A stretch of 64,000 nucleotides of DNA from Candidatus Omnitrophota bacterium (GTDB lineage: Bacteria; Omnitrophota; Gorgyraeia; Zapsychrales; JAKLDJ01), in contig JAKLDJ010000004.1 in the NCBI GenBank assembly GCA_022703585.1, positions 71,594 to 135,593 of the forward strand, read 5' to 3'. Positions within the stretch are counted from its first letter, which is position 1; the number at the start of each line of letters is the position of its first letter. Shown here one piece after another: positions 1 through 64,000 of this stretch. The translations under genes and the position numbers were made by a program. A model generated the notes under the pieces. The model was given only the letters and a program-made list of their open reading frames with translations, was not told the origin of the DNA and searched no databases.

Positions 1-48
1 TACCCGGATGAAACCAAAAGAAATCAATTCTTCAATCAAAAAGACGCC

Positions 49-792
49 ATGCACCGATTTTTCTGCCCTCAGGCAAAATTTGATTCCGGCGTAGCCGAAA
101 TCACAGACAAGAAGGAAATCCATCACCTAAGGGATGTCCTACGCCTTAAGGTCGGCGACGCGGTCGTCATCTTCGACGGAAAAGGAGGGGAGGCCGACGC
201 CGAGATTCTTTCTAATAGAGAAGATCTCGTAGCGCTTAAGATTAATCATATCCGCGGCGAAACTCCCAAGGCACTATCTATTCTTTTAGCCTGTGCCATC
301 CCCAAAAAATCAAAATTTGAAACAATCATCGAAAAGTGCACAGAGTTAGGGGTAGACGAAATAATCCCCTTGATAACACAGCGAACCGAAGTCCGACTAA
401 CTCCCGAGCGGGCATTAAGCAAAATATCCCGTTTTCAGTCTATTGCCGTCAATGCCGCCAAGCAATCTTGCCGAAAGACAGTACCGATCATTCATCCCGC
501 AATGAGCATAAAAGAAGTTACCGAGAAATTTTCCAGCGAAGACACGATTTTGTTTATACCCTGCCTGACGGGAACGCGAACGGATCTTAAAAGCGCCATG
601 CAGAAAGTCAGCAAACGGCACAAACAAATTTTATTTCTTATCGGGCCCGAGGGCGATTTTACTCCGGAGGAAGTATCTCTCGCCGTAAAACAAGATTGCC
701 TGCCGGTTTCCTTAGGAAAGACGGTCCTTAAAGTTGACACTGCGGCCATCACCGTCGTGGCAACGGCAAAAATATTCTGCGTGCATGAGTAA
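49..792 (+). CDS. rsmE: 16S rRNA (uracil1498-N3)-methyltransferase, RsmE family
   Basis: 247-aa ORF. PUA-like N-terminus and SPOUT-type C-terminus (GPEGDFTPEE, KTVLKVDTAAIT) typical of RsmE. Confidence 0.7.
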   Translation: MHRFFCPQAKFDSGVAEITDKKEIHHLRDVLRLKVGDAVVIFDGKGGEADAEILSNREDLVALKINHIRGETPKALSILLACAIPKKSKFETIIEKCTELGVDEIIPLITQRTEVRLTPERALSKISRFQSIAVNAAKQSCRKTVPIIHPAMSIKEVTEKFSSEDTILFIPCLTGTRTDLKSAMQKVSKRHKQILFLIGPEGDFTPEEVSLAVKQDCLPVSLGKTVLKVDTAAITVVATAKIFCVHE

Positions 793-2575
793 GAAAAAAG
801 AAATCGCCTTCATTGCATTGATCTTCCTTGCCGCGTTCCTCCTGCGGTTAGGATACTTAAAATTCCTTGCAACCCATTACCCGTTTTTTAATTATCCCAG
901 CAGCGATGTCGAGTATTACCAGAAGTGGGCAGACAGTATCGCCAAAGGTGAGTGGTTGGGCCGGGAAGTGTTCTACGGCATGCCACTGTTTCCCTATTTT
1001 TTGGCTGTCTTAAAATGCCTTACGCAGAAACACGATTTTGCCTTGCGCGTAATCCATATCGCGCTGGGGTCTCTAAATTGCGTTTTGCTTTATTACCTTG
1101 CCCGGCGCTTATTTTCCAGGAAAGTCGCCATCCTTTCCTCAGTTTTGGCCGCGACAAATTTCATTTTCATTTTTTACGACTGGCTCTTGATGCCGGTCAC
1201 ACTGATCATATTTTTAAGCCTCGCCATTACCCTTGTCCTGTCCGAATTAAATACGGAATCATCCTGGCGCCGATGGCTGGGGGCAGGGATCCTCATAGGC
1301 ACGGCCACCCTTGCCGACGGAAAATTCTTGCTTTTCTTGGTATTGACATTACTCTACCTCGGCTATTCATACCGCCGGGTGTTTCTGGAAAGGTGGAGCC
1401 GGATTTTCCTGCCGCTGGCAGCCGGGTTTTTAATTATTGTATCCGCCGTTACTTTTAGAAATTGGTTTGTCGCCAAAGACTTTGTCCTTTTAAGCGCCCA
1501 CAGCGGCATCAATTTCTATATCGGAAACGGGCCGTACTCCAGCGGAGTCTTTCAAAATCCAATTTTTCTTCCCCCGACCCACGAAGGGCATGCGCAGGGC
1601 CAGAAGATTATCGCGGAGCTAACCCTCCAGAGAAACCTCAAACCCTCCCAGGTCTCAAGTTTCTGGATGGACAAGACACTTCGATTTATCCAAAGCTCTC
1701 CCGGAGAATATATGCGCCTTCTTAGAAATAAGTTTCTGATGTTTTTCACCCGAATTGATGATGCCGATGATATTGATCTTTCACTCCAGAGAGATTGGAG
1801 AGAGGCCCTTGACTTTAATTCCTTCTCAATAATCTCCCCCCTGGCCATCCTGGGACTTGCCCTAACTTTAAAGAAATATCCTCAAATGGCTTTTGTTAAC
1901 CTGATAATCCTAAGCCAGTTTATATTCACCGTGATTTTCTTTCTTATCAGCCGCCATCGGGTAACCGTCGTGCCTTTTCTGATGATGTATGAAGCCTTCA
2001 CGATTTTCTGGCTTATCGAGAGAATCCAAAAGCGCCGTTTCATTCCCGTCGTCGTTAGCGGCATTCTTTGTTTCGTACTTTTTATGTTCCTGAAGCCTGT
2101 TGTAATCGGTCAGCGGGTTATCGATTTTACCCGGCTTATGAAATCCGGCTTTATCTTTTCCCAATCCGGTGACTCCTTGCGCGCCCGGGACCAATACCAA
2201 AAAGCCCTCGAGCTGCAACCGTTTGACGTCGATGCCCTCTACAATCTGGGGAATTGCTACGCCGAAGAAAAGAATTTCCCTGAGGCCATCCGCTACTACC
2301 AAAAAGTCTTGGCCATTCGATCCTATGATACGGATGCCCTTTTTAATTTAGCCCGGGTTTACGAGCTGGCCAACACCCCCGCACAGGCCATTGAGACATA
2401 CCAGCAACTGCTTTTGGTTAAACCCAGCGAATATAATGCTCATTTAAAATTAGCTGCAATCTACCGCAGCCAAAAAAATTGCAAACAGGCAATTATCCAT
2501 TACGAACAGGCCGTAAAAATCAACCCCTTGTTGGCCCAAGAGGTTAAACGCGCAATCGACGAATGCACAAAATAA
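785..2575 (+). CDS. Polytopic membrane protein, GT-C/ArnT-PMT-like glycosyltransferase fold, with C-terminal TPR repeats
   Basis: Internal ATG at 785 (MSKKKEIAF) chosen because it overlaps the rsmE stop. About 12 predicted TM helices are followed by three TPR-like repeats (ALYNLGNCYAEEKNFPEAIRYYQKVL..., ALFNLARVYE...). Confidence 0.45.
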   Translation: MSKKKEIAFIALIFLAAFLLRLGYLKFLATHYPFFNYPSSDVEYYQKWADSIAKGEWLGREVFYGMPLFPYFLAVLKCLTQKHDFALRVIHIALGSLNCVLLYYLARRLFSRKVAILSSVLAATNFIFIFYDWLLMPVTLIIFLSLAITLVLSELNTESSWRRWLGAGILIGTATLADGKFLLFLVLTLLYLGYSYRRVFLERWSRIFLPLAAGFLIIVSAVTFRNWFVAKDFVLLSAHSGINFYIGNGPYSSGVFQNPIFLPPTHEGHAQGQKIIAELTLQRNLKPSQVSSFWMDKTLRFIQSSPGEYMRLLRNKFLMFFTRIDDADDIDLSLQRDWREALDFNSFSIISPLAILGLALTLKKYPQMAFVNLIILSQFIFTVIFFLISRHRVTVVPFLMMYEAFTIFWLIERIQKRRFIPVVVSGILCFVLFMFLKPVVIGQRVIDFTRLMKSGFIFSQSGDSLRARDQYQKALELQPFDVDALYNLGNCYAEEKNFPEAIRYYQKVLAIRSYDTDALFNLARVYELANTPAQAIETYQQLLLVKPSEYNAHLKLAAIYRSQKNCKQAIIHYEQAVKINPLLAQEVKRAIDECTK

Positions 2576-2676
2576 CGTATTTACCGCCTTTTCGTAGTTG
2601 CGTGCCCTCTCCTGAGATTAAAACTGTAACTTGTTATCTTGCAAACCTTTAGTAGAATAATCCAGACGGGAAATTG

Positions 2677-2705
2677 TTGACACAAAGGGATTCATTAGGT
2701 ATAAT
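2677..2705 (+). promoter_or_regulatory. sigma70-like promoter (TTGACA-N17-TATAAT) upstream of recA
   Basis: ttgacacaaagggattcattaggtataat has exact consensus hexamers with 17-nt spacing, ~90 bp upstream of the recA ATG. Confidence 0.5.
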
Positions 2706-2797
2706 TTCTCGTCTCATTTTCTATAGTAAAGTCCGATATAAATACCAGTCACATTAGATGCACCCACACGTTAAAAGCACTACAAAGGGGGATTTGA

Positions 2798-3859
2798 ATG
2801 AGTGAGCAAAAAAAGACTGTCGAGCCAACCAGTAAAGCCGCGGAACAAAAAAAGACCGCAGACGCATCCAACAAGCTTAAAGCATTAGAACTCGCCCTAA
2901 GCCAAATCGAAAAACAATTCGGCAAGGGTTCCATCATGAAGATGGGCAGCGACACCAACTTCGATATTCCCGCCATCCCGACGGGATCAATAGCCCTGGA
3001 TGTCGCCATCGGTATCGGCGGCATACCCCGGGGAAGAGTGGTCGAAGTCTACGGCCCCGAATCATCGGGTAAAACTACCCTGACATTAAGCGTTATCCGT
3101 CAGACTCAAAAAATGGGCGGTGTTGCCGCTTTTATCGATGCCGAACATGCCTTTGACTCTTCTTACGCCCGGACCGTCGGCGTCAACTTAGACGACCTTT
3201 TAATTTCGCAACCCGATACCGGTGAGCAGGCGCTGGAGATTGCCGAGACCCTGGTACGCTCAAACGCCGTAGACCTGGTTGTCATCGATTCCGTCGCTGC
3301 CCTGACCCCTCGCGCCGAAATCGAAGGCGAGATGGGGGATTCCCATATGGGCCTTCAGGCAAGGCTAATGTCCCAGGCCTTGCGCAAGCTAACCGCCGCC
3401 ATCAGCAAATCAAAAACCTGCGTTATTTTTATCAACCAAATCCGGATGAAAATCGGGGTTATGTTCGGTTCGCCCGAGACCACCACCGGCGGTAATGCGT
3501 TGAAGTTTTATGCCTCACTGCGCATTGACCTGCGCCGCATTGAAACCTTAAAGAAAGGCGACGAGGCCATCGGTAACCGGGTGCGCGCAAAAATAGTTAA
3601 AAACAAGCTCGCGCCGCCTTTCCGAGATGCGGAATTCGAAATCCATTTTGCCGAAGGGATTTCGCGGGAGAGCGATATCCTGGACATGGGAATCAAACAC
3701 GAATTTATCGAAAAATCCGGCGCCTGGCTTTCGTTTGAGGGAGAAAAAATCGGCCAGGGACGCGACGCCGCCCGGGTTTTCTTAAAGGAAAACCCAAAAG
3801 TGCTGGCCCGCATTGAGAAGCTGATAACTGACAAATTGCTGCCAAAAACAAAAGGTTAA
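2798..3859 (+). CDS. recA: Recombinase RecA
   Basis: Canonical RecA sequence: GKGSIMKMG, Walker [11 protein letters not shown]2 loop region. Confidence 0.97.
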
Positions 3860-3914
3860 AGCATTATCAACAAAATTAATTTCACAAGGGACTGGTTTTC
3901 AGGGAGGAAATTTT

Positions 3915-5420
3915 ATGAACAGACAAACTAAAAAATCCTTTCTTTCTGTCTTGGTAATTTTTACTGTCCTGGGAGCAGGCATTTCTTTTGATTGCAAGAA
4001 TTTTACATCGGCAACCATGCTCTATGCGCAAACAGCTGCCGTCGCAACAACAGATAACTTTACCCATGCCGTTGAAAATGTCGCTGCTGGCGTCGGACCG
4101 GCTGTTGTTTCCATACTTACCGAAAAGGTCGAGCGCCATCAAATGCGAAGAAGCTTCCGGGGGAGCCCGTTCGAAGACGAATTTCTGGACAGGTTTTTTG
4201 AGGATTTCTTCGGTGAAATCCCCGACCGCGAATTCAAGCGTTCCGGCATGGGGTCAGGTGTCATTATTGATAAACGGGGCTACATACTAACCAACCAACA
4301 TGTAATCGAAGATACCGACACGATAACTGTTACCTTGCCGGATGGAAGAGAGTTTAAAGCCACTCTAAAAGGGACCGACCCGCGCTCGGATTTGGCGGTA
4401 GTAAAAATTGACGCCCCGGACCTTCCGATTGCAAAATTAGGCGATTCCGACACCCTTAAAATCGGCCAATGGGTTGTCGCCATCGGCAGCCCCTTTGGCA
4501 ACTTATTGTCAAACCCGGAGCCAACCGTCACTGCGGGCGTAATCAGCGCACTGCATCGCTCTCTGCCGCGCACATCCCGCAGGGATTTGGATTATACCGA
4601 CCTGGTTCAGACCGATGCCGCCATCAATCCCGGTAACTCCGGCGGGCCGCTGGTTAACTTAGACGGTGAAATCATCGGAATTAACGTTGCCATATTTTCA
4701 ACTTCCGGCGGTTATCAGGGCATTGGATTCGCTATACCGGTCAATACGGCCAAAAGGATCGTCACTAATCTCATTGAAGGCAAAGAGGTTGATTACGGAT
4801 GGATTGGCGTCAGCATCCAGGATGTCGATGAGCAGTTGGCCCAATATTTTGGCTTATCAAAATCCGAAGGAGCCGTTGTGTCCAAAGTCCTTGATGACGG
4901 GCCTGCGCAGAAGGCGGGGATCAAGGACGGCGATGTTATCCTTTCGGCTGACGGAAAACCGATTAAAGACGTTAATGCCTTATTGAAGATTATCGGCAAT
5001 ACGCCGGTCGGCAAGAAAATCGCCGTTGAGGTCGTTCGAGATAAGAAAACTATAACCCTTTCCATCACTGTCGGCAAAAGGCCTTCGTTTGATGAAGAAG
5101 GTGAAATGATAACCAAAGAGGAAGCGTCAAGAGGCCCCGTCGAAACAAAAACCAATCAATGGCGCGGCCTTACAGTTGAAAATATCACGCGTGAGCTTAG
5201 TCAAAGACTCAACATTAAGAGCACAAACGGGGTTGTGGTTGTTGCCGTCGAAGACAACAGCCCCGCTCAGAAAGCAGAGTTGAACAAAGGTGATGTCATC
5301 ACCATGATCAACAAAGAACTCGTCCGTGATACTAGGGATTTTCAGGTGGCTATCCAGCGGGCGAAAGGCGATTGCCTTATCCAGACCATGCGCGGTTTTG
5401 TGGTTATCAAGGAACAATAG
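3915..5420 (+). CDS. htrA: Periplasmic serine endoprotease, HtrA/DegP family (trypsin-like domain + two PDZ domains)
   Basis: Signal peptide; catalytic motifs TNQHVIED, D...AVVKI and GNSGGPLVN; two PDZ-like segments in the C-terminal half. Confidence 0.9.
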   Translation: MNRQTKKSFLSVLVIFTVLGAGISFDCKNFTSATMLYAQTAAVATTDNFTHAVENVAAGVGPAVVSILTEKVERHQMRRSFRGSPFEDEFLDRFFEDFFGEIPDREFKRSGMGSGVIIDKRGYILTNQHVIEDTDTITVTLPDGREFKATLKGTDPRSDLAVVKIDAPDLPIAKLGDSDTLKIGQWVVAIGSPFGNLLSNPEPTVTAGVISALHRSLPRTSRRDLDYTDLVQTDAAINPGNSGGPLVNLDGEIIGINVAIFSTSGGYQGIGFAIPVNTAKRIVTNLIEGKEVDYGWIGVSIQDVDEQLAQYFGLSKSEGAVVSKVLDDGPAQKAGIKDGDVILSADGKPIKDVNALLKIIGNTPVGKKIAVEVVRDKKTITLSITVGKRPSFDEEGEMITKEEASRGPVETKTNQWRGLTVENITRELSQRLNIKSTNGVVVVAVEDNSPAQKAELNKGDVITMINKELVRDTRDFQVAIQRAKGDCLIQTMRGFVVIKEQ

Positions 5421-5423
5421 CCG

Positions 5424-5897
5424 ATGCCAGCGGAAGAATCGGCCGAAGAGTTTACGAAAGCAAAGAAATTCAGTTTTCGTCTTTTGAAAGTTCGCGGCCG
5501 AAGCGAAGCAGAAATCAAGGAAAGACTCAGGCAAAAAGAGTTTCCCGATTCCGTCATCGCGCAAACGTTACAATATCTTCACCAAATGCGGCTCGTCGAT
5601 GACCGCCAGTTTGCCAAGGATTGGGTCAGCGCCCGCGGCGAGAAATCCTTTGGATTACGGCGCATCGCCTCTGAACTTAAACAAAAAGGGATTGCCGACG
5701 AAATCATCAATGAAGAACTTGAGCAGTTACGCAATAGCCACCACGAAGAAGAAACAGCTTTTACATTGGCCAAACAACAACAGTTAAAGCGCTGCAAAAA
5801 CATGGAAAAGGAACGGGCAATGCAGCGCATCTTTCAATATTTAGCCCACCGGGGTTTTAATCCGGAAATAATCGAAGACACCTTAAGGAAATTATGA
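5424..5897 (+). CDS. recX: RecA regulator RecX
   Basis: 157-aa three-helix-repeat RecX-like sequence. Positioned between recA/htrA and alaS, the conserved recA-recX-alaS context. Confidence 0.8.
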   Translation: MPAEESAEEFTKAKKFSFRLLKVRGRSEAEIKERLRQKEFPDSVIAQTLQYLHQMRLVDDRQFAKDWVSARGEKSFGLRRIASELKQKGIADEIINEELEQLRNSHHEEETAFTLAKQQQLKRCKNMEKERAMQRIFQYLAHRGFNPEIIEDTLRKL

Positions 5898-8551
5898 ACG
5901 CCGATTTGATCCGAAAGAAATTCCTGGATTTCTTTGCTTCCAAAAAACACACCATCATCGCTAGCGATTCGCTGGTCCCCAAAGATGACCCGACGGTTCT
6001 CTTTACCACGGCCGGGATGCAACAATTCAAGCGCCAGTTTTTAGGACAAATCGACGGCTACACCCGCGCCGCCACCTCGCAAAAATGCCTGCGCACCGAC
6101 GACTTGGACCGAGTAGGAAAAACCAATTTCCATCACACATTCTTTGAGATGCTGGGAAATTTCTCATTCGGCGACTACTTTAAAAAAGAGGCTATCGAGT
6201 GGGCATGGGAATTTTTGACCAAAGAAGTTAAAATCCCGGCTGACCGGCTATGGGTTTCGGTTTACAAAGAAGACCAGGAAGCAGAAAAGATTTGGCTCGA
6301 AGATATTAAGATACCTGCACAAAAACTTGTCCGCCTGGGCGATAAGAGCAATTTCTGGCCGTCGGAAGCCAAAACCAAGGGGCCCAACGGGCCTTGCGGG
6401 CCATGCTCAGAGATTTTTTACGATTACGGACCCGAGACCGGCTGCGGCAAAGCAGATTGCTCGCCCGAGTGCGATTGCGGGCGTTTTGCCGAGATATGGA
6501 ATCTGGTTTTTACACAGTTTAACCGTAAAGAAGACGGAAGCTTAGAGCCTTTACCTAATAAGAATATCGACACCGGTATGGGCTTTGAGCGACTGGCAGC
6601 GGTTTTACAGGGAAAGAAGAATAATTTTGAGACGGATTTGTTTGAGCCGATTATAGAAGCAATCGACAAAGAAACAAATGCCCACAAAGATAAATACACT
6701 TTAGATATCACGGACAAGCGCATTATCGCCGATCACATTCGCGCCGTTACTTTTGGCATTAACGACGGTGTTATTCCGTCGAATGAGGGAAGGGGATATG
6801 TCATTAAGCGCTTGATCATTGATGCAACGGACAAGATGATACCTCTCGGAAAAACAGGCACACGGTTATATAAACTTGTTCCCGTAGTTGTTTCAGCCAT
6901 GAAAGCACCTTACCCTGAACTTCAAAACAAAATGAACGATATTACGGGAATGATTCAGAAAATACAAGAATCGTATCTCGTAACCCGCGATGAAAGAATT
7001 CCAGAACTTAAGCAAAAAATAAGGTCGCTTAAAGATCTCGCCCTAGATGAAAAGGCAAAGAAAATGGGGAAAGTATTATTTGAATATAGAGACACTTACG
7101 GAGTAACGTTCTCAACCATTAAGAAAATCGTTGAGGAGGAATTTGGCGAAGAGCTAGAATTTGGAAAGAATGTTGTTGTAGAATCCTACAAATTCTCAGA
7201 ATATCTTATGGAAGAACAACGAAACCGTTCCCGCGCCGCCAGTAAAATGACCGGCGATGTTTTTGCCGACGCGGAATTAAATCTCAACGTCCCCAAGACC
7301 GAATTTTTGGGCTACAACGATTTTTCCTCCCGGGGCAAAATCTTAAAAATTTTTATAGGCAACAAAGAGGTTGCGGAAGCCAAGAAAGACGATGCGATCA
7401 AAATTGTTCTGGACCGTACACCCTTTTATGCCGAGAGCGGCGGACAGGTCGGCGACACTGGCATCATCAAAAAGAACGATTCCGCTATTAAAATTACCGG
7501 CACCCGAAAAATCGCAGACGTTTTTATTCATTCCGGGACAGTCGAAGAAGGGATATTTCATCCCGGAGATTTTGTTGACGCACAGATTGACGCACAAAGG
7601 CGTTTATCTGTTATGCGCAACCACACTGCCACGCACCTTTTACAGGCAGCGTTACGAAATGTCCTGGGCGGACATATCCAGCAACAAGGCTCTTTGGTCG
7701 ACGAAGACCGCCTGCGTTTTGACTTTACGCATCCTAAAGGGCTTAGCCAAGAGGATATCGCAAAGATTGAGGCATCCGTAAACTTAAGCATTCTTAATTG
7801 TTATAAAGTCGACAAAAAAACCATGTCCCTCAATGAAGCAAAAGACGCAGGGGCCCTGGCATTTTTTGCCGAGAAATACGGCGATACGGTGCGCGTGGTT
7901 GCGGTTAGCGATTATTCCAAGGAACTGTGCGGCGGCACACACCTTGAAACAACAGGCCAGATCGGACTATTTAAAATCGTTGCCGAGAGCGCCATCGCCC
8001 AGGGGATACGCCGCATTGAAGCCGTAACCGGAACCCACGCCCTCGATTTTATTCGCAGTAAAGAAGAGCAGATTGATACAATTTCACAAATCCTGAAAGT
8101 ACCGGCCAGCGAGATTGTTCCTCGGGTCGAGGCCCAGGTAAAACAATTAAAGGAATTTGAAAAAGAAGCCGAAGAACTTCGTTTTGAAATCATTAGAGGG
8201 TCTCTTGAGGGTGTAATCAGAAGTGTAAAATTAGTAAAAAATATTTATCTCGTACGGCATATCTTCGAGAATGTCGAATTTACGGCTTTACGCAAAATAG
8301 CGGATGTCATTAAACAACGGATGAAATCCGTGTGTGTCGCGATTGCCTCAAAACACGACGGCAACGCCTTCTTACTGGTTATGGTAACCGACGATTTGGT
8401 TCAAAAGGGAATCCGTGCCGATGCCATCATCAAAGACATCGCGCCTCTAATAAATGGCAGCGGCGGCGGCCGGCCCCAGCTGGCGCAGGCCGGCAGCAAA
8501 GAAACATCCGGCCTGGAAGAGGCCCTAAAAAAGGTTGAACGTTTGATATAG
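5894..8551 (+). CDS. alaS: Alanine--tRNA ligase
   Basis: 885 aa. Class II aaRS motifs (FTTAGMQQFK, GNFSFGDYFK), editing domain HxxxH (HTATHLL) and C-terminal DHHA1-like region. Confidence 0.97.
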   Translation: MNADLIRKKFLDFFASKKHTIIASDSLVPKDDPTVLFTTAGMQQFKRQFLGQIDGYTRAATSQKCLRTDDLDRVGKTNFHHTFFEMLGNFSFGDYFKKEAIEWAWEFLTKEVKIPADRLWVSVYKEDQEAEKIWLEDIKIPAQKLVRLGDKSNFWPSEAKTKGPNGPCGPCSEIFYDYGPETGCGKADCSPECDCGRFAEIWNLVFTQFNRKEDGSLEPLPNKNIDTGMGFERLAAVLQGKKNNFETDLFEPIIEAIDKETNAHKDKYTLDITDKRIIADHIRAVTFGINDGVIPSNEGRGYVIKRLIIDATDKMIPLGKTGTRLYKLVPVVVSAMKAPYPELQNKMNDITGMIQKIQESYLVTRDERIPELKQKIRSLKDLALDEKAKKMGKVLFEYRDTYGVTFSTIKKIVEEEFGEELEFGKNVVVESYKFSEYLMEEQRNRSRAASKMTGDVFADAELNLNVPKTEFLGYNDFSSRGKILKIFIGNKEVAEAKKDDAIKIVLDRTPFYAESGGQVGDTGIIKKNDSAIKITGTRKIADVFIHSGTVEEGIFHPGDFVDAQIDAQRRLSVMRNHTATHLLQAALRNVLGGHIQQQGSLVDEDRLRFDFTHPKGLSQEDIAKIEASVNLSILNCYKVDKKTMSLNEAKDAGALAFFAEKYGDTVRVVAVSDYSKELCGGTHLETTGQIGLFKIVAESAIAQGIRRIEAVTGTHALDFIRSKEEQIDTISQILKVPASEIVPRVEAQVKQLKEFEKEAEELRFEIIRGSLEGVIRSVKLVKNIYLVRHIFENVEFTALRKIADVIKQRMKSVCVAIASKHDGNAFLLVMVTDDLVQKGIRADAIIKDIAPLINGSGGGRPQLAQAGSKETSGLEEALKKVERLI

Positions 8552-8564
8552 GAAGGTTTCTAAA

Positions 8565-9791
8565 ATGAGAATCTTAAAACAGACCAGCCAAGGCTTACAA
8601 AAAATTTACGACCGCAATCTTTCCATACGCAAAAAAAGGATCGAAGAAAAAGTGCGCGTCATTATCGATGACATCCGTCTCAACGGCGATGATGCCCTTA
8701 TCAAATACACCAAAAAATTCGACGGAGTGAAATTGACTGCCAAGCAGCTGCGTGTCCCCGAGTGCGAGATCAGCGGCGCTTTTCAGAATATTACCAGCGA
8801 TTTTATCGCCGCCTTGAAGGTCATCATTGAGAATGTTTCAATATTCTATCGCAAACAGCTTAAAAAACCCTGCCGCGTCAAAAATGCGGACGGGGTGCTT
8901 TTAAAAGAACAAATCGATTCCCTGGAATCAGTCGGCATTTACATCCCGGCAGGCACCGCACCGCTGGTTTCCACCGTCTACATGACCGCCATTCCGGCAA
9001 AAGTCGCAGGTGTTAAACGTATCGTTATCGCCACGCCCCCGGATGAAAATGGCCACATCAACCCATATATCCTGGCCGTTGCCAGCCTTCTAAAGGTGAA
9101 CGAAATCTACAAGCTAGGCGGTGCCCAAGCCATTGCCGCGCTCGCCTTAGGGACAAAAACGATTCCCCGAGTCGATAAAATTATCGGCCCCGGCAATATG
9201 TACGTCACCGAGGCCAAACGGCAGCTTTTTGGCTATGTCGATATCGACATGCTGGCCGGCCCGACCGAACTCGTTGTCATTGCCAACCGCCACAGCAATC
9301 CCGATTACGTCGTCGCGGACCTTGATTCCCAGGCCGAGCATGCAGGAGGGTTGGTAGTCCTCATTACCAATTCCAAACAATTAATCCGCTATGTCCGTAC
9401 CAAGGTTCATAGCGGCTACGCTATCCTGGTAAAAAATATGGAAGAGGCAATCATTGTCGCTAACAGAATCGCGCCCGAACATATCCAGATACTGACCAAC
9501 AACCCCCTGAGCGTGGGCCGGAAGATCCGCAATGCCGGAGCCATATTCTTAGGGCCCTATAGCCCGACGGCCATCGGAGATTTCGTTGCCGGCCCCAGCC
9601 ATGTCCTCCCGACGTTAGGGACGGCGCGGTTCTTTTCGGGATTATGCCTCTCGGACTTTACCCGTACCAGCCATATCATTTCCTATTCAAAAAAGGCTTT
9701 GGAAAAAACACGGGGGCCGCTTGAAAAAGTCGCCGCCATTGAAGGCTTAACCAAGCATTACGAATCCGTTAAAATCAGATTCCATTCTTAA
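8565..9791 (+). CDS. hisD: Histidinol dehydrogenase
   Basis: 408 aa, HisD family (IPAGTAPL, GPGNMYVTEAKR, DSQAEH). Confidence 0.95.
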   Translation: MRILKQTSQGLQKIYDRNLSIRKKRIEEKVRVIIDDIRLNGDDALIKYTKKFDGVKLTAKQLRVPECEISGAFQNITSDFIAALKVIIENVSIFYRKQLKKPCRVKNADGVLLKEQIDSLESVGIYIPAGTAPLVSTVYMTAIPAKVAGVKRIVIATPPDENGHINPYILAVASLLKVNEIYKLGGAQAIAALALGTKTIPRVDKIIGPGNMYVTEAKRQLFGYVDIDMLAGPTELVVIANRHSNPDYVVADLDSQAEHAGGLVVLITNSKQLIRYVRTKVHSGYAILVKNMEEAIIVANRIAPEHIQILTNNPLSVGRKIRNAGAIFLGPYSPTAIGDFVAGPSHVLPTLGTARFFSGLCLSDFTRTSHIISYSKKALEKTRGPLEKVAAIEGLTKHYESVKIRFHS

Positions 9792-9807
9792 GAAAGGACA
9801 GTTTAAA

Positions 9808-10419
9808 GTGAAACAACGTAAAGCTCAATTAGAACGCAAAAGCAAAGAGACCGAGATCAAAATCGTCCTCAATGTTGACGGCCAGGGAAAATCAAAAATC
9901 AAAACCAATGTCGGCATCCTCGACCACATGCTGGAACTATTTTCCTTCCACGGGTTTTTTGACCTAGATATTGAGGTTAAAAAAGCCGACCTCAACGTCG
10001 ACATTCACCACACCAATGAAGACGTCGGAATTGTCCTAGGAAAAGCTTTTAAAGAAGCCCTGGGAGAAAAAGAGGGCATCAAGAGATTCGGCTTTGCCTG
10101 TGTCCCCATGGAAGCGACACTCGCCGACTGCATTATTGATATCAGCGGCCGGGGATTTTTTAAACTCACTATCGACGGCGCGCATCCGCCCAGCCGCGAA
10201 CAGGACGGCTATGCATTTACCTACTTGGAACACTTTTTTGAATCTTTCGCTCATACCGTCGGCGCGACCATCCATATCCGTATGCGCAATGTCAGTGACG
10301 ATTTACATACAAACCTGGAATCCGTTTTTAAGGCATTCGGGCTTGCCCTGGATACGGCCACTCGGATAGAGCCAAAGAGAAAAAGCATAGTCCCCTCGAC
10401 CAAAGGAATCATTGACTAG
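9808..10419 (+). CDS. hisB: Imidazoleglycerol-phosphate dehydratase
   Basis: 203 aa with IGPD signature (GILDHMLELFSFHG, DxHHxxE). Confidence 0.93.
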   Translation: MKQRKAQLERKSKETEIKIVLNVDGQGKSKIKTNVGILDHMLELFSFHGFFDLDIEVKKADLNVDIHHTNEDVGIVLGKAFKEALGEKEGIKRFGFACVPMEATLADCIIDISGRGFFKLTIDGAHPPSREQDGYAFTYLEHFFESFAHTVGATIHIRMRNVSDDLHTNLESVFKAFGLALDTATRIEPKRKSIVPSTKGIID

Positions 10420-10421
10420 AA

Positions 10422-11027
10422 ATGATTGCCATTATTGACTACGGGATGGGGAATTTGCGTAGCGTCCAAAAGGCTCTTGAGAAAGTCGGCGCCAAAACTG
10501 TGATCACCCAAGAACCCTCCGATATTCTCCGCTCTCAAAAAATCGTCCTGCCCGGCGTCGGGGCTATGCAGCCGGCTATGGAAAAACTTCAATCGCTGGG
10601 GTTAATTGCGCCCATCCGAGAATCAATCGCAAGCAACAAACCATTTCTGGGAATTTGTTTAGGATTGCAATTACTCTTTGAGGAAAGCGACGAAGGGGGA
10701 AACGTTAAAGGGCTAGGGATCTTCAAGGGCAAGGTGATTCGGTTTTCGAAACTTAAAGTACCTCACATGGGCTGGAACCGGATCAATATTAAAGATGCCG
10801 GCAATCTGCTATTTTCCGGAGTGAAAAATCAATCCTTCGTTTATTTTTGCCACTCATACTGTGTCAGGCCGGAAGATACGGGAGTAATCGCAACCACCAC
10901 CGATTATGCGATTGATTTTGTTTCATCCGTGCGCAAAGAAAATGTTTTCGGCGTTCAATTCCATCCCGAAAAAAGCCAAGATATCGGCTTGCGTATTTTA
11001 AAGAATTTCTCAGGACTAAAAGAATGA
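10422..11027 (+). CDS. hisH: Imidazole glycerol phosphate synthase, glutamine amidotransferase subunit
   Basis: Class I GATase with catalytic Cys in GICLGLQLL and H/E near the C-terminus. Sits between hisB and hisA. Confidence 0.93.
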   Translation: MIAIIDYGMGNLRSVQKALEKVGAKTVITQEPSDILRSQKIVLPGVGAMQPAMEKLQSLGLIAPIRESIASNKPFLGICLGLQLLFEESDEGGNVKGLGIFKGKVIRFSKLKVPHMGWNRINIKDAGNLLFSGVKNQSFVYFCHSYCVRPEDTGVIATTTDYAIDFVSSVRKENVFGVQFHPEKSQDIGLRILKNFSGLKE

Positions 11028-11755
11028 TTATTTTTCCGGCCATCGATATCAAAGAAGGAAAGGTCGTCCGGCTTTCGCAGGGGAAATTTCATGAATCAAC
11101 CATCTACTCCAGTGATCCGGTTTTAATAGCAAGAAAATGGGCATCGAGCGGCGCCGCCTGGCTTCACGTGATTGATTTAGACGGCGCCGAACAAGGCGAA
11201 ATAAAGAATCTAGCCGCCATCGAGAAAATCGTAAAATCAGTAAAGATCCCCGTCCAGATGGGCGGCGGCATACGAACCCATGACGACATCGCAAGGCTTT
11301 TCGCCTGTGGTGTTGCCCGTGTCATCTTAGGGACAAAGGCGGTAGAAAATAGGGAATCTTTAAAGAAACTCCTGGAAGAATGGCCGGAGAAAATCATCGT
11401 TAGCCTGGATTGCTCCCGGGGAATTGTCACCCAAAAGGGATGGACTGCCGTGTCGAATTTAAGAGGTGATGCATTTGCCAAAGAACTCGAGCAGATAGGG
11501 TTAAAAACCTTGATTTATACGGACATCGCCCGTGACGGCACTCTCACCGGCCCGAATATTAAGGGCATCGCAGAAATCCTTAAAGCGGTTAAAATTCCGG
11601 TCATTGCCTCCGGCGGTATTTCTCAGCTTGACGACATTATCGCACTTAAGGAACTTGAGCCGAACGGCCTCAACGGCATTATCATCGGAAAGGCGCTGTA
11701 TGAAGGCCGTTTTGAACTAACCGACGCTATCAAATTATGCTTACCAAAAGGATAA
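11024..11755 (+). CDS. hisA: ProFAR isomerase (1-(5-phosphoribosyl)-5-[(5-phosphoribosylamino)methylideneamino]imidazole-4-carboxamide isomerase)
   Basis: [18 protein letters not shown]-terminus and (beta/alpha)8 HisA family features. Confidence 0.93.
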
Positions 11756-12492
11756 TACCCTGCCTGGACGTCAAGGACGGCCGGGTGGTAAAGGGAATTA
11801 AATTTCTCCAGCTACGCGATGCCGGAGATCCGGTGGAGGCCGCCAAGGCCTATGACCGGACCCAGGCGGATGAAATCGTTTTTCTGGATATTACCGCGAG
11901 TTTTGAAAAACGAAAAATCATTTTAGACGTCGTTAAGAAAACCGCGGAAGAAGTTTTTATGCCGCTCACGGTAGGCGGAGGAATTAACACCATCGATGAC
12001 ATCCGGAACTTACTCATCGCCGGGGCCGATAAGATTTCAATTAACACCTCGGCAGTCGAAAACCCAACGTTGATCACCGAATCGGCCCGGCGTTTCGGTA
12101 GCCAGTGTATCGTCGTCGCCATTGACGCCAAGAAGGAAAAAGACGGCTGGAGAGTTTATACGCACGGCGGCCGTAATCTTACCGATAAAGATGCCGTTAT
12201 TTGGGCCAAAGAGGCCGAACGCTTAGGGGCCGGCGAGATTCTTTTGACCAGCATGGATAAGGACGGCACCAAAGACGGCTTTGATATTGCCCTCACCCGT
12301 GCGGTTTGTGACGCGGTTAATATCCCCGTGATCGCCTCCGGAGGTGCAGGGACACTTGAACATTTTTATGCTATACTTACACAAACCTCCGCCGACGCGG
12401 CGCTGGCGGCATCAATATTTCATTACGGAGAAATCCCTATTCCGGAAGTTAAAAAATACTTAAACGACAAAAAGGTGGCGGTGCGATTATGA
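11737..12492 (+). CDS. hisF: Imidazole glycerol phosphate synthase cyclase subunit
   Basis: [18 protein letters not shown]-terminus characteristic of HisF. Confidence 0.95.
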
Positions 12493-12842
12493 TGAATACC
12501 GAGAAAATAATACTGACCCCCAAAACTCTGAGCAAGTTAAAATTTAATGCCCAGAGGCTTATCCCGGCCATCATCCAGGATTACAAAACAAGCCAAGTCC
12601 TCATGCTGGCTTACATGAATCTGGAATCCATCCGGCGCACGTTGAAAGGGAAAAAGACTTGTTTCTGGTCACGCTCCCGGAAAGAATACTGGGTTAAGGG
12701 GATGACCTCGGGCCATTTTCAATTTGTTAAAGGGATTTATTACGATTGCGACTGCGATACGCTTTTAATCAAGGTCAAACAAATCGGCGCTGCCTGCCAC
12801 ACAGGTAAAAAAAGCTGCTTTTACAGGAAAGTTAGAGTTTAA
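12489..12842 (+). CDS. hisI: Phosphoribosyl-AMP cyclohydrolase
   Basis: 117 aa. HisI motifs (SRSRxxxWxKGxTSG, CDCDT...HTG). No fused HisE pyrophosphohydrolase domain. Confidence 0.9.
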
Positions 12843-14342
12843 ATGGTTCATCCGTCCAGCTCAGAATTCTTAACGTTATCACAAAAAGGGAACCTGATTC
12901 CTATTTACAAGGAAATCTTAGGGGATTTGGAGACGCCCGTCTCCGCCTATTTTAAGCTGGCACAGCATGCCAAATATTCTTTTTTGCTGGAATCCGTCGA
13001 GGGCGAAGAAAAGATAGCCCGCTACTCGTTTTTAGCAAAAGACCCTGAGTTGGTCTTTGAGAGCAAAGACCGTACCGCGCAGATTATTCGCTTTGAAAAC
13101 GATAAGCCTGTCCGAAACCAGTTTAAAATCGTCGATTCTCCGCTTTCATTTTTACGGGAGATCATGGCTCAATATAAACTGGTGCCGATTGCGGGGCTGC
13201 CGCGTTTTTGCGGCGGGATGGTCGGATTCTTAGGGTACGATACCGTGCGCTTCTTTGAAAACCTTCCCCATAAACCCGTCGACACTCTGTCTCTTCCGGA
13301 TGCCCTGTTTATCCTCGCTAAGAACTTGGTTATCTTTGACCATGTCAGCCACAAAATAAAGATCGTTTCCTGCGCCCACATCAATTCCAAGGCAAGCCGG
13401 CAAGAAAAGCTAAGGGCCTACAGGAAAGCCGAAGATGAGATCGGCAAGCTTATTCATCAGCTCAACATGCCGCTTCCTAAAAAACAAGGGAAGATCACAC
13501 GCCCGGAAAAAATAAAAGTCGCGTCCAACTTTTCTCAGCCACAATTTGAGAAAATCGTTATCGAAGCAAAGAAAAAAATTACGGCCGGTGACATTATCCA
13601 AGTTGTCCTTTCGCAGCGTTTCCGGTTAAAACTTCAGACCGACCCTTTTAATGTTTACCGTGCGCTTCGCTCGGTGAACCCATCGCCGTATATGTACTGC
13701 CTGAATTTTGGCGACCTGCACATCATCGGCTCATCGCCGGAAATGCTCGTACGCTGCGAAGACGGCATCGTCGAAACCCGCCCGATTGCCGGCACCCGTC
13801 CCCGGGGAAAAAACGACGCAGAAGACCAGGCACTCATTAAAGATCTGTTAGCCGATCCTAAAGAACGCGCCGAACATACCATGCTGGTCGACCTCGGCCG
13901 TAATGATTTAGGAAGAGTCTGCAAAAACGGCACCGTCAAAGTTTCCGAATTCATGAGCATCGAGAAATATTCACACGTCATGCATATCGTCAGCAGTGTT
14001 ACCGGCACTTTACGGCACGATAAGGATCCCTTTGATGTGCTACAGGCTGCCTTTCCTGCCGGGACCGTTTCCGGGGCACCCAAAATCCGCGCCATGGAAA
14101 TTATCGACGAATTGGAGACAGTCAGCCGCGGGCCTTACGCGGGCTGCGTCGGATATTTCAGCTTCTCTGGAAATCTGGATACCTGTATCACCATCCGCAC
14201 CATTGTTGTTTCCGGCCGGGATGCCTATGTGCAAGCCGGAGGAGGCATTGTCGCGGATTCAAACCCAAAGAACGAATATCTCGAGACCGTCAACAAAGCC
14301 AAAGCTCCGATGATGGCCATTCATATGGCACAAGAGCATTAA
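12843..14342 (+). CDS. Chorismate-utilising enzyme, anthranilate synthase component I / aminodeoxychorismate synthase family (TrpE/PabB)
   Basis: 499 aa. Chorismate-binding C-terminal domain (GAPKIRAMEIIDELE, GGGIVADS). There is no adjacent trpG/trpD, so TrpE versus PabB cannot be resolved. Confidence 0.8.
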   Translation: MVHPSSSEFLTLSQKGNLIPIYKEILGDLETPVSAYFKLAQHAKYSFLLESVEGEEKIARYSFLAKDPELVFESKDRTAQIIRFENDKPVRNQFKIVDSPLSFLREIMAQYKLVPIAGLPRFCGGMVGFLGYDTVRFFENLPHKPVDTLSLPDALFILAKNLVIFDHVSHKIKIVSCAHINSKASRQEKLRAYRKAEDEIGKLIHQLNMPLPKKQGKITRPEKIKVASNFSQPQFEKIVIEAKKKITAGDIIQVVLSQRFRLKLQTDPFNVYRALRSVNPSPYMYCLNFGDLHIIGSSPEMLVRCEDGIVETRPIAGTRPRGKNDAEDQALIKDLLADPKERAEHTMLVDLGRNDLGRVCKNGTVKVSEFMSIEKYSHVMHIVSSVTGTLRHDKDPFDVLQAAFPAGTVSGAPKIRAMEIIDELETVSRGPYAGCVGYFSFSGNLDTCITIRTIVVSGRDAYVQAGGGIVADSNPKNEYLETVNKAKAPMMAIHMAQEH

Positions 14343-14417
14343 CCGTTGTAAGCACATCATTAAAAGACGCATTAAACTGTTTAATTAAACGTCAACACAA
14401 AAAGAAAGAGGGTAAAC

Positions 14418-14663
14418 ATGGAAGTAAGAATCAGGTTACAAAAAGTAGGACAAACCGCAAAAAAAAGATACAACTACCGGATTGTTGCCATAAACCGCAG
14501 CAATTCACGCCAAGGCAGACATCTGGATATTATCGGATATTACGATCCTGCCAAAAAACCGGCGGTTTTATCGTTTAACCAGGAAAAATTAAACACATGG
14601 ATTAAAAAAGGCGCCCGGATGTCGGACACCGTCAAAAGCCTTATTGCCAAAAAGAAAGGGTAA
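14418..14663 (+). CDS. rpsP: 30S ribosomal protein S16
   Basis: 81 aa, MEVRIRLQKVG...YRIVA...GYYDP S16 signature. Confidence 0.95.
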   Translation: MEVRIRLQKVGQTAKKRYNYRIVAINRSNSRQGRHLDIIGYYDPAKKPAVLSFNQEKLNTWIKKGARMSDTVKSLIAKKKG

Positions 14664-14666
14664 ATC

Positions 14667-14957
14667 ATGCCACCAGAACAATCCGGAAATCCTTTTGGAT
14701 CGCTATTGATATTTGTTTACGCGGCTATTTTTATGATCTGGTATTTCCTGGTTATCAAGCCGAACCGCGAAAAACAAAACCAGCAGAAGAAAATGCTCAC
14801 GAATTTAAAGAAAAATGATGAGGTTGTAACCGTCGGGGGAATTCACGGCACCATCGTTAACGTTAAAGAGACCACCGTCATTGTCCGCATCGACGATAAC
14901 GTCAAGATGGAAGTAGATAAAGAGGCGGTCACAACCATTACCAAGGTCGCCGGTTAA
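14667..14957 (+). CDS. yajC: Preprotein translocase subunit YajC
   Basis: 96 aa. Single TM helix plus the conserved YajC C-terminal segment (VVTVGGIHGTIVNVKETTVIVRIDDNVKMEV). Sits upstream of secDF. Confidence 0.85.
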   Translation: MPPEQSGNPFGSLLIFVYAAIFMIWYFLVIKPNREKQNQQKKMLTNLKKNDEVVTVGGIHGTIVNVKETTVIVRIDDNVKMEVDKEAVTTITKVAG

Positions 14958-14995
14958 ACTGTTTAAACACCTGAACACAAAAGAAAGGTTTTTAA

Positions 14996-17200
14996 ATGAG
15001 TAAAAGCTTACGAGGAAGAATCCTTCTTATTTTAGGCGTTATTGCCGCTTCGCTTTATTTTGCCTTTCCGCTCGAAAAACGAATTAATCTCGGGCTTGAC
15101 CTTAAAGGCGGTATGCATATTGTCTTAAAGGTTGAAACCGAGAAATTATCGGAAAATGCAAAGAGCGATGCCGTCATGCGCGCCATTGAGATTTTAAGAA
15201 ACCGCATCGATAAGCTCGGCGCCGCCGAAACACTCATCCAGCGGCAAGGCGAAACCGAAATCGTCATCCAGCTGCCCGGGGTTACCGACCGGGACAAGGC
15301 CATGGCTGTTATCGGAAAAGTGGCGCAGTTGGAATTTAAATTAGTATCCTCAGATCCTGCCCAGCTTAAAGAGGCGCTTACCGGAAATGTCCCCGAAGGC
15401 TTTGAACTTAAATATTTAAAGAAAGAAGACAACAAGCCGATCCTGCTTAAAAAGGAAGCCTCGTTAGGCGGTGATGTTGTCAGTGACGCAAAGGTTGATT
15501 TTAACTCAAGCGGATTCGGCGAACCCAGAATATCCCTCGGATTGACCGCCGCGGGCGCCAAGACCTTTGCGGAATTAACCCAGAATAACGTCGGTGAACG
15601 CCTGGCAATCGTTTTGGATGGCGAAGTGCTTTCGGCACCCAATATCCGCGAACCCATCCTTAGCGGGGACGCGGAAATATCCGGGATGTTTACATTTGAC
15701 GAGGCATCACTCTTGGCGTTATCACTGCGTTCCGGTGCCTTACCGGCTCCTTTGCGGGTAGAAGAGGAGCGCACCATTGGACCCTTATTAGGCCAGGACT
15801 CCATCCGCGCCGGTATCAATGCCAGCATCATCGGTTCTGTGGCCCTTTTTATTTTTATGGCACTGTATTACCTGCTAGCCGGCGTCGTTGCCGATATCGC
15901 CCTGGGACTAAACTTTCTCATTATTTTAGGCATCATGGGTTTTGTCAATATGATGCTGCCCGACACGCAAATGACATTAACCTTACCTGGCATCGCGGGT
16001 ATCATCCTGACTTTGGGTATGGCGGTTGACGCCAACGTGCTCATTAACGAGCGCATCCGCGAGGAACTGAAAATCGGAAAGCCCTTAGCCGTTGCCATCC
16101 ATAATGGTTACCACAAAGCCTTCAGCGCAATTTTCGACTCAAACCTGACCACCTTGATCGCGGCGTTTATGCTTTTTCAATTCGGCTCAGGCCCAATAAA
16201 GGGATTTGCGGTTACATTAACCATCGGTCTTGTCGCGAGCTTATTTACGGCATTAACCGTTACCCGGACTATCTTTGATGTCCTTTTGCATTTTAAGACG
16301 ATAAAATCCTTGCCCATGCTTCATTTTTTCCGGGAAACCAAAATTGATTTTATCAGCAAGCGATATTTCTGTTACGCCCTTTCGATCATTTTGATTGCCG
16401 CCGGCATGTTTAGCTTATATTCAAAGAAACAAAGTGCCTACGGCATTGATTTTGCCGGAGGGCAGATCCAGGAATACAAGTTCCAGAAACCTGTTGTCGC
16501 CCAGGAATTACGGCAACTTCTTAAAGAAGGCGGATTAAGCGATGTGGTTATTCAGCAATTTGATAAAAACCCCGAAGTCATTATGCTGCGCACCAGCGAG
16601 GACACCTACGACAGAGTCACCGGCATCTTAAAAGAAAAGATGCCCGATAATAAATTCGAGGTCATGCGTATCGAGAAAGTCGGCCCCGTCGTCGGAAAGA
16701 TGCTCCGGACACGCGCCGTCATGGCCCTGATATGCGCCCTGGGGGCTATCCTTATTTACGTGGGTTTTCGGTTTAAGCACTTTGATTTTGCCGCAGCCGG
16801 CGTCATCGCGCTTCTTCACGACGTCGTTTTTGGGCTGGGCTTGATGGCCATGACCGGGCGCCAAATCGACCTCTTGATCATCACGGCGCTATTAACCATC
16901 GCCGGTTATTCAATCAACGACACAATCGTTATTTACGACCGGGTCCGGGAGAATATGATAAAAATGCCCAAGGCAAGCTTGCGGGACCTTATCAACTTAA
17001 GCGTTAACCAAACCCTGGCCCGGACAATTTTGACATCCGGCGCCACCATGATTATGGTCATTTCACTCTTCATGCTCGGAGGGGAAGTCTTAAATAATTT
17101 CGCCTTCTGCCTTATCGGCGGATTTATCTCCGGCGTTTATTCAACCGTTTATATCGCATCGCCCTTGGTTTTGGTTTGGGCAAAGAAAAATAAACGTTAA
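14996..17200 (+). CDS. secDF: Protein-export membrane protein SecDF (fused SecD-SecF)
   Basis: 734 aa. SecD periplasmic P1 domain followed by two RND-like 6-TM bundles, with a SecF-like second half. Confidence 0.9.
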   Translation: MSKSLRGRILLILGVIAASLYFAFPLEKRINLGLDLKGGMHIVLKVETEKLSENAKSDAVMRAIEILRNRIDKLGAAETLIQRQGETEIVIQLPGVTDRDKAMAVIGKVAQLEFKLVSSDPAQLKEALTGNVPEGFELKYLKKEDNKPILLKKEASLGGDVVSDAKVDFNSSGFGEPRISLGLTAAGAKTFAELTQNNVGERLAIVLDGEVLSAPNIREPILSGDAEISGMFTFDEASLLALSLRSGALPAPLRVEEERTIGPLLGQDSIRAGINASIIGSVALFIFMALYYLLAGVVADIALGLNFLIILGIMGFVNMMLPDTQMTLTLPGIAGIILTLGMAVDANVLINERIREELKIGKPLAVAIHNGYHKAFSAIFDSNLTTLIAAFMLFQFGSGPIKGFAVTLTIGLVASLFTALTVTRTIFDVLLHFKTIKSLPMLHFFRETKIDFISKRYFCYALSIILIAAGMFSLYSKKQSAYGIDFAGGQIQEYKFQKPVVAQELRQLLKEGGLSDVVIQQFDKNPEVIMLRTSEDTYDRVTGILKEKMPDNKFEVMRIEKVGPVVGKMLRTRAVMALICALGAILIYVGFRFKHFDFAAAGVIALLHDVVFGLGLMAMTGRQIDLLIITALLTIAGYSINDTIVIYDRVRENMIKMPKASLRDLINLSVNQTLARTILTSGATMIMVISLFMLGGEVLNNFAFCLIGGFISGVYSTVYIASPLVLVWAKKNKR

Positions 17201-17228
17201 ACCAAACCTTATTTAATATCAAACTTTA

Positions 17229-17262
17229 GGGAAAAAGGCTCGTCAGAGCCTTTTTCCCTTCT
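17229..17262 (+). terminator. Rho-independent terminator after secDF
   Basis: Perfect 13-bp stem (gggaaaaaggctc / gagcctttttccc) with a gtca loop, followed by a T-rich tract. Confidence 0.7.
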
Positions 17263-17267
17263 TGCCG

Positions 17268-19178
17268 ATGTTTAAATCGCTAAAATTCTTTGTCAATCAA
17301 ACAATCGAAATCGAGGATCTTCTCGCTGAAATCTTTTCCTTTAATTACAAACGTGCCAAATCGGTCGCAGAAGAAGGAGATTTCAGCCAGCGGGGAGGTA
17401 TCGTCGATATTTTCCCTACCAATTTTGACTGTCCTTTAAGAATCGAATTAGAAGGCAACAAGATCCACTCCATCCACAGCATTGATTTAAAGAGCGGCAA
17501 AGCAATCGAGCGTCACCAAATCGTTATTATCCTTCCTAAAAAAACCGCCGGAGGCAAAACCTTTTCTTCCGAGACGCCCTTAAATAGTTTTGTCGACATC
17601 GAACGCGGCGATTATGTCGTCCATAATCAGCACGGCATCGGCCGATTCCTGGGAATCAAGGAGTTTTCAGTCGACGAAAAAACCCTTGAGCATCTTGTTA
17701 TTGAATATGAGGGAGGAGACAGGCTTTTTGTCCCCAAACACGACCTTCATCTCGTACAGAAATACGTCGGCTTCACTAAGAAACCGCCGCGGCTGTACCG
17801 GCTAGGATCCAGCGAATGGAAAAGCGTACGCGCCCGGGTTTTGCGCCAAATCCAGAAATTTGCCGCTGAGCTTTTGCGCCTACAGGCGCTGCGTGCCAGC
17901 TTAACCGGCCACCGGTTTCTGAAAGATACCGACTGGCAGAAAGAATTTGAAAATACGTTTCCTTTTGAAGAAACACCTGACCAAATAAAATCGACAAAGG
18001 ACGTCAAATCCGACATGGAATCCGGCCGCCCCATGGACCGATTGCTGTGTGGCGATGTCGGTTACGGAAAGACCGAAGTCGCCATGCGTGCCGCTTTTAA
18101 ATGCGTCATGGATAACAAGCAAGTCGCCATCCTTGTCCCTACGACAATTCTTGCGGAACAGCATTATTATAACTTTACTCAGCGATTAAAAAATTTTCCC
18201 GTTCGGGTTGCCATGCTCAGCCGTTTCCGCACCCGCCACGAACAACAAGAGAGTTTACGCGGCCTTGCTGAAGGGACGGTCGATATCGTCATCGGCACCC
18301 ACCGGCTTTTGTCGGGAGATATCAAATTTAAAGATTTAGGGCTTCTGGTTATCGATGAAGAGCAGCGCTTCGGTGTCAAGGCTAAAGAGAAGCTTAAACA
18401 CCTGCGCCTGCTGGTTGATGTCTTAACCTTGACCGCAACCCCGATCCCGCGCACGCTTTATATGTCATTGGTCGGTGCCAGAGACATGTCGATCATCAAT
18501 ACGCCTCCTCACAATCGGATCCCCGTATCCACGCATATCGTTGAATTTGACGAAGAACTCATTAAAGACACAATCGAGCGCGAACTGCGCCGAAAAGGAC
18601 AAGTATTTTTTCTGCACAATTGCGTCGAAAATATTGATACAATAGGTAATGTGATAAAGAGGCTCTCGGGCCAAGCGCGCGTGGCGATAGCCCACGGCCA
18701 GATGCCGGCGCGATTGCTTGAGGAGATTATGCTTCAATTTCTCCAAAATCGTATCGATGTTTTGGTATGCACGACGATTATCGAATCGGGAATTGACATT
18801 CCCAACGCGAACACGCTCATTGTTAACCGCGCGGACCGTTTTGGGTTAGCGGATCTGCACCAGCTAAGAGGGAGGGTGGGACGTTTTAACACCAAGGCCT
18901 ACGCCTATTTTATCGTTCCGCCGCGGCAAACATTGTCCTCGCAAGCTAAAAATAGACTCAAAGCCCTGGAGCAATTTAGCGCACTGGGCTCGGGATTCAA
19001 TATCGCCTTTGAAGATTTACAAATAAGGGGAGCGGGAAATCTTTTGGGGCCGCAGCAGCACGGACATATTTCGGCGGTAGGATTCGATCTTTACTGCCGC
19101 TTGTTAAAAGAATGCGTCGAAAACTTACGAAAGGAAACAGAAAATAATGTTTACCACCAGCCTAAAAATGAAAACTAG
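17268..19178 (+). CDS. mfd: Transcription-repair coupling factor homolog lacking the N-terminal UvrB-homology module and C-terminal D7 (mini-Mfd)
   Basis: RNAP-interacting Tudor-like domain (HGIGRFLGIKEF...GGDRLFVPKHDLHLVQKY), SF2 translocase motifs (GDVGYGKTEVA, DEEQRFG, QLRGRVGR) and a TRG-like motif. Only ~637 aa against ~1150 for canonical Mfd. The track ORF begins with TTG at 17262; I preferred the ATG at 17268. Confidence 0.8.
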   Translation: MFKSLKFFVNQTIEIEDLLAEIFSFNYKRAKSVAEEGDFSQRGGIVDIFPTNFDCPLRIELEGNKIHSIHSIDLKSGKAIERHQIVIILPKKTAGGKTFSSETPLNSFVDIERGDYVVHNQHGIGRFLGIKEFSVDEKTLEHLVIEYEGGDRLFVPKHDLHLVQKYVGFTKKPPRLYRLGSSEWKSVRARVLRQIQKFAAELLRLQALRASLTGHRFLKDTDWQKEFENTFPFEETPDQIKSTKDVKSDMESGRPMDRLLCGDVGYGKTEVAMRAAFKCVMDNKQVAILVPTTILAEQHYYNFTQRLKNFPVRVAMLSRFRTRHEQQESLRGLAEGTVDIVIGTHRLLSGDIKFKDLGLLVIDEEQRFGVKAKEKLKHLRLLVDVLTLTATPIPRTLYMSLVGARDMSIINTPPHNRIPVSTHIVEFDEELIKDTIERELRRKGQVFFLHNCVENIDTIGNVIKRLSGQARVAIAHGQMPARLLEEIMLQFLQNRIDVLVCTTIIESGIDIPNANTLIVNRADRFGLADLHQLRGRVGRFNTKAYAYFIVPPRQTLSSQAKNRLKALEQFSALGSGFNIAFEDLQIRGAGNLLGPQQHGHISAVGFDLYCRLLKECVENLRKETENNVYHQPKNEN

Positions 19179-20106
19179 CATTCTGGTTTTTCTTCTCATC
19201 CTTGCCGGCCTACCGTCCTTACCGGCAGCGGCACAGACCGTTGATGATGCGATTATCGCCGTAGTCAATAGCGATGTCATCACTCTCAAAGATCTGCATG
19301 AGTACTTAAGCGCTTTTTCCATGCAGCTTTCTGCGGAAGGAAAAACCGAAGAGGAAATGCGAGAAATTACCAGTCAGTATGCCGCCGACGGCCTAACCCG
19401 CCTGATTGAAGACAGGCTTATTGTTGATGAAGCCAATCGCAAAGGAATAATTATACGACCGAAACTCATCGAAGATAAGATCAACGAAATAAAAAAACAA
19501 TACCCATCCGATAAGGAATTTATCGCGGCCGTTACCGCGGAAGGCCTAACCCTGTCGGACCTCCGCAAGAAAATCACCGACCAGTTCAAGACCCGATATA
19601 TCATCGACGAAGAAATAAAATCAAAGATCCAGGTCAGCCCTCAAGAGGTTACCGACTACTATCAAAAGAATATCGATCAATTTCAGCGGCCCGAAAGCGT
19701 TGACCTTCTTTCAATTGCCATACCTCATACGGATAGCGATAAAGCGGAGGCTCAACAACGGATAGAAGACGCCATGTCCCGGATCAAAAAAGGTGAAGAT
19801 TTCATCGAAATCGCCAAACAGTATTCCCGCACACCATCCGTGGGCTTGATCTCAAAAGGGCAAACGCTCCCCGATATCGAAAATGTGGTTTTTAAATTAA
19901 AAGAGGGTGAGGTGTCTCCGGTTGTCGAAACCGCTACGGGGCTGTACATATTTAAGGCTAAACAAAAATACCCGCCCCGGCAAAATTCTCTGGATGACGT
20001 CAAAGACAATATCTACGGAATGCTTTTCCAACAGAAAATGCGATACCAGCTGACAACCTGGATCGAAGGACTCAAGAAAAATGCCTATATCGAGATTAAA
20101 AAATAA
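19147..20106 (+). CDS. Periplasmic chaperone / peptidyl-prolyl isomerase, SurA/PrsA (parvulin) family
   Basis: Signal peptide, SurA_N-like chaperone region and a PpiC-type rotamase segment (SVGLISKGQTLPDIENVVFKLKEGEVSPVVETATGLYIFK). The start could instead be the ATG at 19168. Confidence 0.75.
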   Translation: MFTTSLKMKTSILVFLLILAGLPSLPAAAQTVDDAIIAVVNSDVITLKDLHEYLSAFSMQLSAEGKTEEEMREITSQYAADGLTRLIEDRLIVDEANRKGIIIRPKLIEDKINEIKKQYPSDKEFIAAVTAEGLTLSDLRKKITDQFKTRYIIDEEIKSKIQVSPQEVTDYYQKNIDQFQRPESVDLLSIAIPHTDSDKAEAQQRIEDAMSRIKKGEDFIEIAKQYSRTPSVGLISKGQTLPDIENVVFKLKEGEVSPVVETATGLYIFKAKQKYPPRQNSLDDVKDNIYGMLFQQKMRYQLTTWIEGLKKNAYIEIKK

Positions 20107-21028
20107 GATAATAGGAATCACGTTAGGGGATCCGTCAGGGGTGGGGCCGGAGATTATCGCTAAGGCGTTGGCAAAACCGGCCATGAGAGCGTTGGCGGAT
20201 TTCTTGGTCATCGGCGACCTGAACATCTACCGTCGCTATCAGCCCCGGGGATTAAAAAACTACGAATTTCTGGATCTAAAAAATGTCCCCCCGGGACAAT
20301 TTATCCTCGGCAAGGCCAATCCTACCAGTGCCCGGGCTGCAATCGAATACCTTCAAAGAGCCCTTGAGATGATCAAACAAAAGAAAATTTCTGCCCTCGT
20401 CACCGGGCCGGTGTGCAAAGAGGCCATCTGCGCGCTGGGATTTAAGTTTCAGGGTCACACCGAGTTTATTGCGGATTATTTTAAAGTCCGGAAATTCGAT
20501 ATGATGTTTGTTTCGCCGACCATTAAAACCGTTGTGGCTACCCGGCATATCCCTTTAAGCCAGGTAAAAGACACCCTTAACATTCAAAAGATTTCAGGCA
20601 CAATACATCTGACGGCTACCGCCCTTAAGAATTATTTTAAAATTAAAAATCCGGCTATCGCGGTTTGCGGGCTCAACCCCCATGCGGGCGAAAAAGGCCG
20701 TATCGGCAACGAAGAAATAACCACCATCGCCCCGGCCATTAAGAAAGCGCAGCAGTCAGGCCTTCGCATCTCGGGGCCTTTCCCGGCAGACACGATATTT
20801 TGCCCGTCCATAGCAAAAAATTACGACTGTATCATCGCCATGTATCACGACCAGGGTATAACCCCCTTAAAAGCCATCCATTTTGACCAGTTGGTAAACC
20901 TAACCATCGGCTTGCCTTTTATCCGCACCTCACCGGCGCACGGGACAGCGTTTAATATCGCCGGCAAGGGCATTGCCGACACAGACTCTCTGTGCGCGGC
21001 CATAAAACTGGCCGCGCAATTATCCTAA
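20081..21028 (+). CDS. pdxA: 4-hydroxythreonine-4-phosphate dehydrogenase
   Basis: GITLGDPSGVGPEI N-terminus and PdxA family metal-binding His residues. Confidence 0.88.
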   Translation: MPISRLKNKIIGITLGDPSGVGPEIIAKALAKPAMRALADFLVIGDLNIYRRYQPRGLKNYEFLDLKNVPPGQFILGKANPTSARAAIEYLQRALEMIKQKKISALVTGPVCKEAICALGFKFQGHTEFIADYFKVRKFDMMFVSPTIKTVVATRHIPLSQVKDTLNIQKISGTIHLTATALKNYFKIKNPAIAVCGLNPHAGEKGRIGNEEITTIAPAIKKAQQSGLRISGPFPADTIFCPSIAKNYDCIIAMYHDQGITPLKAIHFDQLVNLTIGLPFIRTSPAHGTAFNIAGKGIADTDSLCAAIKLAAQLS

Positions 21029-21849
21029 TGAGACCCAGAGAAAATACCCGCCCGTTTTCGCCTTCACTTACCCCCAAGAAGCAGTTGGGCCAAAATTTTC
21101 TTATTGACCGCAATATTCTCTCAAAGATCACCGAGGCCTGTGCATTAACGCCAACCGAAACCATCCTGGAAATCGGCCCAGGGTTAGGCCATTTAACGGC
21201 GCACCTCGCCGAAAAAGTCAGCCGCGTCATCGCCATTGAGACCGACAGACGTTTTTGTAAAGAATTAACCGAACGATTCAAGGGGAGTAATGTTGAGATT
21301 ATCCAGGCGGACTTTTTGAAATATGACCTGACAAATCTTCCCTTAAAATTAAAAGTCATCGGCAATCTGCCGTATTACATTTCATCCGCCATTATCGCAA
21401 AGATACTTCAAGAACGCGAACGCTTTAGTTCGCTCTTTACCACCGTCCAGCTTGAATTTGGCAGACGCCTTGTTGCCCGGCCCGACACAAAGGATTACAG
21501 CGCTTTTTCCTGCTTCGTTCAGTATTACGCCGAACCGAAATTGCTTTTTAAAATCAAGAACACTTCCTTTAAACCCGCGCCGAAAGTCGACTCGTGTTTT
21601 ATGCGCCTTCATTTAAGGGAAAAACCTCTTTATGAGAACGTCGATGAGCCATTGCTTTTTCATATCATCCATCACGCATTTCAGAAACGCCGTAAAACCC
21701 TTCCCAACGCCCTCGACGGAATAATCAAAAAGGGCCAATCATCCGCCATTCTAAATTCTCTCGGCATCAGTCTTAATGCCCGGCCCGAAAACCTGACAAT
21801 CAAGAATTTTGTCGATATCGCCGGCGCGCTAAAAACCTTTCCTAAGTAA
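21028..21849 (+). CDS. rsmA: 16S rRNA (adenine1518/1519-N6)-dimethyltransferase
   Basis: LGQNFLID, EIGPGLG and NLPY motifs. ATG at 21028 chosen (TAATG overlap with the pdxA stop); the track ORF started upstream at 20992. Confidence 0.9.
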   Translation: MRPRENTRPFSPSLTPKKQLGQNFLIDRNILSKITEACALTPTETILEIGPGLGHLTAHLAEKVSRVIAIETDRRFCKELTERFKGSNVEIIQADFLKYDLTNLPLKLKVIGNLPYYISSAIIAKILQERERFSSLFTTVQLEFGRRLVARPDTKDYSAFSCFVQYYAEPKLLFKIKNTSFKPAPKVDSCFMRLHLREKPLYENVDEPLLFHIIHHAFQKRRKTLPNALDGIIKKGQSSAILNSLGISLNARPENLTIKNFVDIAGALKTFPK

Positions 21850-22041
21850 CAACCTCATTCCCACCCATGCCCCAACCAGCCCGCAATACATGTGCATGAC
21901 CGATCACCGCAGAGAAACGACAGAATCGCATTGGTTTCTTAGAACTTATTTGAATTATTGATCCAGGTGATTTAAAAAGGGGAGGGATAAAAAATTCTAG
22001 GGAATCTAACCGTGACAGAAAAGACAAGCCGATGAGAACAA

Positions 22042-22536
22042 CTAAAAACCTTTAAACCAGTTCCTCATTACGTCCGTCCGTTTATACTCAAAGGCGTATT
22101 GGAAAATCAAATCCTGGTCATTGGCTTTGATCCGGTCAAAATGAACACCCACAAGATTTGACTCACCCTGCGCACGGCTCCAAACAGCCTTGCCCCGGGC
22201 ATGGATAGGCTGGACATCATCCGATAGATGAATAGTAAGATCCAAAAGCTGATTCGGATTGATCTTCTCGGCAGTGCGAATACAGGTACCCGCACAATTG
22301 ATATCTTTACTGCGGCATTCATTCTCAACAGCGTTATCGCCTATGCGAAGGAGAATTTTGCTGTCGACTTCCCATCGGGGTAGATACCGTCGGTCCTGGG
22401 TCGAGGGAGAGGAGATCCGGCGGTCTGGATAACCTGTTTCGTTTTTGTCTTTAAATAACATAAGCCACATCACCTCATAAAAGGTTCCGTGGCTTGGTTC
22501 CGATAGAACTATAGCATACTCGCCCGGCATTGGCAA
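22042..22536 (-). CDS. PilZ-domain protein (putative c-di-GMP receptor)
   Basis: Only sizeable minus-strand gene. RxxxR-like (DRRYLPR) and D-x-S/N-x-x-G-like (DINCAGT) elements spaced as in PilZ domains. Confidence 0.45.
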   Translation of the reverse strand: MPMPGEYAIVLSEPSHGTFYEVMWLMLFKDKNETGYPDRRISSPSTQDRRYLPRWEVDSKILLRIGDNAVENECRSKDINCAGTCIRTAEKINPNQLLDLTIHLSDDVQPIHARGKAVWSRAQGESNLVGVHFDRIKANDQDLIFQYAFEYKRTDVMRNWFKGF

Positions 22537-22667
22537 GGTTTCTTATACTAACCAAGACAGTAACCACGGCAATAATGAAATCGAAAAACAGTTTTGCATC
22601 TTTCCTTGACACCCCTATTGTTGAGTGGTAAAAGAATAGAGAGAGTTAATCCCGGAAAAAAACATTT

Positions 22668-23090
22668 ATGCGAATACTTTCTATCTTATTGATAATAATT
22701 GGCTTATGCATTAATCCATCAGGAAATATCAGCGCGGAAAATCAAGAAAATACTGCGGCTTATAAATTAGCCGCCTTTCATACACGTACCCTGGACCCGC
22801 ATGAGGCATTGACCCGTTCCGTCACGCCCGCTTCGGCCCTGATCTATGAATTCGAGGGAATCTTTAGCAGTTTGAAAAATCGCTGCCTCAATTCCGAGGA
22901 CGATATCGCCGATACGATCGTTCGGGCCTGGCAGCTGATGCAGGCCCGGGGATACGACTTGTCGGTTTTACAAATTGCCCATGCGCTGGCGACAAACGCC
23001 CGGGATGTCTCGTTGTTCGGTCCCGGCAAAGTAAACTTTAGAAAAACCAGCGGGTGGTGGACTTCGCAACGCAAGCCAAGAAACAAATAA
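22668..23090 (+). CDS. Hypothetical secreted protein
   Basis: 140-aa ORF with an N-terminal signal peptide and no recognisable domain. Confidence 0.4.
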   Translation: MRILSILLIIIGLCINPSGNISAENQENTAAYKLAAFHTRTLDPHEALTRSVTPASALIYEFEGIFSSLKNRCLNSEDDIADTIVRAWQLMQARGYDLSVLQIAHALATNARDVSLFGPGKVNFRKTSGWWTSQRKPRNK

Positions 23091-23091
23091 C

Positions 23092-23796
23092 TTGAAGACC
23101 CTTTTGATGTTCACAACTACTCTTTTTCTTTGCGCCTCAGCCTTTGCCTCAAGCAGCGGGAACGACCCGTTTTTTGACCAGCGGATGTCCATGGTCGAGG
23201 CCCAAATTAAACAGCGCGGTATTCTGGATCCGCAGGTACTCGCCGCGATGCTTAAAGTCCAACGCCACCTTTTTGTTCCCGAGAAATACCAAAGTTCCGC
23301 CTACGAGGATTACCCTTTATCCATCGGCCACGAACAAACCATTTCCCAGCCATACATCGTCGCCTACATGACGGAGGCAGCAAAGCTGCATAAGGGGGAT
23401 ACGGTTCTTGAAATCGGCACCGGCTCCGGATACCAGGCTGCCATTTTAGCCGAAATCGTCGGAAAAGTTTATACCGTCGAACTCATCGAATCCTTAGCCG
23501 ACACCGCCCAAAAACGGTTAAAAGATCTGGGGTATCAAAATATTTTCGTCAAGCAAGGAGACGGTTACCAGAGCTGGAAAGACAACGCGCCCTATGACGC
23601 CATTATTGTTACCGCAGCGCCGGACAGCATTCCCAACGCACTCATTGATCAGCTTAAACCCGGAGGCAGGATGGTGATCCCGGTCGGATCTTTCCATCAA
23701 GAATTGTATTTGGTTACAAAAACGGAAAGCGGAATCGACAAGAAACTTTTGCTTCCCGTGCGCTTCGTCCCTATGGTCAAACCCAAAGAAGATTAG
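23092..23796 (+). CDS. pcm: Protein-L-isoaspartate O-methyltransferase (with signal peptide)
   Basis: SQPYIVAYM motif, SAM-binding VLEIGTGSGYQAA, TAAP motif. Confidence 0.88.
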   Translation: MKTLLMFTTTLFLCASAFASSSGNDPFFDQRMSMVEAQIKQRGILDPQVLAAMLKVQRHLFVPEKYQSSAYEDYPLSIGHEQTISQPYIVAYMTEAAKLHKGDTVLEIGTGSGYQAAILAEIVGKVYTVELIESLADTAQKRLKDLGYQNIFVKQGDGYQSWKDNAPYDAIIVTAAPDSIPNALIDQLKPGGRMVIPVGSFHQELYLVTKTESGIDKKLLLPVRFVPMVKPKED

Positions 23797-23878
23797 CGGC
23801 CTTCTCCTTAATGTTTTCATAGAGGAAGGCTGCGCTACTTTTTCCTTGCAACAAGGAAAAAATCAGAAAGGAAGATAC

Positions 23879-24265
23879 ATGGAAAAAAGGATTTTCTTTC
23901 ACGACACCGACGCCGGCGGAATTGTTTATTACGGAAACTATTTAAAATACATGGAGGAGGCCCGCACCGAATTTCTGGAAAATAAGGGGATGAGCGTTGC
24001 CGAATTCCATCGCCGAGGACTTTTGTACGCGGTAAGCCAGTGTTCCATCCGCTATCGCAGCCCCGCCAAGTACGGAGAAATCCTCATTTGCGATGCCCTT
24101 TTAAAAGAGGTTACCGCTGTTAAGCTTATTTTTGAGCAGAAAATCAGCGAAAAAGAAAGCAATCGCCTCATCGCCGAAGCCGAAATAATTCTGGTATGCC
24201 TTAATAAAGATTTTCGTCCGACATCCATACCCGAAGACCTCAAGGCCAAAATACTGGCAAGTTAA
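23879..24265 (+). CDS. Acyl-CoA thioesterase, YbgC/4HBT family
   Basis: Hotdog-fold thioesterase motif (FFHDTDAGGIVYYGNYLKYMEEAR). ATG at 23879 has an upstream AGGAAG RBS. Confidence 0.8.
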   Translation: MEKRIFFHDTDAGGIVYYGNYLKYMEEARTEFLENKGMSVAEFHRRGLLYAVSQCSIRYRSPAKYGEILICDALLKEVTAVKLIFEQKISEKESNRLIAEAEIILVCLNKDFRPTSIPEDLKAKILAS

Positions 24266-24410
24266 CCTTTGTGTCCGGGCAAGGCCTCTTTGGCTTGGCA
24301 ATGGCCGCAATTCGGATTATTGCCAGAATTTTGCCTTGTCATCGGTAAGGGTTAATGTTAATATATTGAAATTGTAATAATATTAATACTAATCTAAACA
24401 GAAATTCATT

Positions 24411-24695
24411 ATGCCATCCAAAGAAGAAGTTAAATATATCGGCCACCTGGCAAGAATACATCTTAACGATGACGAGATCGATCTCCTAGTCAAAAACCTG
24501 GAAGACATTTTGCTTTACGTCGAAAAGCTGCAAAAGCTTAACGTCAACGATGTCAAGCCAACAAGCCATGTTTTACCCCTAAAGAACGTTTTTCGAGAAG
24601 ATGTCGTCAGGCCCTCGCTTAAGCAGGAAGAGGTTGCGAAGTTTTCCGTCGCCCATCATAACGGCTCTTTTAAAGTTCCCCAGGTAATCGAATGA
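24411..24695 (+). CDS. gatC: Glutamyl/aspartyl-tRNA amidotransferase subunit C
   Basis: 94 aa, [11 protein letters not shown]...KPTSH GatC pattern. Immediately upstream of gatA. Confidence 0.9.
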
Positions 24696-26131
24696 AACTA
24701 AACGAATTAACCGCCCACGAGCTTCTGGGCCTTTTGAAAACCAAGCAGGCAACGCCTGAGGCAATCGAAAAAGATATCAGCGCCGCCATCGAGAAATCCG
24801 AGAAAAAGGTGAAGGCCTATGTCCGCCTGATCGAAGAAAAACTTTCTGAAAAATCGACGGGCGGAAAATTGAGCGGTATACCGATCGCCGTTAAAGACAA
24901 CATTTGCATCAAAGATACGCCGACAACCTGCGCCTCGCGCATCCTGGAAGGATTCCGCCCGCCCTACAACGCAACGGTTATCGAGAAATTGAAAGGTCAA
25001 GAGCTTCCCCTTGCCGGCCAAACCAACATGGACGAATTCGCATTCGGCTCTTCAACCGAGAATTCCTGTATAGGCCCCACGCATAATCCCTGGAATTTAG
25101 ATTGCGTACCCGGAGGCTCCAGCGGCGGTTCAGCGGCAGCGGTCGCCGCCCACGAGGCGATTTGGGCGCTGGGTTCGGATACCGGCGGGTCCATTCGTCA
25201 GCCTGCTTCGTTTTGCGGTATCGTCGGGGTAAAACCCACTTACGGCAGGGTTTCCCGGTACGGACTTATTGCTTTTGCCTCCAGCCTTGACCAAATCGGA
25301 CCCTTAACCAAAGACGTAACCGATGCGGCACTGCTTTTAAAAGTGATTGCCGGCCACGACCAAAAAGATTCCACATCAGCTGATATTCCCGTTCCCGACT
25401 TCACGTCTTCTTTAAAAAAAGATGTCAAAAATATAAAAATTGCTATTCCCAAAGAATATTTTGTTTCCGGAATCAATCCCGAAATTAAGAAAATTATCCT
25501 CGAGGCCATCGAAACGTTAAAAAAATTAGGCGTTTCCTTTCACGAAGTTTCTCTGCCGCATACCGAATATGCCGTCGCCACCTATTACGTCATCGCCACC
25601 GCCGAGGCAAGTTCAAACCTGGCACGTTTTGACGGGGTTCAGTACGGATTGCGTTCTCAACCGCAGGCGCTGCGAAAAACTCCCTTAATCGACATGTTTG
25701 AAGAGACAAGGGAGAAGGGGTTCGGCAATGAGGCCAAGCGGCGTATTATGCTTGGGACTTATGCCCTTTCCTCCGGGTATTACGACGCCTATTACCTTCG
25801 CGGACAAAAGGTCAGGACGCTTATAAAAAATGATTTTGATAAAGTATTCGAAGAATTTGACGCGGTTTTAACTCCGACATCTCCGACAACGGCTTTTAAG
25901 ATCGGAGAGCGAGCAAGCGACCCGCTTTCAATGTATCTTTCGGATGTCTACACGATTTCCGCTAACCTCGCCGGAATTCCGGCGATATCGTTGCCCTGCG
26001 GATTTAGCAAAGACCATCTGCCTGTCGGATTACAAATCATGACAAAACCGTTTGACGAGGAAATGATGTTTCGCGTTGCCTACGCCTACGAGCAGGCGAC
26101 GGATTGGCATAAAAAGAAGGTGAGCTTATGA
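24692..26131 (+). CDS. gatA: Glutamyl/aspartyl-tRNA amidotransferase subunit A
   Basis: Amidase signature ([13 protein letters not shown], Ser-cisSer-Lys triad context). Confidence 0.95.
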
Positions 26132-27564
26132 GCGATTTTCAAACCGTTATCGGCCTCGAGGTCCACCTGCAGCTTAATACCCAGTCAAAAATATTCTGCG
26201 GCTGCGCCAATACTTTCGGGCAACCGCCCAACACCCAAACCTGCCCTGTCTGCCTGGGGCTCCCCGGGAGCCTGCCGGTCTTTAACCGCCGAGTTTTGGA
26301 TCACGCCCTGAAAATTGCCATGGCCCTTCATTGCAACGTCAATCCTTTTATAAAGTTCGATAGAAAAAATTATTACTATCCGGACCTGCCCAAAGGCTAT
26401 CAAATTTCACAATATGATTTACCTATCGCCAATAACGGATTCCTGGAAATTAAAACCGGCGATACCGTCAAGCGAATCAATATCCGCCGCGCCCACTTAG
26501 AAGAAGACGCCGGAAAACTGATCCATGACCCCGCGGCCAACTGCAGCCTCGTCGATTACAACCGTGCCGGAACTCCGCTCATGGAAATTGTCACCGAGCC
26601 GGATATCCATAGCCCCCAGGAGGCCTACGACTATTTGACCGAATTAAAACTATCCCTGCAATACCTGGATGTCTCGGACTGCGACATGGAAAAAGGGAGC
26701 CTGCGCTGCGACGCCAATATTTCCATCCGTAAAAAAGGCGCCAAAGAACTGGGCACAAAGGCCGAGCTTAAAAATATGAATTCTTTTAAAGCGGTTAAGG
26801 CCGCGCTCGAGTTCGAGGAAAACCGTCAGGCGCAGACGATACAGGCAGGTGAAAAGATTGCCCAGGAAACCCGCCTGTGGAATGAACAAAAACAAATAAC
26901 CATTTCCATGCGCAGCAAGGAAGAGGCTCACGACTACCGCTATTTCCCCGAGCCGGACCTGGTGCCGTTTACGGTCGATCAACAAACAATCGAGGAAATC
27001 CGTAAGGTTTTACCCGAATCACCTGCCGAAAAGTTTAACCGTTTTCTAAAACAATACGCACTTTCCGAATACGATACCCAGATTCTTATCCAGGATAAGA
27101 ATCTTGCCGCATTTTTTGAAGAGTGCACCACGCACTATCCCCAGGCAAAGAAAATCTGCAATTGGATTATCGGGCCCCTGGCCCAGGAGCTCAACACGCG
27201 AAGGACCGGAATAACCACTTTGAATTTAAAGCCCGGGGACTTTACCGATTTGGTCCAGAAAGTCGATGAAGGGATTTTAAGCAACTTAACGGGCAAAAAC
27301 GTCTTATCGGCGATGATCGATACCAACAAAAATGCCCAGACGATTATTTCCGAAAAAGGGCTGGCCCAGGTTTCCGATGACAGCACCTTAGAGAAGATTG
27401 TCGATGAGGTCATCCGCGAAAATGAAAAAACTGCGGCTCAGATTAAAGAAGGAAAAGAAAACGCCATAGGGTTTTTGGTCGGCCAGGCCATGCGTAAAAC
27501 AAATGGCAAGGCCAATCCCAAGAAATTAGGAGACATCATCAAAAGGAGGATTCAAAATGTTTAA
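26128..27564 (+). CDS. gatB: Glutamyl/aspartyl-tRNA amidotransferase subunit B
   Basis: 478 aa. [13 protein letters not shown]-terminus and C-terminal GatB/YqeY domain. Confidence 0.95.
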
Positions 27565-28960
27565 AAAGTTTCTTGTTTTTTGCTTCGTCGTTTTAGCCGC
27601 ATTCTCCCTGACCCGGTTTGCCGTATCGCAAGTTCCCGGCGCTGAGACCACCACCGGGACACAAGTCCCAGGCGAGCAGACCATCACGGGGACGCAGGCT
27701 GCCGAAAAGCCAGTTGCCAATGTCACGCGCGCGGCAAAAGACGACCTTTATTCGCAAATAGAACTTTTTAGCTATGCCTTAACCACCATCCAATCCGAAT
27801 ACACCGAGGAACCCAAACCAAAAGACCTTATCTACGGATCGCTTAAGGGGATGCTGGCCTCGCTGGACCCTCACAGCCAGTTTCTGGATCCGGAAGATTT
27901 TAAGGAACTTAAAACCGAAACCCAGGGAAAATTCGGCGGACTGGGGATTGAAATTTCCATCCGCGACGGACTTTTGACCGTTATCACACCCATCGAAGAT
28001 ACCCCGGCGTGGAAGGCCGGCATCAAGGCAGGCGATAAGATCGTTAAGATCGGAGATGAAATCACTAAAGACATCACCATGAACGATGCCGTCAAGAAAC
28101 TGCGCGGAAAACCCGGCACCCAGGTTAAAATCACCATCCTTCGAGAGGACGACCTTAAAATCCATAACTTTACCATCACCCGCGAGATCATCCACGTCCA
28201 GGACGTCAAAGACACACAAATCCTCCAGGACAAAATCGGCTATGTCCGCCTCACCGAATTCCGCGAGGAAAGCTACACCGAGTTCCGCAAGGCCCTGGAT
28301 TTGCTTAAGAGCCAGGGAGCGGATAGCCTTATTTTAGACTTACGCAATAATCCCGGCGGGTTGCTGAATGTTGCCATTAAGATCACCGAGGAATTCTTGC
28401 CTGCCGGCAAAATGATCGTCTCCACCAAAGGCAGGCGAGAGTCCCAAAATAGTGAAGCAAAGTCAGCCAATAGCAGCCCCGATTTTGTCAAATGGCCCAT
28501 GGTTGTTCTCATTAACGAAGGGAGTGCTTCGGGTAGCGAAATCTTAGCCGGGGCACTGCAGGACAACAAAAGGGCGGTCATTGTGGGAATGAAATCGTTC
28601 GGCAAGGGCTCCGTGCAATCGGTCATTCCGCTTCCGGATGGCTCCGGCTTACGATTGACAACCAGCAAATATTTTACCCCTTCGGGAAAATCAATACACG
28701 GCATCGGCATTATTCCCGACATCGAGATCAAACGTGAATTTAGAAAACTGGATCCCGAGGCCCAACAGCTCGAGGACATCGAAAAGGCTTTCGATGAAGT
28801 CGAATCAAAAGATGTTAAAAGCGCATCCGATCCCGAAGCTGCCGAGAAGATAAAGAAAGAGCAGGATATCTCAAAGAAGCTTCTCGATGATAATCAGGTT
28901 CAATGCGCACTCCAGGTCATCAAAGGAATCAGAGTTTACCGAAGCATGGCCGGTAATTAA
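27557..28960 (+). CDS. ctpA: Carboxyl-terminal processing protease (S41 family, PDZ domain)
   Basis: Signal peptide, PDZ domain and S41 catalytic region ([25 protein letters not shown]). Confidence 0.88.
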
Positions 28961-29038
28961 TTCTTTTTTAAAAAAGCAAAAACTTTAGCTCCCGGCAACA
29001 GCGGGTGCGACAGTTTTAATGATTTTTTGTAAAAACCA

Positions 29039-29905
29039 ATGGCGAAGCTAAGAAAATCCGATCCTCGAAATCTCATTATCCTCATCCTGGCTGTTTTGGT
29101 CTTGACCGAGACCTATTTTCTTTTTTTCGCTAAGCCCAAGAAAATTCCCTTAGCCGCCCCGGTTAAGAAAGTTGCCGTTAAAGAGGCTAAGCCTCCCAAA
29201 GAGAAACCGCCGGAAAAACCCGTTCCTCTTAAAGGCAAAATCGCGATCATTATCGACGATTGGGGATACAACATACAACACTGCGAGTTAATTAAAAATA
29301 TCCCTGACCCGGTGACAATTGCGGTTCTGCCCAAACTTCCCCATTCCAAAGAAGTCGCGCAATGCGCCCACCAAAACGGCAAAGAGGTCATGCTTCATTT
29401 GCCCATGGAGCCGCAACCCCGCGAGAAACTAGAGAAATACCCCGACCATTACATTATAAAAACTTCCATGCGAAGATCCGAAGTCGAGAAGCTGATTGAA
29501 GAAAATCTCGACAGCGTTCCCTTTGCCGCCGGCGTCAACAATCACATGGGCTCCAAGGCCACGGAAGATACGCGGCTGATGACAACCACGTTCACCTTCC
29601 TAAAGAAGAAGGAGCTATTCTTTGTCGACAGCCTGGTAACAAGTAATTCTATCTGCAGGAATTTAGCCGAAAAAATGTCGCTGCCTTTTACCCAGCGGGA
29701 TATTTTCTTAGATAACATCAGCGAGCGCAGTTATATTGAATCACAATTTAAACAATTGACGGAGGAGGCCGCGCGCAAAGGGACAGCGGTCGGAATCGGC
29801 CACGACCGAGCCCTGACTTTGGAAATCATCGCCGAACAAATTGCGCGATGGAAAAAAGAAGGCTTCCAATTTATCACCGTAAAGGATTTAATTAAAAGGC
29901 AATGA
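29039..29905 (+). CDS. Divergent polysaccharide deacetylase family protein (YibQ-like)
   Basis: N-terminal TM helix, Pro/Lys-rich linker and a deacetylase-like core (KIAIIIDDWGYN, NNHMGSKAT). Confidence 0.7.
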   Translation: MAKLRKSDPRNLIILILAVLVLTETYFLFFAKPKKIPLAAPVKKVAVKEAKPPKEKPPEKPVPLKGKIAIIIDDWGYNIQHCELIKNIPDPVTIAVLPKLPHSKEVAQCAHQNGKEVMLHLPMEPQPREKLEKYPDHYIIKTSMRRSEVEKLIEENLDSVPFAAGVNNHMGSKATEDTRLMTTTFTFLKKKELFFVDSLVTSNSICRNLAEKMSLPFTQRDIFLDNISERSYIESQFKQLTEEAARKGTAVGIGHDRALTLEIIAEQIARWKKEGFQFITVKDLIKRQ

Positions 29906-30897
29906 ACGTTTTAGGAATCGAAACATCGTGCGATGAAACCGCGGCTGCCGTCGTCAAAGACGGAAAGTATATCCTTTCGAATATTGTCTCTTCCAGTTTG
30001 AAGTTGCATCAAAAATACGGAGGGATCATCCCCGAGATTGCCTCGCGCCAGCAGCTAGAACTTATCCAAATTGTCGTCAACAACGCCTTGCATCAGGCCG
30101 GCATTACGTTAAACGGTATTGACGCCATTGCGGTTACAGGTAATCCAGGATTGATCGGCTCGCTTTTGGTTGGGATGTCTTATGCCCGAGCCTTAAGCTA
30201 CGCAACCAAAAAGCCATTGGCAGAAATTAATCACATCCAGGCCCATTTGTACGCGAGTTTCTTGTCATCAAAAAACGGGAAAGCCCCAGATGCACAATCC
30301 CGAAATCAGACGCCTAAACTGCCGGCCATCGGGTTAGTGGTCTCCGGAGGGCACTCCAGTATTTTTCATATTAAGAGTTTTAGAAAATATATCCCCCTAG
30401 GGCAAACCCGCGATGATGCAGCCGGAGAGACATTTGACAAAGTGGCCCGCATTCTGGACTTAGGTTATCCCGGCGGCCCGGCAATCGACCGGCTGGCAAA
30501 AAAAGAAAAAAACAGCCACATCCGTTTTACCTGTGCCGAACTGCCCGGAACCTATGATTTTAGTTTTAGCGGAATTAAAACCGCCGTTTTGTACTACGTC
30601 CGCAAACACCCCGACGAAAAAAGACTTTTCCTAAATCAAATCGCCCACGCATTTCAGAAAAGTGTGGTTGCGGTTTTAGTGGATAAATGTATCCGGGCCT
30701 GCAAAGAAACAAAAATCCGCAACCTTGTCGTCGGAGGCGGTGTGGCGGCCAATTCCGGCCTACGTCAAAGCCTCTGTGCTGAAGCCGAACGGAATGATAT
30801 CGAGGTATTCTTTCCGCCCATTTCTTTATGCATCGACAATGCAGCGATGGTTGCGGGATTGGGCTATCAAATACTTTACGAAAGGAGAAAACAATGA
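29902..30897 (+). CDS. tsaD: tRNA N6-adenosine threonylcarbamoyltransferase
   Basis: MNVLGIETSCDETAAAVV N-terminus with metal-binding His pair; Kae1/TsaD family. Confidence 0.93.
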   Translation: MNVLGIETSCDETAAAVVKDGKYILSNIVSSSLKLHQKYGGIIPEIASRQQLELIQIVVNNALHQAGITLNGIDAIAVTGNPGLIGSLLVGMSYARALSYATKKPLAEINHIQAHLYASFLSSKNGKAPDAQSRNQTPKLPAIGLVVSGGHSSIFHIKSFRKYIPLGQTRDDAAGETFDKVARILDLGYPGGPAIDRLAKKEKNSHIRFTCAELPGTYDFSFSGIKTAVLYYVRKHPDEKRLFLNQIAHAFQKSVVAVLVDKCIRACKETKIRNLVVGGGVAANSGLRQSLCAEAERNDIEVFFPPISLCIDNAAMVAGLGYQILYERRKQ

Positions 30898-31370
30898 GCA
30901 CCTACGAGTGGGACACGATTTCAAAAGTTGTTTTGACTATTCTCTTGTCGGGCTTAATCGGCGCCGAACGGGAAATTCGGCACAAGGGAGCGGGCTTAAG
31001 AACACACATTTTAGTGGGGGTGGGTTCGGCACTGATTGTATTGACTTCCTTTCATATTTCTGATACATATAAAAATGTAACCTTTATCGACCCGACCCGC
31101 ATGATTGCCGGCGTGGTTACCGGCATCGGCTTTTTGTGCGCCGGTACCATTATTCTCCAGGGCAATACACGCGTCATCGGGCTTACAACCGCCGCCAGCC
31201 TCTGGATTGTCTCGGGGGTCGGTATCGCCATCGCATCGGGCCATTACATCGGCGGGATAACGGTTGCTTTACTTGTCTTCTCCACTTTAGTCTGGTTAAA
31301 ACCGATTGAAAGAGTTTTGGCAAACCGATTTGGAAGTACTAACAAAGGAGGCGAAAATGGCAATGCGTGA
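30894..31370 (+). CDS. MgtC/SapB family membrane protein
   Basis: GLIGAEREIRHKGAGLRTHILV motif typical of MgtC. ATG at 30894 overlaps the tsaD stop (ATGA). Confidence 0.8.
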   Translation: MSTYEWDTISKVVLTILLSGLIGAEREIRHKGAGLRTHILVGVGSALIVLTSFHISDTYKNVTFIDPTRMIAGVVTGIGFLCAGTIILQGNTRVIGLTTAASLWIVSGVGIAIASGHYIGGITVALLVFSTLVWLKPIERVLANRFGSTNKGGENGNA

Positions 31371-31860
31371 TCGCAGAGATCCTGAACGCGCCATTGAAAT
31401 CAGCGCGGATATGCAGGGAACCTTGGCATTTAAAGACCCCGTCAACCTTAAAATTACGGGAAAGTTTAACGGCACCCTGGACACCAAAGGAACATTGACC
31501 GTCGGAGAAACGGCATCCGTTGAAGCCCATATTAACGGCGAAAATATTATTATTGCCGGAAAAATTAAAGGGGACGTCACCGCCCGAAAGATGCTGGTCT
31601 TAATGCCCACGGCGACCTTAAACGGCAACATCGCTACACCAAAGCTCAACATCGTCGAAGGGGCAATCTTCCAGGGAAAGTGCCAGATGTTCGACGAGTA
31701 TCTTGATTTAGACGGACTGGCAAAATACCTGGAGATTGATATGACATCCCTAACGGAGCTCGCCAATACCGGAAAAATACCGGGGACAAAAAACGGTAAC
31801 GCCTGGCGGTTTGAACGCACCAAGATTGACGAATGGGCGGCATCCGAGAAAGTGCATTAA
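31357..31860 (+). CDS. Bactofilin-domain protein fused to a C-terminal excisionase-family HTH (HTH_17-like)
   Basis: The beta-helical bactofilin core ends with EGAIFQGKCQM, matching the bactofilin signature. The C-terminal LDLDGLAKYLEIDMTSLTELANTGKIPGTKNGNAWRFERTKIDEW matches the excisionase-type HTH pattern. AGGAGG RBS upstream of the ATG at 31357. Confidence 0.75.
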   Translation: MAMRDRRDPERAIEISADMQGTLAFKDPVNLKITGKFNGTLDTKGTLTVGETASVEAHINGENIIIAGKIKGDVTARKMLVLMPTATLNGNIATPKLNIVEGAIFQGKCQMFDEYLDLDGLAKYLEIDMTSLTELANTGKIPGTKNGNAWRFERTKIDEWAASEKVH

Positions 31861-31933
31861 ATAAACTTGATAAACACAGCTGGTGTGTCCTTCTGAAATT
31901 CAAGAAGGATGCGGGAAGAGAATCTAAAATAAT

Positions 31934-32233
31934 ATGTCCGACCAATTTATAAGCGTCAGAGAAGCCGCGCAGACCCTCGGTGTAACCGAAAAGAAAATCA
32001 TGGACTTAATCGACGAGGGAAAGTTGCATGCCTACAAAATTGCAGGACAATTTTTACGGCTAAAGAAAAGCGAAGTCTTAGACACCCAGGATGGGGGAAC
32101 GGTAGCAACAGAATTCAATCATTACCCTTACACCCGGGCCGAACGCATCAAAGACTTCTTTTACTTCAACGACTTTTACATTCTATCGCTTGTAATTATC
32201 TTGGCGCTTTTATACGTCATCTTTTACCGGTAA
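31934..32233 (+). CDS. Excisionase-family HTH (HTH_17-like) protein with C-terminal TM anchor
   Basis: ISVREAAQTLGVTEKKIMDLIDEGKLHAYKIAGQFLRLKKSEV HTH pattern followed by the hydrophobic helix ILSLVIILALLYVIF. Confidence 0.6.
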   Translation: MSDQFISVREAAQTLGVTEKKIMDLIDEGKLHAYKIAGQFLRLKKSEVLDTQDGGTVATEFNHYPYTRAERIKDFFYFNDFYILSLVIILALLYVIFYR

Positions 32234-32243
32234 ATAAAAATTT

Positions 32244-32597
32244 ATGCATCATAACGCTATCGTCGTCGCTTCCGGCATGATCGCCCTCCTGGTGTCGGGG
32301 TGTCTCACCCCGTCCGGCAGTAAAACCCGCCCGGATCCCAAGCAAGTACTTGAACTAAAAATACAGAATTTCCAGGCCTTGGAGCAGGCGATTAAGACCG
32401 GCGCCATCCAGGCCGGGATGACGACCGAACAAATCCGAGAATCTTACGGTGAACCAGACGATATTTTCAGCTCAGGATCAACAATGGGAGAATTCGAAAT
32501 CTGGGCTTACGAACGCATTACAGCAAAAAGCGCCGATGTCTTCCGTCCCGTAAGGCTCTATTTCAACAACAACAAATTAGTCAGCTGGCATTATTAA
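32244..32597 (+). CDS. Lipoprotein, BamE/SmpA-OmlA-like
   Basis: Lipobox LVSGC after the signal peptide. Small beta-rich domain with GMTTEQIRESYGEPD, reminiscent of BamE. Confidence 0.5.
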   Translation: MHHNAIVVASGMIALLVSGCLTPSGSKTRPDPKQVLELKIQNFQALEQAIKTGAIQAGMTTEQIRESYGEPDDIFSSGSTMGEFEIWAYERITAKSADVFRPVRLYFNNNKLVSWHY

Positions 32598-32710
32598 CAA
32601 TGGCGCTTAATATTGCCTCAGACATCACCCGTCAGCCTTTTGGATTTGATGAAATTTATCCTTGATATTTATCCTTCTTTCGCTTAAAATCATCAACAAT
32701 TTAAAAATGC

Positions 32711-32756
32711 TTTTATTGGCGGGGTAGCTCAGCCCGATAGAGCACTCGGCTCATAC
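32711..32756 (+). repeat. attL-like direct repeat (7 nt upstream plus first 39 nt of the tRNA(CAT) gene)
   Basis: ttttattggcggggtagctcagcccgatagagcactcggctcatac is identical to 46325-46370. The copy diverges immediately after the anticodon loop. Confidence 0.85.
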
Positions 32757-32864
32757 GCTATAAAATTAGAAATTAAAATTCAATTTTTTACTCCCATCAT
32801 TAATTAAATCCTCCCAAATAACCTTCATTGATTAAGAATAAGTTTGTCATAACGCTAAAATGTT

Positions 32865-33773
32865 ATGAAATTAAACGATGCGTATGATGAATTTATCAAC
32901 TCAGCACTTTTGGAAAGATGTTTAGAGCAAACAACTATTGATTGGTATTCTCGTTGCATTCAGCCAGTATTTAAATACTTCCGCTACAACCTCATTCCGC
33001 TAGAAGTTGATTCTCTAACAGTCGAAAATCTAAGAAAATATTTTATTAGTTACAAACAAAAAGGAAACACTTCAAGGACTGTGCTTAATGCAATGCAGGG
33101 CACTAGGTCTTTTTGTAGTTTTCTACTCAAGAGGGGGTATTTGCAAAAAAATCCTTTCCTTGAACTTGAAAAACCAAAGCTACCTAAAACACTTCCTGAA
33201 TTCTTAGATGAAGAAGAGGCAAAAAAATTACTACAAGCATGTATTAATCTCAAAAGAACCTACAAATCTAGGTGGAGCAGAGACATTGCTATTATCGCTT
33301 TGTTTCTCTTTGCTGGTTTGCGCAAGAAAGAACTTTTAAACTTAAAACTAAACGATTTCAATCAAGAAAAAGGATATATCAAAGTTTCTGCAAAGAATAA
33401 AGAGAGATTAGTTCCATTATGCGATACAGCTAAATCATTTCTACTGGATTATCTGAAAATAAGACCCAAAAGAGTGCTGGTCGATAATATTTTTGTGTCT
33501 ACTAACAGAAAATCATCTGCACTAACGCAACAGGGGTTATACGATTTATTCCTGGATTTACGTAAGCTAGTACAGTTTAGGATAAAGAAAAAGCTTAGCC
33601 CCCAAATTCTGAGGCATACTTTTTGCACCTTAATGCTCCGAAATGGCGTAAATTTGCGGGATATTCAGCTTTTAGCAGGGCATTCGGATATATCTACTAC
33701 GGCAAGATTTTATTTGGGGTGTGATGAAAAACAGCTAAAAAGTGCGGTAGATAGACATCCGTTGAATATTTGA
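32865..33773 (+). CDS. int: Tyrosine-type site-specific recombinase/integrase
   Basis: C-terminal catalytic region LRHTFCTLMLRNGVNLRDIQLLAGHSDISTTARFY (R...HxxR...Y). N-terminal SAM-like core-binding domain. Confidence 0.9.
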   Translation: MKLNDAYDEFINSALLERCLEQTTIDWYSRCIQPVFKYFRYNLIPLEVDSLTVENLRKYFISYKQKGNTSRTVLNAMQGTRSFCSFLLKRGYLQKNPFLELEKPKLPKTLPEFLDEEEAKKLLQACINLKRTYKSRWSRDIAIIALFLFAGLRKKELLNLKLNDFNQEKGYIKVSAKNKERLVPLCDTAKSFLLDYLKIRPKRVLVDNIFVSTNRKSSALTQQGLYDLFLDLRKLVQFRIKKKLSPQILRHTFCTLMLRNGVNLRDIQLLAGHSDISTTARFYLGCDEKQLKSAVDRHPLNI

Positions 33774-33797
33774 TTTTACCAGAAGAAAGCGTATAAT

Positions 33798-36700
33798 ATG
33801 CGCATGTCCGCATTAGTCGAAGAAAGAATAAAGAGATGGAAAAACAAATTAATAGACCTATCTAAACGTAATCGACTCCTCAATTTTAAGCCCACCAAAA
33901 CAACCACTATTCAGATTGTAGACGAAATTCCATCAGAAGCTTATCGTACTATTGTTCTAAATGAAAGTGTCATGTCTTTTCTTCCAGCAGATGGCGATAT
34001 CGAAGGCGACAAAGACAATACGGGTTCTTCCAGTCAGCTTGAAATAAAAGAATTTCAAGATTACGCTCAAGAAGAATTAGACACAAAACACACTGATTTA
34101 TACCTTCAAACAAACTTGGGTGAAAGCCATCTCGACAAGAATTTATTTCGCATTACTTCAATCGCTACATCGGTTATGGAAGAACAAGGTTATAACTCTT
34201 TGTTTTTGGCATTAGGTTTTTTGGAGTGGTATGAATCAAAAGATTCGGATGTTAAGTTTAGGTCTCCTATCCTTTTAATTCCTGTGCAATTAAACAGAAA
34301 ATCAGTCAAAAGTGATTATACTTTGAGTTTTGGTGAAGATGCGCCTATTTTGAATCCTGCATTAATATATATGCTTTCGCTTGATTTTGGCATTGATTTA
34401 GAGGACATAAGCGAAGAATTAGAACAAATTGAACCCAGAGAAATATTCAGAAAAATACAGGAAGCGATTCAGGAATTTGAACGTTGGAAAGTAACTAATG
34501 ATATCTTTTTAAGTTTGTTTTCATTTACGAAATTTATTATGTTTAAAGATTTAGAAAAGAATATGGGCACGCTCATTGATAATAAAGTTATCCAAATTAT
34601 TTGTGGTGTGGGGAGAGAAGAAAATATAGCCTTGGACGACATTTGCCCATTAGGAGAAATTGAGAAAAATACGAAACCGGAGAAAACTTTTCAAATTCTT
34701 GATGCAGACTCAAGCCAACAAAGAGCAATTCTCGTAGTCAAAAAAGGACATAACCTTATTATCGAAGGCCCCCCAGGAACAGGAAAGTCGCAAACAATAG
34801 CCAACATGATTGCGGAAAGTCTAACAGAAGGGAAGAAAGTATTATTTGTGAGTGAGAAAATGGCAGCTCTTGAGGTTGTAAAGAATCGGCTTGAATTAGC
34901 CGGTATTGGAGATTATTGCTTAGAACTGCATAGCCGTAAGACTAATAAAAAAAGGGTAGCTGAGGAACTTGGAAGGGTGATGGAACAACGAAAAAAGCCC
35001 GACCATAGCCATAATGATGAATTAGCTAAATTAGAGAGATTGCGTTCAGAATTAAATCGCTACGTATCAGATTTGCATAAAATATTTGGCGGGCTTCAGA
35101 TGACCCCGTACCAAGCAATTGGGATAGTTAATGCACATCCAGATATGCCAGACTTAGAATACATGTTTAATAACACCAAAGAGTGGTCAAAAGATAAATT
35201 TGATATAATCTGTGAACTTTTTGAGAAATTAAGTCGAAATATATTGAATATCGGACAACCACGATTGCATCCTTGGTTCGGTACAAGTCTTATCGAATTA
35301 GTTTATTCTGACAAAACAAATCTAAGAAACCATTTCAATAACATAAGTAGAATAGTTTCTGAGCTAAAAATTAGTATTGATGCATTGAGTGAAATCAGTT
35401 CATTTGGTGATGTAAAAACTATTTCCGATATTCAAGAATTGTTAGATGCATCTGAAATTTTGAAACTTTCGCCTAACGTAGCAAGTGATTTGCTAAAAGA
35501 TAAACGTTGGAATGATATCAGTGCAGATGTGAGACAAGCTATTAGTGCAGTACAAACATTTAATACTTTTGAGAAGAAATATTCAAGCCAGTATAAAATG
35601 ACGGTGTTGAATGAAAACATTGAGGAGATTCTCCAAAGATATAAAACTTATACGAGTAACATGTTTTTTGTATTTAAATTTAGTTTCTGGAAAGATAGTA
35701 AAGTTCTCAAGAGTCATTTTACAGGTAAGAGAAAAATTAACCTAAAGGAACTAATCAAGGAATTAGACGAATTATTTCTTTGGAAAAAGTCTGCACAGCA
35801 AATAGACGATTTTAGTAAAAATGGAAATGAGCTTTTTGGTGAACGATGGAGAGGGCGTAAGTCCAGTGGCGAAGAACTCCAAAAGTTCTCAGAATGGATT
35901 GTCAAATTTAGATATCATGTAATTAAGAATCATTTTAAAGATAAGGTTTTTGAAAGCAGCAAAGATAAATCTTCTCTTGAAGATTTACAAACGAAAGTAA
36001 AAAACAACTTGGATGAATTTAATGGTGTTTTAAGCTCAATCAATAGCATCGTAAAATTCGATTATAAATTAGCTTTTAGTACTAAGCTCTGCGAACATAA
36101 TGACCTTGATATGATAAGAGGGAAATTAAATAAGATGAGCGAGTCGATGGAAGAAGTAGACCCTTGGCTAAGCTTTCAGAGAGTATACCAAGAATGTGAG
36201 AAGGAGGGGTTAACTGAATTTATTGATGTGCTTTTAGCCAAAGATATTAAACCAGAAGCATACGTGACGGCTTTTAAATGTCAATTCTTACGATGTTGGT
36301 TGGATGAGGTTTTCTCTGAGAGAGATAGATTAAGAAATTTTCAAGGTAAAAACCATGAACAATTGATTGAGCAATTCAAACAATTAGATTGCAAACAAAT
36401 TGAATTGGCAAAGGTTCGAATCCAACATCTTCTTTCTGGAAATTATGATTCAAGTTGGAAAGGAGCTCAGAGTTCTGAGAGAGGAATACTGGAGCGTGAA
36501 GTTAGAAAAAAAAGAGCACATAAGCCTCTTAGAAAGTTATTTAAAGAAATACCTCACTTGTTATTATCACTAAAACCCTGTTTAATGATGAGTCCTTTAA
36601 CTGTCGCACAGTTTTTGGAGCCAGACTTATTCGATTTTGACTTGGTTATTTTTGATGAAGCTAGCCAAGTGCCTCCTCAGGACAGTATTGGAGCAATTAT

Positions 36701-38498
36701 GCGTGGTAAGCAAATAGTTATTGCAGGTGACGCTAAGCAGTTGCCACCAACTTCATTTTTTCAATCAACGGTATTGGATACTGAAGATGATGATGAATTT
36801 GATGAGTATATCCCAGAAGATTTAGATAGCATTCTAGATGAATGTGCGTCAGTTGGCTTGCCTCGGACTTTATTAGAATGGCATTACAGAAGCAAACACG
36901 AGTCTTTAATCGCATATTCGAACAAATATTATTATGAAAATAGATTAAATACTTTTCCTAATTCAATAGATGTGAGTGATACGCTTGGAATTAAATTCAA
37001 TTATTTTCCAGAGTCACAGTACCGTAAGGGCGGTGTAAATATTCTTGAAGCACAAGAAGTTGCTAAAAGAGTGTTTCAACATTTTAAGGAGAATCCTGAT
37101 ATAAGTTTAGGTGTGGGGACGTTCAGTATCAAACAAAAATATGCCATAGAGGATGCTGTTGAAGAATTAAGAAAGAACGATACAAGCTTAGAAGACTTGT
37201 TTTCTCCGGATAGGCCAGAGCATTTCTTTGTTAAGAATCTAGAATCAATACAGGGAGATGAGCGAGACGTAATCTTTATTAGTATTGGATATGGTAAGGA
37301 TGATTCTGGAAAATTGCCAATGAGATTTGGACCTATTAATCAACTGGGTGGAGAGCGAAGGCTTAATGTTCTTATTACGCGAGCAAGAAGACGATTAGAA
37401 ATCTTCAGCTCAATACGAGGCTCCGACTTTGACTTGACTAAAACAGAAAGTGAGGGAGTGCACCTTCTCAAGAAATATCTCGATTATGCTGAGCTGGGAA
37501 GAAGCGTACTGCTTCAGGATATCGAATATTCGAATTCATCTAGTTATTCTGACTCTCCATTCGAGGAGGCAGTATATGAATCTTTAGTCAGGGCAGGATT
37601 TAAGGTTCATCAACAAGTTGGGTGTTCAGAATATAGAATTGATATGGCTATCGTCGATGTTGAATTACCGGGCAAGTATGTACTTGGCATTGAATGTGAT
37701 GGAGCAAATTATCATTCAAGTATTACAGCAAGAGATAGGGATAGACTGAGACAGCAGGTCTTAGAGGGCCTGGGATGGAATATTTATCGAATTTGGTCTA
37801 CCGATTGGTTTAAAAATAAGAAGAAGGAAACAGAAAGATTGATTGAGGCAATTAGAGAAAGCCAGAAGGGAAATAGTAAAAAAAAACTAAATAAATATAC
37901 TAGTTTTGAAATAAAACTCAATTCCGCCTCCACAGAGACATTATCGAATAAAGATAGGAAATTGGTAGATTATCAATTAACTCCCGTGGATTCCATCAGA
38001 ACATCAGATTTTTATTATCAATCAGATGAAGTTCTAGCTCAAATTTTAATTAAAATAGTCAAGTGTGAGGGGCCGATTTTTTATGAAGAAGCATGGAGGA
38101 GATTAATCCAACACTGGGGGATGCGGTCTGTAGGCAGTAGGATTCGACTCAAATTAAAAGGCTTAGAGCAATACTGCTTAAATAATAAGAAATTTGAGAA
38201 ACGAAAAGATTTTTATTGGCTTAATAAGCATCAAGAATTGAAGATTAGGAACAGAGACGTTAACGATGTTTATAAAAAGATTGAGTATGTTGCCCCAGAG
38301 GAAGTCCAAGAAGCAGTGAAATATGTTTTAAATATGGAGTACTCAATACCACTAGTTTCTTTAATATCTCAAACAGCTAAATCATTAGGCTTCCATAGGA
38401 TTGGTGATGACGTTTATTCATATATTAAGAAAGCGATTGATTTGCTTATAAAAAATGAAGATTTGTATGAAGACAACGGCAATATAAGGATTAAGTAA
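33798..38498 (+). CDS. Giant helicase-nuclease: DUF4011-like N-terminus, Upf1-like SF1 helicase (AAA_11/AAA_12), Vsr/DUF559-like PD-(D/E)xK nuclease and DUF3320-like tail
   Basis: 1566 aa. SF1 motifs: Walker A EGPPGTGKSQT, Walker B VIFDEASQV, motif III IAGDAKQLPPT, motif V IQGDERDVIFIS, motif VI NVLITRARRRLEIF. C-terminal endonuclease-like block: FEEAVYESLVRAGFKV...EYRIDMAIVD...LGIECDGANYH. Confidence 0.8.
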   Translation: MRMSALVEERIKRWKNKLIDLSKRNRLLNFKPTKTTTIQIVDEIPSEAYRTIVLNESVMSFLPADGDIEGDKDNTGSSSQLEIKEFQDYAQEELDTKHTDLYLQTNLGESHLDKNLFRITSIATSVMEEQGYNSLFLALGFLEWYESKDSDVKFRSPILLIPVQLNRKSVKSDYTLSFGEDAPILNPALIYMLSLDFGIDLEDISEELEQIEPREIFRKIQEAIQEFERWKVTNDIFLSLFSFTKFIMFKDLEKNMGTLIDNKVIQIICGVGREENIALDDICPLGEIEKNTKPEKTFQILDADSSQQRAILVVKKGHNLIIEGPPGTGKSQTIANMIAESLTEGKKVLFVSEKMAALEVVKNRLELAGIGDYCLELHSRKTNKKRVAEELGRVMEQRKKPDHSHNDELAKLERLRSELNRYVSDLHKIFGGLQMTPYQAIGIVNAHPDMPDLEYMFNNTKEWSKDKFDIICELFEKLSRNILNIGQPRLHPWFGTSLIELVYSDKTNLRNHFNNISRIVSELKISIDALSEISSFGDVKTISDIQELLDASEILKLSPNVASDLLKDKRWNDISADVRQAISAVQTFNTFEKKYSSQYKMTVLNENIEEILQRYKTYTSNMFFVFKFSFWKDSKVLKSHFTGKRKINLKELIKELDELFLWKKSAQQIDDFSKNGNELFGERWRGRKSSGEELQKFSEWIVKFRYHVIKNHFKDKVFESSKDKSSLEDLQTKVKNNLDEFNGVLSSINSIVKFDYKLAFSTKLCEHNDLDMIRGKLNKMSESMEEVDPWLSFQRVYQECEKEGLTEFIDVLLAKDIKPEAYVTAFKCQFLRCWLDEVFSERDRLRNFQGKNHEQLIEQFKQLDCKQIELAKVRIQHLLSGNYDSSWKGAQSSERGILEREVRKKRAHKPLRKLFKEIPHLLLSLKPCLMMSPLTVAQFLEPDLFDFDLVIFDEASQVPPQDSIGAIMRGKQIVIAGDAKQLPPTSFFQSTVLDTEDDDEFDEYIPEDLDSILDECASVGLPRTLLEWHYRSKHESLIAYSNKYYYENRLNTFPNSIDVSDTLGIKFNYFPESQYRKGGVNILEAQEVAKRVFQHFKENPDISLGVGTFSIKQKYAIEDAVEELRKNDTSLEDLFSPDRPEHFFVKNLESIQGDERDVIFISIGYGKDDSGKLPMRFGPINQLGGERRLNVLITRARRRLEIFSSIRGSDFDLTKTESEGVHLLKKYLDYAELGRSVLLQDIEYSNSSSYSDSPFEEAVYESLVRAGFKVHQQVGCSEYRIDMAIVDVELPGKYVLGIECDGANYHSSITARDRDRLRQQVLEGLGWNIYRIWSTDWFKNKKKETERLIEAIRESQKGNSKKKLNKYTSFEIKLNSASTETLSNKDRKLVDYQLTPVDSIRTSDFYYQSDEVLAQILIKIVKCEGPIFYEEAWRRLIQHWGMRSVGSRIRLKLKGLEQYCLNNKKFEKRKDFYWLNKHQELKIRNRDVNDVYKKIEYVAPEEVQEAVKYVLNMEYSIPLVSLISQTAKSLGFHRIGDDVYSYIKKAIDLLIKNEDLYEDNGNIRIK

Positions 38499-38524
38499 AA
38501 TATGTTTTAATAAATATACAATTT

Positions 38525-38734
38525 ATGAATGACCTATTTGATGAATTCTTAGAATATGATTTTACTATGGGGGTTGATGTTGTGAAGTGCCCGCATTGCG
38601 GTGGTGACGTGCAATGCAGCCTTTTCATTGATAGCGAAGTTGAATGTTCAGGGTGTGGAAAAAAATTTCATAAGGATGAATTAAGAGCAAATCGTAAGAA
38701 TCCTAAAGACACAATACCTAAACAGCCGAATTAG
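38525..38734 (+). CDS. Small zinc-ribbon protein
   Basis: 69 aa with CPHCGG...CSGCGKKFH (two CxxC pairs). 26 bp downstream of the helicase-nuclease gene. Confidence 0.5.
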   Translation: MNDLFDEFLEYDFTMGVDVVKCPHCGGDVQCSLFIDSEVECSGCGKKFHKDELRANRKNPKDTIPKQPN

Positions 38735-38777
38735 GTCGAGAAAAGGTTCTGTCTTTATATTATAGGGCATAGAAACT

Positions 38778-41309
38778 ATGTTTAATTTCTTCAAATTTCA
38801 AAATTATCGCTCTTACTGGAAAATAAGAAATTTGGTTTTATTATCTAAATTTTGGATACATAGGTTGTTTTTTCAAGGTAATTTAAAAATAAAAGACGCT
38901 CAGGAAGAGTTGTCAATAGTTACTCACCTAACATGGCTTGCTTCAAAAACCATTCTTTTTTCTATTCTTATCGTAGTATCTTGTGAATCATTCGAAAAAG
39001 CAATATTAAAATTTCTCCCTACTAATACAACAATCCTTCTAGCGGGAATGCACGACTTAGTTATAAGAAACTCCAGTTCTTTGGAGAATTTTATCATGAC
39101 GATTGCTTCGATACTAGGCGTGTTCTTGGGTCTTTACTTTACTGCAATTAGTATCGTAGCTAGCTCGGTATTTACAGCTGTGCCGAGCAATGTTAGAGAG
39201 TTGTACTTAAAAGAGAAAATTGGGAATACCTATATACGGATATTGGCTATCCTTTTAGCAATTTCGATTATAATCTTTGGCTGTCGGATATTTGGCTATT
39301 ACCCAAGCACGCTGCTAACCGTTTTAATGCTGATTTTTAGCTGTGTCAGCATATTCGCATTTGTAATGTTGGGGGTTAGAGCCTTTTCCTTCTTCGACCC
39401 CACTGTGTTAGTAGATATAATTTTTGCGGATTTATATGCAGATATAAGATTGGCGAGTGTAAGTGGCCTAAGGTGGCTCGATTCTAACTTTCAGTCTCAT
39501 TACCATAAGCTTGCATCAAAAAACGTAAACACCCTTGCTAATTTGGTCGAAATATGTCTAAAAAATCCTCATTTATACAAGAAATCTGTCCCGTTGCTAT
39601 CATGGCGTCTATGCTATTTTTTAAAAGATTATCAAATGCAAAAAGCCCGAATACCTACTGATAGTTACTGGTTTTCACGTATACCAAAATATAAAGACAC
39701 CTTCATCGTAGACGACACAACTTTAACAGTAGCATTACAAACTCAAACTTCTATTCAACCGGAATCTATAACTGATAATTATTGGCTGGAAGATGAAATT
39801 TTTGAAATCCTTACGAATATGCTTAGCATTATGTTAAATAATCACAATATTATAATCTCTGCCGATATTTTAGATGGTATTAATAAATATTTTGAAGATT
39901 TGGGAGAGAAACTGGAGGGTAAGAAATGCTGCGATATGTTTAAGAAAATAGAAGCAGTAATGGAACCTTATTTTCTAAGTCTTTCTGAAGAAAAATGTAA
40001 AGGAATAGCGGATGTAAATTTTGCTCTGTTTGATAGATATAACATGCTTCTGTTGTCTTGCGCGATGGGATTCAATAAATTTATTCGTGAATTCAAAACA
40101 TCTTCCTTTATGCAAAACATAGATTCCATTTTGTGGGAGGATAGGGGTGCTATTTATCGAAACTCTATGGTGCCGATGCTATTGGAAAGGCTAGAATTCC
40201 TCCAAAAACGCCTCGAATTTGAACAGAAAGTAGAAGGGGAGTTTGTTAGCCCTACTTGGTACAGAAGACAGTTACTTAGTAATAAAATTGGCTTAATAGT
40301 GAACGAAGTTTTTGAATCAATGATGAGTTCATTGCAAAATTTTTATGTTAATAGTTCCAGCGCACTTTTAAACAAAAAAGCAGTTATCTTAACAACATAT
40401 AGGGCAAAAAGAGGTCTCGAAGTATTCTGGAAAATGCAAACCCATATTCTGCATCTCAAGAAACTGATTGAAAATCTCGAAAAATTTAACATAGAAAAAG
40501 AATTGTTTTGGCCAAAGTGGGATTGGGATGTTATTGAGAAGAAAATCGATAAAAATAATGATGCCCTCATACAACAAGAAGCTAAATGCCTTCCGGCACT
40601 ATCTATCATAAATAAAACAGAGAATGAGCCAGACCTCTTCGGCGAAACATATCATAAAATCTGTGAAGAATGTTTTGCATCTTTGGCAAATAATAAAGAT
40701 GAAAAATTCTCCACAATATTTCATTCCTTATTTATAGGTGCTCTTCAAGCGCATGACCGCCTTAGAATTTCGTATAAAGACCGTGACGCCAGAACTCAAA
40801 TATTAATTTCATTTCAGCCATTAGCAGACCTTATAGAAGTAAGTGGCTATGCCAAAATATATTCTGAGTTGTTCTCTTCTCCAAAACTATGGGAAACGTG
40901 CCAGGAATGTTGGAATAATTATTTAAATAATAAAGAAAAGAAAGATGAAACAATAGAATACATCATTACGAGTTACCAATATAAAAAGGCACAATTCGGT
41001 TTATTTGCACGAGATATTTGGAAAACAAATTGGCAAATTAAACTTAATAGAAAATTGCAAGAAATGAATTTAATCGACAGTATGTTTAGAGAAGACGATT
41101 ATCCGAGAAAGCCAAAAGAGAGACTTGCGGATAAAAGTCCTTTTATCCGAACTCTGTGCAGAGGGAGATATGAACCATTTATTCGTGCTTCAGAAATTTT
41201 TCTCCTCATTTATTTTGTAAAACAACTTGGAGTTAAGAACTTTTCCGATAATCATAATTTTATTCGGCATTTGGAAGAGGAAGAAGCTAAGACCAATGTT
41301 ACGAAATAA
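38778..41309 (+). CDS. Large multi-pass membrane protein (≈6 N-terminal TM helices + ~600-aa cytoplasmic helical region), function unknown
   Basis: 843-aa ORF with hydrophobic helices between residues ~45-230 and a Lys/Glu-rich alpha-helical remainder. No recognisable catalytic motif. Confidence 0.6.
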   Translation: MFNFFKFQNYRSYWKIRNLVLLSKFWIHRLFFQGNLKIKDAQEELSIVTHLTWLASKTILFSILIVVSCESFEKAILKFLPTNTTILLAGMHDLVIRNSSSLENFIMTIASILGVFLGLYFTAISIVASSVFTAVPSNVRELYLKEKIGNTYIRILAILLAISIIIFGCRIFGYYPSTLLTVLMLIFSCVSIFAFVMLGVRAFSFFDPTVLVDIIFADLYADIRLASVSGLRWLDSNFQSHYHKLASKNVNTLANLVEICLKNPHLYKKSVPLLSWRLCYFLKDYQMQKARIPTDSYWFSRIPKYKDTFIVDDTTLTVALQTQTSIQPESITDNYWLEDEIFEILTNMLSIMLNNHNIIISADILDGINKYFEDLGEKLEGKKCCDMFKKIEAVMEPYFLSLSEEKCKGIADVNFALFDRYNMLLLSCAMGFNKFIREFKTSSFMQNIDSILWEDRGAIYRNSMVPMLLERLEFLQKRLEFEQKVEGEFVSPTWYRRQLLSNKIGLIVNEVFESMMSSLQNFYVNSSSALLNKKAVILTTYRAKRGLEVFWKMQTHILHLKKLIENLEKFNIEKELFWPKWDWDVIEKKIDKNNDALIQQEAKCLPALSIINKTENEPDLFGETYHKICEECFASLANNKDEKFSTIFHSLFIGALQAHDRLRISYKDRDARTQILISFQPLADLIEVSGYAKIYSELFSSPKLWETCQECWNNYLNNKEKKDETIEYIITSYQYKKAQFGLFARDIWKTNWQIKLNRKLQEMNLIDSMFREDDYPRKPKERLADKSPFIRTLCRGRYEPFIRASEIFLLIYFVKQLGVKNFSDNHNFIRHLEEEEAKTNVTK

Positions 41310-42279
41310 AAAAATACACCAAGACGAAAAAAGTTCGATGAAATCCATTTATTACACTCCTTTGGAGCATCGAAGGGATGTGTACAGCTCTTTTTATAAT
41401 CACATGCTAACCGAAGATATTCATTTGGGCATAATGCCCTTTGGCGGAAGAACCAAAAATGAGTTGTTTAAAGTAGCAGTTAAACCACAGGATGCGGAAA
41501 TCGAGAATTTAATAAAAGATAGTTTACTTACGCATCACGGCGAACCGTATGATTTAAAAGAAGCGATTTGCGACTTTATTGACGAAGCTGCTGCATTACT
41601 AGGATACGATGGCGTAGCTTATTACGAAATTGTATATTATACGACTTCCAAAAAGCCGACACGATTTGAGTTGCACCGTATTATCAACAGAAATATAAAA
41701 GATACGTTTGGATTATACTGGCAGTATATCCCGAGTGCTGCACGAAAATATATAGAAACGGATAAGAAATTCATCTGGCTACCTAAGAGGAGAATTATTA
41801 AAATAAAATTTCCCAGTATAATTGGTGGTTTAAATTCTCAACGAACATTAATCCACAACCTAACATGGCTGAGCGAATGTAGCGTAACACCGAAATTTGC
41901 AATGGAAGACATGAAAAAACAAAAGCAAACAAACGATTATGATTTCGTAGTTTACCAGAGAAACAAGAACATATTTTTAGCTAGAATAACGCAACGTTTA
42001 GGATGGTCTGCTCGAGGCGAATTGAATGATTATACATTAGATATTTATCAGTTATACCGATACCTAAAATTTGAGAAAACCAAAGCAATTATCCGAGAAA
42101 CTGTTTTAGGCAATCTTAATAAAGCACTAGCTACTATCGGTAAAGAAATTGGTTTTAATGCAACAATCGAAATAAGCGGTATTCCTTCAGCATCAGATTT
42201 TGATAATTACATAGATAAGCTTCTTTCGGGAGAAATGCCATTTGCCAAGGTTGTCGAGATTATGAAATATGATTGGTAA
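41296..42279 (+). CDS. Hypothetical protein, translationally coupled to the upstream membrane protein
   Basis: ATG at 41296 overlaps the preceding stop by 14 nt. 327 aa with no recognised domain. Confidence 0.5.
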   Translation: MLRNKKIHQDEKSSMKSIYYTPLEHRRDVYSSFYNHMLTEDIHLGIMPFGGRTKNELFKVAVKPQDAEIENLIKDSLLTHHGEPYDLKEAICDFIDEAAALLGYDGVAYYEIVYYTTSKKPTRFELHRIINRNIKDTFGLYWQYIPSAARKYIETDKKFIWLPKRRIIKIKFPSIIGGLNSQRTLIHNLTWLSECSVTPKFAMEDMKKQKQTNDYDFVVYQRNKNIFLARITQRLGWSARGELNDYTLDIYQLYRYLKFEKTKAIIRETVLGNLNKALATIGKEIGFNATIEISGIPSASDFDNYIDKLLSGEMPFAKVVEIMKYDW

Positions 42280-42618
42280 TAGCACTATTTGTTTCCAGAG
42301 AAAAACGCGAGATTGCCGATTAAGGCAGAAAATAGCTACCGATTAGTTAGAGGTCTATGATAAAATACCGATAAATTAACCTGATGTGGAAATGGCAGCA
42401 TAAAAATTTCAGAGAGGGAGGTTTACAGAGTAAAATATTTTAAATATTTAGGAACATAGCTTTTCCTAATTAATAAACCAACTTGTGAGAGGAAGAGACT
42501 GTGTCCTGGGCACTTCGGTGCTTGGGGCAAGCGGTCTTTCGCTTTTACTCACAAGTTGGGCGTTAGACTTAAAAATGCTTGCCCTTTTTTATTTGGGTAA
42601 GCCTAAAAGGAGGGGACA

Positions 42619-43131
42619 ATGATAGCATCGCTAGTAACTTTAATAATTGTTATTGGGTCATCGATTTGGATAGCTATTGATGCACATCGAAACAAGATTT
42701 CCACTGACAATAAGCCGTACCGGATAAATAGCGGTGCTGTGACTTGGTTTTTTGCTTGTCTCTTATTCTGGATTTTTGTACTCCCTGCCTATCTCTTCAA
42801 GAGATTCAAACATCTAAAAGCCCAAGGAAAAAACTCTATCCTAGCAACTGTAGTGGGGATTATTCTGTTAGCAGTTCCAATCATGATGTTTACTGGCATC
42901 ATGAAGATGCCCACCTTAGACCTCCAAGAACAGGTTAAGCAAAGCATAATAGAGACGTGGTCAAGAGAGCCAACGATGGCAAATACTCAAATTCAGTCCT
43001 TTACGTTAATTCACAAAAGCAACAACCAGTATGAGGGTTTACTTGAAGTCACGATGAATGGGGTGGCTACAAGATTTCTCATAGATGTCACGTACGATGG
43101 TAGGAAATTTATGTGGCAAATTAGGCAATAA
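42619..43131 (+). CDS. Small membrane protein (2-3 TM helices + C-terminal soluble domain)
   Basis: 170 aa with GGAGGGG RBS and hydrophobic segments at residues ~5-25, 40-60 and 70-95. Confidence 0.5.
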   Translation: MIASLVTLIIVIGSSIWIAIDAHRNKISTDNKPYRINSGAVTWFFACLLFWIFVLPAYLFKRFKHLKAQGKNSILATVVGIILLAVPIMMFTGIMKMPTLDLQEQVKQSIIETWSREPTMANTQIQSFTLIHKSNNQYEGLLEVTMNGVATRFLIDVTYDGRKFMWQIRQ

Positions 43132-43627
43132 TCTCTGGCATAGCTTTTTAAACATTTTGTAGTCTAAGAACTTATCAAAACTGCTTCGAAAAGCATATTA
43201 TATTATTCAAAAGTTTCCTATAAAGCATCAAGCCCCACCAATCTTTCCCCGAAAATACATCGAAGAAAACCACTTTGTAAATCTAATTAAATATCATAAA
43301 TCATTTATTTGCAACAGGTTACTGTTAGTCACTACAGATTTTTATACAAAAAATAGGCGTATTCAGAGAAAGATAGGGTAGGTAGAGCTAAATTTCAGAC
43401 CGGGGTTGAGCGAAGAGCGACCCACCGGGTATTGGTCAACCATCAAAGAGTAGTCACGTAGACTACTAGTCGATGGCTATCAGTGCTGCCTAGCAAATCA
43501 CATGTTGCTCAAGAATTCGTTGAACCTAGCCTATGCCGGAGCGCAAATAAGCAGCTCCAAATTTAATCTGCCAACTATTTCTAAATGTTTTTCTCGTCGA
43601 GAAATCAAGTTTTTCAAAAAAAAGTAC

Positions 43628-43656
43628 TTGACAAAATTATTTTTGTGTTCTATAAT
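43628..43656 (+). promoter_or_regulatory. Consensus sigma70 promoter (TTGACA-N17-TATAAT) inside the island
   Basis: ttgacaaaattatttttgtgttctataat has perfect hexamers with 17-nt spacing. It reads into the iteron-like repeats and the small ORF / repO-like gene. Confidence 0.6.
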
Positions 43657-43689
43657 TTGCTTGTAACATGTTGGTGCTGAATGACTTGC

Positions 43690-43817
43690 GTGGATTTTTT
43701 GCGGACGAAAAGTGGATTTTTCATGGAAATAGAGTGGATTTTTCGTAATATATCTGAAAGGAGGTGATAATATTTAAAGAATAAAAAAATAAAAGAAAAC
43801 GGATAAATCGTGGATTT
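43690..43817 (+). repeat. Iteron-like direct repeats GTGGATTTTT (x3 at ~21-23-bp spacing, plus a fourth degenerate copy)
   Basis: gtggattttt occurs at 43690, 43710 and 43733, with cgtggattta at 43808. Two-helical-turn spacing, located immediately upstream of a lambda-O-like initiator gene. Confidence 0.55.
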
Positions 43818-43937
43818 AGCGATTTATAGTAGCCCTTACTCTGTCTGGTGTAGATTAGGGGCATTTTTTTAACATAACCTTCTGATTCTTAGCTGAATCG
43901 GGGGGTTTTTTATTAAAGAATAAAGAAGGAGGGCTCT

Positions 43938-44156
43938 ATGAATAACAAACCAAAACAAAAAATCAGATTCGGCGATGTCAATTTATGCGTCTGGGAAAAT
44001 ACGATTAAGATAAAGGATAATGCTGTCCCGGTTTTGACATATACTTTCAGCAAATCGTATCGTTCGAGAGGTAAATTCAAATACATGAGAAACTTTCAAA
44101 AACAGGATTTACCTAACATCACCAAAGCGATAGAAATAATTTCTGGTTCTCGCTGA
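43938..44156 (+). CDS. Small hypothetical protein
   Basis: 72-aa ORF with AAGGAGGG RBS. Lys-rich and of no recognisable family. Confidence 0.4.
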   Translation: MNNKPKQKIRFGDVNLCVWENTIKIKDNAVPVLTYTFSKSYRSRGKFKYMRNFQKQDLPNITKAIEIISGSR

Positions 44157-44221
44157 GCAAAACTAGATAAAGAAAAAATATATATCAAAATACAACTTTA
44201 AAATAAAAAGGAGATAAAAAA

Positions 44222-45139
44222 ATGGACAATTTTAAAAACCTTTGGCAACCCTACGATGATAAGAAATCACTTTTGTGGACAAAAATTCCAAATTGCTTAT
44301 TGCTTTTTCTTATGCAAGGTAAGCAAAGGTTCACAGAAATTAGAATTATTTTATTAATTTGTCGTATGGGCTTCGGATTCAAAAGAGAGGAGACTAATTA
44401 TCTTGATTTGAAAGACTTTGAAAAAGCCACAGGATTAAATAAAAGCCAAGCTTCTAAGGCAATAAATTCACTCTTAAGCGCATATGTGATATTCCGCTAC
44501 TCGAAGAATGGTAACAAGTATAAGTATGCAGTTAATCTTTTGAAGCATGGCATAGAAATGAAGCATTTCCGAATTGGTAAAATGGATAGCCAAAAAGATA
44601 ATGGGATTTATCAGATTGGAAATATAGATTACCAATTAGACAATTATAACGGCTCGAAGAATGAGCTAATTCTATATAGTTCCAAGGGTTACAAGAATGT
44701 AAAAAACCCCTATATAAAAGAGGATAGAAAAGATGATATAAAAATAGATATAGCAAAAAGGCATGCCAGTAGTCCTGTTTCTAGCAGTCCTACTAGCAAT
44801 ACTTTAACTGGCAACGCTAGCCAAACTACCAAGAGTAAAAAATACAATAACACCATGGAATTAGCTCAGGATTTTGATAAAGAACTATATAAAGCAAATA
44901 TAGAAAAGGATGGTGAAAAATTGCTAATTAGATTCATAGAATTAGAGCATTCACAATTTCCCGACCAAAGGCAACCTTGGCTCATACCAAGTATTTATTG
45001 TGACTATACAGCCAGAAAAATAGCTGGATTAACTGAGGAGATGTATACCAAAGAGCTTAATAAAATTCTGGAAAATGCCAATAAGTTACGAAACGAATTA
45101 AACTCTAGATGTAGCGAATTACTAAAGAATAAAAAATAG
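44222..45139 (+). CDS. Replication initiator / replisome organiser, phage lambda O-like N-terminal winged-helix
   Basis: N-terminal segment TEIRIILLICRMGFGFKREETNYLDLKDFEKATGLNKSQASKAINSLLSAYVI follows the lambda O / phage_rep_org_N pattern (xxLLxIxRxTxGxxK...TGL...AIxxL). Adjacent to iteron-like repeats. Confidence 0.55.
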   Translation: MDNFKNLWQPYDDKKSLLWTKIPNCLLLFLMQGKQRFTEIRIILLICRMGFGFKREETNYLDLKDFEKATGLNKSQASKAINSLLSAYVIFRYSKNGNKYKYAVNLLKHGIEMKHFRIGKMDSQKDNGIYQIGNIDYQLDNYNGSKNELILYSSKGYKNVKNPYIKEDRKDDIKIDIAKRHASSPVSSSPTSNTLTGNASQTTKSKKYNNTMELAQDFDKELYKANIEKDGEKLLIRFIELEHSQFPDQRQPWLIPSIYCDYTARKIAGLTEEMYTKELNKILENANKLRNELNSRCSELLKNKK

Positions 45140-45219
45140 AATAATACATCTATCGCGTTTTTGCGAAGGAACATTTCCATTGACATTTGCTGAAGCATTT
45201 GTTATGGTATACCAAAACT

Positions 45220-45393
45220 ATGAAATACTATACCATAAGTCAACTTGCTAAAGAGCTTAAAGTGCATAAAAATACCATTTTCTATTGGGAGAAAACGGGT
45301 AAAATACCTAAACCCAAGAGAGAATCTGTAAGCGGTTATCGTGTTTGGACAGAGAAAGATGTAAAAAAGATAAGAGAGTCAAATTCGAGGTGA
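45220..45393 (+). CDS. MerR/excisionase-like HTH protein (candidate Xis or regulator)
   Basis: 57 aa. YTISQLAKELKVHKNTIFYWEKTGKIPKPKRESVSGYRVWTEKDVKKI follows the MerR-type/Xis pattern. Sits near attR. Confidence 0.5.
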   Translation: MKYYTISQLAKELKVHKNTIFYWEKTGKIPKPKRESVSGYRVWTEKDVKKIRESNSR

Positions 45394-45396
45394 AAA

Positions 45397-46215
45397 ATGA
45401 CAATAAATAACTACGATGAATCTCACATAGAACGAAAATATTTTATCGATGGACATATGTATAATTGTCCTTTCTGTAATATTAGAAATGTACAATACGA
45501 GATTTCTAATTCGGGAAGATTTTCTTGGTCACGTGAGCGAGATTGCTATTTTTATCTTGTCAAGTGCAGTCATTGCGACCACACTTCTTTTCATTTAAGT
45601 AATTATGATTTGGTTAGAAATTATGGTCATTTTGAAAATCCGCCAAAACAGCGTAAGATTATTCAAGGAGAAAATCAAAGCTTCAAAATTTTGAAAAATG
45701 GAGTAGAAGTCATGGAGCTTGATGAAGTATTCTTTTATCATCAGCCAACAAGCTTCTTCACAATAGATAACAGAATACCTGAAATTATACGAAATCTTCT
45801 TTCTGAAGCTGAAGGCTGTAGAAAAATGGATTATCTTGTGGGTGCTTCGGGCTGTTTAAGAAAAGCTATTTATGAATTGCTAGACTTACAAGAAATCGGC
45901 AACGAAGAAAATGATACTAAATTACCCTACGAGGAAAGAATAAAACGACTAAAAGGAAAATTTCCTAACATAGATTCGGAATATTTTGATATTCTTGCTG
46001 GAATACAAGGCATGACAAGCGATAACCTTCATGAAGGTTCTTGGGATAGCTTTGATTCTCGAACTCTAGCTCTATTAATAGAGACAACCAAAGAAATCTT
46101 ATATGAAATTTATGTTTTACCTGATGAAAAAAAGACAAAAAGGAACATAATAGCTAAAATGCGAGAACAATTTAAACAACAAAAATCAACAGCCGATACC
46201 GAATCAAAAACTTAA
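45397..46215 (+). CDS. Zinc-finger protein with C-terminal DUF4145-like helical domain
   Basis: N-terminal CPFCN...CSHCDH zinc ribbon. The C-terminal ~100 aa (LRKAIYELLDL...ILAGIQGMTSDNLHEG...) resembles a DUF4145-type module, recalled from memory. Confidence 0.4.
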   Translation: MTINNYDESHIERKYFIDGHMYNCPFCNIRNVQYEISNSGRFSWSRERDCYFYLVKCSHCDHTSFHLSNYDLVRNYGHFENPPKQRKIIQGENQSFKILKNGVEVMELDEVFFYHQPTSFFTIDNRIPEIIRNLLSEAEGCRKMDYLVGASGCLRKAIYELLDLQEIGNEENDTKLPYEERIKRLKGKFPNIDSEYFDILAGIQGMTSDNLHEGSWDSFDSRTLALLIETTKEILYEIYVLPDEKKTKRNIIAKMREQFKQQKSTADTESKT

Positions 46216-46324
46216 TTTAATAACAGAAAGGAGAAAGCATACTAGACAAATAATTCTTAGTCAATGGTTGTAAAAAATATTGAATTTTTGTCAATTTTAG
46301 CTTAGAATCCTTCAATTATATTAA

Positions 46325-46370
46325 TTTTATTGGCGGGGTAGCTCAGCCCGATAGAGCACTCGGCTCATAC
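46325..46370 (+). repeat. attR-like direct repeat (7 nt upstream plus first 39 nt of the intact tRNA)
   Basis: Identical 46-mer to 32711-32756. Confidence 0.85.
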
Positions 46371-46405
46371 CCGATTGGTCGAGAGTTTAAATCTCTCCCC
46401 CGCCA
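46332..46405 (+). tRNA. tRNA with CAT anticodon (elongator Met or Ile2/lysidine type)
   Basis: Hand-folded cloverleaf: acceptor GGCGGGG/CCCCGCC, D-arm GCTC-loop-GAGC, anticodon loop CTCATAC (CAT), T-arm GAGAG-TTTAAAT-CTCTC, discriminator A, no encoded CCA. G1-C72 rules out the initiator. tilS lies 1.2 kb downstream. Confidence 0.8.
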
Positions 46406-46488
46406 CTTTCTCTCACAAACCCCACCCGAAAATTCCGTAGATTACTTTGCCCCGTATCAGTATAATAAGGAAGCAAAGGAGGGGACCC

Positions 46489-46908
46489 ATGAGCGTAAAG
46501 TTTTCTTATAAACACCGGGAAATAGGCTTGTTGATTTTGCGAATCGGCATCGGTGTTATGTTTATCATCCACGGCTGGCCTAAAATCACCGGCGGCCAGC
46601 AGGCCTGGCAGCAGCTGGGCATGGCCACAGGCAGCGTTGGTATCCATTTCGCCCCGACATTTTTTGGGTTCATGGCAGCGGTAGCAGAATTCTTCGGAGG
46701 CATCTGTCTTATTCTGGGCTTAGGATTTCGAATCGCCTGCGGCCTTCTTTTAATCAATATGTTCGTCGCTTCCAGCATGCATCTCTCAAAAGGAGACGGC
46801 CTTGTCGTTGCCTCACACGCCGTTGAAGCAGGAATCCTGTTCTTAAGTTTAATCTTCATCGGGCCGGGCAAATACAGCCTGGATGAAAAAATGAAATGGT
46901 CCTCATAA
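46489..46908 (+). CDS. DoxX family membrane protein
   Basis: LLILRIGIGVMFIIHGWPKI motif typical of DoxX. ATG at 46489 follows an AGGAGG RBS. Confidence 0.75.
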   Translation: MSVKFSYKHREIGLLILRIGIGVMFIIHGWPKITGGQQAWQQLGMATGSVGIHFAPTFFGFMAAVAEFFGGICLILGLGFRIACGLLLINMFVASSMHLSKGDGLVVASHAVEAGILFLSLIFIGPGKYSLDEKMKWSS

Positions 46909-46909
46909 A

Positions 46910-47476
46910 ATGAAAATCCCAAGATTTAAGAAATTCGCGGCGTCTTTTTTGTTTGCCTTGGCGTTTTTTATTTTTCCCTTTACCGGCGAAACAAAATTGA
47001 CTGCCGAATTACAGATTGAAAAGACGTCAAGAAAACCGGCTAACTACGACGCCGTGCGGGTCGAGAAAGTCCTGACTGCCGACACAATCCTTTTAGAGGA
47101 TGGCGAGAAAATAAAACTTATCGGATTAAGCGCCCCCGAACCGCCTAAAAAAACAAGAGTTCTATATGATTCCTACGGCTTTGTTATCACGGAAAACGAT
47201 CCCACCACGACTATCAACCAACAGGCGTTTGATTTTGCCAGAAATCTCATGGAGAACAAAACCGTTCGCCTGGAGTTTGACGGACAAAAAAAAGATAGAC
47301 GGTTCAGAACGCTGGCCTATGTTTATTTGAAAGACGGAACCTTCGTTAATGCCGAAATCCTGCGTCAGGGTCTCGCGGATCTTGAAATCGTCCCCCCGAA
47401 TGTCAAATATGCCCCGGCCTTGCGGCTGGCCTACCAAGAAGCCAGAAAAGAAAAACGAGGCCTGCAAGGAGATTAG
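46910..47476 (+). CDS. Thermonuclease (staphylococcal nuclease, SNase-like) family protein
   Basis: Signal-anchored. SNase-like motifs (DGEKIKLIGLSAPEP, RTLAYVYLKDGTFVNAEILRQGLA). Confidence 0.7.
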   Translation: MKIPRFKKFAASFLFALAFFIFPFTGETKLTAELQIEKTSRKPANYDAVRVEKVLTADTILLEDGEKIKLIGLSAPEPPKKTRVLYDSYGFVITENDPTTTINQQAFDFARNLMENKTVRLEFDGQKKDRRFRTLAYVYLKDGTFVNAEILRQGLADLEIVPPNVKYAPALRLAYQEARKEKRGLQGD

Positions 47477-47609
47477 CCGTGCTTGACCAGCTCTATGCCT
47501 TGGTTCACCAGCACGGGATTCAAATTTTGTTTATACTCCTGGCGGCCACCGCACTATTAGCCGTCATCGGTTATTTCGGCTCTAAATGGTTTGACCGCTT
47601 TTAACATCC

Positions 47610-48617
47610 GTGATAATGAACATTCTCGAGAAAACAAAAAAGACAATCCAACGGTATCAATTATTCAATCAGGGCGACCGGGTCCTGGTGGGCGTCTCCG
47701 GCGGCCCGGACTCAGTTGCGCTCTTATCGATCCTCAATGCACTACGCCATACGCTCAGCATCCATCTCGTTGTTGCCCATTTTAACCACAATCTTAGAAA
47801 AAATTCTGTCACCGACCAACGTTTTGTCGAAAACCTTGCCCGTAGCTTGCAATTACCCTTTATTTCGGCGCAGGGCCATTTGCGTAAATCAAGAAAGAAA
47901 AGTTCCGTGGAAGAAATCGCCCGAGAATCCCGTTTTAAGTTTCTGCTCAAGGCCGCCAAAAAACTTCGTGCCAATAAAATCGCACTCGGCCACACCCAAG
48001 ATGACTTGGCCGAAACTGTTTTGATGCGGATTTTACGCGGCACGGGACTAGGCGGGATGCGGGGAATTTTACCTAAGCGCACCCTGTATGGCATTATTTT
48101 TGTCCGGCCTTTAATCGAGACCGGGAAAAAGGATGTTTTGGATTTTCTAAAAGAACGAACGATCAAGTTCCGAATTGACCCGACCAACAAAACAACAAAA
48201 TTCTTTCGAAATAAAATCCGGAAGGAGCTTTTGCCTCTGCTTGAAAGAAAATACAGCAAAAATATCCGCCAGATCCTGGCTAATCTTTCGACAACCATCA
48301 CTGCCGATTACGATTACCTAGAACAAGAGTCCGGACGGCTATTTAGGACATTTTCCCCAAAAAACCGTTCTTTAAAAAACATCCGTTTCAATCTCCGGCA
48401 ACTGGAAAAAATTCACCCTTCTTTACAAAGGTCGTTAATCCGCCTCGCCATCGAAAATCTGAAAGGAGATACGCGGAAATTCGGTTTTGACCATATGAGC
48501 GAAATTGAAGATTTGCTTACCCATCGCCCCACGGGATCGGTTGTCCATCTGCCCTGCCGGATACAGGCACTTAAAGAAAAAACTCAACTATCACTGCGGC
48601 GTAAAACTACCGGATAG
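47610..48617 (+). CDS. tilS: tRNA(Ile)-lysidine synthetase
   Basis: PP-loop SGGPDS (LVGVSGGPDSVALLSIL) and TilS N-terminal domain organisation. Confidence 0.88.
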   Translation: MIMNILEKTKKTIQRYQLFNQGDRVLVGVSGGPDSVALLSILNALRHTLSIHLVVAHFNHNLRKNSVTDQRFVENLARSLQLPFISAQGHLRKSRKKSSVEEIARESRFKFLLKAAKKLRANKIALGHTQDDLAETVLMRILRGTGLGGMRGILPKRTLYGIIFVRPLIETGKKDVLDFLKERTIKFRIDPTNKTTKFFRNKIRKELLPLLERKYSKNIRQILANLSTTITADYDYLEQESGRLFRTFSPKNRSLKNIRFNLRQLEKIHPSLQRSLIRLAIENLKGDTRKFGFDHMSEIEDLLTHRPTGSVVHLPCRIQALKEKTQLSLRRKTTG

Positions 48618-48737
48618 GGCTGGTTATTGTGTCTTGCGGTAAAAATCGTTTCTTCCGCTCTAATAAACCCTTGATTAAATCTAAAGATACGATATAATTA
48701 TAACCTCTTAAAAAAATGCATCAGCAGGAATCATCCT

Positions 48738-50702
48738 ATGGCCGAACCGAACAAGAACAACAGCAAAAGACCTTCCGGAAAACCGTCGTTTAAAATGCAC
48801 CGGAACCAAAACGGTTATTGGTTATGGATCTTTTTTATTGTCACTCTACTTTTCTTAGCCAGCCAGACCAGCAACCCCACGGTCACCGTTGCCCCCAAAG
48901 AAATCAGCTATAGCGAATTCTACGCGCTGGTTAAGGATAATCCCGTAACTAAAACGATCGAAGTCCTGACCTTAACTGAAAACCGGCTGGAGGGGACGCT
49001 GAAAGACGGCAGCAAATTTAACGTCCACATACCGGCCAACGACACCGCCATCTTGGACGTCATCCGCACCAATGTCAGCAATTTTACCGTCGTGCCTCCC
49101 AAGACATTCTGGAGCACGCTGTTTATGAATCTATGGCCCACGCTGATCTTTATCCTGTTTTTCTGGTTTCTCTATTACCGCAGTTCGCAGATGGGCAATA
49201 AAATCTGGTCATTCGGAAAATCCAAGGCTAAAATTAATGACAGCAAAAACGGCAAGGTCACTTTTGCCGATGTCGCCGGCGTGGATGAGGCTAAAGAAGA
49301 ACTTCAGGAAGTTATCGAATTTCTTAAAGACCCCAAAAAGTTTCAAAAGCTGGGAGGAAAAATTCCCAAAGGCGTTTTACTGATCGGTTTCCCGGGAACG
49401 GGAAAAACCCTCTTAGCCAAGGCCGTCGCCGGAGAGGCGGGGGTACCGTTTTTCTCTTTAAGCGGCTCGGATTTTGTGGAGATGTTTGTCGGCGTGGGGG
49501 CGTCGCGCGTGCGCGATTTGTTTGAGCAGGGACGAAAAACTTCAAAGGCTTCCGGCAAAGGCTGTATTATTTTTATCGATGAAATTGATGCCGTCGGGCG
49601 CTTACGGTTTTCCGGAATCGGAGGGGGCCACGATGAACGCGAACAAACCCTAAACGCCCTGCTAGTCGAGATGGACGGATTTGATACTCAAAAAGGGCTT
49701 ATTGTCGTCGCTGCTACCAATCGGCCCGACACCCTTGACCCGGCGCTCTTACGGCCGGGGCGGTTCGACCGGCAGATTGTCGTTCCCCTGCCAGACATCT
49801 TAGGGCGCGAGGCAATCCTAAAAGTTCATTCAAAAAATATTAAAGTCGCGGACAATGTTGATTTTAAGGCCATCGCCCGGCAAACCGTCTACTTTTCCGG
49901 CGCGGATTTGGCCAATGTCTGTAACGAGGCTGCCCTCTTGGCCGCTCGAAAAAACAAAGAGTCAATCGGTATGCCGGAATTTCTCGCGGCGGTTGAACGG
50001 GTGACGATGGGTCCGGAAAAAAAGAGCCGCGTTACTTCCAAGAAGGACAAAGAGATTACTGCTTTTCATGAAAGCGGCCACGCGCTTCTTTCGCTTTTAG
50101 TGGAAGGCGTCGATACGTTCACAAAGGTTTCCATCATCCCTCGCGGCATGGCCGGCGGATACACGCTAACCCCACCCAGCGAAGACCGGCATTACTGGTC
50201 CAAAAAACATTTATTTGGAATTATTGTCGTATCCTTAGGGGGAAGGGTCGCCGAAGAAATCATGCTCGGTGAAATCACCAGCGGCGCCAGCCAGGATTTA
50301 CAACAGGCCACGCAGATTGCCCGCGACATGGTCTGCCGCTACGGTATGAGCAATAAGCTCGGCACCTTAACCTTCGGACGCCACCACGAACAAGTCTTTT
50401 TGGGCCGTGACTTCATGGAACAAAAAGATTACAGCGAGCAAACCGCCAAGGTCATAGACGAAGAGATCAGCTCGTTCATTGACGAGGCCCATAAGCTCGC
50501 CAAGAAACTCCTCACCGATAACCGCGACAAGCTTGAGACATTAGCCAGAAGGCTTATTGAAAAAGAAGTCATCGACATCGACGAAGCCAGGGCCCTATTA
50601 GGAATGCCGGCACCTGTCGAACCGGCCGAAAACACCTCCGGCCAAGCCCCCACAAACTTAGCTCAAACAAATATTCCCCCCAACTCAACACCACAGCCAT
50701 AA
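48738..50702 (+). CDS. ftsH: ATP-dependent zinc metalloprotease FtsH
   Basis: Two N-terminal TM helices, AAA module ([25 protein letters not shown]), second region of homology and HEAGH-type zinc site (HESGHAL). Confidence 0.97.
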
Positions 50703-50704
50703 AG

Positions 50705-51625
50705 ATGAACGCCTACGATCCACACCGCCTAAACTCAAATAACTCAAATTTGAGAAAACGGTTCACTGTTTCTGCGCGCGGATTTAATCTGAGTCTCGGC
50801 CGTCAAACAAAAATCATGGGCATCCTTAACTTAACGCCCGATTCCTTTAGCGGAGACGGTTGTTTCAAAGACGGTATTTACGATACCGAAAGGAATATCT
50901 CTCTCGCCCGTCAAATGGTCCGCGAAGGCGCTGACATTATCGATGTGGGAGGGCAGTCAACCCGGCCCGGCGCTATTTCCGTGGGGACAAAGGAAGAAAT
51001 TAAAAGGATCATCCCCACCATAAAGCGATTAACCAGAAGAATCAAAACGCCCGTTTCTGTCGATACTTATCAAAAAATCGTCGCCCGCCATGCCCTGGAT
51101 AACGGCGCCAGTATTATCAACAATATTATGGGCGTCTCGGCGGACCGCGCGTTCTTAAAAATCGTTAAGCGCTACGACGCGGCCATTGTCCTGATGCATA
51201 TCCGAGGCACTCCCAAAACCATGCAAAAAAATATCCGCTACAAGAACCTTATTCATGAAATTATTGATGCCCTGGGAAGAACTATCGAAAATTGCTTGGA
51301 AATTGGCATTAAATCAGATAAAATTATAATTGATCCCGGAATCGGATTCGGAAAAACGGTTGAGCACAATCTGCAGATTATTCATAGATTGCAGGATTTT
51401 AGGATTCTCGACAAACCGATTCTCATCGGACCGTCACGAAAATCATTTATCGGCCATGTTCTTAAGAAAGACGTACCCCAAAGGCTCGCCGGGACATTGG
51501 CCAGTGTCTGTGTCGGCATTATGAACGGCGCCCATATTGTCCGCGTTCACGACGTCGGTGCCGCCAAGGATGCCGTTAAGGTAACCGACGCCATCGTTAG
51601 CGCTGATACGGTTGGCGTAAATTAA
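50705..51625 (+). CDS. folP: Dihydropteroate synthase
   Basis: MGILNLTPDSFSGDG pterin-binding TIM-barrel signature. The true start may be internal, since the N-terminal ~35 aa are atypical. Confidence 0.85.
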   Translation: MNAYDPHRLNSNNSNLRKRFTVSARGFNLSLGRQTKIMGILNLTPDSFSGDGCFKDGIYDTERNISLARQMVREGADIIDVGGQSTRPGAISVGTKEEIKRIIPTIKRLTRRIKTPVSVDTYQKIVARHALDNGASIINNIMGVSADRAFLKIVKRYDAAIVLMHIRGTPKTMQKNIRYKNLIHEIIDALGRTIENCLEIGIKSDKIIIDPGIGFGKTVEHNLQIIHRLQDFRILDKPILIGPSRKSFIGHVLKKDVPQRLAGTLASVCVGIMNGAHIVRVHDVGAAKDAVKVTDAIVSADTVGVN

Positions 51626-51657
51626 AGAAATATTTCAACCACAACTTTCTAAAAAAT

Positions 51658-52428
51658 ATGCACACCATCGCCATCTGGGATCACTTTAAAATACTGATTG
51701 AAATCGCGATTCTCTGGTTTACATTTTACCGGGTCTTGATTTTTTTCCAGGGAACACGGGCATTTTTGGTCCTCAAGGGCATCGCCTACCTGCTGGCCGT
51801 CTTTCTCATCTCTCAAATACTGGGACTTGCTACCATCAATTGGCTGATGACAAAACTTTTTGCTATTTCCGTTATCGCCATTTTGATTATCTTTCAACCC
51901 GAGCTGCGCCAGGGCTTAGCCCGGCTGGGCCAGCGCAATCTGTTTAATACCCAGCTGGAAGAATCCGAATTGGCCCAGATGATCGAAAAGATTTCCGCGG
52001 CAGCCCATAAAATGTCCCAAAAAAAGATCGGATGCCTGCTGGCCATCGAGCGGGAAACAAAATTGCAGACCTACATCGAAAGCGGCATCCCCACCGACAG
52101 CCAGATATCGGAAGAACTCTTGCAAAGCATCTTTACCCCGCCGTCACCTTTGCACGACGGAGGGGTTATCATCCGCGGCGGGCGCATCGCTTCGGTATCT
52201 TGTCTCTTTCCTTTATGCGAAAATCCTAACTTAAATAAGCTGGTCGGCATGCGCCACCGCGCCGCTTTAGGGATGAGCGAGCAGACCGACGCAATCGTGG
52301 TCATGGTCTCGGAGGAAAGCGGGGAAATCTCGATATCGACCGAAGGCCGTTTTATCCCGGTTGTCAATCACGAGCGATTCGTAAGTATTTTGCACAGCCT
52401 TATGAGAGCAGAAAGCAAAAAAAGTTAA
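51658..52428 (+). CDS. cdaA: Diadenylate cyclase (c-di-AMP synthase), CdaA/DacA type
   Basis: Three N-terminal TM helices and a DAC domain with DGA and RHR motifs (HDGGVIIRGGRI..., RHRAALGMSE). Confidence 0.9.
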   Translation: MHTIAIWDHFKILIEIAILWFTFYRVLIFFQGTRAFLVLKGIAYLLAVFLISQILGLATINWLMTKLFAISVIAILIIFQPELRQGLARLGQRNLFNTQLEESELAQMIEKISAAAHKMSQKKIGCLLAIERETKLQTYIESGIPTDSQISEELLQSIFTPPSPLHDGGVIIRGGRIASVSCLFPLCENPNLNKLVGMRHRAALGMSEQTDAIVVMVSEESGEISISTEGRFIPVVNHERFVSILHSLMRAESKKS

Positions 52429-52476
52429 ACGCCTCGGCGGACGGATATAAAACACGGTTCCAAGACGGGTAAGAAA

Positions 52477-52584
52477 ATGAAAAAGTGGCTGACCAATAAT
52501 CTTTTCCTTAAAATCGTCGCCCTGACACTGGCCATTATCACCTGGCTTTATGCCAACAGCGAACTCACGCAGTATATCCCCTGA
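52477..52584 (+). pseudogene. 35-codon ORF resembling only the N-terminal TM helix of CdaR/YbbR (possible truncated cdaR remnant)
   Basis: MKKWLTNNLFLKIVALTLAIITWLYAN... has the style of a CdaR N-terminus but stops after 35 aa. No YbbR domains follow, and pdxJ starts 7 bp later. Confidence 0.25.
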
Positions 52585-52590
52585 AAATCC

Positions 52591-53304
52591 ATGGCAAAAT
52601 TAGGCGTCAATATCGATCATGTGGCAACATTACGCCAGGCCAGAAGAGAATTTGAGCCTGACCCGATTCATGCCGCCCGCATCTGCGAAAAGGCCGGGGC
52701 ACATAGCATCGTCGCGCATCTGCGCGAAGACCGCCGCCATATTAATGATGCAGACGTTAAACGCTTGCGCAAAATAGTTTCCGGTAAATTTAATCTGGAA
52801 ATGTCGATTCATCCGGAAATCGTCGCCATCGCGCTACGCTTAAAGCCTGACCAGGCCACGCTGGTTCCGGAACGACGCAAGGAATTGACCACCGAGGGAG
52901 GCCTGGACGTTGTTTCGCAATTTTCTAGAATTAAAAAGGTGGTTGCCGCACTTAGAAAAAAAGGGATCACCGTGAGCCTTTTTATCGATCCGGTTAAAAT
53001 CCAGATTAAGAAATCTTACCAAGCATCCGCTTCGGCAATCGAGATACACACCGGCCGTTACGCCCGCGCCAAAAGCAAGGCGGCCGTCAAAAGAGAATTA
53101 AACACGCTTCGCGAATGTGTCCGCTACGCGAAAAGCTTGGGTTTAACCGTTCACGCCGGACACGGGTTGAATTATAAAAACGCCAAGGCTGTTGCCGAAA
53201 TTGCCGGCATCGAAGAATTAAACATCGGGCATTCGATTATTTCCCGCGCCGTGTTTACCGGGCTCGAAAGGGCCGTGCGCGAGATGATCGCAATAATAAA
53301 GTAA
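52591..53304 (+). CDS. pdxJ: Pyridoxine 5'-phosphate synthase
   Basis: [16 protein letters not shown]-terminal signature. Confidence 0.93.
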
Positions 53305-53315
53305 GGAACCACGAA

Positions 53316-53666
53316 ATGATCTCAGGAACCGGGATTGACATTATTGAAATCGAACGAATAGAAAAAGCCATCGAGCGCTGGGGTGACGGTTTCTTAACCC
53401 ACGTTTTTACCGATAATGAAATTGCCTACGCCAAAGAACACCGTTTTCCGGCCCAGCATTATGCCGCCCGTTTTGCTGCCAAAGAGGCGGTCTTAAAGGC
53501 CTTCGGCGATAACGCGCATATCAGCTGGAAAGATATCCAAATCACCAACGACAAAAACGGAAAGCCCGTTTGCACCTACCGCGATAAAAGTTTTAAGAAA
53601 AAAATATTAATTTCCATTTCCCATACCCATGTCTATGCGGTTGCCAGCGCCATTATTACGCCGTAA
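53316..53666 (+). CDS. acpS: Holo-[acyl-carrier-protein] synthase
   Basis: 116 aa, GTGIDIIEIERI N-terminus. AcpS and pdxJ are commonly adjacent. Confidence 0.9.
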   Translation: MISGTGIDIIEIERIEKAIERWGDGFLTHVFTDNEIAYAKEHRFPAQHYAARFAAKEAVLKAFGDNAHISWKDIQITNDKNGKPVCTYRDKSFKKKILISISHTHVYAVASAIITP

Positions 53667-54495
53667 CAAAAATGCCCAAAAGTACGATTTCGGCCATGTC
53701 CTGATCTTGGCCGGCTCGGAAAACATGATGGGGGCTGCCGCTTTGACCGCGCTTGCGGCCATGCGCTCCGGCGCCGGATTAACGACATTAGGAATTCCCA
53801 AAAAGCTTAACGCCGTCGCGCAAAAAAAACTCTCGCCTGTGGTAATGACCTGGCCGCTTGCCCAAACCGCGCAGGGTACTTTAGCCAATGCTGCTTTCAC
53901 GCAAATAAATAAAAAATTATCAGCGTTTGACGCGCTTGCTTTAGGCCCGGGCCTGTCGCGCCACAAACAGACTCAAAATTTAATTTTAAGGATTATTGGT
54001 TTAGCGCCAGGGCCTCTGGTCGCGGACGCCGACGCACTCTACGCCATTGCCCAGAGGCCCTCGGTGCTTTTAAAATCAAAGGCTGAAAAAATCTTGACCC
54101 CGCATGTTGGCGAAATGGCGCGCTTGACCGGATTAAAAAAAGATTTTATCGAGAAAAATCGCAAGGCCGTCGCAGCAAAATTCGCCAAGAAGTATAATTG
54201 CGTTCTTCTATTGAAAGGCCGGCAAACAATCGTTGCCTCACCAGAAGGAAAAATATATGTTAATGCAACCGGAAACGCGGGGATGGCTACCGCCGGAAGC
54301 GGAGACGTTTTAACCGGAATGCTGGCGGCCTTTTTAGGCCAAGGTTTAATGGCTTTTGAGGCGTCAAAGCTGGCCAGCTACATCCACGGTAAGGCCGGAG
54401 ACCTGGCGGCAAAAGAAAAAGGGAAGGCGGGGTTGATCGCTACCGACATTATCGAAAGGATTCCCGACGCACTGCGTCGCTTGGGGGCAAAATAA
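53629..54495 (+). CDS. nnrD: ADP-dependent (S)-NAD(P)H-hydrate dehydratase (YjeF C-terminal domain)
   Basis: Ribokinase-like fold with TGNAGMATAGSGDVLTGM motif. The start is uncertain because of the overlap with the acpS 3' end. Confidence 0.8.
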   Translation: MSMRLPAPLLRRNKNAQKYDFGHVLILAGSENMMGAAALTALAAMRSGAGLTTLGIPKKLNAVAQKKLSPVVMTWPLAQTAQGTLANAAFTQINKKLSAFDALALGPGLSRHKQTQNLILRIIGLAPGPLVADADALYAIAQRPSVLLKSKAEKILTPHVGEMARLTGLKKDFIEKNRKAVAAKFAKKYNCVLLLKGRQTIVASPEGKIYVNATGNAGMATAGSGDVLTGMLAAFLGQGLMAFEASKLASYIHGKAGDLAAKEKGKAGLIATDIIERIPDALRRLGAK

Positions 54496-54685
54496 CAAAC
54501 TCTTTTTAAGAAATTCCTTGACAGAAATTCATCATCAAAGGTATAGTAGAACAACTATTCTCCTCCGCCTTCGTAATAGATATCCGGTGCGGCTTCGGAG
54601 AATTATTTAACAAGAATATCCTACGAAGCATAAGCAAAATCATTTCCATCGTTTATGCAAAGTAGGATACAAAGGAGAAAAACTT

Positions 54686-55192
54686 ATGTTAGCAATTTTA
54701 TTACTGACCTTCGGATTCGCAACACGCCTTTTTATCCACACACCTAATTTTACTCCGGTTATCGCGCTCGCGCTTTTTGGCGGCGTCTATTTAAACAAAA
54801 AATACGCCCTGATTTTGCCTTTAGGTCTCATGGCGATTTCTGATATGGCGATCGGTATGCACAATGTCGTCTTTTTTACCTGGGGAAGCATTGTGGCCAT
54901 CGCACTTTTAGGGATGTGGCTTAAGAGCCGCAACAACTGGGTCAATATTGCCAGCACCAATCTTGTCGGGGCTGTCTTGTTTTTCATTGTTACCAATTTC
55001 GGTGTCTGGGCTATGGGTTGGTATCCGCTGACCCTCGCCGGCTTAGCCGATTGTTTCTGGCTGGCGATACCGTTTTTTAGAACCACACTGCTCAGCACTA
55101 TTGTTTACAGTGTCATTTTGTTCGGTTTATACGAACTTGTTGCTTACCGGGTTAAAGACACACGTCTAGCCCGTGTTCTTTTGACAAACTAA
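54686..55192 (+). CDS. Small polytopic membrane protein (5-6 TM), ECF-transporter S-component-like
   Basis: 168 aa, almost entirely hydrophobic helices, with a structured leader upstream. The family is uncertain. Confidence 0.45.
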   Translation: MLAILLLTFGFATRLFIHTPNFTPVIALALFGGVYLNKKYALILPLGLMAISDMAIGMHNVVFFTWGSIVAIALLGMWLKSRNNWVNIASTNLVGAVLFFIVTNFGVWAMGWYPLTLAGLADCFWLAIPFFRTTLLSTIVYSVILFGLYELVAYRVKDTRLARVLLTN

Positions 55193-55204
55193 AAGTAATC
55201 TAAT

Positions 55205-55415
55205 AGGTTCCTGCAACTCGGCCCCCAGAAATTCTTACCGGGCCAAAGGAATAAAAGGGAAGTCCGTTTGATTCGGACGCGGTCCCGCCGCTGTGATCCG
55301 GCCTTTTTCTTAAAAAGAAAAAGGACCCTTTTGACAGTCATCAGCCACTACTTTAATCAAGTGGGAAGGCAGTCAAAAGAGAAGGAAAGCCAGAAGACCT
55401 GCCTGTTAGTTATGT
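55205..55415 (+). promoter_or_regulatory. Cobalamin (adenosylcobalamin) riboswitch
   Basis: aataaaagggaagtccgtttgattcggacgcggtcccgccgctgtga, gccactac...gtgggaaggcagtc (B12-box) and gccagaagacctgcc match conserved blocks of the E. coli btuB leader and the RF00174 consensus. Followed by expression-platform hairpins and a TonB-dependent receptor gene. Confidence 0.8.
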
Positions 55416-55669
55416 TGCTGATATCGCGCGAGACGATATTCAAACGCATAGATTGGGACTAAGAAATCAGGGTGCACTCCCAACTGCCTCTAAAAGGGCG
55501 GTTGGGAGTTTTGTTTTTAGGCCCGGCGAAGCTCAAGCGCAGAAGCGTTTGAGCTTCGCCGAGGCAACACCGCCGTTTGTTTCGTTCGCCAAGATTTGTG
55601 GCGGACGAAACAGGCGGTGTAGACCACCCCGGTTTTTCTAAAAAAGAATTTCAATAATGGAGAACAAAA

Positions 55670-57703
55670 ATGAAAAAACTTTTATCAATAATCACCATTC
55701 TGATCCTGGCAGCGGCTCCCGCCTTTGCCCAGACGCTAACAGAAAGCAACGCGGACTATGATGACATCGCGCTGGACAAAATCGTCGTTACCACCAGCCG
55801 CCTGGCGCAGTACGGCTACAAAGTCCCATCCAATGTTTCGGTCATCGGAGAAAAAGACATCGCTGCATCCAACGCCAAAACCGTCTCCGAGATCTTGGGC
55901 CAACAGCTGGGCATCAACATCTACGATAATAACACCTACAAATCAGCAATAGTCGATATGCGCGGCTTTGGCGATACCGCCGCCCGTAACGTCCTTGTCC
56001 TTATTAATGACCGCAAAGTCAATTCCATCGACATGTCCGGGCCGGATCTATTGCAGATTCCTTTGGGGTCAGTCGAGCGAATCGAAGTTATCCGCGGAGG
56101 CGGTTCGGTCCTGTACGGCGATAATGCGGTGGGCGGCGTTATCAATATCATTACCAAAGAAGGAAAGGGGCCGGCCAAATTAAAAAGCGAAACCCGCTAC
56201 GGCAGTTATGATTTACGAAGCGAGGCCCTGGAACTCTCCGGCGGTTACAAAAATGGTTTGTCATATTATTTTTATTCCAAATACCATGACGACCACGGCT
56301 ACCGCGACAACAATCACATGCTAAGCAAAGATTACGATATGCGCTTAGGCTACGATTATTCAAACAAGCTCTCGATAGACTTGATCGGCGGCTGGCACCA
56401 GGACAAGTACGGCCTGCCCGGGGGTTTAAGCGATACCCAGCTTTCAACCCTGGGCCGAAGAGGAACGGCGAATCCGGAGGATTTCGCCACCTCAAAAGAC
56501 CGCAGTATCCAAAGCGTGTTTAATTTTACCCCCTGGCCCGAAGACCAGTATTACGGCGAATTGTCCTTAGGCATAAGTTACCGCAACAAAGACGGCTACG
56601 ATTCTTTTAACAGTTACGGGCCCTATAACACCAAACGCTCGATTGACACCGCCGGGATAACCACCAAGTATGTTTTTAACCGCCCGGTTTTTAATAAAGA
56701 AGTTAATTTCGTTACCGGAATCGATTATTACGACAGTGAAAATGATATTTTGGGAAGCGGCGATAATACAGACGATGTAACCATTTCCAAAACCGAGCGG
56801 GGCTTTTTTGGCCATCTGGAATACGAAATATTCAAAAAAACCTTTGCCAGCGCCGGCGCCCGTTATCAGCAGGCTAAATACGCCTTTAGCCAACGAAACG
56901 GTGTGTGCATCGATGAAAAACGCAAGCCCGATGTCTGGGTCTATGACGGCGGCATGAAATACGAATATTCAAGAGGTTCCAATATATTTTTTAATATCCA
57001 AAGGACCTTTCGTTTCCTGGCAACAGACGAGTGGTACAACTCAGCCAATTATCCCGGCTTTAGCACTCCGGGCCTTAACTTGAACCTTAAACAGCAGACT
57101 GGGATGCAATACGAAGTCGGCGTTAAACATAACCTCAAGGACATAACGGTTGTCAGCATCACTCCGTATCTGATGAATTTGGATAATGAAATATTCTATG
57201 ATCCCAACAACGGCAACAGCAATTATGACAAGACCCGGCGTATCGGCGTTGAAGCCGAGCAGCGCACCAATTTGCTTAAAATTATCAACTTCTCGCCTTT
57301 AAGCCGGATAGAGCTGGTCACCAATTACACCTTTCAGAATGCCGAATTCAATAAGGGGCCAAACGATAATAAACAAATACCCATGGTGCCCCAACACCAG
57401 GTCACGGCGAGCCTGGATACGGAATTACGCAGCGGCCTCGGGCTTTCCTTGACCAGCCGCTACGTGGGCTCGCGCTATGCCATCAATGACGTCCAAAACA
57501 CAACCCCCAAAGCCAAAGATTATTTGACCTTGGACAGTAAATTAACGTATAAATGGCGTTTCCTGGAACTTTACGCCGGGATCAACAACATCTTTAACGC
57601 CTATTACTCAAACTACGTCGCCAAAAGCACCTCCTCCAGCACCAAAAGTTATTTTCCCGCGCCGGGAAGGAATTTTATTTTGGGGATGGATTTGACGTTT
57701 TAA
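55670..57703 (+). CDS. TonB-dependent outer-membrane receptor (BtuB-like, probable cobalamin/corrinoid uptake)
   Basis: Signal peptide, TonB box (DKIVVTTSR), plug domain, 22-strand barrel region and C-terminal aromatic residue. Preceded by the cobalamin riboswitch. Confidence 0.88.
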   Translation: MKKLLSIITILILAAAPAFAQTLTESNADYDDIALDKIVVTTSRLAQYGYKVPSNVSVIGEKDIAASNAKTVSEILGQQLGINIYDNNTYKSAIVDMRGFGDTAARNVLVLINDRKVNSIDMSGPDLLQIPLGSVERIEVIRGGGSVLYGDNAVGGVINIITKEGKGPAKLKSETRYGSYDLRSEALELSGGYKNGLSYYFYSKYHDDHGYRDNNHMLSKDYDMRLGYDYSNKLSIDLIGGWHQDKYGLPGGLSDTQLSTLGRRGTANPEDFATSKDRSIQSVFNFTPWPEDQYYGELSLGISYRNKDGYDSFNSYGPYNTKRSIDTAGITTKYVFNRPVFNKEVNFVTGIDYYDSENDILGSGDNTDDVTISKTERGFFGHLEYEIFKKTFASAGARYQQAKYAFSQRNGVCIDEKRKPDVWVYDGGMKYEYSRGSNIFFNIQRTFRFLATDEWYNSANYPGFSTPGLNLNLKQQTGMQYEVGVKHNLKDITVVSITPYLMNLDNEIFYDPNNGNSNYDKTRRIGVEAEQRTNLLKIINFSPLSRIELVTNYTFQNAEFNKGPNDNKQIPMVPQHQVTASLDTELRSGLGLSLTSRYVGSRYAINDVQNTTPKAKDYLTLDSKLTYKWRFLELYAGINNIFNAYYSNYVAKSTSSSTKSYFPAPGRNFILGMDLTF

Positions 57704-58074
57704 GTCACCCGTCTCCGGTCGCCAGCCCCCCAGTCCCTGGTGATTGAGAACTGGAGACTGGGCACTGTCGACTGGGGACTCTTAATTCATTGACAAACGG
57801 GACGAAAAATTGTAATATCCCGTCATGCACACTTTGAGCTAAAACAAAACCCTCGTAGGCATTCCCTGCGGGGGTTTTTAATGAGCGCATAAGTTACGCG
57901 ACTGTAAGGAGCGTAACTTAGCGCGCGAATTAATCCCGAGGCCCAAAGGGCCGAGGGATAGGACGAAGCAAAAATGATAGAAGGGCAGATCAGTTGTAAA
58001 TTGATTAGAGTAAAAAGTTGCAGGACCTGATTTTATAAGAAGTATCCCCTGAAGGGAAAGAAAGGAGCACGCAA

Positions 58075-58779
58075 ATGAAGAAAATACTAATCGCGGGTGT
58101 CGTTGTTGTCCTCATCGGCCTGGTAGCCGCTGTCTTTGGCAGGAATATCCTTGCCGGCATGATTATTGTCGACGGAATTAAAAAGACTTGCGGACTGCAA
58201 GTCACTATCGGAAAAGTTGATATCCAGCTGCCGGCCGTGTCCATTATGGACCTTAAGATCTATAACCCGGCCGGTTTTAAAGACAGGCTTCTGGCCGATA
58301 TACCGCTGGTGTCGGCAGACTTTGATTTTCCCGCGTTCTTTAGAAACAAAGTACATCTAAAAAAGTTAGCACTGGATATCAAGGAAATGGATGTTATTTT
58401 AAACGAACAGGGTAAGCTCAACGTGAATTCCCTGGCGCTTCTGATGCCGAAACCAGGCACAGGAAAACCCCCGGAGGTCAATATCGACGAGTTCTCAATA
58501 AAAATAGGAAAGGTTGTCTATAGGGGGTATTTTCCTGCCATCGGCGTACAATCGACGGAGTTTAACCCCAACATCGATGAAACACTGCACGATGTCACCA
58601 ATCCTTCGGCGGTCGCCGCGGATATCCTCAAGAAAATCCTTTCGCGGGCAGGGATCTCAAATTTTGGCAGTTTTGATACCGGAGAAATAACAAAAACAGC
58701 TAAGGAATTAGAAACGACAGCCAAGGAATCCGTTGACAAGGCCGTGAGCGGATTTAAGGGGATGTTTGAAAAGAAATAG
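58075..58779 (+). CDS. Hypothetical membrane-anchored periplasmic protein
   Basis: 234 aa with an N-terminal TM anchor and no recognised domain. Confidence 0.4.
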   Translation: MKKILIAGVVVVLIGLVAAVFGRNILAGMIIVDGIKKTCGLQVTIGKVDIQLPAVSIMDLKIYNPAGFKDRLLADIPLVSADFDFPAFFRNKVHLKKLALDIKEMDVILNEQGKLNVNSLALLMPKPGTGKPPEVNIDEFSIKIGKVVYRGYFPAIGVQSTEFNPNIDETLHDVTNPSAVAADILKKILSRAGISNFGSFDTGEITKTAKELETTAKESVDKAVSGFKGMFEKK

Positions 58780-58965
58780 AATCCCAGAGACACAATACTT
58801 AATTGACTTAAACCCTAAGCACGAAATTCTGAATCCCTGCCGGCAGGCAGGCTAAACAATATCAAATGATCAAAGCACAAAATCCAAAACGGTTGTTTTG
58901 GCCTTAGAATTTTTGATTTAGGATTTGTTTAGAATTTAGAGTTTAGGATTTAGAGTTTGTTCCAT

Positions 58966-59277
58966 ATGCCTCAAGAATTCATCAGCGAAGCGATCAAGCC
59001 GGTCGAAGGGACATTCGATACCAAGCGGATGGCAGTAGGGGAGCCGGGGCTGCCGAGAGAGTTTATTTGGCGCGGCACAACATATAAAATCAAAGAAGTT
59101 TTAACCGTCTGGAAGGAAACCGGCCCCTGCACTCACGGCAGTAAAGAGATGTACGTGCGCCGGCATTACTATGAAGTCTTAACCGAAACCGGGGAAACGA
59201 TGAAAATCTATTTTGAACGCCAACCTCCCAGAGGCAAGCCAAAAAGCCCCCGTTGGTGGTTGTTTAGTAAGGCTTGA
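58966..59277 (+). CDS. Hypothetical small protein
   Basis: ATG at 58966 (MPQEFISEA...). The track ORF began with TTG at 58957. Lys/Arg-rich C-terminus. Confidence 0.4.
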   Translation: MPQEFISEAIKPVEGTFDTKRMAVGEPGLPREFIWRGTTYKIKEVLTVWKETGPCTHGSKEMYVRRHYYEVLTETGETMKIYFERQPPRGKPKSPRWWLFSKA

Positions 59278-59284
59278 AATAGTA

Positions 59285-59346
59285 AAGGGCGCCCCCATCG
59301 CTTGTTTCGCTTTGCGAAAACAAAGCGAAACAGTGGGGGCGCCCTT
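59285..59346. terminator. Long imperfect palindrome (~25-bp stems), probable bidirectional terminator
   Basis: aagggcgcccccatcgcttgtttcgctttg-cgaaaa-caaagcgaaacagtgggggcgccctt. Two 12-bp perfect arms are separated by a small bulge. Confidence 0.6.
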
Positions 59347-59505
59347 AAATCTCTCTAAATCCCACCCACTCAATAGCTTAACTAATCGTTTAAACTAAGA
59401 AATAGGGTTGATTTCCCCAAGCGGGCAGTGTTATCATATACTATAAATCGAATTTAATTCCCGGTATTAAAACCTTAAATACTTAAAGCCGAAGGGCCCG
59501 CATAA

Positions 59506-61002
59506 TTGGATACAACCAAACCGGATAAAGGGGGCTGGGTAAAAAAAACGTTAAAACCCCCAGACATAATCGCCTTAGGCTTATGCCTATCCGCCATCAT
59601 CCTCTGGACAAAAATCCTGGTCGATAAATACCTGCGTTTCGGATACTACGACTGGGACCTTGCCTTTTTCTCCCAGGCCACATGGAACCTGCTGCACGGC
59701 AGCCAGTATTCTTCGCTTTTCGGCCTGAACTTTTTTTCCAACCACGCTAATTTCATCGCTTACCTGATTTTGCCCGTCTACGCCTTAAGCCCGCACCCCA
59801 TGACCTTGGTCTTCCTTAAAGTCCTATCCTGCGTCGGAGGCGCGTTCATTCTTTACAAAATAGCAAAAGAAACCTTAGGCTGGACGCCGGCTGTCTTATT
59901 AATGTTTCTGTATCTTATTTATCCCGCCAACATTTTTACCGTCATCTATGAATTTGACTTTGAAACCTTGTCGCCGGTTTTCCTTTTTCTAATGTTCTAC
60001 TTTTTTAAGAAAGAAAGATTTATCCCGTTTTTGATCACGGCGCTTTTAACCATTATCATCAAAGAAAACATGCCGTTGATCGTAGCCGCCTTCGGCGTTT
60101 ACGCCCTCTTTTCCCGAAAGAAGAATAAACTCCTCTGGGGCGTTCTCCCGCTTGCCTTGGGGTTGATATCGTTTTACGTCCTGATAACGCTTGTCATACC
60201 GTCTTTTAGCAGCGACGGAAATTATATTTACTTGGGACAATACCAGAGTTTCGGTCATTCGCCGTTTGAAATCATTAAGGCCGTACTTTCCCATCCTCTG
60301 CAAACGCTTAAAGTGCTCTTCGAGCCGGCGAAATTACGGCTGTTGCGGGAACTGTTCTCGCCGCTGTTTTTCCTGCCGCTTTTAAGCCCCCATGTCACGG
60401 CGTTATCCTTTCCCATTATTTTCCAGCATCTATTATCGCCCGCCCACCAGGGGCACTCCATCTACTATCAATACACCTCAAGCATCACGCCGTTTATTTT
60501 CCTGGCCGCGGCAACCTTCCTGGCTATTGCCCGGCACCGGTTACGCCCTTTTACCTTCTACGCCTTGATAGGGCTCATGTTCATTTTCAATATATTGAAC
60601 ACCTTAAGCTATGCCAAGCCTATTGTCGAGCGTCTTTATCCGCACATCGACCGGCTAGATACGGCCCGCTGGCAGATGGTCAGGATGATCCCCAAAGACG
60701 CGAGCGTTATCGCCACATTTGACTTTCTTGCCGAACTATCGACTCGAAAATCCCTCTACGCCTTCCATAAAATTTACAGCGATAATTACCGCCAATTCAT
60801 CCTGCCGGATGAGGTCACCTACGCGCTCATCGACCCTGATGACCCCTGGCTGCAGCAGGAACTCTGCGCCGATTATACAAAAGTCAATAACCGCATAAGA
60901 GAATTTCTTCTTTCTTCCGACTGGATAATCAAAGCCTCAGCCGGAAAGATTATGCTTCTAAAAAGAGATGCAAAACCAAACCAGAAAGAGGGTAGCTTAT
61001 GA
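59506..61002 (+). CDS. Polytopic membrane protein, DUF2079-like (glycan-polymerase/GT-C-like)
   Basis: 498 aa with ≥10 TM helices. The apparent TTG start makes the 5' end uncertain. Confidence 0.5.
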   Translation: MDTTKPDKGGWVKKTLKPPDIIALGLCLSAIILWTKILVDKYLRFGYYDWDLAFFSQATWNLLHGSQYSSLFGLNFFSNHANFIAYLILPVYALSPHPMTLVFLKVLSCVGGAFILYKIAKETLGWTPAVLLMFLYLIYPANIFTVIYEFDFETLSPVFLFLMFYFFKKERFIPFLITALLTIIIKENMPLIVAAFGVYALFSRKKNKLLWGVLPLALGLISFYVLITLVIPSFSSDGNYIYLGQYQSFGHSPFEIIKAVLSHPLQTLKVLFEPAKLRLLRELFSPLFFLPLLSPHVTALSFPIIFQHLLSPAHQGHSIYYQYTSSITPFIFLAAATFLAIARHRLRPFTFYALIGLMFIFNILNTLSYAKPIVERLYPHIDRLDTARWQMVRMIPKDASVIATFDFLAELSTRKSLYAFHKIYSDNYRQFILPDEVTYALIDPDDPWLQQELCADYTKVNNRIREFLLSSDWIIKASAGKIMLLKRDAKPNQKEGSL

Positions 61003-61883
61003 CCGGAAAAATTCTCTACGTTGTCAGCCTCATGCGGGTCAGGCAATGGGTAAAAAACTTCTTTATCTTTTTCCCGCTGATCTTCGCCGGCAAGCTTTAC
61101 CAGCCCGCGCAGGCCTTTGATTGCTTTGTGACCCTGGCCGGCTTTTGTCTGGTATCCAGCAGCGTCTATATCTTTAACGACCTGCTCGACATCAAGCGCG
61201 ACCGGATTCACCCCAAGAAATCCAAAAGGCCTCTAGCTCGGGGCCCGTTTAACCCGTCGATGGTCATTGCCTTTATTATTCTCCTGGTTGTGACCGGACT
61301 TTTTATCTGCTTTAATGTCAGCCGGGAAGTATTCTTATGCGCGCTCACCTATATCGCCTTAAACCTCATCTATAATTTCTACACAAAAAAGATCGTTATC
61401 TTAGATGTTGTCTTCGTGGCCTTCGGATTCCAGGTAAGGATTTGGGCCGGGTCGTTTGCCGCCGGAGTTTTTCCGTCGGTGTGGCTGCAATTATGCGTGC
61501 TGCTACTGGCGTTATTTTTAGGATTCACAAAACGCCGCCACGAAATATCAACCCTAAAAGAGAAGGCCGGAGAACATCGCAGTGTTCTAGCCCACTACAC
61601 CGCATATCTGTTAGACCAGATCATTATCATCTGCTCGACACTGACAATCGCATTCTACGGCCTTTACGTCATTTCGGCGGACACCTTCGGCCGCATCAGC
61701 AATCAACGCATGGCGTATTCTCTTATCTTTGTTGTTTACGGTATATTTCGGTATCTGTATCTTGTCCACGTTAAGAAATTGGGCGATGAACCCGGAGAAA
61801 TCATCCTTTCGGATACACCGATACTGACCAATATCCTGGCGTGGATCTTTTATGTCGGGTTTGTGCTTTACGTTATTCGCTAA
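60999..61883 (+). CDS. UbiA-family prenyltransferase, decaprenyl-phosphate phosphoribosyltransferase-like
   Basis: RQWVKNFFIFFPLIF N-terminus and NDLLDIKRDRIHPKK (NDxxDxxxD) motif, characteristic of DPPR-synthase-type UbiA enzymes. Confidence 0.75.
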   Translation: MTGKILYVVSLMRVRQWVKNFFIFFPLIFAGKLYQPAQAFDCFVTLAGFCLVSSSVYIFNDLLDIKRDRIHPKKSKRPLARGPFNPSMVIAFIILLVVTGLFICFNVSREVFLCALTYIALNLIYNFYTKKIVILDVVFVAFGFQVRIWAGSFAAGVFPSVWLQLCVLLLALFLGFTKRRHEISTLKEKAGEHRSVLAHYTAYLLDQIIIICSTLTIAFYGLYVISADTFGRISNQRMAYSLIFVVYGIFRYLYLVHVKKLGDEPGEIILSDTPILTNILAWIFYVGFVLYVIR

Positions 61884-61914
61884 AAACAACCGCTTAAGGC
61901 AAATAGATTTCTGT

Positions 61915-63054
61915 ATGGAAAATATTAAAATCGGAGCAAAAGAAATACTGGCCTCATCCGGCTCGCCCCGCATGAAACTTTTAAAGCTTTTTGACTTTCT
62001 GGTAGGGTCGCTGCTGGCTACGCTGGCCAAGGAGAGAGAGGAAAAGAAATTTCCCCCGGCCGGCACGGTAAAAAGAATCTTAGTCATCCGGCCCGGCGGA
62101 ATAGGAGACGCTATCTTCCTGCTGCCGTTTTTAAGAACACTGCGGCAAGAAAACAGGGAGCTTCGCGTCGATATCCTCTGCGAAAAACGTAACGCCGCCG
62201 CCTTCGAATCGCAAAAGGGTATTTGCGACAACATCTACCGTTACGATAAATTAGACTCATTCAAGGCGCTGTTTGGCAATCGCTATGACGTGGTGATTGA
62301 CTCCGAGCAATGGCACTATTTAAGCGCTTTGGTAGCTTATTTTTTGCGTCCGGCCTACGCCATCGGTTTTGCCACCCGAGAACTACGCACAAAACTTTTC
62401 AATCAAAAGATCGCCTATGACATCGACGCCTACGAGATCGTGAACTTTTCCCGGCTTTTCGGCTCTTTGCTGACAAACAAAGACGCGATTCAAAATATAG
62501 ATTCCTGCTTTATTGTTTCCGATGATTGTCGTTCCTGGGCAGGGCAAAAGGTGCAAGAAAAAAGTGTTTGCCTCTTTCTCGGCGCCAGCATCCCCGAGCG
62601 GCGGTTAACAACCGAGCAAAGTTTGACAATCGCCCGGTTTATCATCGAGAACGGAATCTCCGTCATCCTTCTGGGGGGCGGCGACGTCAAAGAAGAGGCG
62701 CGGGCCCTTGAGAAAAACATCTCAGGCCCGCGCCTTATTAATTTAGTCGGCCAAACCTCACTCGAGCAAAGCGCCGCCTTAATCAAGCAGAGCGCCTTAT
62801 TCATCGGGCCGGATTCGGGGTTGATGCATTTGGCCTGCGCCGTAGGAACGCCGGTGGTGGCGATATTCGGCCCCGGCAATCTTAAAAAATGGGGGCCGAA
62901 GGGAAGTATGCACTCAGTTGTTAGCGCCAATGCTTCCTGTGCGCCATGCACGGTGTTTGGGTATACGCTGCCGACTTGTCAAGGCGTTTATAGCTGCACA
63001 AAAGATGTCAACATGGCCGACACACTGGCAGCAATAAAGAAATATACTCAATAA
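61915..63054 (+). CDS. Glycosyltransferase family 9 (heptosyltransferase-like)
   Basis: ILVIRPGGIGDAIFLLPFLRTL N-terminus and C-terminal GT-B nucleotide-sugar-binding region (GPDSGLMHLACAVGTPVVAIFGP). Confidence 0.8.
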   Translation: MENIKIGAKEILASSGSPRMKLLKLFDFLVGSLLATLAKEREEKKFPPAGTVKRILVIRPGGIGDAIFLLPFLRTLRQENRELRVDILCEKRNAAAFESQKGICDNIYRYDKLDSFKALFGNRYDVVIDSEQWHYLSALVAYFLRPAYAIGFATRELRTKLFNQKIAYDIDAYEIVNFSRLFGSLLTNKDAIQNIDSCFIVSDDCRSWAGQKVQEKSVCLFLGASIPERRLTTEQSLTIARFIIENGISVILLGGGDVKEEARALEKNISGPRLINLVGQTSLEQSAALIKQSALFIGPDSGLMHLACAVGTPVVAIFGPGNLKKWGPKGSMHSVVSANASCAPCTVFGYTLPTCQGVYSCTKDVNMADTLAAIKKYTQ

Positions 63055-63089
63055 AATCAGCACCCGGTAACTATTTACAATTTGAACCA

Positions 63090-64000
63090 ATGAAAAATAT
63101 CTTAAGTATAACTTTGGAAAAGTTTACTGGCGTCCCGCTGGAAGATTCACCCAACATGCCACGGGTGATAAAGAATACCAGCTGGCTCTTTGCCGATCAA
63201 ATCTTCCGCCTGGGGGCAGGATTATTAATCACCGCCTGGATAGCCCGCTATTTAGGACCGAGTCAGTTTGGCCTTTTAAGCTACGCGACGGCATTCGCCG
63301 CACTCTTTGGTTCTTTAATCGGGCTGGGCCTCAACAGTATTATCGTACGCGACATCATTAGGAACCCTTCAAAAACAAATGAAATTCTTGGCAGCGCCTT
63401 TATCCTTCGGCTGATCGCCGGTATTATTGCCCTCGCGGCCGCAGTGGCAACAATTTGCTTTGTGCGAAAAGGCGACGCCCTAACCCAATTGTTAGTCAGC
63501 CTTATCGCGGCAGGTTTTATCTTTCAGGCCTTTAGTGTTATTGATTTTTATTTTCAATCGCAGGTACAATCAAGATACAGCGTCTACGCCCAAAACGCCG
63601 GTTTCATCATTTTGGGCATCGCCAAAATCCTGCTGATCCTTTACCGGGCGCCGTTAATCGCCTTCGCCATTGCCGGAACAGCGGAGATTGCCTGCACTTC
63701 TTTTTTTCTTATCATCGCCTATCGATACAATCGTTTGTCCATAAAGGCCTGGCGGATGAAGATAGCAGTTGCGAAGGAATTACTCAGAAACAGTTGGCCT
63801 CTTATCTTCTCAACCGTCGCCATCATAGTTTATATGCGTATCGACCAAATCATGATCGGGCAGATGCTGGGAGACGCGCCAGTAGGTATCTATTCAGCAG
63901 CGGTTCGCATCAGCGAAGCCTGGTATTTTATGCCGATGGCAATTGCCGGCTCTGTATTCCCGATTATCCTGCAGATTAAACAAAGCAACGAGGGCCTTTA
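63090..64000 (+). CDS. Polysaccharide biosynthesis protein / Wzx-like flippase (MOP superfamily), 3'-truncated by window end
   Basis: ATG at 63090. Continuous hydrophobic ORF in frame to the window end (not in the track because there is no stop). Multiple TM helices typical of Wzx. Confidence 0.65.
   Translation, partial: MKNILSITLEKFTGVPLEDSPNMPRVIKNTSWLFADQIFRLGAGLLITAWIARYLGPSQFGLLSYATAFAALFGSLIGLGLNSIIVRDIIRNPSKTNEILGSAFILRLIAGIIALAAAVATICFVRKGDALTQLLVSLIAAGFIFQAFSVIDFYFQSQVQSRYSVYAQNAGFIILGIAKILLILYRAPLIAFAIAGTAEIACTSFFLIIAYRYNRLSIKAWRMKIAVAKELLRNSWPLIFSTVAIIVYMRIDQIMIGQMLGDAPVGIYSAAVRISEAWYFMPMAIAGSVFPIILQIKQSNEGL

What the first reader, a model, noticed from the sequence alone, without database searches (positions are those of the whole stretch)
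38525..42279. Tightly coupled downstream genes: zinc-ribbon peptide, 843-aa multi-TM protein and overlapping 350-aa protein of unknown families
The helicase-nuclease is followed by gaps of 26 bp and 43 bp and then a 14-nt overlap (41296-41309). This suggests a single operon encoding a CxxC...CxxC zinc-ribbon peptide, a large membrane protein (6 TM plus ~600 cytoplasmic aa) and an unrecognisable 327-aa protein. A membrane effector partnered with a nucleic-acid sensor/helicase follows the logic of several abortive-infection systems, yet none of the three proteins matches anything I can name. This is a candidate for a genuinely new multi-gene module.
Basis: inference. Interest (0 to 1): 0.8.

Follow-up and report, generated by a model that had tools for sequence, protein, structure and literature searches.

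The report
Membrane protein paired with portal-fold protein
Two of the four flagged genes form a widespread, unnamed gene pair, a four-helix membrane protein joined to a protein shaped like a phage DNA-entry "portal", that moves between bacteria on mobile DNA with no virus around it and most likely takes part in phage–host conflict.

Summary
The ORFs, the 26- and 43-nt gaps and the 14-nt overlap are as described. Across 48 related loci the 327-aa gene follows the 843-aa gene in 41, and the other 7 are contig ends or partial matches. A helicase homologue appears in 1 locus and the Zn-ribbon peptide in none.

The real unit is a two-gene pair under purifying selection (dN/dS 0.09–0.20). One natural end-to-end fusion exists, and the partner family has about 1,300 50%-identity clusters. 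Neither protein hits Pfam, NCBIfam, PADLOC or PHROGs.

The pair travels on integrative elements, serine-recombinase islands, an IS66-bracketed plasmid segment, and beside QatABCD, RM and TA genes. Here it is cargo of a 13.6-kb tRNA-Met island that also carries a stand-alone PDC-S37/Hhe-like defence helicase.

Best guess: a membrane-anchored portal mimic acting in anti-phage defence. This function is unproven.

The parts
38778..41309 (+). Large subunit of the pair, 843 aa. It has a cytoplasmic N-terminus, four conserved TM helices (about 51-70, 103-127, 152-172, 178-200; invariant FLGLYFTAIS motif in TM2) and a cytoplasmic all-alpha solenoid domain of about 640 aa.
   Evidence: - ORF.
- No hit in any profile library.
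- 37 word-indexed homologues of about 840 aa.
- 40 genome loci.
- AF2 model with pLDDT 84.8 and pTM 0.73, all helical.
- Foldseek against viral structures finds nothing.
- TM positions conserved.
- Invariant columns.
41296..42279 (+). Small subunit of the pair, 327 aa, soluble, with a phage-portal fold. Conserved motifs are EDxHxGIMP, G-x-AYYEIV, YWQxIP, TxxxGWxAR and EYYxxYRxLKF.
   Evidence: - AF2 model with pLDDT 70.2 and pTM 0.75.
- Weak collinear sequence hits to PF04860 (E 2e-4), phrog_12 portal (E 1.7e-3) and an HK97-portal profile (hhalign E 4.3e-4, probability 34%).
- 1,287 family clusters.
- Alignment and motifs.
41296..41309 (+). 14-nt overlap between the stop of the large gene and the start of the small gene (translational coupling). 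A purine-rich GGAAGAGGAAGAAG lies just upstream.
   Evidence: Sequence. Overlap or abutment recurs in nearly all related loci.
38525..38734 (+). 69-aa CxxC...CxxC zinc-ribbon-like ORF. It is not a conserved partner of either the pair or the helicase family, and is seen only in identical copies of this element.
   Evidence: It is absent from 48 loci, from the closest relatives L049, L050 and L004, and from downstream of 5 helicase homologues.
33798..38498 (+). Separate cargo: a 1,566-aa protein with DUF4011, SF1 helicase (AAA_11/AAA_12), MTES_1575 nuclease and DUF3320 domains. It belongs to the stand-alone candidate defence family PDC-S37 and is related to Hhe and ProA.
   Evidence: - Pfam domains.
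- PADLOC PDC-S37 at 1627 bits, full length.
- NCBIfam ProA at 1474 bits against a cutoff of 1500, missing profile positions 1-355; Hhe at 1008 against 2000.
- 449 plasmid records with homologues in unrelated contexts.
32865..33773 (+). Tyrosine integrase of the 13.6-kb island that carries both modules.
   Evidence: Phage_integrase domain, E 3e-28.
32711..32761 (.). attL: a 51-nt direct repeat that duplicates the 5' half of tRNA-Met.
   Evidence: Repeat family D1, 96% identity, spacing 13,614 nt.
46325..46406 (+). attR repeat (46325-46375) lying within the intact tRNA-Met gene (46332-46406). This is the right end of the island.
   Evidence: The GC drop from 0.48 to 0.33-0.38 between about 32.6 and 46.3 kb is.
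42619..46215 (+). The rest of the island:
- 170-aa TM protein (42619-43131)
- ORF-free gap with promoter- and terminator-like signals
- 72-aa ORF (43938-44156)
- RepO-like replication protein (44222-45139)
- MerR/excisionase-like HTH (45187-45393)
- 272-aa Zn-finger DNA-binding protein (45397-46215)

None of these co-occurs with the pair elsewhere.

Best explanation
The unit is an autonomous, horizontally mobile two-gene module. It is not a four-gene operon.

Shown:
- An inner-membrane protein (N-terminus inside, four TM helices, then a cytoplasmic alpha-solenoid of about 640 aa) is made together with a 327-aa protein that has the fold of a tailed-phage portal.
- The two genes are coupled by an overlapping stop and start.
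- The two genes are always adjacent and in the same order. They co-evolve under purifying selection and exist at least once as a single fused polypeptide.

Inferred:
- The two proteins form a stoichiometric complex. In it the solenoid tethers a portal-like, probably ring-forming, protein to the cytoplasmic face of the membrane.
- The module serves in phage/mobile-element conflict, most likely as an anti-phage system that uses portal mimicry.
- In that model, the decoy portal engages a phage head-assembly or packaging component that normally docks on a portal, such as terminase, scaffold/capsid or adaptor.
- That engagement either titrates or misplaces the component at the membrane, or triggers the membrane subunit as an abortive-infection effector.

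In this window the pair is one of two independent cargo modules of a 13.6-kb tRNA-Met integrative island. The other cargo is the stand-alone PDC-S37/Hhe-like helicase-nuclease. The 69-aa Zn-ribbon ORF is a lineage-specific extra.
For: Pair conservation:
- The partner lies directly downstream, on the same strand, in 41 of 48 loci. All 7 misses are contig ends or partial matches. L042 is a disrupted copy.
- The reverse test holds. Distant partner homologues P0050 and P0051 have an overlapping upstream gene of 791-817 aa. The L059 one belongs to the big family at hhalign probability 100%, E 3e-99.
- Fusion protein P0096, 1,145 aa, is big (residues 2-804, E 9e-93) plus partner (residues 855-1140).
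- dN/dS is 0.09-0.20 for both genes.

Portal fold:
- The best annotated sequence hits in Pfam and PHROGs are also portal families.
- hhalign places the partner's G-x-AYYEIV block on the HK97-portal GNAY motif.

Not a virion gene:
- No recurrent head or packaging families among 126 ORFs within 10 kb or among 116 immediate neighbours.
- 0 hits in 50,697 phage genomes and in IMG/VR pattern scans.
- Real portals all sit between TerL and a protease or capsid gene.

Mobile and defence context:
- The tRNA-Met island in this window.
- Integrase and Xis next door in L050 and L059.
- Large serine recombinases in 14 loci.
- QatABCD next door in L006.
- RM, Mom and an NTPase in L001.
- BrnT/A in L004.
- VapBC and flanking IS66 copies on a conjugative B. 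glumae plasmid.
- Type I/III RM parts, HNH and T5orf172 among neighbours.
- A patchy spread over more than 15 phyla, including one archaeal-type context.
Against: - No experiment links the pair to phage resistance.
- The defence-context evidence is a tally, not a formal enrichment statistic. Several loci (L002, L004, L063) have ordinary neighbours.
- No enzymatic or pore-forming domain is recognisable in the large protein, so the effector step is conjecture.
- Ring formation and the large-small interaction were not modelled.
- The partner model is only of medium confidence (pLDDT 70, from 14 sequences).
- Sequence-level portal homology is marginal: 21 bits against the Pfam cutoff of 39, in 1 of 26 members, and hhalign probability 34%.
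- The single fusion could be an indel artefact in the overlap.
- Being carried by mobile elements is equally expected for functions that benefit the element rather than the host.
Confidence: 0.45

Rival explanations
1. DNA conduit for the mobile element. The portal-fold ring, held at the membrane by the 4-TM subunit, works as a portal normally does, as a channel for double-stranded DNA. In this reading it exports or imports DNA across the membrane, or loads it into membrane vesicles, for the elements that carry it.
For: - The only known role of the portal fold is as a DNA channel (established knowledge).
- The most conserved loop, TxxxGWxAR at 232-240, lies between two helices where portals have their tunnel loop. 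This is my inference from the secondary-structure order.
- The pair is constantly associated with integrases, serine recombinases, IS elements and plasmids.
- About half of the genome loci are in CPR episymbionts.
Against: - No ATPase or motor, relaxase or coupling protein is conserved beside the pair. The only third cluster is the recombinases.
- By topology the solenoid and the portal-like protein are both cytoplasmic, and four TM helices per subunit are not an obvious DNA pore.
- The pair also occurs in non-mobile chromosomal settings (L002, L004).
Confidence: 0.15
2. One reading: helicase-nuclease, Zn-ribbon peptide, membrane protein and 327-aa protein form one four-gene abortive-infection system, with the helicase as the nucleic-acid sensor.
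For: All four genes are on the same strand with very short gaps (26 and 43 nt) and no convincing terminator between them. They may therefore be co-transcribed in this particular island.
Against: - The helicase co-occurs in 1 of 48 loci and the Zn-ribbon in 0 of 48.
- The closest relatives lack both.
- The helicase family is modelled as single-gene (PDC-S37, Hhe) and sits in unrelated contexts.
Confidence: 0.04
3. Virion or satellite morphogenesis genes. The small protein is a working portal, or a capsid-hijacking portal substitute, of an unrecognised virus or phage satellite. The large protein is its membrane assembly factor.
For: - The portal fold.
- The island in this window looks like a satellite: 13.6 kb with int, RepO-like, Xis-like and DNA-binding genes.
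- Satellites are known to encode homologues of helper structural proteins, for example the SaPI Ccm capsid homologue (own knowledge).
Against: - No capsid, terminase, protease or tail genes recur within 10 kb in about 35 loci.
- No homologue in 50,697 phage genomes or in IMG/VR.
- Many loci have no satellite features at all: the IS66 composite on a plasmid, and the chromosomal L004 and L002.
- At 327 aa, with what looks like a very short clip region, it is smaller than the portals it matches (285-692 aa, mostly above 360).
Confidence: 0.12
4. Addiction or toxin-antitoxin-like module. The membrane protein is toxic, the small protein neutralises it, and the pair merely stabilises the mobile elements that carry it. 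The portal fold would then be a scaffold with no link to phage assembly.
For: - The architecture is two overlapping genes on mobile elements.
- The pair sits next to bona fide TA pairs: BrnT/A in L004 and VapBC in L062.
Against: - 843 and 327 aa are very large for a TA pair.
- The order and size are rigidly conserved, and a fused form exists. A fusion is hard to reconcile with a labile antitoxin.
- No known toxin domain is present.
Confidence: 0.1
5. An ordinary housekeeping membrane complex, such as a transporter or envelope factor, that merely lacks annotation.
For: Some loci lie among core genes: ribosomal proteins and tRNA synthetases in L002, and RecG and fatty-acid genes in L004.
Against: - The distribution is extremely patchy: 40 loci among 185,579 species genomes, scattered across phyla.
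- GC is atypical here.
- The pair is flanked by recombinases, IS elements or att sites in most informative loci.
- It has no transporter fold.
Confidence: 0.04

Closest known systems
Tailed-phage and GTA portal proteins (HK97-type PF04860 and relatives)
   Same: - It shows a weak collinear sequence match at the family's GNAY block.
   Different: - There is no terminase, protease or capsid neighbour. There is no homologue in phage genomes, and it falls below Pfam's threshold.
- It is shorter than the portals it matches.
- It is always preceded by, and once fused to, a 4-TM alpha-solenoid protein. No known portal has this.
Membrane-anchored anti-phage complexes (Kiwa KwaA/KwaB, Zorya ZorA/ZorB)
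   Same: The logic is similar: a membrane subunit is co-encoded with a soluble partner on defence islands. KwaB is also about 300 aa (own knowledge).
   Different: - No PADLOC model for Kiwa, Zorya or any other system matches either protein.
- The membrane subunit is far larger and carries a solenoid.
- The partner has a portal fold, not DUF4868 or a MotB-like fold.
Satellite-encoded mimics of helper-phage structural proteins (e.g. SaPI Ccm, P4 Sid)
   Same: The concept is similar: a mobile element carries a homologue or binder of a phage head component that interferes with phage assembly (own knowledge).
   Different: - Those mimics act on capsid shells, are soluble, and occur only in satellites.
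- This pair occurs outside satellites and is tethered to the membrane.
Hhe / PDC-S37 / ProA helicase-nucleases (for the neighbouring gene only)
   Same: The neighbouring 1,566-aa protein has the DUF4011, SF1 helicase, MTES_1575 and DUF3320 domains, and it matches PDC-S37 over its full length.
   Different: - This describes the upstream gene, not the pair.
- The gene scores below NCBIfam's ProA and Hhe cutoffs and lacks the ProA N-terminal 355 positions.

Membership tests
Phage portal protein (PF04860 and related families) | Portal fold (wing, stem, clip, crown) | tested here: met
   [not shown]
Phage portal protein (PF04860 and related families) | Sequence match above the curated family threshold | tested here: not met
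   - The window protein has no hit.
- 1 of 26 homologues hits PF04860, at 21.1 bits against a cutoff of 39.1.
- hhalign against 7 HK97-type portals gives probability 34%.
Phage portal protein (PF04860 and related families) | Encoded in a head-morphogenesis cluster (TerL - portal - protease/capsid) | tested here: not met
   No recurrent head or packaging families near the pair. All 7 control portals do sit in such clusters.
Phage portal protein (PF04860 and related families) | Present in virus genomes | tested here: not met
   0 tblastn hits in 50,697 phage genomes. 0 confirmed hits in IMG/VR pattern scans, which have limited sensitivity.
Phage portal protein (PF04860 and related families) | Dodecameric ring with a central DNA channel | not testable with these tools
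   No multimer prediction was available. This needs AF-multimer or cryo-EM.
Any catalogued anti-phage system (PADLOC-DB v2, NCBIfam antiphage models) | Profile match of the component proteins | tested here: not met
   The 843- and 327-aa proteins match no families at E<=0.1 in PADLOC or NCBIfam.
Anti-phage defence system (generic) | Enrichment next to known defence genes or on mobile islands | tested here: inconclusive
   The tallies are suggestive: QatABCD, RM, TA, PDC-S37, recombinases and IS elements. No background-corrected statistic could be computed.
Anti-phage defence system (generic) | Protection against phage when expressed | not testable with these tools
   This needs an experiment.
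PDC-S37 / Hhe / ProA helicase-nuclease (upstream gene) | Full-length profile match | tested here: met
   - PDC-S37: 1627 bits, residues 3-1563 against profile positions 1-1544 of 1550.
- The curated NCBIfam cutoffs are not reached: ProA 1474 against 1500, Hhe 1008 against 2000.
   Helicase in 1 of 48 loci, Zn-ribbon in 0 of 48, partner in 41 of 48. The close relatives lack the helicase and the Zn-ribbon.
tRNA-integrated genomic island | Integrase plus direct repeats that duplicate part of a tRNA gene, with atypical composition | tested here: met
   - Integrase.
- 51-nt repeat at 32711 and 46325 overlapping tRNA-Met.
- GC 0.33-0.38 against 0.48.
- Xis-like MerR HTH.

The most novel reading that the evidence does not exclude
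A portal protein has been domesticated by cells and mobile elements. It is permanently coupled to a dedicated 4-TM alpha-solenoid membrane protein. The resulting membrane-docked portal ring either traps phage packaging or assembly machinery, or conducts DNA. This would be a new class of phage-conflict machine. It is widespread (about 1,000 or more sequence clusters), and about half of the genome loci found here (19 of 40) are in CPR/Patescibacteria. It would be the first non-viral, non-GTA use of the portal fold.
Probability: 0.35. Interest if true: 0.88.

Novelty: categorically new. Interest (0 to 1): 0.77.

Why it matters
The portal fold is regarded as a hallmark of tailed viruses and their direct derivatives such as GTAs. 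Here a portal-fold protein is stably coupled to a membrane protein, moves on its own between distant phyla, and has no other virion gene nearby. That is an unrecognised exaptation of a viral hallmark protein.

If the pair defends against phage by mimicking a portal, it adds a new principle to bacterial immunity: a structural decoy for the packaging or assembly machinery. It would also give a candidate defence system to CPR/Patescibacteria and Omnitrophota. If instead it conducts DNA, it would be a new kind of DNA-translocation device.

Either way, two sizeable protein families (about 1,300 50%-identity clusters for the partner) currently have no name in Pfam, NCBIfam, PADLOC or PHROGs. Versions from cultured hosts (Burkholderia glumae, Paenibacillus lautus, Dendrosporobacter) make the question directly testable.

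Tried and rejected
- **Four-gene system.** Rejected on co-occurrence.
- **Zn-ribbon as a helicase accessory.** Five diverse helicase homologues have no downstream CxxC ORF. The metagenome scan with the helicase found only one irrelevant locus.
- **L052 as an excised circle.** The 13,628-nt contig is exactly the island interior plus 30 nt of the 46-nt repeat at each end. That is the signature of a k=31 assembly break.
- **Sequence relatives of the partner in the PDB.** None.
- **A third conserved gene.** All-against-all clustering of 778 neighbouring ORFs found only serine recombinases, in 14 loci and on either side. A 286-aa gene follows the pair only in the closest relatives.
- **Literature.** Nothing on 'ProA', 'PDC-S37' or portal-like defence proteins.
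- **Promoter and terminator scan.** Counts equal chance, so it is uninformative.
- **afdb50 fold library.** Unavailable.
- **Word-indexed homologue searches.** They badly underestimated family size, giving 12-37 clusters against 1,287 from exhaustive HMMER.


Full report
**Observation.**
- The downstream ORF has an in-frame ATG at 41296, which gives 327 aa.
- The gaps are 26 and 43 nt and the overlap is 14 nt.
- Homologues align from the 41296 start. Database gene callers used a later ATG, giving 313 aa.
- Hydropathy gives four TM helices, not six, and their positions are conserved across 35 homologues.
- Neither the 843- nor the 327-aa protein hits Pfam, PADLOC, NCBIfam or PHROGs.

**Setting in the window.**
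- The genes lie in a low-GC island, 0.33-0.38 against 0.48.
- The island is bounded by a 51-nt direct repeat at 32711-32761 and 46325-46375. The repeat duplicates the 5' half of tRNA-Met at 46332-46406.
- The island is 13.6 kb and encodes, in order:
  - a tyrosine integrase
  - the helicase
  - the Zn-ribbon ORF
  - the pair
  - a 170-aa TM protein
  - a 72-aa ORF
  - a RepO-like protein
  - a MerR/excisionase-like HTH
  - a 272-aa DNA-binding protein
- Database names place the host in Candidatus Omnitrophota.
- A 13,628-nt contig equal to the island is an assembly break at the repeat, not evidence of excision.

**The helicase is a separate module.**
- It matches PADLOC's single-gene candidate PDC-S37 end to end at 1627 bits.
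- It scores just under NCBIfam's ProA cutoff, 1474 against 1500, and lacks the profile's first 355 positions. It matches Hhe only in part.
- Hhe is listed as a one-gene system in the literature I could find.
- Homologues occur in 449 plasmid records.
- The five I inspected sit beside unrelated genes (HNH, DUF262, reverse transcriptase, SIR2, CRISPR). None has a small CxxC ORF downstream.

**The conserved unit is a pair.**
- The 843-aa family was recovered in 37 word-indexed clusters and 40 species genomes.
- Across 48 loci the 327-aa homologue lies immediately downstream on the same strand in 41. Its reading frame usually opens before the large gene's stop.
- The seven misses are contig ends (L011, L012, L036, L045, L047) or partial matches (L046, L048).
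- L042 is a copy split by an inserted ORF.
- A helicase homologue occurs in one locus (L043, opposite strand, 8 kb away). The Zn-ribbon and all other island genes occur in none.
- The closest relatives make the same point:
  - L049 (78% identity) and L004 (75%) have the pair without the helicase.
  - L050 (61%) has an integrase followed directly by the pair and then an Xis-like gene.
- The reverse test also holds. Two distant partner homologues each have an overlapping upstream gene of 791-817 aa. The L059 one belongs to the big family at hhalign probability 100%.
- Exhaustive HMMER with the partner profile finds 1,287 50%-identity clusters at E<=1e-3, nearly all 285-360 aa.
- One of those hits is a 1,145-aa protein that is a full-length fusion of the two proteins.
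- Both genes show dN/dS of 0.09-0.20.

**Structures.**
- The large protein models confidently (pLDDT 84.8, pTM 0.73) as an all-helical protein.
- Foldseek against viral models returns nothing meaningful.
- With a basic N-terminus and four TM helices, the 640-aa solenoid should be cytoplasmic (inference from the positive-inside rule).
- The small protein models at medium confidence (pLDDT 70.2, pTM 0.75).
- Sequence support is weak but consistent:
  - The best annotated hits among 26 homologues are PF04860 Phage_portal (E 2e-4, residues 76-159 on profile positions 52-123) and phrog_12 portal (E 1.7e-3).
  - hhalign against seven HK97-type portals aligns the partner's G-x-AYYEIV block with the portals' GNAY motif (E 4.3e-4, probability 34%).
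- From the order of secondary-structure elements, I infer that the most conserved loop (TxxxGWxAR, 232-240) occupies the position of the portal tunnel loop and that the clip region is very short. This mapping is inference, not a residue-level superposition.

**Not a virion gene.**
- Among 116 immediate neighbours and 126 larger ORFs within 10 kb, the recurrent families are serine recombinases and integrases, restriction-modification parts, methyltransferases, helicases, HNH, T5orf172 and transposases. No head or packaging family recurs.
- Neither protein has a tblastn hit in 50,697 phage genomes or a confirmed hit in IMG/VR pattern scans.
- All seven control portals lie between a terminase and a protease or capsid gene.

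**Contexts elsewhere.**
- QatABCD is adjacent in L006.
- An RM system, Mom and a large NTPase are nearby in L001.
- BrnT/A lies upstream in L004.
- Large serine recombinases flank the pair in 14 loci, mostly CPR.
- Integrase and Xis are present in L050 and L059.
- A VapBC-plus-pair segment is bracketed by IS66 copies on a conjugative B. glumae plasmid. Two Paenibacillus plasmids also carry the pair. All copies are annotated as hypothetical.
- 19 of the 40 genome loci are CPR/Patescibacteria. The rest are spread over many phyla, and one context looks archaeal.

**Interpretation.**
- Shown: a two-gene, translationally coupled, co-inherited module that is horizontally mobile, made of a 4-TM/solenoid protein and a portal-fold protein.
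- Inferred: the two form a membrane-anchored complex, supported by adjacency, overlap, the fusion and topology.
- Inferred with moderate confidence, from the mobile and defence-rich neighbourhoods and the patchy distribution: the pair works in phage or mobile-element conflict.
- The mechanism I favour is portal mimicry. The decoy engages a phage component that normally docks on a portal. It then either sequesters that component at the membrane or activates the membrane subunit. I give this 0.45.
- Rivals:
  - a DNA conduit for the element (0.15)
  - an unrecognised virus or satellite morphogenesis function (0.12)
  - a TA-like addiction pair (0.10)
  - the original four-gene model (0.04)
  - housekeeping (0.04)

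**Novelty.** No profile library, solved structure or paper available to me describes this pair. Its closest relatives are portals, in fold only, and it fails the other defining features of that family. I rate it categorically new as a module, with its function still to be shown.

Noticed in passing
window 55188-55420 (+): Cobalamin riboswitch (Rfam RF00174, 86 bits), well outside the island.
   Followed up: no
window 43131-43938: - An ORF-free gap of about 800 nt inside the island.
- It has a perfect sigma70 consensus (TTGACA-17-TATAAT, 43628-43656).
- It has a 13-bp-stem terminator-like hairpin (43876-43907).
- It has a 38-nt imperfect direct repeat (43751-43788 and 43890-43927).
- All of this lies just upstream of the 72-aa ORF and the RepO-like gene. 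It may be an origin, a regulatory region or a small RNA. Rfam finds nothing.
   Followed up: partly
window 45397-46215 (+): A 272-aa protein with N-terminal CxxC...CxxC motifs. It matches phrog_1305 'DNA binding protein' (E 4e-7) and has a faint PD-T7-4 hit. Its function in the island is unknown.
   Followed up: no
window 33798-38498 (+): The helicase matches NCBIfam 'anti-phage protein ProA' only from profile position 356 onward and falls 26 bits short of the cutoff. It is therefore an N-terminally shorter variant. I could find no paper that describes ProA or PDC-S37.
   Followed up: partly
L002:12595-13563: - The genomic context is archaeal-type, with ribosomal proteins L10, L1, L11, L39e and S19e.
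- The partner frame opens 10 nt before the large gene's stop but has no ATG, GTG or TTG in its first ~30 codons.
- This may be a frameshift-mediated fusion, echoing the fused 1,145-aa protein P0096.
   Followed up: partly
L042:12328-14825: In a Candidatus Multivorans chromosome, the partner gene appears to be split by an inserted 429-aa ORF. This looks like a degraded copy of the pair.
   Followed up: partly
L004:13584-14444, L005:4205-5065, L049:4526-5386: A 286-aa gene with no Pfam hit follows the pair in the three closest relatives. It is absent from the window and from distant loci, so it may be a lineage-specific accessory.
   Followed up: no
L006:4260-9305: A complete QatABCD-like cluster (KAP NTPase, QatB, a 456-aa protein, TatD) lies about 800 nt downstream of the pair, followed by a DNA methylase.
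   Followed up: no
L052 (whole contig) = window 32727-46354: The island assembles as its own 13,628-nt contig in three samples. The ends match a k=31 graph break at the 46-nt att repeat, so this is an assembly artefact and not an excised circle.
   Followed up: yes
L001:4741-9009: A 1,422-aa protein with only a faint NPHP3_N (STAND NTPase) hit, followed by ArsC/glutaredoxin-like and flavin-reductase genes, lies directly upstream of the most divergent copy of the pair.
   Followed up: no

Follow-up and report, generated by a model that had tools for sequence, protein, structure and literature searches.

A Putatively Mobile Two-Gene Module of a Predicted Solenoid-Bearing Membrane Protein and a Basic Partner, a Possible Membrane-Anchored Conflict System

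Results and Discussion

In the stretch of 64,000 nucleotides from a Candidatus Omnitrophota bacterium analyzed here (contig JAKLDJ010000004.1, termed the window), the gene for an 843-aa membrane protein (gene A) is followed by the gene for a 327-aa soluble protein (gene B). The two most plausibly constitute an obligate, translationally coupled and horizontally mobile two-gene module. As for its role, we favor, at slightly less than an even chance, an undescribed membrane-anchored two-gene anti-phage or anti-plasmid (conflict) system. By analogy, A and B would resemble Kiwa or Tmn without being homologous to them. Coordinates are summarized in Table 1.

Table 1. Features of the A-B pair and of the element carrying it, with positions in the window.
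Feature	Position	Strand	Description
Left 51-nt direct repeat, attL-like	32711..32761	+	Repeat family D2, 96% identical to 46325-46375
Tyrosine integrase of the element	32865..33773	+	Pfam Phage_integrase, E 3.3e-28
Helicase-nuclease, 1,566 aa	33798..38498	+	DUF4011, SF1 helicase, MTES_1575 nuclease domain, DUF3320 (Pfam)
Gene A	38778..41309	+	843-aa integral membrane protein; four predicted TM helices and cytoplasmic alpha-solenoid
Membrane domain of A	38916..39389	+	Residues about 47-204; four predicted TM helices, N-in/C-in
Cytoplasmic domain of A	39468..41306	+	Residues 231-843; predicted alpha-helical repeat/solenoid with one beta-hairpin (300-333)
A/B overlap	41296..41309	+	14 nt, B start codon to A stop codon
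Gene B	41296..42279	+	327-aa soluble basic partner, unannotated family
Right 51-nt direct repeat	46325..46375	+	Overlaps the 5' half of tRNA-Met (46332-46406)

Gene A Belongs to a Large Unannotated Family

Gene A starts with an ATG, and this start call is supported because the homologues share a conserved N-terminus, with M1 kept in at least 90% of their sequences. The open reading frame proposed by a sequence-only reading of this DNA was thereby confirmed. The same reading had regarded the protein as an orphan, which turned out to be wrong. Using a word search 37 homologues were found, while an exhaustive profile search yielded 1,669 representatives, a family size of at least 1,669 clusters at 50% identity. 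Gene A is here the founding member of an unannotated family. No match for it was obtained in Pfam, PADLOC, NCBIfam or PHROGs, and 37 family members compared with the PADLOC models in a lax scan (E <= 1) gave zero matches. Sequence-profile searches of the PDB with alignments A1, A3 and A4, the last of them representing gene B, returned chance matches only.

The motif scan of gene A revealed neither Walker A ([AG]xxxxGK[ST]) nor PLD HxK(x)4D nor Rx4-6H motifs, and an AAA, KAP or NTPase family match was absent in Pfam and PADLOC, in agreement with the earlier statement that Walker, PLD and HEPN-type motifs are missing. A catalytic or transport signature, likewise reported as lacking before, was found neither by sequence nor by fold comparison. 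No homology of A to permease or sensor histidine kinase families was found either. The Cys pairs CCD and CQEC pointed out previously are present in A (C384-C385-D and C708-Q-E-C711, with C629-E-E-C632 in addition), but they are not features of the family: C384 is conserved in 14%, C385 in 11% and C711 in 8% of the sequences, and C629, C632 and C708 are replaced by A, V, L or I in distant members. A metal-binding Cys site was discarded on these grounds, and a metal site in A is therefore unlikely.

A Predicted Four-Helix Membrane Domain With a Cytoplasmic Solenoid

By hydropathy, A is predicted to be an inner-membrane protein with four TM helices and N-in/C-in topology. About six hydrophobic helices had been counted before in the N-terminal 230 aa. 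The membrane location was retained, but only four segments reach TM-level hydrophobicity (residues about 47-69, 101-131, 150-172 and 176-204), the same four being obtained from the hydropathy of A and from the family average, and the remaining helices of this region are amphipathic. The topology was deduced from positive-inside counts (K+R per loop) and places the large C-terminal domain in the cytoplasm. Conservation in A peaks in TM2, in the loop joining TM2 to TM3 and at the end of TM4. The most conserved motif of the family, IASxxGVFLGLYFTAIS with invariant F116, L119 and Y120, is located in TM2, while FxxLGxRAFxFFDP, with FFDP at residues 205-208, is found at the end of TM4. This conservation of the TM region suggests that the membrane domain does more than anchor A.

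Residues 231-843 contain 9.3% K, 8.3% E and 6.5% N, which matches the earlier description of a K/E/N-rich C-terminal part of about 600 aa. It had also been called alpha-helical, and in the AF2 model of A (mean pLDDT 85.1, pTM 0.74) it is all helix with the exception of one beta-hairpin at residues 300-333. According to the predicted topology, this roughly 600-aa alpha-solenoid faces the cytoplasm. Conserved patches are spread along it: IPTDSxWY (292-299), YWLE (335-338), ISPxWY (490-495), PDxFG (618-622) and PLxDLxELSGYAKIYSEL (681-698). A fold search with the model, a check proposed together with the original reading, gave matches to alpha-solenoid and helical-repeat proteins only. The HEAT/ARM solenoids among them (PP2A-A, importin-beta, TOG, the Avs4 sensor arm) share 5-12% identity with A, no Pfam repeat family was matched, and none of these four is anchored by an N-terminal 4-TM bundle, unlike A. 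The modeled likeness is one of fold class, not of family.

Gene B Is the Constant Partner of Gene A

The sequence-only reading had overlooked gene B and had treated A as a lone effector, whereas B accompanies A essentially always. Its ATG at 41296 was read from the sequence and agrees with the 327-aa NCBI model HOW36294.1. The 14-nt overlap of the two genes is, as judged from the sequence, an arrangement for translational coupling. Across 42 locus rows, 37 show an in-frame ATG of B whose overlap with the A stop amounts to 4-17 nt, with 8 nt as the commonest length. Wherever A is full-length and the contig extends far enough beyond it, B lies directly downstream, the pairs on two plasmids and at locus L050 included; the single exception to adjacency is L038, with a B fragment 2.1 kb away. 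Identities to the window proteins co-vary for A and B (r = 0.97, 40 pairs). Moreover, in the one natural fusion known, P0140, B is joined to the C-terminus of A, with residues 858-1140 matching B (E 8e-39). No third conserved neighbor was detected across the loci, where only A and B cluster.

The B family is basic (median pI 9.4) and B is without a TM segment (maximum 19-aa hydropathy 1.0). In the family alignment D41, Q143, F201, G236, Y251, R267, N275 and L309 are invariant. No Pfam, PADLOC or PDB match was found for B, and lax scans (E <= 1) of 34 B members against Pfam, PHROGs and PADLOC yielded no recurrent family, the sole signal being phrog_14843, a family of unknown function, in four members (best E 5e-4). 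As the structure model of B is poor (pLDDT 60.5, from a shallow alignment of 12 sequences), its biochemical role is a guess from charge and conservation.

One such guess would have B dock on A as a ring protein of the portal or connector type, serving as a membrane DNA conduit or as a decoy for phage packaging or ejection machinery. B is of similar size to phi29-type connectors (about 310 aa), and weak, recurrent, non-significant structural matches to portals and connectors were obtained with the poor model (pLDDT 60.5). Profile comparisons of B with phi29 gp10 and with a 7-sequence connector profile were negative (hhalign probabilities of 0.2% and 0.09%; only phi29-type connectors were compared by profile), no portal family appeared in the PHROGs or Pfam scans, and B was not found in phage genomes. 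We consider this idea highly improbable.

The Pair Is Cargo of an Integrative Element in the Window

In the window, the A-B pair is carried on a 13.6-kb low-GC integrative element at tRNA-Met, and between the 51-nt repeats GC falls from about 0.47 to about 0.35. The defence-island setting suggested earlier was corroborated by this element and by the gene directly preceding the pair, a helicase-nuclease assigned by PADLOC to PDC-S37 (1627 bits) and to Hhe (E 1.4e-208). A literature search for PDC-S37 and for the RefSeq accessions found nothing. The Rfam scan of the island detected tRNA only, and the promoter/terminator scan of 38300-43300 performed no better than on shuffled sequence. A small zinc-ribbon gene upstream of A was rejected as a conserved component, as it was seen in the window only.

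The neighboring helicase-nuclease bears on the proposal that A alone acts as a pore-forming or membrane-disrupting effector, possibly in the service of PDC-S37/Hhe. The two genes share a strand, with A starting 280 nt past the end of the helicase-nuclease gene, and the TM bundle of A is conserved. Nevertheless, the helicase-nuclease was found beside A in none of about 45 other loci, B being present at the A loci examined. PDC-S37 and Hhe are single-gene PADLOC models spanning the whole 1,566-aa protein, and a 69-aa open reading frame plus an intergenic gap separates the two genes. Since co-occurrence at other loci was lacking, A was rejected as a PDC-S37/Hhe component, the helicase-nuclease is neighboring but independent cargo, and we give next to no credence to A as an effector on its own.

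Patchy Distribution and Mobile Neighborhoods

Occurrence of the pair is patchy: it was found in more than 15 bacterial phyla, on an archaeal contig and on two plasmids, one of Burkholderia glumae (NZ_CP021077, 142013-145551) and one of Paenibacillus lautus (pAZOPL1, 216907-220373). Bacterial taxa comprise Omnitrophota, Bacteroidota, Pseudomonadota, Bacillota and Actinomycetota, furthermore Acidobacteriota, Chlamydiota, Verrucomicrobiota, Thermodesulfobacteriota and many Patescibacteria. Taxon counts are biased, as one peptide pattern served as the only seed of the genome scan. Large serine recombinases lie within 7 kb of the pair in 10 loci. On a Burkholderia glumae plasmid the pair is situated between IS66 and IS21 elements and adjoins VapBC, at L050 it adjoins a recombinase and a TraG/TrwB-like protein, and at L001 a BrnT/CopG toxin-antitoxin pair. 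At L004, a divergent A/B pair occupies the same TilS/FtsH location as the window pair, with Mom, a 1,422-aa NTPase and an NgoFVII restriction-modification (R-M) system as neighbors. The flanks of 31 non-redundant loci comprise 110 genes. By raw counts, type I, II and III R-M, HNH, YgjP, toxin-antitoxin and recombinase genes recur among them; recognized defence genes make up only about one tenth, and many of the neighbors are housekeeping genes. The neighborhoods of L001 and L003 are otherwise of the housekeeping type, and some loci lie among core genes (RecG, PGI, tRNA synthetases, ribosomal proteins). Truncated or decayed copies were observed at L044, L049, L038 and L003. Reuse of the TM module in other architectures, which N-terminal-only matches (L041-L044) had made worth considering, was rejected, as these matches are truncated genes or contig ends. 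No homologue of A or B was detected in 50,697 phage genomes or in IMG/VR contigs, and a phage origin of the pair was rejected on this basis.

Such neighborhoods would also fit a module for maintenance or exclusion by the mobile element itself, either entry or superinfection exclusion or an addiction pair with a membrane toxin A restrained by B. The location on integrative elements and plasmids beside recombinases, IS elements and toxin-antitoxin pairs, the tightly coupled two-gene operon and the lack of the pair in phage genomes and IMG/VR contigs are all in line with it. On the other hand, 843 plus 327 aa are very large for an addiction module, several copies lie among chromosomal housekeeping genes without a recombinase in the vicinity, and the A-B fusion is hard to square with a labile antitoxin. 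We regard this explanation as unlikely. It overlaps heavily with a defence function, the main difference being who benefits.

Distinctly unlikely in our view is an accessory housekeeping scaffold, with A as membrane-anchored HEAT/ARM-like adaptor and B as its client or cofactor in an envelope, lipid, secretion or protein-quality process. The alpha-solenoid is a generic protein-protein scaffold, the loci among core genes agree with such a role, and the pair is frequent in the reduced genomes of Patescibacteria. These many matches might reflect a membrane function tied to lifestyle rather than a conflict system, with the taxon counts biased by the seeding. Against the scaffold stand the patchy occurrence across domains of life, the atypical GC and att repeats around the element in the window, the lack of a conserved pathway neighbor in about 40 loci, plasmid-borne and IS-flanked copies, and the decayed ones, as expected of dispensable cargo.

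A Possible Membrane-Anchored Conflict System

The obligate pairing, the mobility, the defence neighborhood and the architecture of A were counted in favor of a conflict system. Counted against it were the missing PADLOC matches (37 A and 34 B members, E <= 1), the lack of a recognizable effector domain in A or B, and the low share of known defence genes among the flanking genes (about one tenth), with several loci in housekeeping surroundings.

In Kiwa, a 4-TM protein tethers a roughly 315-aa partner at the membrane, and this partner binds incoming DNA (PMC11785009). The A-B pair shows the same order and logic, a gene for a predicted 4-TM protein followed by the gene for a soluble partner of about 315-330 aa, and B is basic. 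However, A is four times larger than KwaA and without a match to the PADLOC KwaA models, no DUF4868/KwaB match was found among 34 B members in Pfam or PADLOC (E <= 1), and PDB profile searches were negative. Tmn, a transmembrane P-loop NTPase of the YobI/KAP family, is a membrane-anchored defence protein with a solenoid sensor arm (PMC13001434), and A too has a predicted cytosolic alpha-solenoid arm on a membrane anchor. In contrast to Tmn, A is without a P-loop (no Walker A, no AAA/KAP/NTPase match), and Tmn is a single gene, while A would need B.

A further comparison concerns Zorya, a MotA/MotB-like pair. Its membrane-embedded protein reaches far into the cytoplasm by a helical part, and the partner encoded by a second gene has a TM helix and a peptidoglycan-binding domain. 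A is likewise a membrane protein with a predicted helical cytoplasmic extension, paired with B. Nevertheless, neither A nor B matches ZorA or ZorB in PADLOC, B contains neither a TM helix nor an OmpA/MotB domain, and the cytoplasmic part of A is predicted as a folded solenoid, not as a single coiled-coil tail.

In a conflict system of this kind, A would oligomerize via its highly conserved TM2-TM4 bundle, and the solenoid arm would serve as a docking and sensing scaffold keeping B at the membrane. An infection-linked cue might then change the A-B complex, either a protein of the phage or plasmid that binds to the arm or a disturbance of the membrane as DNA enters. Subsequently, either the TM bundle would open or disturb the membrane in an abortive, Tmn- or RexB-like manner, or B would be released or activated on incoming nucleic acid as in Kiwa. 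Of the two outcomes, we lean slightly toward the latter combined with membrane tethering, because B is basic with seven invariant polar residues. A bolder version, in our opinion very unlikely, is a phylum-spanning membrane immune complex of bacteria, CPR lineages and archaea without homology to known defence components. In it, B, basic, portal-like and perhaps forming a ring, would be kept at the inner membrane face by an oligomer of the 4-TM protein with its solenoid arms, and invading DNA or phage packaging or ejection machinery would be captured there.

Implications for Membrane-Associated Immunity

Among the branches of prokaryotic defence, immunity at the membrane is understood least, and to our knowledge mechanistic data are available only for Kiwa, Zorya, Tmn and RexAB. 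If A and B act in defence, they would add a sizeable protein-pair family recognized neither by the defence catalogues nor by Pfam or NCBIfam, with members in cultured Burkholderia and Paenibacillus as well as in numerous uncultured lineages, CPR bacteria and an archaeon among them. A solenoid sensor arm without an NTPase together with a basic partner would then be a new link from sensing to the membrane. Even if the pair does not serve defence, a pair of domains of unknown function has now been defined, together with their obligate interaction and with conserved residues that can be tested.

Protein A and its family

The ORF of 843 aa that a sequence-only reading had described as a membrane protein is genuine. 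The opposite strand is broken by stop codons throughout, and the ATG start is judged correct because homologues keep the N-terminus, with M1 in at least 90% of the sequences. As had been noted, no catalytic signature and no Walker, PLD or HEPN-type motif was recognizable: searches of Pfam, PADLOC, NCBIfam and PHROGs gave zero matches, and a motif search found no Walker A, PLD or Rx4-6H. Contrary to what had been supposed, the protein is no orphan. A word-indexed search yielded 37 full-length homologues of ~840 aa with identities down to 23%, none with a Pfam domain and every one named "hypothetical protein"; the 100% match came from a Candidatus Omnitrophota MAG. Using an exhaustive profile search with a cutoff of E <= 1e-3, 1,669 representatives at 50% clustering were obtained, 1,054 of them with E <= 1e-30, and nearly all of the best 150 of the 1,669 aligned end to end with A.

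The N-terminal ~230 aa had been described as about six hydrophobic helices. The hydrophobic membrane part was recovered, with four helices instead: Kyte-Doolittle analysis gave transmembrane segments at about 47-69, 101-131, 150-172 and 176-204, the same four appeared in the family average, and past residue 230 no segment reached the transmembrane threshold. The family mean of K+R was 9.9 for the N-terminal tail, 2.9 for loop 1-2, 3.4 for loop 2-3 (18 aa) and 0.2 for loop 3-4. By the positive-inside rule we infer an N-in/C-in topology, which would place the large C-terminal domain in the cytoplasm. Residues 231-843 are rich in K, E and N, as reported earlier (9.3, 8.3 and 6.5%), and the cytoplasmic domain is mildly acidic (median pI 6.4). 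Conservation peaks in TM2 (IASxxGVFLGLYFTAIS; invariant F116, L119, Y120), in the TM2-TM3 loop and at the end of TM4 (FxxLGxRAFxFFDP), with separate highly conserved patches in the cytoplasmic domain. The Cys motifs pointed out before exist in the window protein and are not a family trait. Cys occupies C384/C385 in 14/11% of the members and C711 in 8%, and the better-kept positions change to A, V, L or I in distant members, which fits buried hydrophobic sites rather than a metal site. An AF2 model from the 37-sequence alignment was confident (mean pLDDT 85.1, pTM 0.74) and helical throughout, the sole exception being a beta-hairpin at 300-333. A is thus predicted to be a membrane protein that combines four TM helices with a HEAT/ARM-like arm in the cytoplasm, a label that denotes a fold class and not a family.

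Gene B and its pairing with A

The start of B overlaps the end of A by 14 nt. A B homologue lies directly downstream of A in essentially every retrieved locus with a full-length A and sufficient downstream DNA, including an Omnitrophota relative (69% identity), a very distant locus (24% identity), two plasmids of cultured bacteria and L050. Deviations from this pattern were contig ends (L007, L008, L032), truncated A genes (L041-L044, L049) and L038, with its fragment of B at a distance of 2.1 kb. An in-frame ATG of B overlaps the A stop in 37 of 42 locus rows, by 4-17 nt and most commonly by 8 nt, which indicates conserved translational coupling. Identities of A and B to the window proteins co-vary (r = 0.97), and in P0140 (1,145 aa) the two proteins are naturally fused, with residues 858-1140 matching B (32% identity, E 8e-39). 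A and B form an obligate, co-translated, horizontally mobile pair.

Several loci deviate (see table). An SNF2 helicase, a transglutaminase-core protein and an HNH_2 protein are encoded near the P0140 fusion. At L003, whose contig carries ribosomal protein genes of archaeal type, tblastn covers residues 12-323 of B and the longest ORF has only 224 aa; this could reflect a frameshift, a start elsewhere or a pseudogene. The decayed copies at L038, L044 and L049 are consistent with a module that is dispensable cargo.

With a 19-aa hydropathy of at most 1.0, protein B is soluble, and a median pI of 9.4 across 34 members marks it as basic. In the 34-sequence alignment A4, D41, Q143, F201, G236, Y251, R267, N275 and L309 are invariant, and M47, P48, G106, E111, P173, G177, P199 and T232 nearly so. 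None of the 34 members gave a consistent Pfam or PADLOC match at E <= 1, B profile searches of the PDB were empty, and a large protein collection contributed solely further unannotated proteins of ~325 aa. Weak PHROGs matches of 4 of the 34 members to phrog_14843 (unknown function; best E 5e-4) are the sole sign that B might have a relative encoded by phages; window B had no tblastn match in phage genomes. The AF2 model of B was poor (pLDDT 60.5, pTM 0.62) because the alignment was shallow (12 sequences). In profile comparisons with portal-type proteins, the B profile reached hhalign probabilities of 0.2% against phi29 gp10 and 0.09% against a 7-sequence connector profile. A portal relationship thus stands as a tentative lead, and a portal-like DNA conduit or decoy is very improbable.

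The integrative element

The pair sits in a 13.6-kb segment with a GC content of 0.32-0.38 versus 0.45-0.51 outside. From the left, it encodes a tyrosine integrase, a PDC-S37/Hhe-type helicase-nuclease, a zinc-ribbon ORF, A, B, a membrane protein of 170 aa and, at the right end, genes for RepO-like, MerR-type HTH and phrog_1305 DNA-binding proteins. This layout resembles a satellite or integrative mobilizable element carrying defence cargo.

Features of the window element and of selected A/B loci
Locus	Feature	Position	Strand	Remarks
Window	Excisionase-like HTH gene	31934-32233	+	Just beyond left repeat
Window	117-aa gene	within 31934-32597	+	Weak BamE/DUF3862 similarity; just beyond left repeat
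Window	Left direct repeat	32711-32761		51 nt, 96% identical to right copy
Window	Integrative element	about 32762-46324		Low GC, bounded by 51-nt repeats, at tRNA-Met
Window	Helicase-nuclease	33798-38498	+	1,566 aa; DUF4011, SF1 helicase, MTES_1575 nuclease domain, DUF3320
Window	Zinc-ribbon ORF	38525-38734	+	69 aa, CPHC...CSGC; weak Pfam zinc-ribbon matches; in helicase-nuclease/A gap
Window	Gene A	38778-41309	+	843 aa, ATG start; stop TAA 41307-41309
Window	Gene B	41296-42279	+	327 aa, true start ATG 41296, agrees with NCBI model
Window	Membrane protein	42619-43131	+	170 aa, downstream of B
Window	Apparently non-coding	43131-43938		~800 nt after 170-aa gene
Window	Right direct repeat	46325-46375		51 nt, 5' half of tRNA-Met (46332-46406)
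L003	A, then B-like region	10001-13560		A 867 aa
L004	Very divergent A/B pair	10001-13331		23-24% identity
L038	A and B fragment	10001-14822		B fragment displaced 2.1 kb from A
L044	Truncated A	9899-10978		359 aa, integrase alongside
L048	P0140 fusion	8001-11438		Single ORF
L049	A remnant, then intact B	5295-6978		A remnant 239 aa

The helicase-nuclease matched two PADLOC models, PDC-S37 over the full length (1627 bits) and Hhe with E 1.4e-208. Proteins of this type are already known as single-gene defence candidates; this one is independent of A/B and adjoins A in the window alone and in no other locus. The island setting noted before is real, with the A-B pair as a unit independent of this neighbour; A as a lone effector, as first proposed, is very improbable. 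No other locus has a counterpart of the 69-aa ORF with two CxxC motifs upstream of A, and the 170-aa protein, whose cytochrome b561-like match is sub-threshold (E 1.2e-4, 22.4 bits versus a cutoff of 30.1), is not conserved beside A/B elsewhere. The two genes beyond the left repeat may be left over from a different element at this site.

Neighbourhoods and hosts

All-against-all clustering of neighbouring ORFs revealed no third conserved neighbour; the only further recurrent cluster was large serine recombinases (10 loci), variable in position and orientation. We took two genes to either side at 31 non-redundant loci, 110 genes in all, and the families that recurred were serine recombinases (8), type I R-subunit helicases (4-5), DNA methylases (3), and type III methylases, type II REases, HNH and YgjP proteins (2 each). 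The remainder were assorted housekeeping genes. The pair lies between IS66/IS21 copies with VapBC adjoining on a conjugative Burkholderia glumae plasmid, is carried by a Paenibacillus lautus plasmid, adjoins BrnT/CopG in another Omnitrophota genome and accompanies a serine recombinase and a TraG/TrwB-like protein at L050. The L004 pair neighbours an NgoFVII-type R-M system, Mom and a 1,422-aa NTPase; TilS and FtsH flank both this pair and the window island, which suggests that related genomes share a hotspot for integration or defence. Hosts belong to many bacterial phyla, numerous Patescibacteria among them, and one contig encodes ribosomal proteins of archaeal type. Homologues of A or B were found neither in the phage genome collection nor in IMG/VR.

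Proposed function

The pair is cargo, self-contained and patchily distributed, and from these traits together with its neighbourhood we infer a conflict or defence module. The conserved TM bundle of A would oligomerize, the solenoid arm would dock B and sense a trigger, and the output would be either membrane perturbation via the TM bundle or an action of basic B on incoming nucleic acid. We offer this mechanism as a whole tentatively, at slightly less than even chances. Among rival readings, an element-maintenance or exclusion function is unlikely and an accessory housekeeping scaffold somewhat more so. Two published systems are analogous in architecture. Kiwa comprises a 4-TM protein and a DNA-binding partner of ~315 aa, which the former keeps tethered to the membrane (PMC11785009). 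Tmn is membrane-anchored and senses a phage protein with a HEAT/ARM-like solenoid arm in the cytosol, its output being ion export (PMC13001434). Membership in either was rejected: in contrast to Kiwa, A/B have no DUF4868 or KwaA/KwaB match, in contrast to Tmn, A has no P-loop, and PADLOC gave no match. The likeness to known membrane-anchored defence systems is one of analogy only, and the pair is in no curated family or defence library searched. A-B is a solid and experimentally tractable defence candidate, copies of which are carried by cultured hosts.

Follow-up and report, generated by a model that had tools for sequence, protein, structure and literature searches.

The 64-kb window, that is, the whole stretch of DNA that was analysed, contains within an Omnitrophota tRNA-Met gene a mobile island of ~13.6 kb (13,614 bp, ~32757-46370), which is delimited by a 46-nt direct repeat, identical at 32711-32756 and 46325-46370. 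The left copy (attL, 32711-32756, + strand), at the left end of the element, is the displaced 5' half of the tRNA-Met gene and extends from 7 nt 5' of the gene through the anticodon loop; the right copy (attR) overlaps the intact tRNA-Met gene (46332-46406; repeat and gene together 46325-46406, + strand), and both the 5' half of this working gene and its promoter-like site (46280-46308) are element-derived. The GC content falls from 0.46-0.49 outside the att repeats to 0.33-0.36 between them, all ORFs of the element are intact, closely packed and on a single strand, and the island sequence is identical across all the samples examined. An intact tRNA gene, a displaced fragment of it in the same orientation and an integrase gene between the two are present, as in a tRNA-gene integrative element in the sense of Islander, and a 5' tRNA gene fragment upstream of the intact gene is an accepted island configuration (PMC4383910). 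From its sequence, the island looks like an intact integrative element with defined ends, its att repeats enclosing an integrase gene and an excisionase-like one.

The integrase (32865-33773, + strand) is a tyrosine integrase of the XerC/D-like type (Pfam Phage_integrase, E 3.3e-28), with XerC/XerD-like NCBIfam matches under the equivalog cut-offs and without an arm-binding domain, and anti-phage cargo is found in the form of a ProA/Hhe-like helicase-nuclease. Apart from this cargo protein, no helicase, primase or loader gene is encoded by the element. In particular, no P- or DnaC-like loader/helicase gene is found directly 3' of the rep gene described below, where a MerR-like HTH gene and a zinc-ribbon gene are located instead. 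The former (45220-45393, + strand), which is preceded by a promoter-like site (45180-45208), encodes a small HTH protein of the MerR_1/HTH_17 class (Pfam MerR_1 7.1e-11, and HTH_17) with a match to phrog_66 'excisionase and transcriptional regulator' (3.2e-8) and a TIGR01764 'excise' score under the cut-off of that model; it is a candidate excisionase or AlpA-like regulator, and a homologue of its gene is also found 3' of rep in a related locus (L017). No partition NTPase (ParA, ParM or TubZ) was found among the genes of the element with Pfam, PHROGs and NCBIfam, Pfam and PHROGs revealed no remnants of phage structural or lysis genes, and ORFs of 843, ~313-350 and 170 aa, for which the scans gave no annotation, might have a novel function.

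In front of rep, the earlier note had described a non-coding stretch of about 800 bp with a perfect TTGACA-N17-TATAAT promoter, followed by a small ORF and then by a 305-aa ORF, and all of these features were recovered. The stretch measures 806 bp (43132-43937) and holds no convincing ORF. The sigma-70 promoter (43628-43656, + strand) matches the consensus at 12/12 positions, with TTGACA at 43628-43633, a 17-nt spacer and TATAAT at 43651-43656, and an UP-element-like A/T tract lies directly 5' of it (43600-43627); it is one of 2 perfect matches in the window, where 3 matches with at most 1 mismatch are found versus 0.36 expected. The two ORFs (43938-44156 and 44222-45139, + strand) both have good ribosome-binding sites, that of the first being strong. 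This small ORF of 72 aa, which is a gene call in public assemblies, returned identical copies only in a homologue search, besides a weak match to phrog_21148 (E 1.8e-4).

Two successive intrinsic-terminator-like hairpins with U tracts (43832-43913, + strand; ~43832-43870 and ~43876-43913), absent from the earlier account, sit between the repeats and the ORFs. A 13-bp stem was found at 43876-43907, and both the minimum free energy and the centroid folds contain the two hairpins, so that the predicted promoter-to-terminator transcript, starting near 43663, is of ~205-250 nt. Since the two terminators precede rep, the promoter at 43628-43656 is not simply the rep promoter, and its most likely roles are the transcriptional activation of an origin (as lambda pR) and/or Rep-controlled read-through into orf72-rep. 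A scan of 43100-44250 against Rfam returned no family even at E up to 5.

Downstream of the promoter, GTGGATTTTT is found exactly at 43690, 43712 and 43734, and these are its only exact copies on either strand of the window. The three evenly spaced repeats (~21-23 bp) and the degenerate fourth that had been reported are thus confirmed, the steps being exactly 22 + 22 bp and the fourth repeat, GTGGATTTAG, lying at 43810-43819 (+ strand) in the same orientation as the others; the 8-mer GTGGATTT occurs 4 times in the 64 kb, always on the + strand and always in the array region, the fourth copy included. The exact copies belong to an iteron array of five 11-bp units (43688-43743, + strand), with GGA cores spaced at exactly 11 bp: the units at 43688-43742 read, in order, GCGTGGATTTT, TTGCGGACGAA, AAGTGGATTTT, TCATGGAAATA and GAGTGGATTTT, with exact GTGGATTTTT in units 1, 3 and 5 and only the GGA core retained in units 2 and 4. 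All five units face the same side of the DNA helix. The repeats are far beyond chance, as a GGA run this long was obtained in none of 5000 shuffles of the intergenic region and the array is the sole case in the window of an 11-bp GGA run of at least 4 units. TRF did not report a 22-bp tandem array, because the 12-bp spacers between the repeats differ.

A purine- and AT-rich tract, overlooked in the earlier note, separates repeat 3 from repeat 4. With 78-82% A+T and a top strand that is 76-80% purine, this tract (43745-43805, + strand) falls at the 95th percentile for A+T and at the 99.5th percentile for purine among the 50-bp windows of the element, and is a candidate DNA-unwinding element. 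Two features of an iteron-type theta origin are found together, namely at least three helically phased repeats in the same orientation and an adjacent AT-rich tract with predicted unwinding. Two other identities of the array were considered and rejected: it is not a cluster of DnaA boxes, the repeat sharing only ATCCAC with TTATCCACA and differing from it by 3 mismatches, nor a set of arm-type integrase sites, lying 2.6 kb from attR in an element whose integrase has no arm-binding domain. No DnaA box within 1 mismatch of TTATCCACA, a consensus that may not be that of the host, was found in 43132-44222, and no inverted half-iterons were found at the rep promoter.

The array lies ~480 bp 5' of rep (44222-45139, + strand), which encodes a predicted initiator of 305 aa of the Phage_rep_O family and is itself devoid of a repeat array. 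The homology to lambda-O-like initiators proposed in the earlier note withstood the profile searches: aa 19-95 match Pfam PF04492 Phage_rep_O at 30.3 bits versus a gathering cut-off of 28.7, and the same family is matched by 43 of the 44 closest relatives (best E 4.2e-11), as compared with MarR in 1 and a weak Rep3_N match in 2 of the 44. The PHROGs matches of Rep are 'replication initiation O-like' and 'DnaD-like helicase loader'. As the cut-off of NCBIfam TIGR01610 phage_O_Nterm is not reached (23.3 versus 45.5 bits), Rep represents a distant subfamily rather than a lambda O equivalog; with hhalign, the family motif PN..L....E.rIlL.I.RmSfGF.R aligns with lambda O residues 29-65. In the predicted layout, a lambda-O-type winged helix (~aa 10-120), with its recognition helix at ~aa 74-86, is accompanied by a beta element; residues 161-201 form a disordered Ser/Thr/Pro linker and residues 202-304 a C-terminal domain of four helices. 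In an AlphaFold model built from the 44-sequence alignment (a single-sequence run reached a pLDDT of 40.6) the N-terminal domain is a winged helix with pLDDT >90, and DnaD-NTD is among its long, low-rmsd fold matches. Searches with tblastn gave no matches among collected phages or plasmids, and no relative was found when IMG/VR was scanned.

Homologues of Rep are linked to tyrosine integrases in four loci (L001, L005, L008 and L141). One of these is a 6.9-kb Omnitrophota element (L005), in which 44 nt from the 5' half of tRNA-Thr are repeated exactly at the two ends and the Rep of which is 43% identical to the one described here. It carries, 5' of a small ORF and rep, a strong-weak-strong-weak-strong array of 5 x 11 bp with a different motif, CGTCTACA, beside which are found an AAA+ clamp-loader-like gene, the small ORF (unrelated to the 72-aa ORF), rep and the integrase. 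GGA is missing from the L005 array, and neither a consensus promoter nor terminators accompany it; the promoter-terminator bracket is not seen there. In L008, which adjoins tRNA-Arg, 3 x 21-bp repeats are located between rep and the integrase, 3' of rep and away from the rep promoter. No set of at least 3 phased repeats near rep was found in L001, L006/L007, L016, L018, L140 and L141, several of which have short flanks, and a clear phased array is missing in about half of the informative relatives. The earlier note had made its reading depend in part on the conservation of the repeats in homologous islands: equivalent arrays near rep do occur (L005 and L008), but their sequence differs. The predicted pairing of Rep with the iterons thereby gains comparative support, related Reps being associated with different arrays of the same architecture.

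Outside L008, where one copy was found, GTGGATTTTT is absent from the related loci. This copy shares a 14-mer with iteron 1 and was considered as a conserved iteron, but the local BLAST E of 0.18 and the equally good low-complexity matches led to its being taken as chance; a scan of viral contigs with the same 14-mer returned scattered single matches only.

An excised form was sought among public contigs. Of the contigs inspected for each flanking or rep protein (13-15 per protein), all either hold the integrated island or are broken at the repeat, and no circular or empty-site form was present among them; likewise, a search for the empty site through the flanking DoxX and 117-aa ORF returned occupied or broken contigs only. 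A Logan contig of 13,628 bp, close to the 13,614 bp of the element, was considered as a circle and rejected, since each of its ends lies precisely k-1 = 30 nt inside a 46-nt repeat, as expected from a k=31 de Bruijn graph break.

We consider it reasonably likely that 43628-45139 is the replication module, made of an iteron origin and its initiator, of a replicative integrative element, by analogy with SGI1, PLE and the lambda origin. The presence of an origin of plasmid or phage type together with the element's own lambda-O-like initiator makes self-copying after excision probable. In such a scheme, the integrase and the small MerR/excisionase-like protein would excise the element as a circle; Rep, as monomers or dimers, would bind the phased repeats cooperatively and thereby bend the DNA, and the AT-rich tract beside them would then melt. 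The C-terminal domain of Rep, which varies across the family, may recruit the host replicative helicase, the element contributing no helicase, primase or loader, and theta-type replication would then prevent loss of the excised circle. The consensus promoter would transcribe through the repeats and the AT-rich tract, to be halted by the two terminators. A bolder version, which we regard as rather doubtful, is that of a self-contained, transcription-driven origin, in which the ~205-250-nt transcript, or the R-loop left by it, would open or prime the origin or else act as a Rep-titrating decoy; such an origin, without a DnaA box, would be independent of the host and, with the lineage-specific Rep and the replacement of the tRNA 5' half, would define an undescribed class of Omnitrophota 'integrative plasmids'.

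The same locus may be read as a regulatory switch only, Rep being a transcription factor of the MarR/Cro type and the repeats its operators (roadblock or autoregulatory) just 3' of a very strong promoter, in control of e.g. excision or defence genes. Indeed, fold searches do not separate the winged helix of Rep from MarR-type repressors, fold and PDB-sequence searches return mainly MarR/ArsR-type repressors, the repeats begin 34 bp past the -10 box, a classic operator position, a Cro/cI-type HTH gene lies just 5' of the rep homologue in L140, and the element has neither helicase or primase genes nor a DnaA box. However, the family is Phage_rep_O in nearly all its members, the long linker and separate C-terminal domain of Rep are initiator-like, and an AT-rich tract preceded by five sites that all point the same way and are spaced by 11 bp has the architecture of an origin, whereas repressors typically bind one or two palindromic operators. 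Furthermore, the repeats of L008 are placed away from the promoter of its rep and the array of L005 adjoins a clamp-loader-like gene, so that a purely regulatory role seems unlikely. A role in partition, with the repeats as a parC/tubC-type centromere and Rep as a ParR/TubR-like adaptor, recalls the tandem direct repeats that form type II/III centromeres 5' of their operon, and TubR is among the Foldseek matches, but no better than generic winged-helix ones; with no ParA, ParM or TubZ gene in the element and a Pfam family that is Phage_rep_O and not a partition adaptor, it is very improbable.

The perfect promoter with its upstream A/T tract, followed by two hairpins with no ORF in between, would also suit a gene for a small RNA of ~205-250 nt, in which the GGA motifs would act as a CsrB/RsmZ-type sponge or the RNA as a regulator of orf72-rep, the repeats in the DNA being incidental. 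The number of GGA triplets (8 in ~130 nt) and a fold energy modestly better than that of shuffles (z = -2.46) are in its favour, but an exact 11-/22-bp period belongs to the DNA helix, not to RNA, the GGA motifs are held in predicted stems and not in loops, Rfam offers no counterpart, and the L005 array does without GGA, consensus promoter and terminators. As an exclusive explanation the small RNA is thus improbable; the two readings are compatible, in that a real transcript could serve the origin. It is also hardly probable that the O-like gene and the repeats are relics of a lambdoid prophage or an integrated plasmid that has decayed, in an island now passive or immobile, as might be suggested by the failure to find an empty site or a circle in the contigs read, by the missing partner loader/helicase gene and by the identity of the island in all samples examined. 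The ORFs are intact, tightly packed and on one strand, the att repeats are still identical over 46 nt and the three strong repeats still exact, and no structural or lysis remnants accompany them. Moreover, the int-rep-array backbone recurs in the minimal 6.9-kb element with its exact 44-nt att repeats, which argues for rep being a core function rather than debris.

The reading as a replication module can be placed among known systems. Rep resembles lambda O in that its N-terminal winged helix belongs to Pfam family PF04492, and in the succession of DNA-binding domain, flexible linker and C-terminal domain (predicted for Rep); as in the lambda origin, about four repeats at ~20-24-bp spacing are followed by an A-rich purine tract, and a strong promoter would drive transcription across the predicted origin, in the manner of lambda pR. 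The differences are that the lambda iterons are of 18 bp, contain inverted repeats and lie inside the O gene, whereas those described here are 10-bp direct cores in non-coding DNA, that no P-like loader gene follows rep, that the C-terminal domains are unrelated and that the element is not a phage. In iteron plasmids (pPS10, F, R6K, P1 and RK2), as here, direct repeats recur every 22 bp next to an AT-rich unwinding element (a candidate one here) and the Rep gene adjoins the origin, but their initiators are of the WH1-WH2 Rep_3 type and DnaA boxes and inverted half-iterons are usually present.

The closest match for the way in which the module would be expected to work is SGI1 (Salmonella genomic island 1), an integrative island that groups int, xis and rep with an iteron oriV (four 17-bp direct repeats and AT-rich regions) and that becomes a replicating plasmid only once excised (PMC7433901). 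SGI1 differs in its RepA_C-type Rep, in the DnaA box of oriV, in the AcaCD/IncC helper trigger and in conjugative mobilization; neither a helper signal of this kind nor a DnaA box or a transfer function could be recognized here. The RepA of Vibrio cholerae PLE combines a DnaD-like winged-helix N-terminus with a lineage-specific C-terminal domain and binds non-coding repeats (PMC7145576), and PLE, too, is an integrated element with no helicase or primase and with an initiator made of a winged helix and a C-terminal domain; however, its RepA is of the RepA_N and not of the Phage_rep_O family, and PLE is a proven satellite that needs ICP1 to replicate. With PICIs (phage-inducible chromosomal islands) and SaPIs (PMC6092414), the element shares a size of ~10-15 kb, an integrase at one end, frequent anti-phage cargo and an origin of its own (predicted here) with repeats flanking an AT-rich region. 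Their Pri-Rep primase-helicase initiators, packaging/capsid-redirection genes and divergent regulatory pair were not recognized here, and the genes of the element are all on one strand. Packaging or capsid-redirection genes (terS, cpm, ppi and the like) gave no match in Pfam or PHROGs, in scans that covered the 843-aa ORF without PHROGs and the integrase without PHROGs and PADLOC. As no packaging or capsid-hijack gene was recognized, the PICI/satellite label given in the earlier note is unsupported.

The mechanism is not surprising, since iterons and an initiator on an excisable island are established for SGI1, PLE and PICIs; the design is familiar and the phylum unfamiliar. Omnitrophota are a widespread, largely uncultured phylum, for which we know of no genetic tools and of almost no described mobile elements. 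The module, with its Rep subfamily of ~44 members, would be a first candidate native replicon for Omnitrophota, and compact elements of 7-14 kb that combine an integrase, a replicon and anti-phage cargo would extend to a new phylum the picture of defence genes carried on small self-replicating integrative elements. The final gene of the island (45397-46215, + strand) encodes a 272-aa protein with an N-terminal zinc ribbon, which matches phrog_1305 at 4e-7 and has 199 homologues across candidate phyla, one of them annotated as DUF4145.

The module at 43628-45139 of the window, comprising a promoter, a repeat array, an AT-rich tract, a small ORF (orf72) and the gene (rep) of a 305-aa protein, is probably an origin of the iteron type together with its cognate initiator, a reading based on phased repeats in the same orientation, an adjacent AT-rich tract, membership of Rep in the lambda O family and an excisable context. 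The array contains three copies of GTGGATTTTT (43690, 43712 and 43734), the first 34 bp past the -10 box, and the window has no other exact copy on either strand. All four occurrences of the 8-mer GTGGATTT in the 64 kb are in this array region and on the + strand, the fourth within GTGGATTTAG at 43810. The earlier note had described three evenly spaced copies and a degenerate fourth, as is indeed the case, the spacing being exactly 22 bp. In an 11-bp register, five units can be read (GCGTGGATTTT, TTGCGGACGAA, AAGTGGATTTT, TCATGGAAATA and GAGTGGATTTT), each with a GGA core, at a period of exactly 11 bp, which was equalled in 0 of 5000 shuffles of the intergenic region and is the sole run of at least four in the window. 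Between repeats 3 and 4 lies a stretch (43745-43805) with 78-82% A+T and 76-80% purine (95th and 99.5th percentiles within the element, respectively); repeats and neighbouring AT-rich tract follow the same order as in lambda ori. No DnaA box was found near the array (43132-44222, up to 1 mismatch).

The array is part of an 806-bp stretch without a convincing ORF (43132-43937), which also harbours a perfect sigma-70 consensus promoter (43628-43656; TTGACA at 43628-43633, a 17-nt spacer and TATAAT at 43651-43656). Only two perfect TTGACA-N17-TATAAT sites are present in the 64-kb window, where sites with at most 1 mismatch number 3 versus 0.36 expected; the second perfect site (2677-2705), ~90 bp upstream of an ORF at 2798-3859, shows the canonical consensus to be in use by the host. 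Two terminator-like hairpins with U tracts (~43832-43870 and 43876-43913) separate the repeats from orf72 (72 aa, 43938-44156) and rep (44222-45139), both of which have a good ribosome-binding site. What the earlier note had observed, including the ~800-bp non-coding stretch and the perfect promoter, is thus confirmed and can be stated more precisely. No Rfam family matched the non-coding region (43100-44250). Upstream of the promoter, a GC-richer segment (43380-43560, ~50%) with a fold z-score of -2.9 includes a 16-bp imperfect palindrome (43440-43455/43461-43476); no ORF, Rfam match or homologue was found for it, and it is possibly an accessory origin element, a single-strand initiation site or an oriT-like site.

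The lambda-O-like N-terminus proposed for Rep is borne out by the Pfam model Phage_rep_O, which matches aa 19-95 at 30.3 bits, above its gathering score of 28.7, and by PHROG matches to the families 'replication initiation O-like' and 'DnaD-like helicase loader'; with the stricter NCBIfam model phage_O_Nterm the score (23.3) is under the cut-off of 45.5. A word-indexed search returned only one relative, while HMMER, run exhaustively against 1.84 billion representatives, gave 92 proteins at E <=1e-3 and 44 at E <=1e-10. Phage_rep_O is matched independently by 43 of these 44 closest relatives (best E 4.2e-11), MarR_2 by one and Rep3_N by two, and the family signature PN..L....E.rIlL.I.RmSfGF.R aligns with lambda O residues 29-65 in hhalign. 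An AlphaFold model built with the 44-sequence alignment predicts an N-terminal winged helix with a beta element (pLDDT >90 for ~aa 10-120), a disordered Ser/Thr/Pro-rich linker (aa 161-201) and a four-helix C-terminal domain (aa 202-304). Lambda O follows a three-part plan, which the predicted structure of Rep shares. The fold searches, which do not tell an initiator from a repressor, led to winged-helix proteins of a generic kind, DnaD-NTD being one of the longest matches with low rmsd; no match to the C-terminal domain was found.

The module belongs to a 13.6-kb element bounded by a 46-nt direct repeat (32711-32756 and 46325-46370), which extends from 7 nt upstream of the tRNA-Met gene to the anticodon loop, i.e. 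the 5' half of the tRNA. GC is 0.33-0.36 between the repeats versus 0.46-0.49 outside. Integration displaces the 5' half, a configuration explicitly permitted in the Islander pipeline (PMC4383910), and the intact tRNA-Met (46332-46406) receives both its 5' half and a promoter-like site (TTGAAT-N17-TAGAAT, 46280-46308) from the element. All genes are on the + strand: a tyrosine integrase (32865-33773); the main cargo, a 1566-aa DUF4011/SF1 helicase/MTES_1575 nuclease/DUF3320 protein (33798-38498), which matches the anti-phage models PDC-S37 (1627 bits), ProA (1474 bits, just below the 1500 cut-off) and Hhe; a zinc-ribbon ORF and three ORFs without annotation; the module; a small MerR_1/HTH_17 protein (45220-45393) that has excisionase-like matches; and, last, a protein of 272 aa (45397-46215) whose N-terminus has a CxxC...CxxC zinc ribbon. 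The latter is a member of a large family without Pfam assignment (199 hits, ~45-65% identity) in Omnitrophota, candidate-phyla-radiation lineages and Brocadiales, one member being annotated DUF4145; its gene looks horizontally mobile and is possibly defence-related.

The rep gene behaves as part of the backbone of small elements that bear an integrase. In an Omnitrophota MAG, L005 encodes a 43%-identical Rep in a 6.9-kb element delimited by exact 44-nt copies of the tRNA-Thr 5' half (L005 5296-5339 and 12233-12276), with the same 5'-half replacement; this arrangement is the rarer of the two tDNA configurations. Its array of five 11-bp units (TACGTCTACAT, CATCTCACCAG, AACGTCTACAA, CCCATCTACAG and CACGTCTACAA) precedes a small ORF, rep and a tyrosine integrase, and has the strong-weak-strong-weak-strong layout of the window's array, with different motifs. 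Directly upstream of it, an AAA+ protein with DNA_pol3_delta2 and RFC-lid domains (L005 8226-9233, clamp-loader-like) has no counterpart in the window's element. A second tyrosine integrase (L005 4119-5339 region) stops ~100 bp short of the displaced tRNA-Thr fragment, which points to two integrative elements lying in tandem at this one tRNA gene. In L008 (Rep 32% identical; order rep, integrase, tRNA-Arg), the non-coding DNA that separates rep from the integrase contains three 21-bp repeats (TAAAAGTrAgCCCATAA). L017 (52% identical) has a ~36-bp repeat twice upstream and a MerR-like gene downstream, and in L141 the neighbours of rep are a tyrosine integrase, a DUF4011 defence gene similar to the cargo gene of the window's element, and a WYL regulator. 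At least three phased repeats near rep were found neither in L141 nor in L001, L006/L007, L016, L018 and L140, the flanks being short in several. Across the related elements the motifs differ and the repeat sequence is thus not conserved, while an equivalent phased array stands beside a diverged Rep in two of the better-sampled relatives, as would be expected for initiator and iterons evolving together. The 14-mer TTGCGTGGATTTTT (iteron 1 with its 4-nt left flank), present once in non-coding DNA downstream of rep in L008 (3341-3354), was rejected as a conserved iteron, being probably due to chance (BLAST E 0.18 in a small local database). No relatives were found in phage, plasmid and IMG/VR collections.

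Rep would bind the repeats and melt the AT-rich tract, its C-terminal domain would recruit the host helicase (no helicase, primase or loader was found in the element), and the excised circle might thereby undergo theta replication. The consensus promoter, terminated short of the ORFs, may provide transcriptional activation of the origin and/or Rep-controlled read-through into orf72-rep. Precedents for such a function exist in SGI1, with an int-xis-rep-oriV cluster, four 17-bp iterons and replication only after excision (PMC7433901), and in PLE, whose winged-helix-only initiator RepA binds repeats in a non-coding region (PMC7145576). That the module is instead a purely regulatory pair of operator and repressor is unlikely; that it is a small-RNA gene with repeats acting at the RNA level, which would be compatible with an origin, is doubtful to a greater degree, as is its being a non-functional relic, and a partition centromere is hardly credible. 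Evidence against each of the four comes from the exact helical phasing at 11 and 22 bp, the Phage_rep_O assignment throughout nearly all close relatives, the linker and C-terminal domain of Rep, and an array that recurs in the minimal L005 element. At the level of sequence analysis, there is support for a replicative integrative element that has an iteron origin and an initiator. Its main points of interest are the host phylum, Omnitrophota (public records give the host as a Candidatus Omnitrophota MAG), and a Rep subfamily that is lambda-O-like and lineage-specific.

Neither a circular junction nor an empty site was found in database contigs carrying the element or its flanks, and an element-sized Logan contig was rejected as a circle, being due to a break of the assembly at k=31. 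The PICI/satellite-like label that had been proposed is unsupported, as no gene for packaging or capsid redirection was recognised in the element, three ORFs of which are unannotated.

The 340-bp gap upstream of a 170-aa membrane-protein gene contains a long, very stable hairpin with a UUCG-capped tip (42448-42560; MFE -63.4 kcal/mol, z = -6.7), which has no Rfam match and shares ~79% identity with the end of the related contig L001 (1-105, reverse strand); it may represent a structured RNA or a palindrome bound by a protein. Finally, a cobalamin riboswitch (55188-55420; Rfam RF00174, 86 bits) precedes a Plug/TonB-dependent receptor gene (55670-57703), this region (55188-57703) being ordinary host chromosome.

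Follow-up and report, generated by a model that had tools for sequence, protein, structure and literature searches.

RAZR (PD-T7-4) is a ring-activated zinc-finger RNase of E. coli UMB1727 (PDB 9Y9C/9Y6U; Nature 2026, PMC13017515), in which the zinc finger serves as the sensor and a DUF4145/HEPN domain as the RNase. It is the product of a single gene, acts by abortive infection, is non-toxic when overproduced and needs no antitoxin; R146 and H154 are essential, and the R146A substitution abolishes defence (PMC13017515). The system has been characterised since 2026 only; assembly round phage rings switches on its Arg/His HEPN site (PMC13017515). Zinc-ribbon fusions and restriction-modification (R-M) operon contexts of DUF4145 (PF13643) had already been listed (Anantharaman et al. 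2013, PMC3710099), and HEPN families in which the Arg is missing and the His retained, e.g. c2405, occur in Abi contexts (PMC3710099). A further single protein of E. coli that combines a HEPN domain with a zinc finger, DS-38, is DefensePredictor-validated (bioRxiv 10.1101/2025.01.08.631726); its finger is described as unlike that of PD-T7-4.

In the present study we compared with these systems two adjacent genes of a Candidatus Omnitrophota genome, encoding a 57-aa helix-turn-helix (HTH) protein and a 272-aa protein. They lie within the window, i.e. the whole stretch of DNA that was analysed (64 kb).

The tRNA-Met island and its last gene pair

The genome carries a 13.6-kb low-GC island in tRNA-Met, bordered by a perfect direct repeat of 46 nt that corresponds to the 5' half of tRNA-Met(CAT) (Table 1). 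The GC content between the att repeats is 0.32-0.38, compared with ~0.47 in the flanks. All genes of the island are located on the + strand, and they include, according to PADLOC, a PDC-S37/Hhe-like helicase-nuclease. The HTH and 272-aa genes are the last pair of the island, placed at the end opposite to the integrase. Both are genuine genes rather than ORFs that arose by chance. The sequence-only reading had described a MerR/Xis-type HTH gene followed by the 272-aa gene after a 3-bp gap (45394-45396), adjacent to attR, and the analysis confirmed the order, the spacing and the neighbouring attachment site.

A 13,628-nt Logan contig was considered as an excised circle and rejected: its length equals that of the unique island plus 2 x 30 nt of the repeat, and it is therefore a k=31 assembly-graph break. 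An exact 66-mer of the empty attB found no match in metagenome contigs, and a related-locus search with the RepO-like 305-aa protein, run on metagenome and viral contigs, detected no relatives.

Table 1. Features of the island and of its last gene pair (positions in the window).
Feature	Position	Strand	Remarks
attL core	32711-32756	+	tRNA-Met 5' half, duplicated
Tyrosine integrase of the island	32865-33773	+	Phage_integrase 3.3e-28; phrog_1 8.5e-47
Sigma-70-like promoter TTGACA-17-TATGGT, extended-10 TG	45180-45208	+	consensus scan 10/12, predicted only
Candidate operator, three TTATGGTATA copies	45202-45238	.	overlaps the -10 box and the first HTH codons
57-aa short winged-HTH protein, MerR/excisionase superfamily	45220-45393	+	Pfam, PADLOC and PHROG matches
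272-aa RAZR-like protein: zinc finger, linker with insertion, HEPN (DUF4145-like)	45397-46215	+	
Cys4 zinc-ribbon domain, ~aa 15-68 (C24, C27, C57, C60, H66)	45439-45600	+	
Clade-specific segment between finger and HEPN	45601-45771	+	alignment A1, hhalign, model
HEPN/DUF4145-like helical domain, aa 126-272	45772-46212	+	
attR core	46325-46370	+	46 nt identical to attL, within the intact tRNA-Met gene
tRNA-Met(CAT), intact	46332-46406		

The 57-aa HTH protein and its promoter

The HTH ORF encodes 57 aa from an ATG, with a longer reading of 68 aa from a TTG at 45187. The exact protein was found in 12 contigs, only in this same island. In Pfam it matched MerR_1 (E=4.3e-11) and MerR (2.3e-9), and it also matched PADLOC mad1 (1.1e-13) and phrog_66, 'excisionase and transcriptional regulator' (4.5e-8). 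The NCBIfam MAD1 model scored under its cut-off, as did both excisionase models with curated cut-offs: HTH_17 slightly (25.8 bits, cut-off 27) and TIGR01764 'excise' more clearly (E 0.0019; 18.5 bits, cut-off 28.8). Like the short MerR-superfamily/excisionase HTH proteins Xis, AlpA and Mad1 of MADS, the protein consists of an HTH and a wing only; its gene differs from theirs in that it does not lie beside an integrase gene and has no MADS genes near it. Most probably the 57-aa protein is a DNA binder of the MerR/excisionase superfamily that belongs to the island backbone and acts as a regulator of the island.

The predicted promoter ends 11 nt upstream of the HTH start codon. The candidate operator comprises two perfect copies of TTATGGTATA (45202, + strand; 45229, - strand) and one with a single mismatch (45208, - strand), which make up an inverted repeat (10 nt, perfect) with an overlapping palindrome. 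When the entire 64-kb window was scanned for TTATGGTATA with up to one mismatch, 7 matches were found, 3 of them at the candidate operator; this was the sole cluster, and none of the matches lay in the att arms. Since the HTH promoter bears this triple motif, the HTH probably autoregulates the small operon that it forms with the 272-aa gene. The GAGGTG Shine-Dalgarno sequence of the latter (45387-45392) overlaps the HTH stop codon, and the arrangement suggests that the two genes are probably co-transcribed from the predicted promoter and translationally coupled.

Membership in the excisionase superfamily, with the HTH_17 and phrog_66 scores given above, and a position ~1 kb from attR also agree with another role, in which the HTH is the excisionase (recombination directionality factor, RDF) of the island, the two genes merely happen to be the operon nearest to attR, and the 272-aa protein is unrelated cargo or, in a stronger form of the proposal, controls excision together with the HTH. 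With every gene of the island on the + strand, the HTH operon of an excised circle would read over attP into the integrase gene. However, the HTH protein scores under the cut-offs of both excisionase models while MerR_1 and mad1 match it better, its gene lies 12 kb from the integrase gene in the integrated state, and the only clustered candidate motif is found at its own promoter and not in the att arms. The stronger form also conflicts with the homology to RAZR and with the occurrence of the 272-aa family as a stand-alone gene, both described below. We therefore regard the excisionase reading as unlikely, although the 57-aa protein may still be the directionality factor of the island, either in addition to its role as regulator or instead of it.

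Architecture and conserved residues of the 272-aa protein

Searches with the 272-aa protein yielded at least 199 full-length homologues (E down to 1e-112), and 74 homologues were aligned (alignment A1). The N-terminal CxxC...CxxC finger that had been noticed in the sequence was fully borne out by this alignment: the pattern C24-x2-C27...C57-x2-C60 is invariant in the 74 homologues, as is H66, and across the family (202-215 proteins) the Cys residues of the finger are kept in at least 201. Weak matches to Lar restriction-alleviation proteins (best E 0.0015; 18 of the 74 members) and to the IS1595 transposase (best E 0.0008; 10 of the 74) were rejected as indications of identity, as they reflect the generic shape of a zinc ribbon and ignore the HEPN domain.

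The finger is followed by a clade-specific segment, which consists of a variable beta hairpin (aa ~77-105) and a highly conserved motif, D109-x3-F-x3-P-T-x-F-F-x2-D124. In alignment A1 this appears as an indel-rich stretch and then the invariant residues D109, F113, P117 and F121. An AF2 model of the protein (pLDDT 89) placed strands at residues 84-89, 92-97 and 112-116; the motif region had the lowest confidence of the model (pLDDT 59-68).

The C-terminal domain contains the four-helix up-down core of the HEPN superfamily. Its invariant residues are R132, E137, R155, K156, Y159, H212, E213 and W216; even between highly diverged sequences, hardly any variation is seen at T207, S208, H212, E213, W216, R155, K156 and E137. 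The catalytic His (H212) is kept in 216 of 219 clade members, within an invariant H-E-x2-W motif. Q204 stands where RAZR has its catalytic Arg, and among the 223 clade members checked the five commonest residues listed at this site were Gln (150), Lys (36), His (16), Tyr (6) and Thr (4), with Arg not among them. The HEPN Rx4-6H RNase motif is thus incomplete in the clade, in which the His alone is conserved.

The assignment of this domain as DUF4145-like, also proposed from the sequence, proved correct, though by indirect evidence only. The 272-aa protein has no match in Pfam even at E<=10, so that the DUF4145 threshold is not reached, and none in NCBIfam; 6 of the 74 family members matched DUF4145 at E<=1 and the other 68 did not. 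A relative with ~50% identity (P0116) nevertheless exceeds the DUF4145 gathering score (26.7 vs 23.1 bits), and the HEPN fold and the hhalign, Foldseek and phrog_1305 links presented in the next section point in the same direction. The clade has the HEPN fold in common with DUF4145 (PF13643), with some members passing the Pfam threshold, but it lacks the Arg of the Rx..H motif described as 'mostly conserved (80%)' in DUF4145 (PMC3710099).

Homology with RAZR

Among 350,542 PDB chains the top Foldseek match of the AF2 model was RAZR (9y9c_OA), covering both domains (E 0.027, Foldseek probability 0.92). The same chain was the top PDB match in phmmer (E 0.63, weak), where the alignment paired aa 18-82 with RAZR residues 10-74 and the two CxxC motifs fell in register. 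Neither match is significant alone. RAZR-family sequences were gathered by tblastn on plasmids and phages, and alignment A1 was compared with the resulting 37-sequence alignment. The hhalign analysis revealed 154 collinear columns spanning both domains (probability 90%, E 1.6e-6), whereas controls with reversed sequences gave P values of 0.12-0.69. Taken singly, the N-terminal domains matched each other with P=2.7e-5 (reversed control 0.69) and the C-terminal domains only weakly (P 0.009, probability 4%); the clade-specific segment remained unaligned to RAZR. A further link is provided by phrog_1305, which matches bona fide PD-T7-4 proteins at 1e-28 to 1e-34 and, over nearly the full length, the 272-aa query at 4e-7 and relatives of the query, the best of them at 1e-11.

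The distance between the two families is large. The PADLOC PD-T7-4 model (PDLC04109), which scores true members at 224-301 bits, gave no significant match to the 272-aa protein (E 0.0055, 14.2 bits, aa 19-70, i.e. the finger only), and HMM-versus-sequence scores between the families were just 7-13 bits. The A1 profile did not recover RAZR from the PDB sequences at E<=10, the hits obtained there (shikimate dehydrogenase and FabG, E ~1) being noise. In a database of 1.84 billion proteins RAZR was not reached among the best 150 matches listed, which were mostly fragments; the 272-aa family by itself forms 414 clusters at 50% identity in this database, and the much larger RAZR family was therefore not reached. 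A 65-aa RAZR fragment searched against the large protein database matched two fragments.

These comparisons identify the 272-aa protein as a remote homologue of RAZR, with a place in a separate clade. Both are products of single genes and share one domain order, in which a Cys4 zinc ribbon at the N-terminus is joined through a conserved linker to a DUF4145-type HEPN domain, and neither has a conserved partner gene. Equivalent residues are E137/A138 and E101/A102 of RAZR, R155 and R118, and H212 and the catalytic His. The clade differs from RAZR in (i) the size of the protein (272 aa against ~205-225 aa), (ii) the presence, between the finger and the HEPN domain, of a clade-specific insertion of ~45 residues and of the FFYHQPTSFFTID motif, (iii) the replacement of the essential Arg by Gln, Lys or His, RITGNNAVH of RAZR corresponding to IQxMTSDxLHE, so that the R-x7-H pair (R146/H154) is reduced to its His, (iv) a long C-terminal helix, and (v) its occurrence mainly in uncultured lineages. 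DS-38 was compared by description only, and some relationship between it and the 272-aa clade is conceivable.

Distribution and neighbours of the 272-aa family

The family is widely and patchily distributed, from CPR bacteria to Proteobacteria, with one representative in a Nitrososphaeria archaeon. No member of the clade was found in IMG/VR, in the PLSDB plasmids or in GenBank phages, and the association with mobile elements is therefore carried by few loci only. The neighbours of the homologues include DNA methylases, ResIII, Fic, SIR2 and integrases, as well as an MNT-HEPN toxin-antitoxin pair and a Ymh protein; many homologues reside amid housekeeping genes.

None of 85 homologue loci carried a gene related to the HTH, and no recurrent partner of any kind was detected, the 508 neighbouring proteins falling into 467 clusters. 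When small ORFs upstream of the homologues were sampled, an HTH was present in 1 of 10, and it was of a different (Xre) type. The proposal that the HTH and 272-aa proteins constitute a dedicated pair, whether for excision or as a toxin and its regulator, was not upheld by these data. In the absence of a related HTH or another recurrent neighbour at the 85 loci, the 272-aa gene is best described as a single-gene module.

A toxin-antitoxin-like module, in which the HEPN protein is a constitutive toxin that the HTH represses or neutralises, would suit the local arrangement well, with the genes 3 nt apart, a Shine-Dalgarno sequence overlapping the end of the HTH gene and a candidate operator at the common promoter. 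Yet the pairing is not conserved, no neighbour of any type recurs, the one upstream HTH sampled is unrelated, and the relative RAZR is non-toxic when overproduced and encoded by a single gene (PMC13017515). We consider such a module very improbable.

Proposed function of the 272-aa protein

The results show that the product of the 272-aa gene is a module complete in one protein and laid out as in RAZR, with a Cys4 finger, a conserved linker and a DUF4145-type HEPN domain. The interpretation that we favour, and regard as reasonably probable, is that this gene is RAZR-like single-gene defence cargo of the tRNA-Met island, and that the HTH is a regulator of the island and not a conserved partner. 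The DUF4145/HEPN links of the family, together with those to RAZR/PD-T7-4, lend support to the 'defence/Abi' alternative that had been offered from the sequence, as far as the 272-aa gene is concerned.

By analogy with RAZR, the 272-aa protein is most likely a phage-triggered abortive-infection effector. The protein alone would be harmless. During infection its zinc finger would bind a protein of the phage (for RAZR these are ring-shaped, portal-like assemblies), and the higher-order assembly formed in this way would switch on the HEPN domain; the active domain would then cut cellular RNA, leading to a stop of translation and to abortion of the infection. The chemistry of the clade, and even RNA cleavage itself, may differ from RAZR, because Gln, Lys or His stands at the position of the RAZR Arg and the His (in H-E-x2-W) and R155-K156 are kept.

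The same substitution, viewed with the loss of RAZR defence in R146A (PMC13017515) and the location of several homologues amid housekeeping genes, would be expected of a catalytically dead HEPN domain with a non-nuclease role, such as regulation through the binding of RNA or protein, or service as a decoy. Several observations speak against this: the near-invariance of T207, S208, H212, E213, W216, R155, K156 and E137 points to an active or binding site under constraint, His-only HEPN families such as c2405 are known from Abi contexts (PMC3710099), and the patchy distribution, with R-M, Fic, SIR2 and toxin-antitoxin neighbours, fits a defence function. A dead domain thus appears distinctly unlikely. 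Somewhat doubtful, though possible, is that the clade represents a mechanistically distinct branch of zinc-finger HEPN proteins, in which the Arg has been permanently replaced, T-S-x3-H-E-x2-W and R155-K156 are present instead, and the sensor is enlarged by the clade-specific insertion. From the replaced Arg and the invariant residue set it would then follow that the clade cleaves RNA in a non-canonical manner or acts without cleavage, and it would respond to triggers different from the ring-shaped phage proteins of RAZR.

With respect to the window, the analysis points not to a new two-gene system but to an island regulator followed by what is probably single-gene defence cargo. What is new is a sister clade of RAZR, comprising at least 400 clusters at 50% identity, which is missed by PADLOC, Pfam and NCBIfam. 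It spans uncultured phyla, including CPR bacteria and Omnitrophota, lineages in which almost no defence system has been characterised. If active, the clade would extend the sequence space of sensor-effector proteins that join a zinc finger to a HEPN domain and would put to the test which residues are indispensable to a HEPN RNase; if inactive, it would represent a defence scaffold turned to a different use.

The gene pair and its island

According to the sequence-only reading, a small HTH gene and a gene for a CxxC...CxxC finger protein lie side by side next to attR, and ORF analysis bore this out (see table). The two genes are separated by 3 nt, and the GAGGTG ribosome-binding site of the 272-aa gene overlaps the stop codon of the HTH gene. 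The finger motifs are C24-x2-C27 and C57-x2-C60. The pair closes an island of low GC content (0.32–0.38, against approximately 0.47 in the flanks) whose boundaries are a perfect direct repeat corresponding to the 5' half of tRNA-Met(CAT). The 100%-identical database copy of the 272-aa protein originates from a Candidatus Omnitrophota MAG.

Features of the island in the window
Feature	Position	Strand	Remarks
att direct repeat, 46 nt, perfect	32711-32756 and 46325-46370		island boundaries (attL and attR)
Tyrosine integrase	32865-33773		island end far from the pair
1566-aa protein	33798-38498	+	DUF4011, SF1 helicase (AAA_11/AAA_12), MTES_1575 restriction-endonuclease-fold and DUF3320 domains
843-aa multi-pass membrane protein	38778-41309	+	
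313-350-aa protein	41227-42279	+	
Perfect sigma-70 consensus	43628-43656		TTGACA-17-TATAAT
Three perfect GTGGATTTTT repeats	43690-43743		spacing exactly 22 nt; 3' of the 43628-43656 promoter consensus
HTH ORF, 57 aa	45220-45393	+	ORF reading
272-aa ORF	45397-46215	+	ORF reading
tRNA-Met(CAT), intact copy	46332-46406		

The usual target of integration into tRNA genes is the 3' end. The island was inserted into the 5' half of tRNA-Met, so that island DNA, including a promoter-like site (46280-46308), now precedes the intact gene, and a 5' fragment of the tRNA remains at attL. The length of a 13,628-nt Logan contig (SRR5007150) is that of the unique island sequence, 13,568 nt, with 30 nt of att repeat added at either end. 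A k=31 assembly-graph break would produce this length, and the contig was therefore rejected as an excised circle.

Probable homology of the 272-aa protein to RAZR

The 272-aa protein has at least 199 full-length homologues, and its family comprises 414 clusters at 50% identity among the 1.84 billion proteins searched. In an alignment of 74 sequences (A1) the four Cys and H66 are invariant in the N-terminal part, as are R132, E137, G149, R155, K156, Y159, H212, E213 and W216 in the C-terminal part, and the motif D109-x3-F-x3-PTxFFxxD is conserved. A confident AlphaFold2 model built from this alignment (mean pLDDT 89) predicts that the N-terminal domain is beta-rich, that there is an additional hairpin and that the C-terminal domain is helical; SO_3166, the sacsin HEPN domain, Csm6, AbiA, LsoA and Las1 were listed with it.

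The protein itself matched nothing in Pfam (even at E<=10) or NCBIfam, and its sole PADLOC match was PD-T7-4 (14 bits, residues 19–70). However, DUF4145 was matched by 6 of the 74 aligned relatives, including P0116 (47% identity, BLASTP), which passed the gathering score over profile positions 2–75 of 88. The DUF4145-like domain named in the earlier reading is thus correct, by this indirect route only.

The literature on DUF4145 and on PD-T7-4 converges on one paper (PMC13017515, Nature 2026), in which PD-T7-4 was renamed RAZR (ring-activated zinc-finger RNase). Its N-terminal Cys4 zinc-finger domain senses ring-forming phage proteins (Gp77, portal proteins); a conserved linker leads from it to the DUF4145/HEPN RNase at the C terminus. 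RAZR alone is non-toxic; it forms 24-mers around the trigger, cleaves ssRNA and causes abortive infection, and defence requires R146 and H154 (PMC13017515).

The top Foldseek match of the model among 350,542 PDB chains was RAZR (9y9c_OA; E 0.027, prob 0.92), with 231 aligned columns covering both domains. The same chain was the top PDB match in phmmer with both CxxC motifs in register, at an E value (0.63) that alone is not significant. We also aligned A1 with A2, an alignment of 37 plasmid- or phage-borne RAZR-family sequences scoring 224–301 bits against the PADLOC PD-T7-4 model. With hhalign this gave 90% probability and E 1.6e-6 over 154 collinear columns; P was 2.7e-5 for the zinc fingers compared as domains and 5e-6 for the HEPN region within the full-length run, against 0.12–0.69 in reversed-sequence controls. 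The isolated C-domains reached only P 0.009, which we count as a weakness. The profile phrog_1305, which matches true PD-T7-4 proteins at 1e-28 to 1e-34, matched the 272-aa protein at 4e-7 (residues 23–251) and clade members down to 1.2e-11, in both cases over nearly its whole length. Taken together, these results provide good support for homology to RAZR across both domains, which we consider very probable.

Differences from RAZR

The A1 profile, run against the whole database (1.84 billion proteins), failed to extend to the thousands of RAZR clusters, and HMM-against-sequence scores between the two families were 7–13 bits; the 272-aa family is therefore a separate clade. Compared with RAZR, its finger and HEPN domain are separated by approximately 45 additional residues, consisting of a variable hairpin and an invariant FFYHQPTSFFTID-like motif; this stretch was left unaligned by hhalign.

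The RAZR motif L-R-I-T-G-N-N-A-V-H corresponds to I-Q-x-M-T-S-D-x-L-H-E in the clade. Of 219 clade sequences, 216 retain the His (H212), whereas Arg is absent from the five commonest residues listed at the RAZR-Arg position (Q150, K36, H16, Y6, T4; 223 sequences). Since the substitution R146A abolishes defence in RAZR (PMC13017515), the clade would either use other residues (candidates are the invariant R155-K156 and R132) or not perform canonical HEPN cleavage. Among the HEPN families known from Abi contexts, some, e.g. c2405, have the His but not the Arg (PMC3710099).

Genomic neighbourhoods and distribution

We examined 80 loci from GTDB species representatives and 9 from metagenome assemblies. 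Relatives of the HTH protein were found by phmmer beside none of 85 homologues. The immediate neighbours differ in size, strand and spacing: 508 neighbouring proteins fell into 467 clusters, the largest being an ABC-F ATPase (5 loci, variable position). Of ten small same-strand ORFs located upstream, one encodes an Xre-type HTH and the others have no family. In the closest relatives (62% identity) the adjoining genes are an MNT-HEPN pair and genes of purine biosynthesis, and no HTH is present. The proposed pairing, whether as excision module or toxin-regulator pair, was therefore not upheld: as with RAZR, the family forms a module of one gene, and its position beside the HTH gene is particular to this island.

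Pfam and PADLOC scans of the neighbours revealed DNA methylases (including type I HsdM), ResIII, Fic, SIR2_2, integrases, Ymh and a serine-recombinase island in Levybacteria, as well as housekeeping genes; this is suggestive, though not quantified, of defence and mobile DNA. The clade occurs in Patescibacteria, Omnitrophota, Planctomycetota, Acidobacteriota, Chloroflexota, Bacteroidota, Proteobacteria, Actinomycetes and one Nitrososphaeria archaeon, a very wide and patchy spread, as expected of horizontally moving genes.

Several individual loci deserve mention. Other HEPN-superfamily genes adjoin the closest homologues (in L086-L088, 1-1253 region, an MNT (NTP_transf_2/Polbeta) plus HEPN toxin-antitoxin pair; in L001, 5006-5695, a Hypoth_Ymh protein). 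In Candidatus Levybacteria (L003-L005, L010) the homologue is found at one edge of an element encoding a large serine recombinase, an HTH_17 protein and an AAA_15/AAA_21 ATPase; the downstream sequence varies between otherwise identical contigs, which suggests a mobile-element boundary. In several Patescibacteria (L059 5105-9238, L065 5102-9218, L046) it is placed, with gaps of 1–5 nt, between an upstream Fic-domain protein and a downstream gene of ~810 aa, and type I methylase domains (N6_Mtase and HsdM_N) recur in neighbouring genes; this may be a lineage-specific operon that places the gene in an R-M or Fic setting. The filamentous (Tubulavirales) Vibrio phage 10N.261.54.B5_PE001 (L093) carries a bona fide PD-T7-4/RAZR gene (9123-9788 of PQ189324.1; PADLOC 9.8e-87) beside a DUF2726 protein.

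The HTH gene and other genes of the island

The 57-aa protein matched MerR_1 (4.3e-11), MerR (2.3e-9), PADLOC mad1 (1.1e-13), phrog_66 "excisionase and transcriptional regulator" (4.5e-8) and HTH_17 (25.8 bits, under the cut-off of 27); excisionase models did not reach their curated cut-offs. By these matches it is classed as a minimal MerR-superfamily winged HTH. The exact protein was not found outside this island, the 12 contigs from several samples all carrying the same one.

A sigma-70-like promoter consensus (TTGACA-17-TATGGT, with TG) ends 11 nt before the HTH ATG. TTATGGTATA occurs in three copies, which overlap the -10 box and the first HTH codons; two of the copies are perfect and inverted. 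The whole 64-kb window has only seven matches, these three included, and none lies in the att arms. The placement of the three copies fits autoregulation of a small HTH and defence operon and lends no support to att-arm binding, although the HTH may still act as a directionality factor. As the island genes are all on one strand, the operon would, after excision, read through attP and on into the integrase gene.

The 1566-aa protein matches the PADLOC candidate system PDC-S37 over its full length (E=0, 1627 bits) and is related to Hhe (1e-208); its gene is a second defence-type cargo gene, encoding a PDC-S37/Hhe-like helicase-nuclease. Between the two defence-type genes lie those for the 843-aa and 313-350-aa proteins, which Pfam, PADLOC, NCBIfam and PHROGs assign to no family and which could form an uncharacterised system. 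The iteron-like GTGGATTTTT array and its promoter consensus precede two genes, one for a 72-aa and one for a RepO-like 305-aa protein, and suggest that the island can replicate after excision.

Probable function

Of the functions proposed earlier, DUF4145/HEPN and defence/Abi stand for the 272-aa gene, the latter on its homology to RAZR over both domains; an excision or toxin-regulator module does not. The protein is most likely a RAZR-like, single-protein effector carried as island cargo, in which a phage trigger would lead to abortive infection. Its gene is a member of a sister clade of RAZR that is unannotated and lacks the canonical catalytic Arg, and the chief interest of this clade lies in the role of the Arg-less site and of the enlarged sensor.
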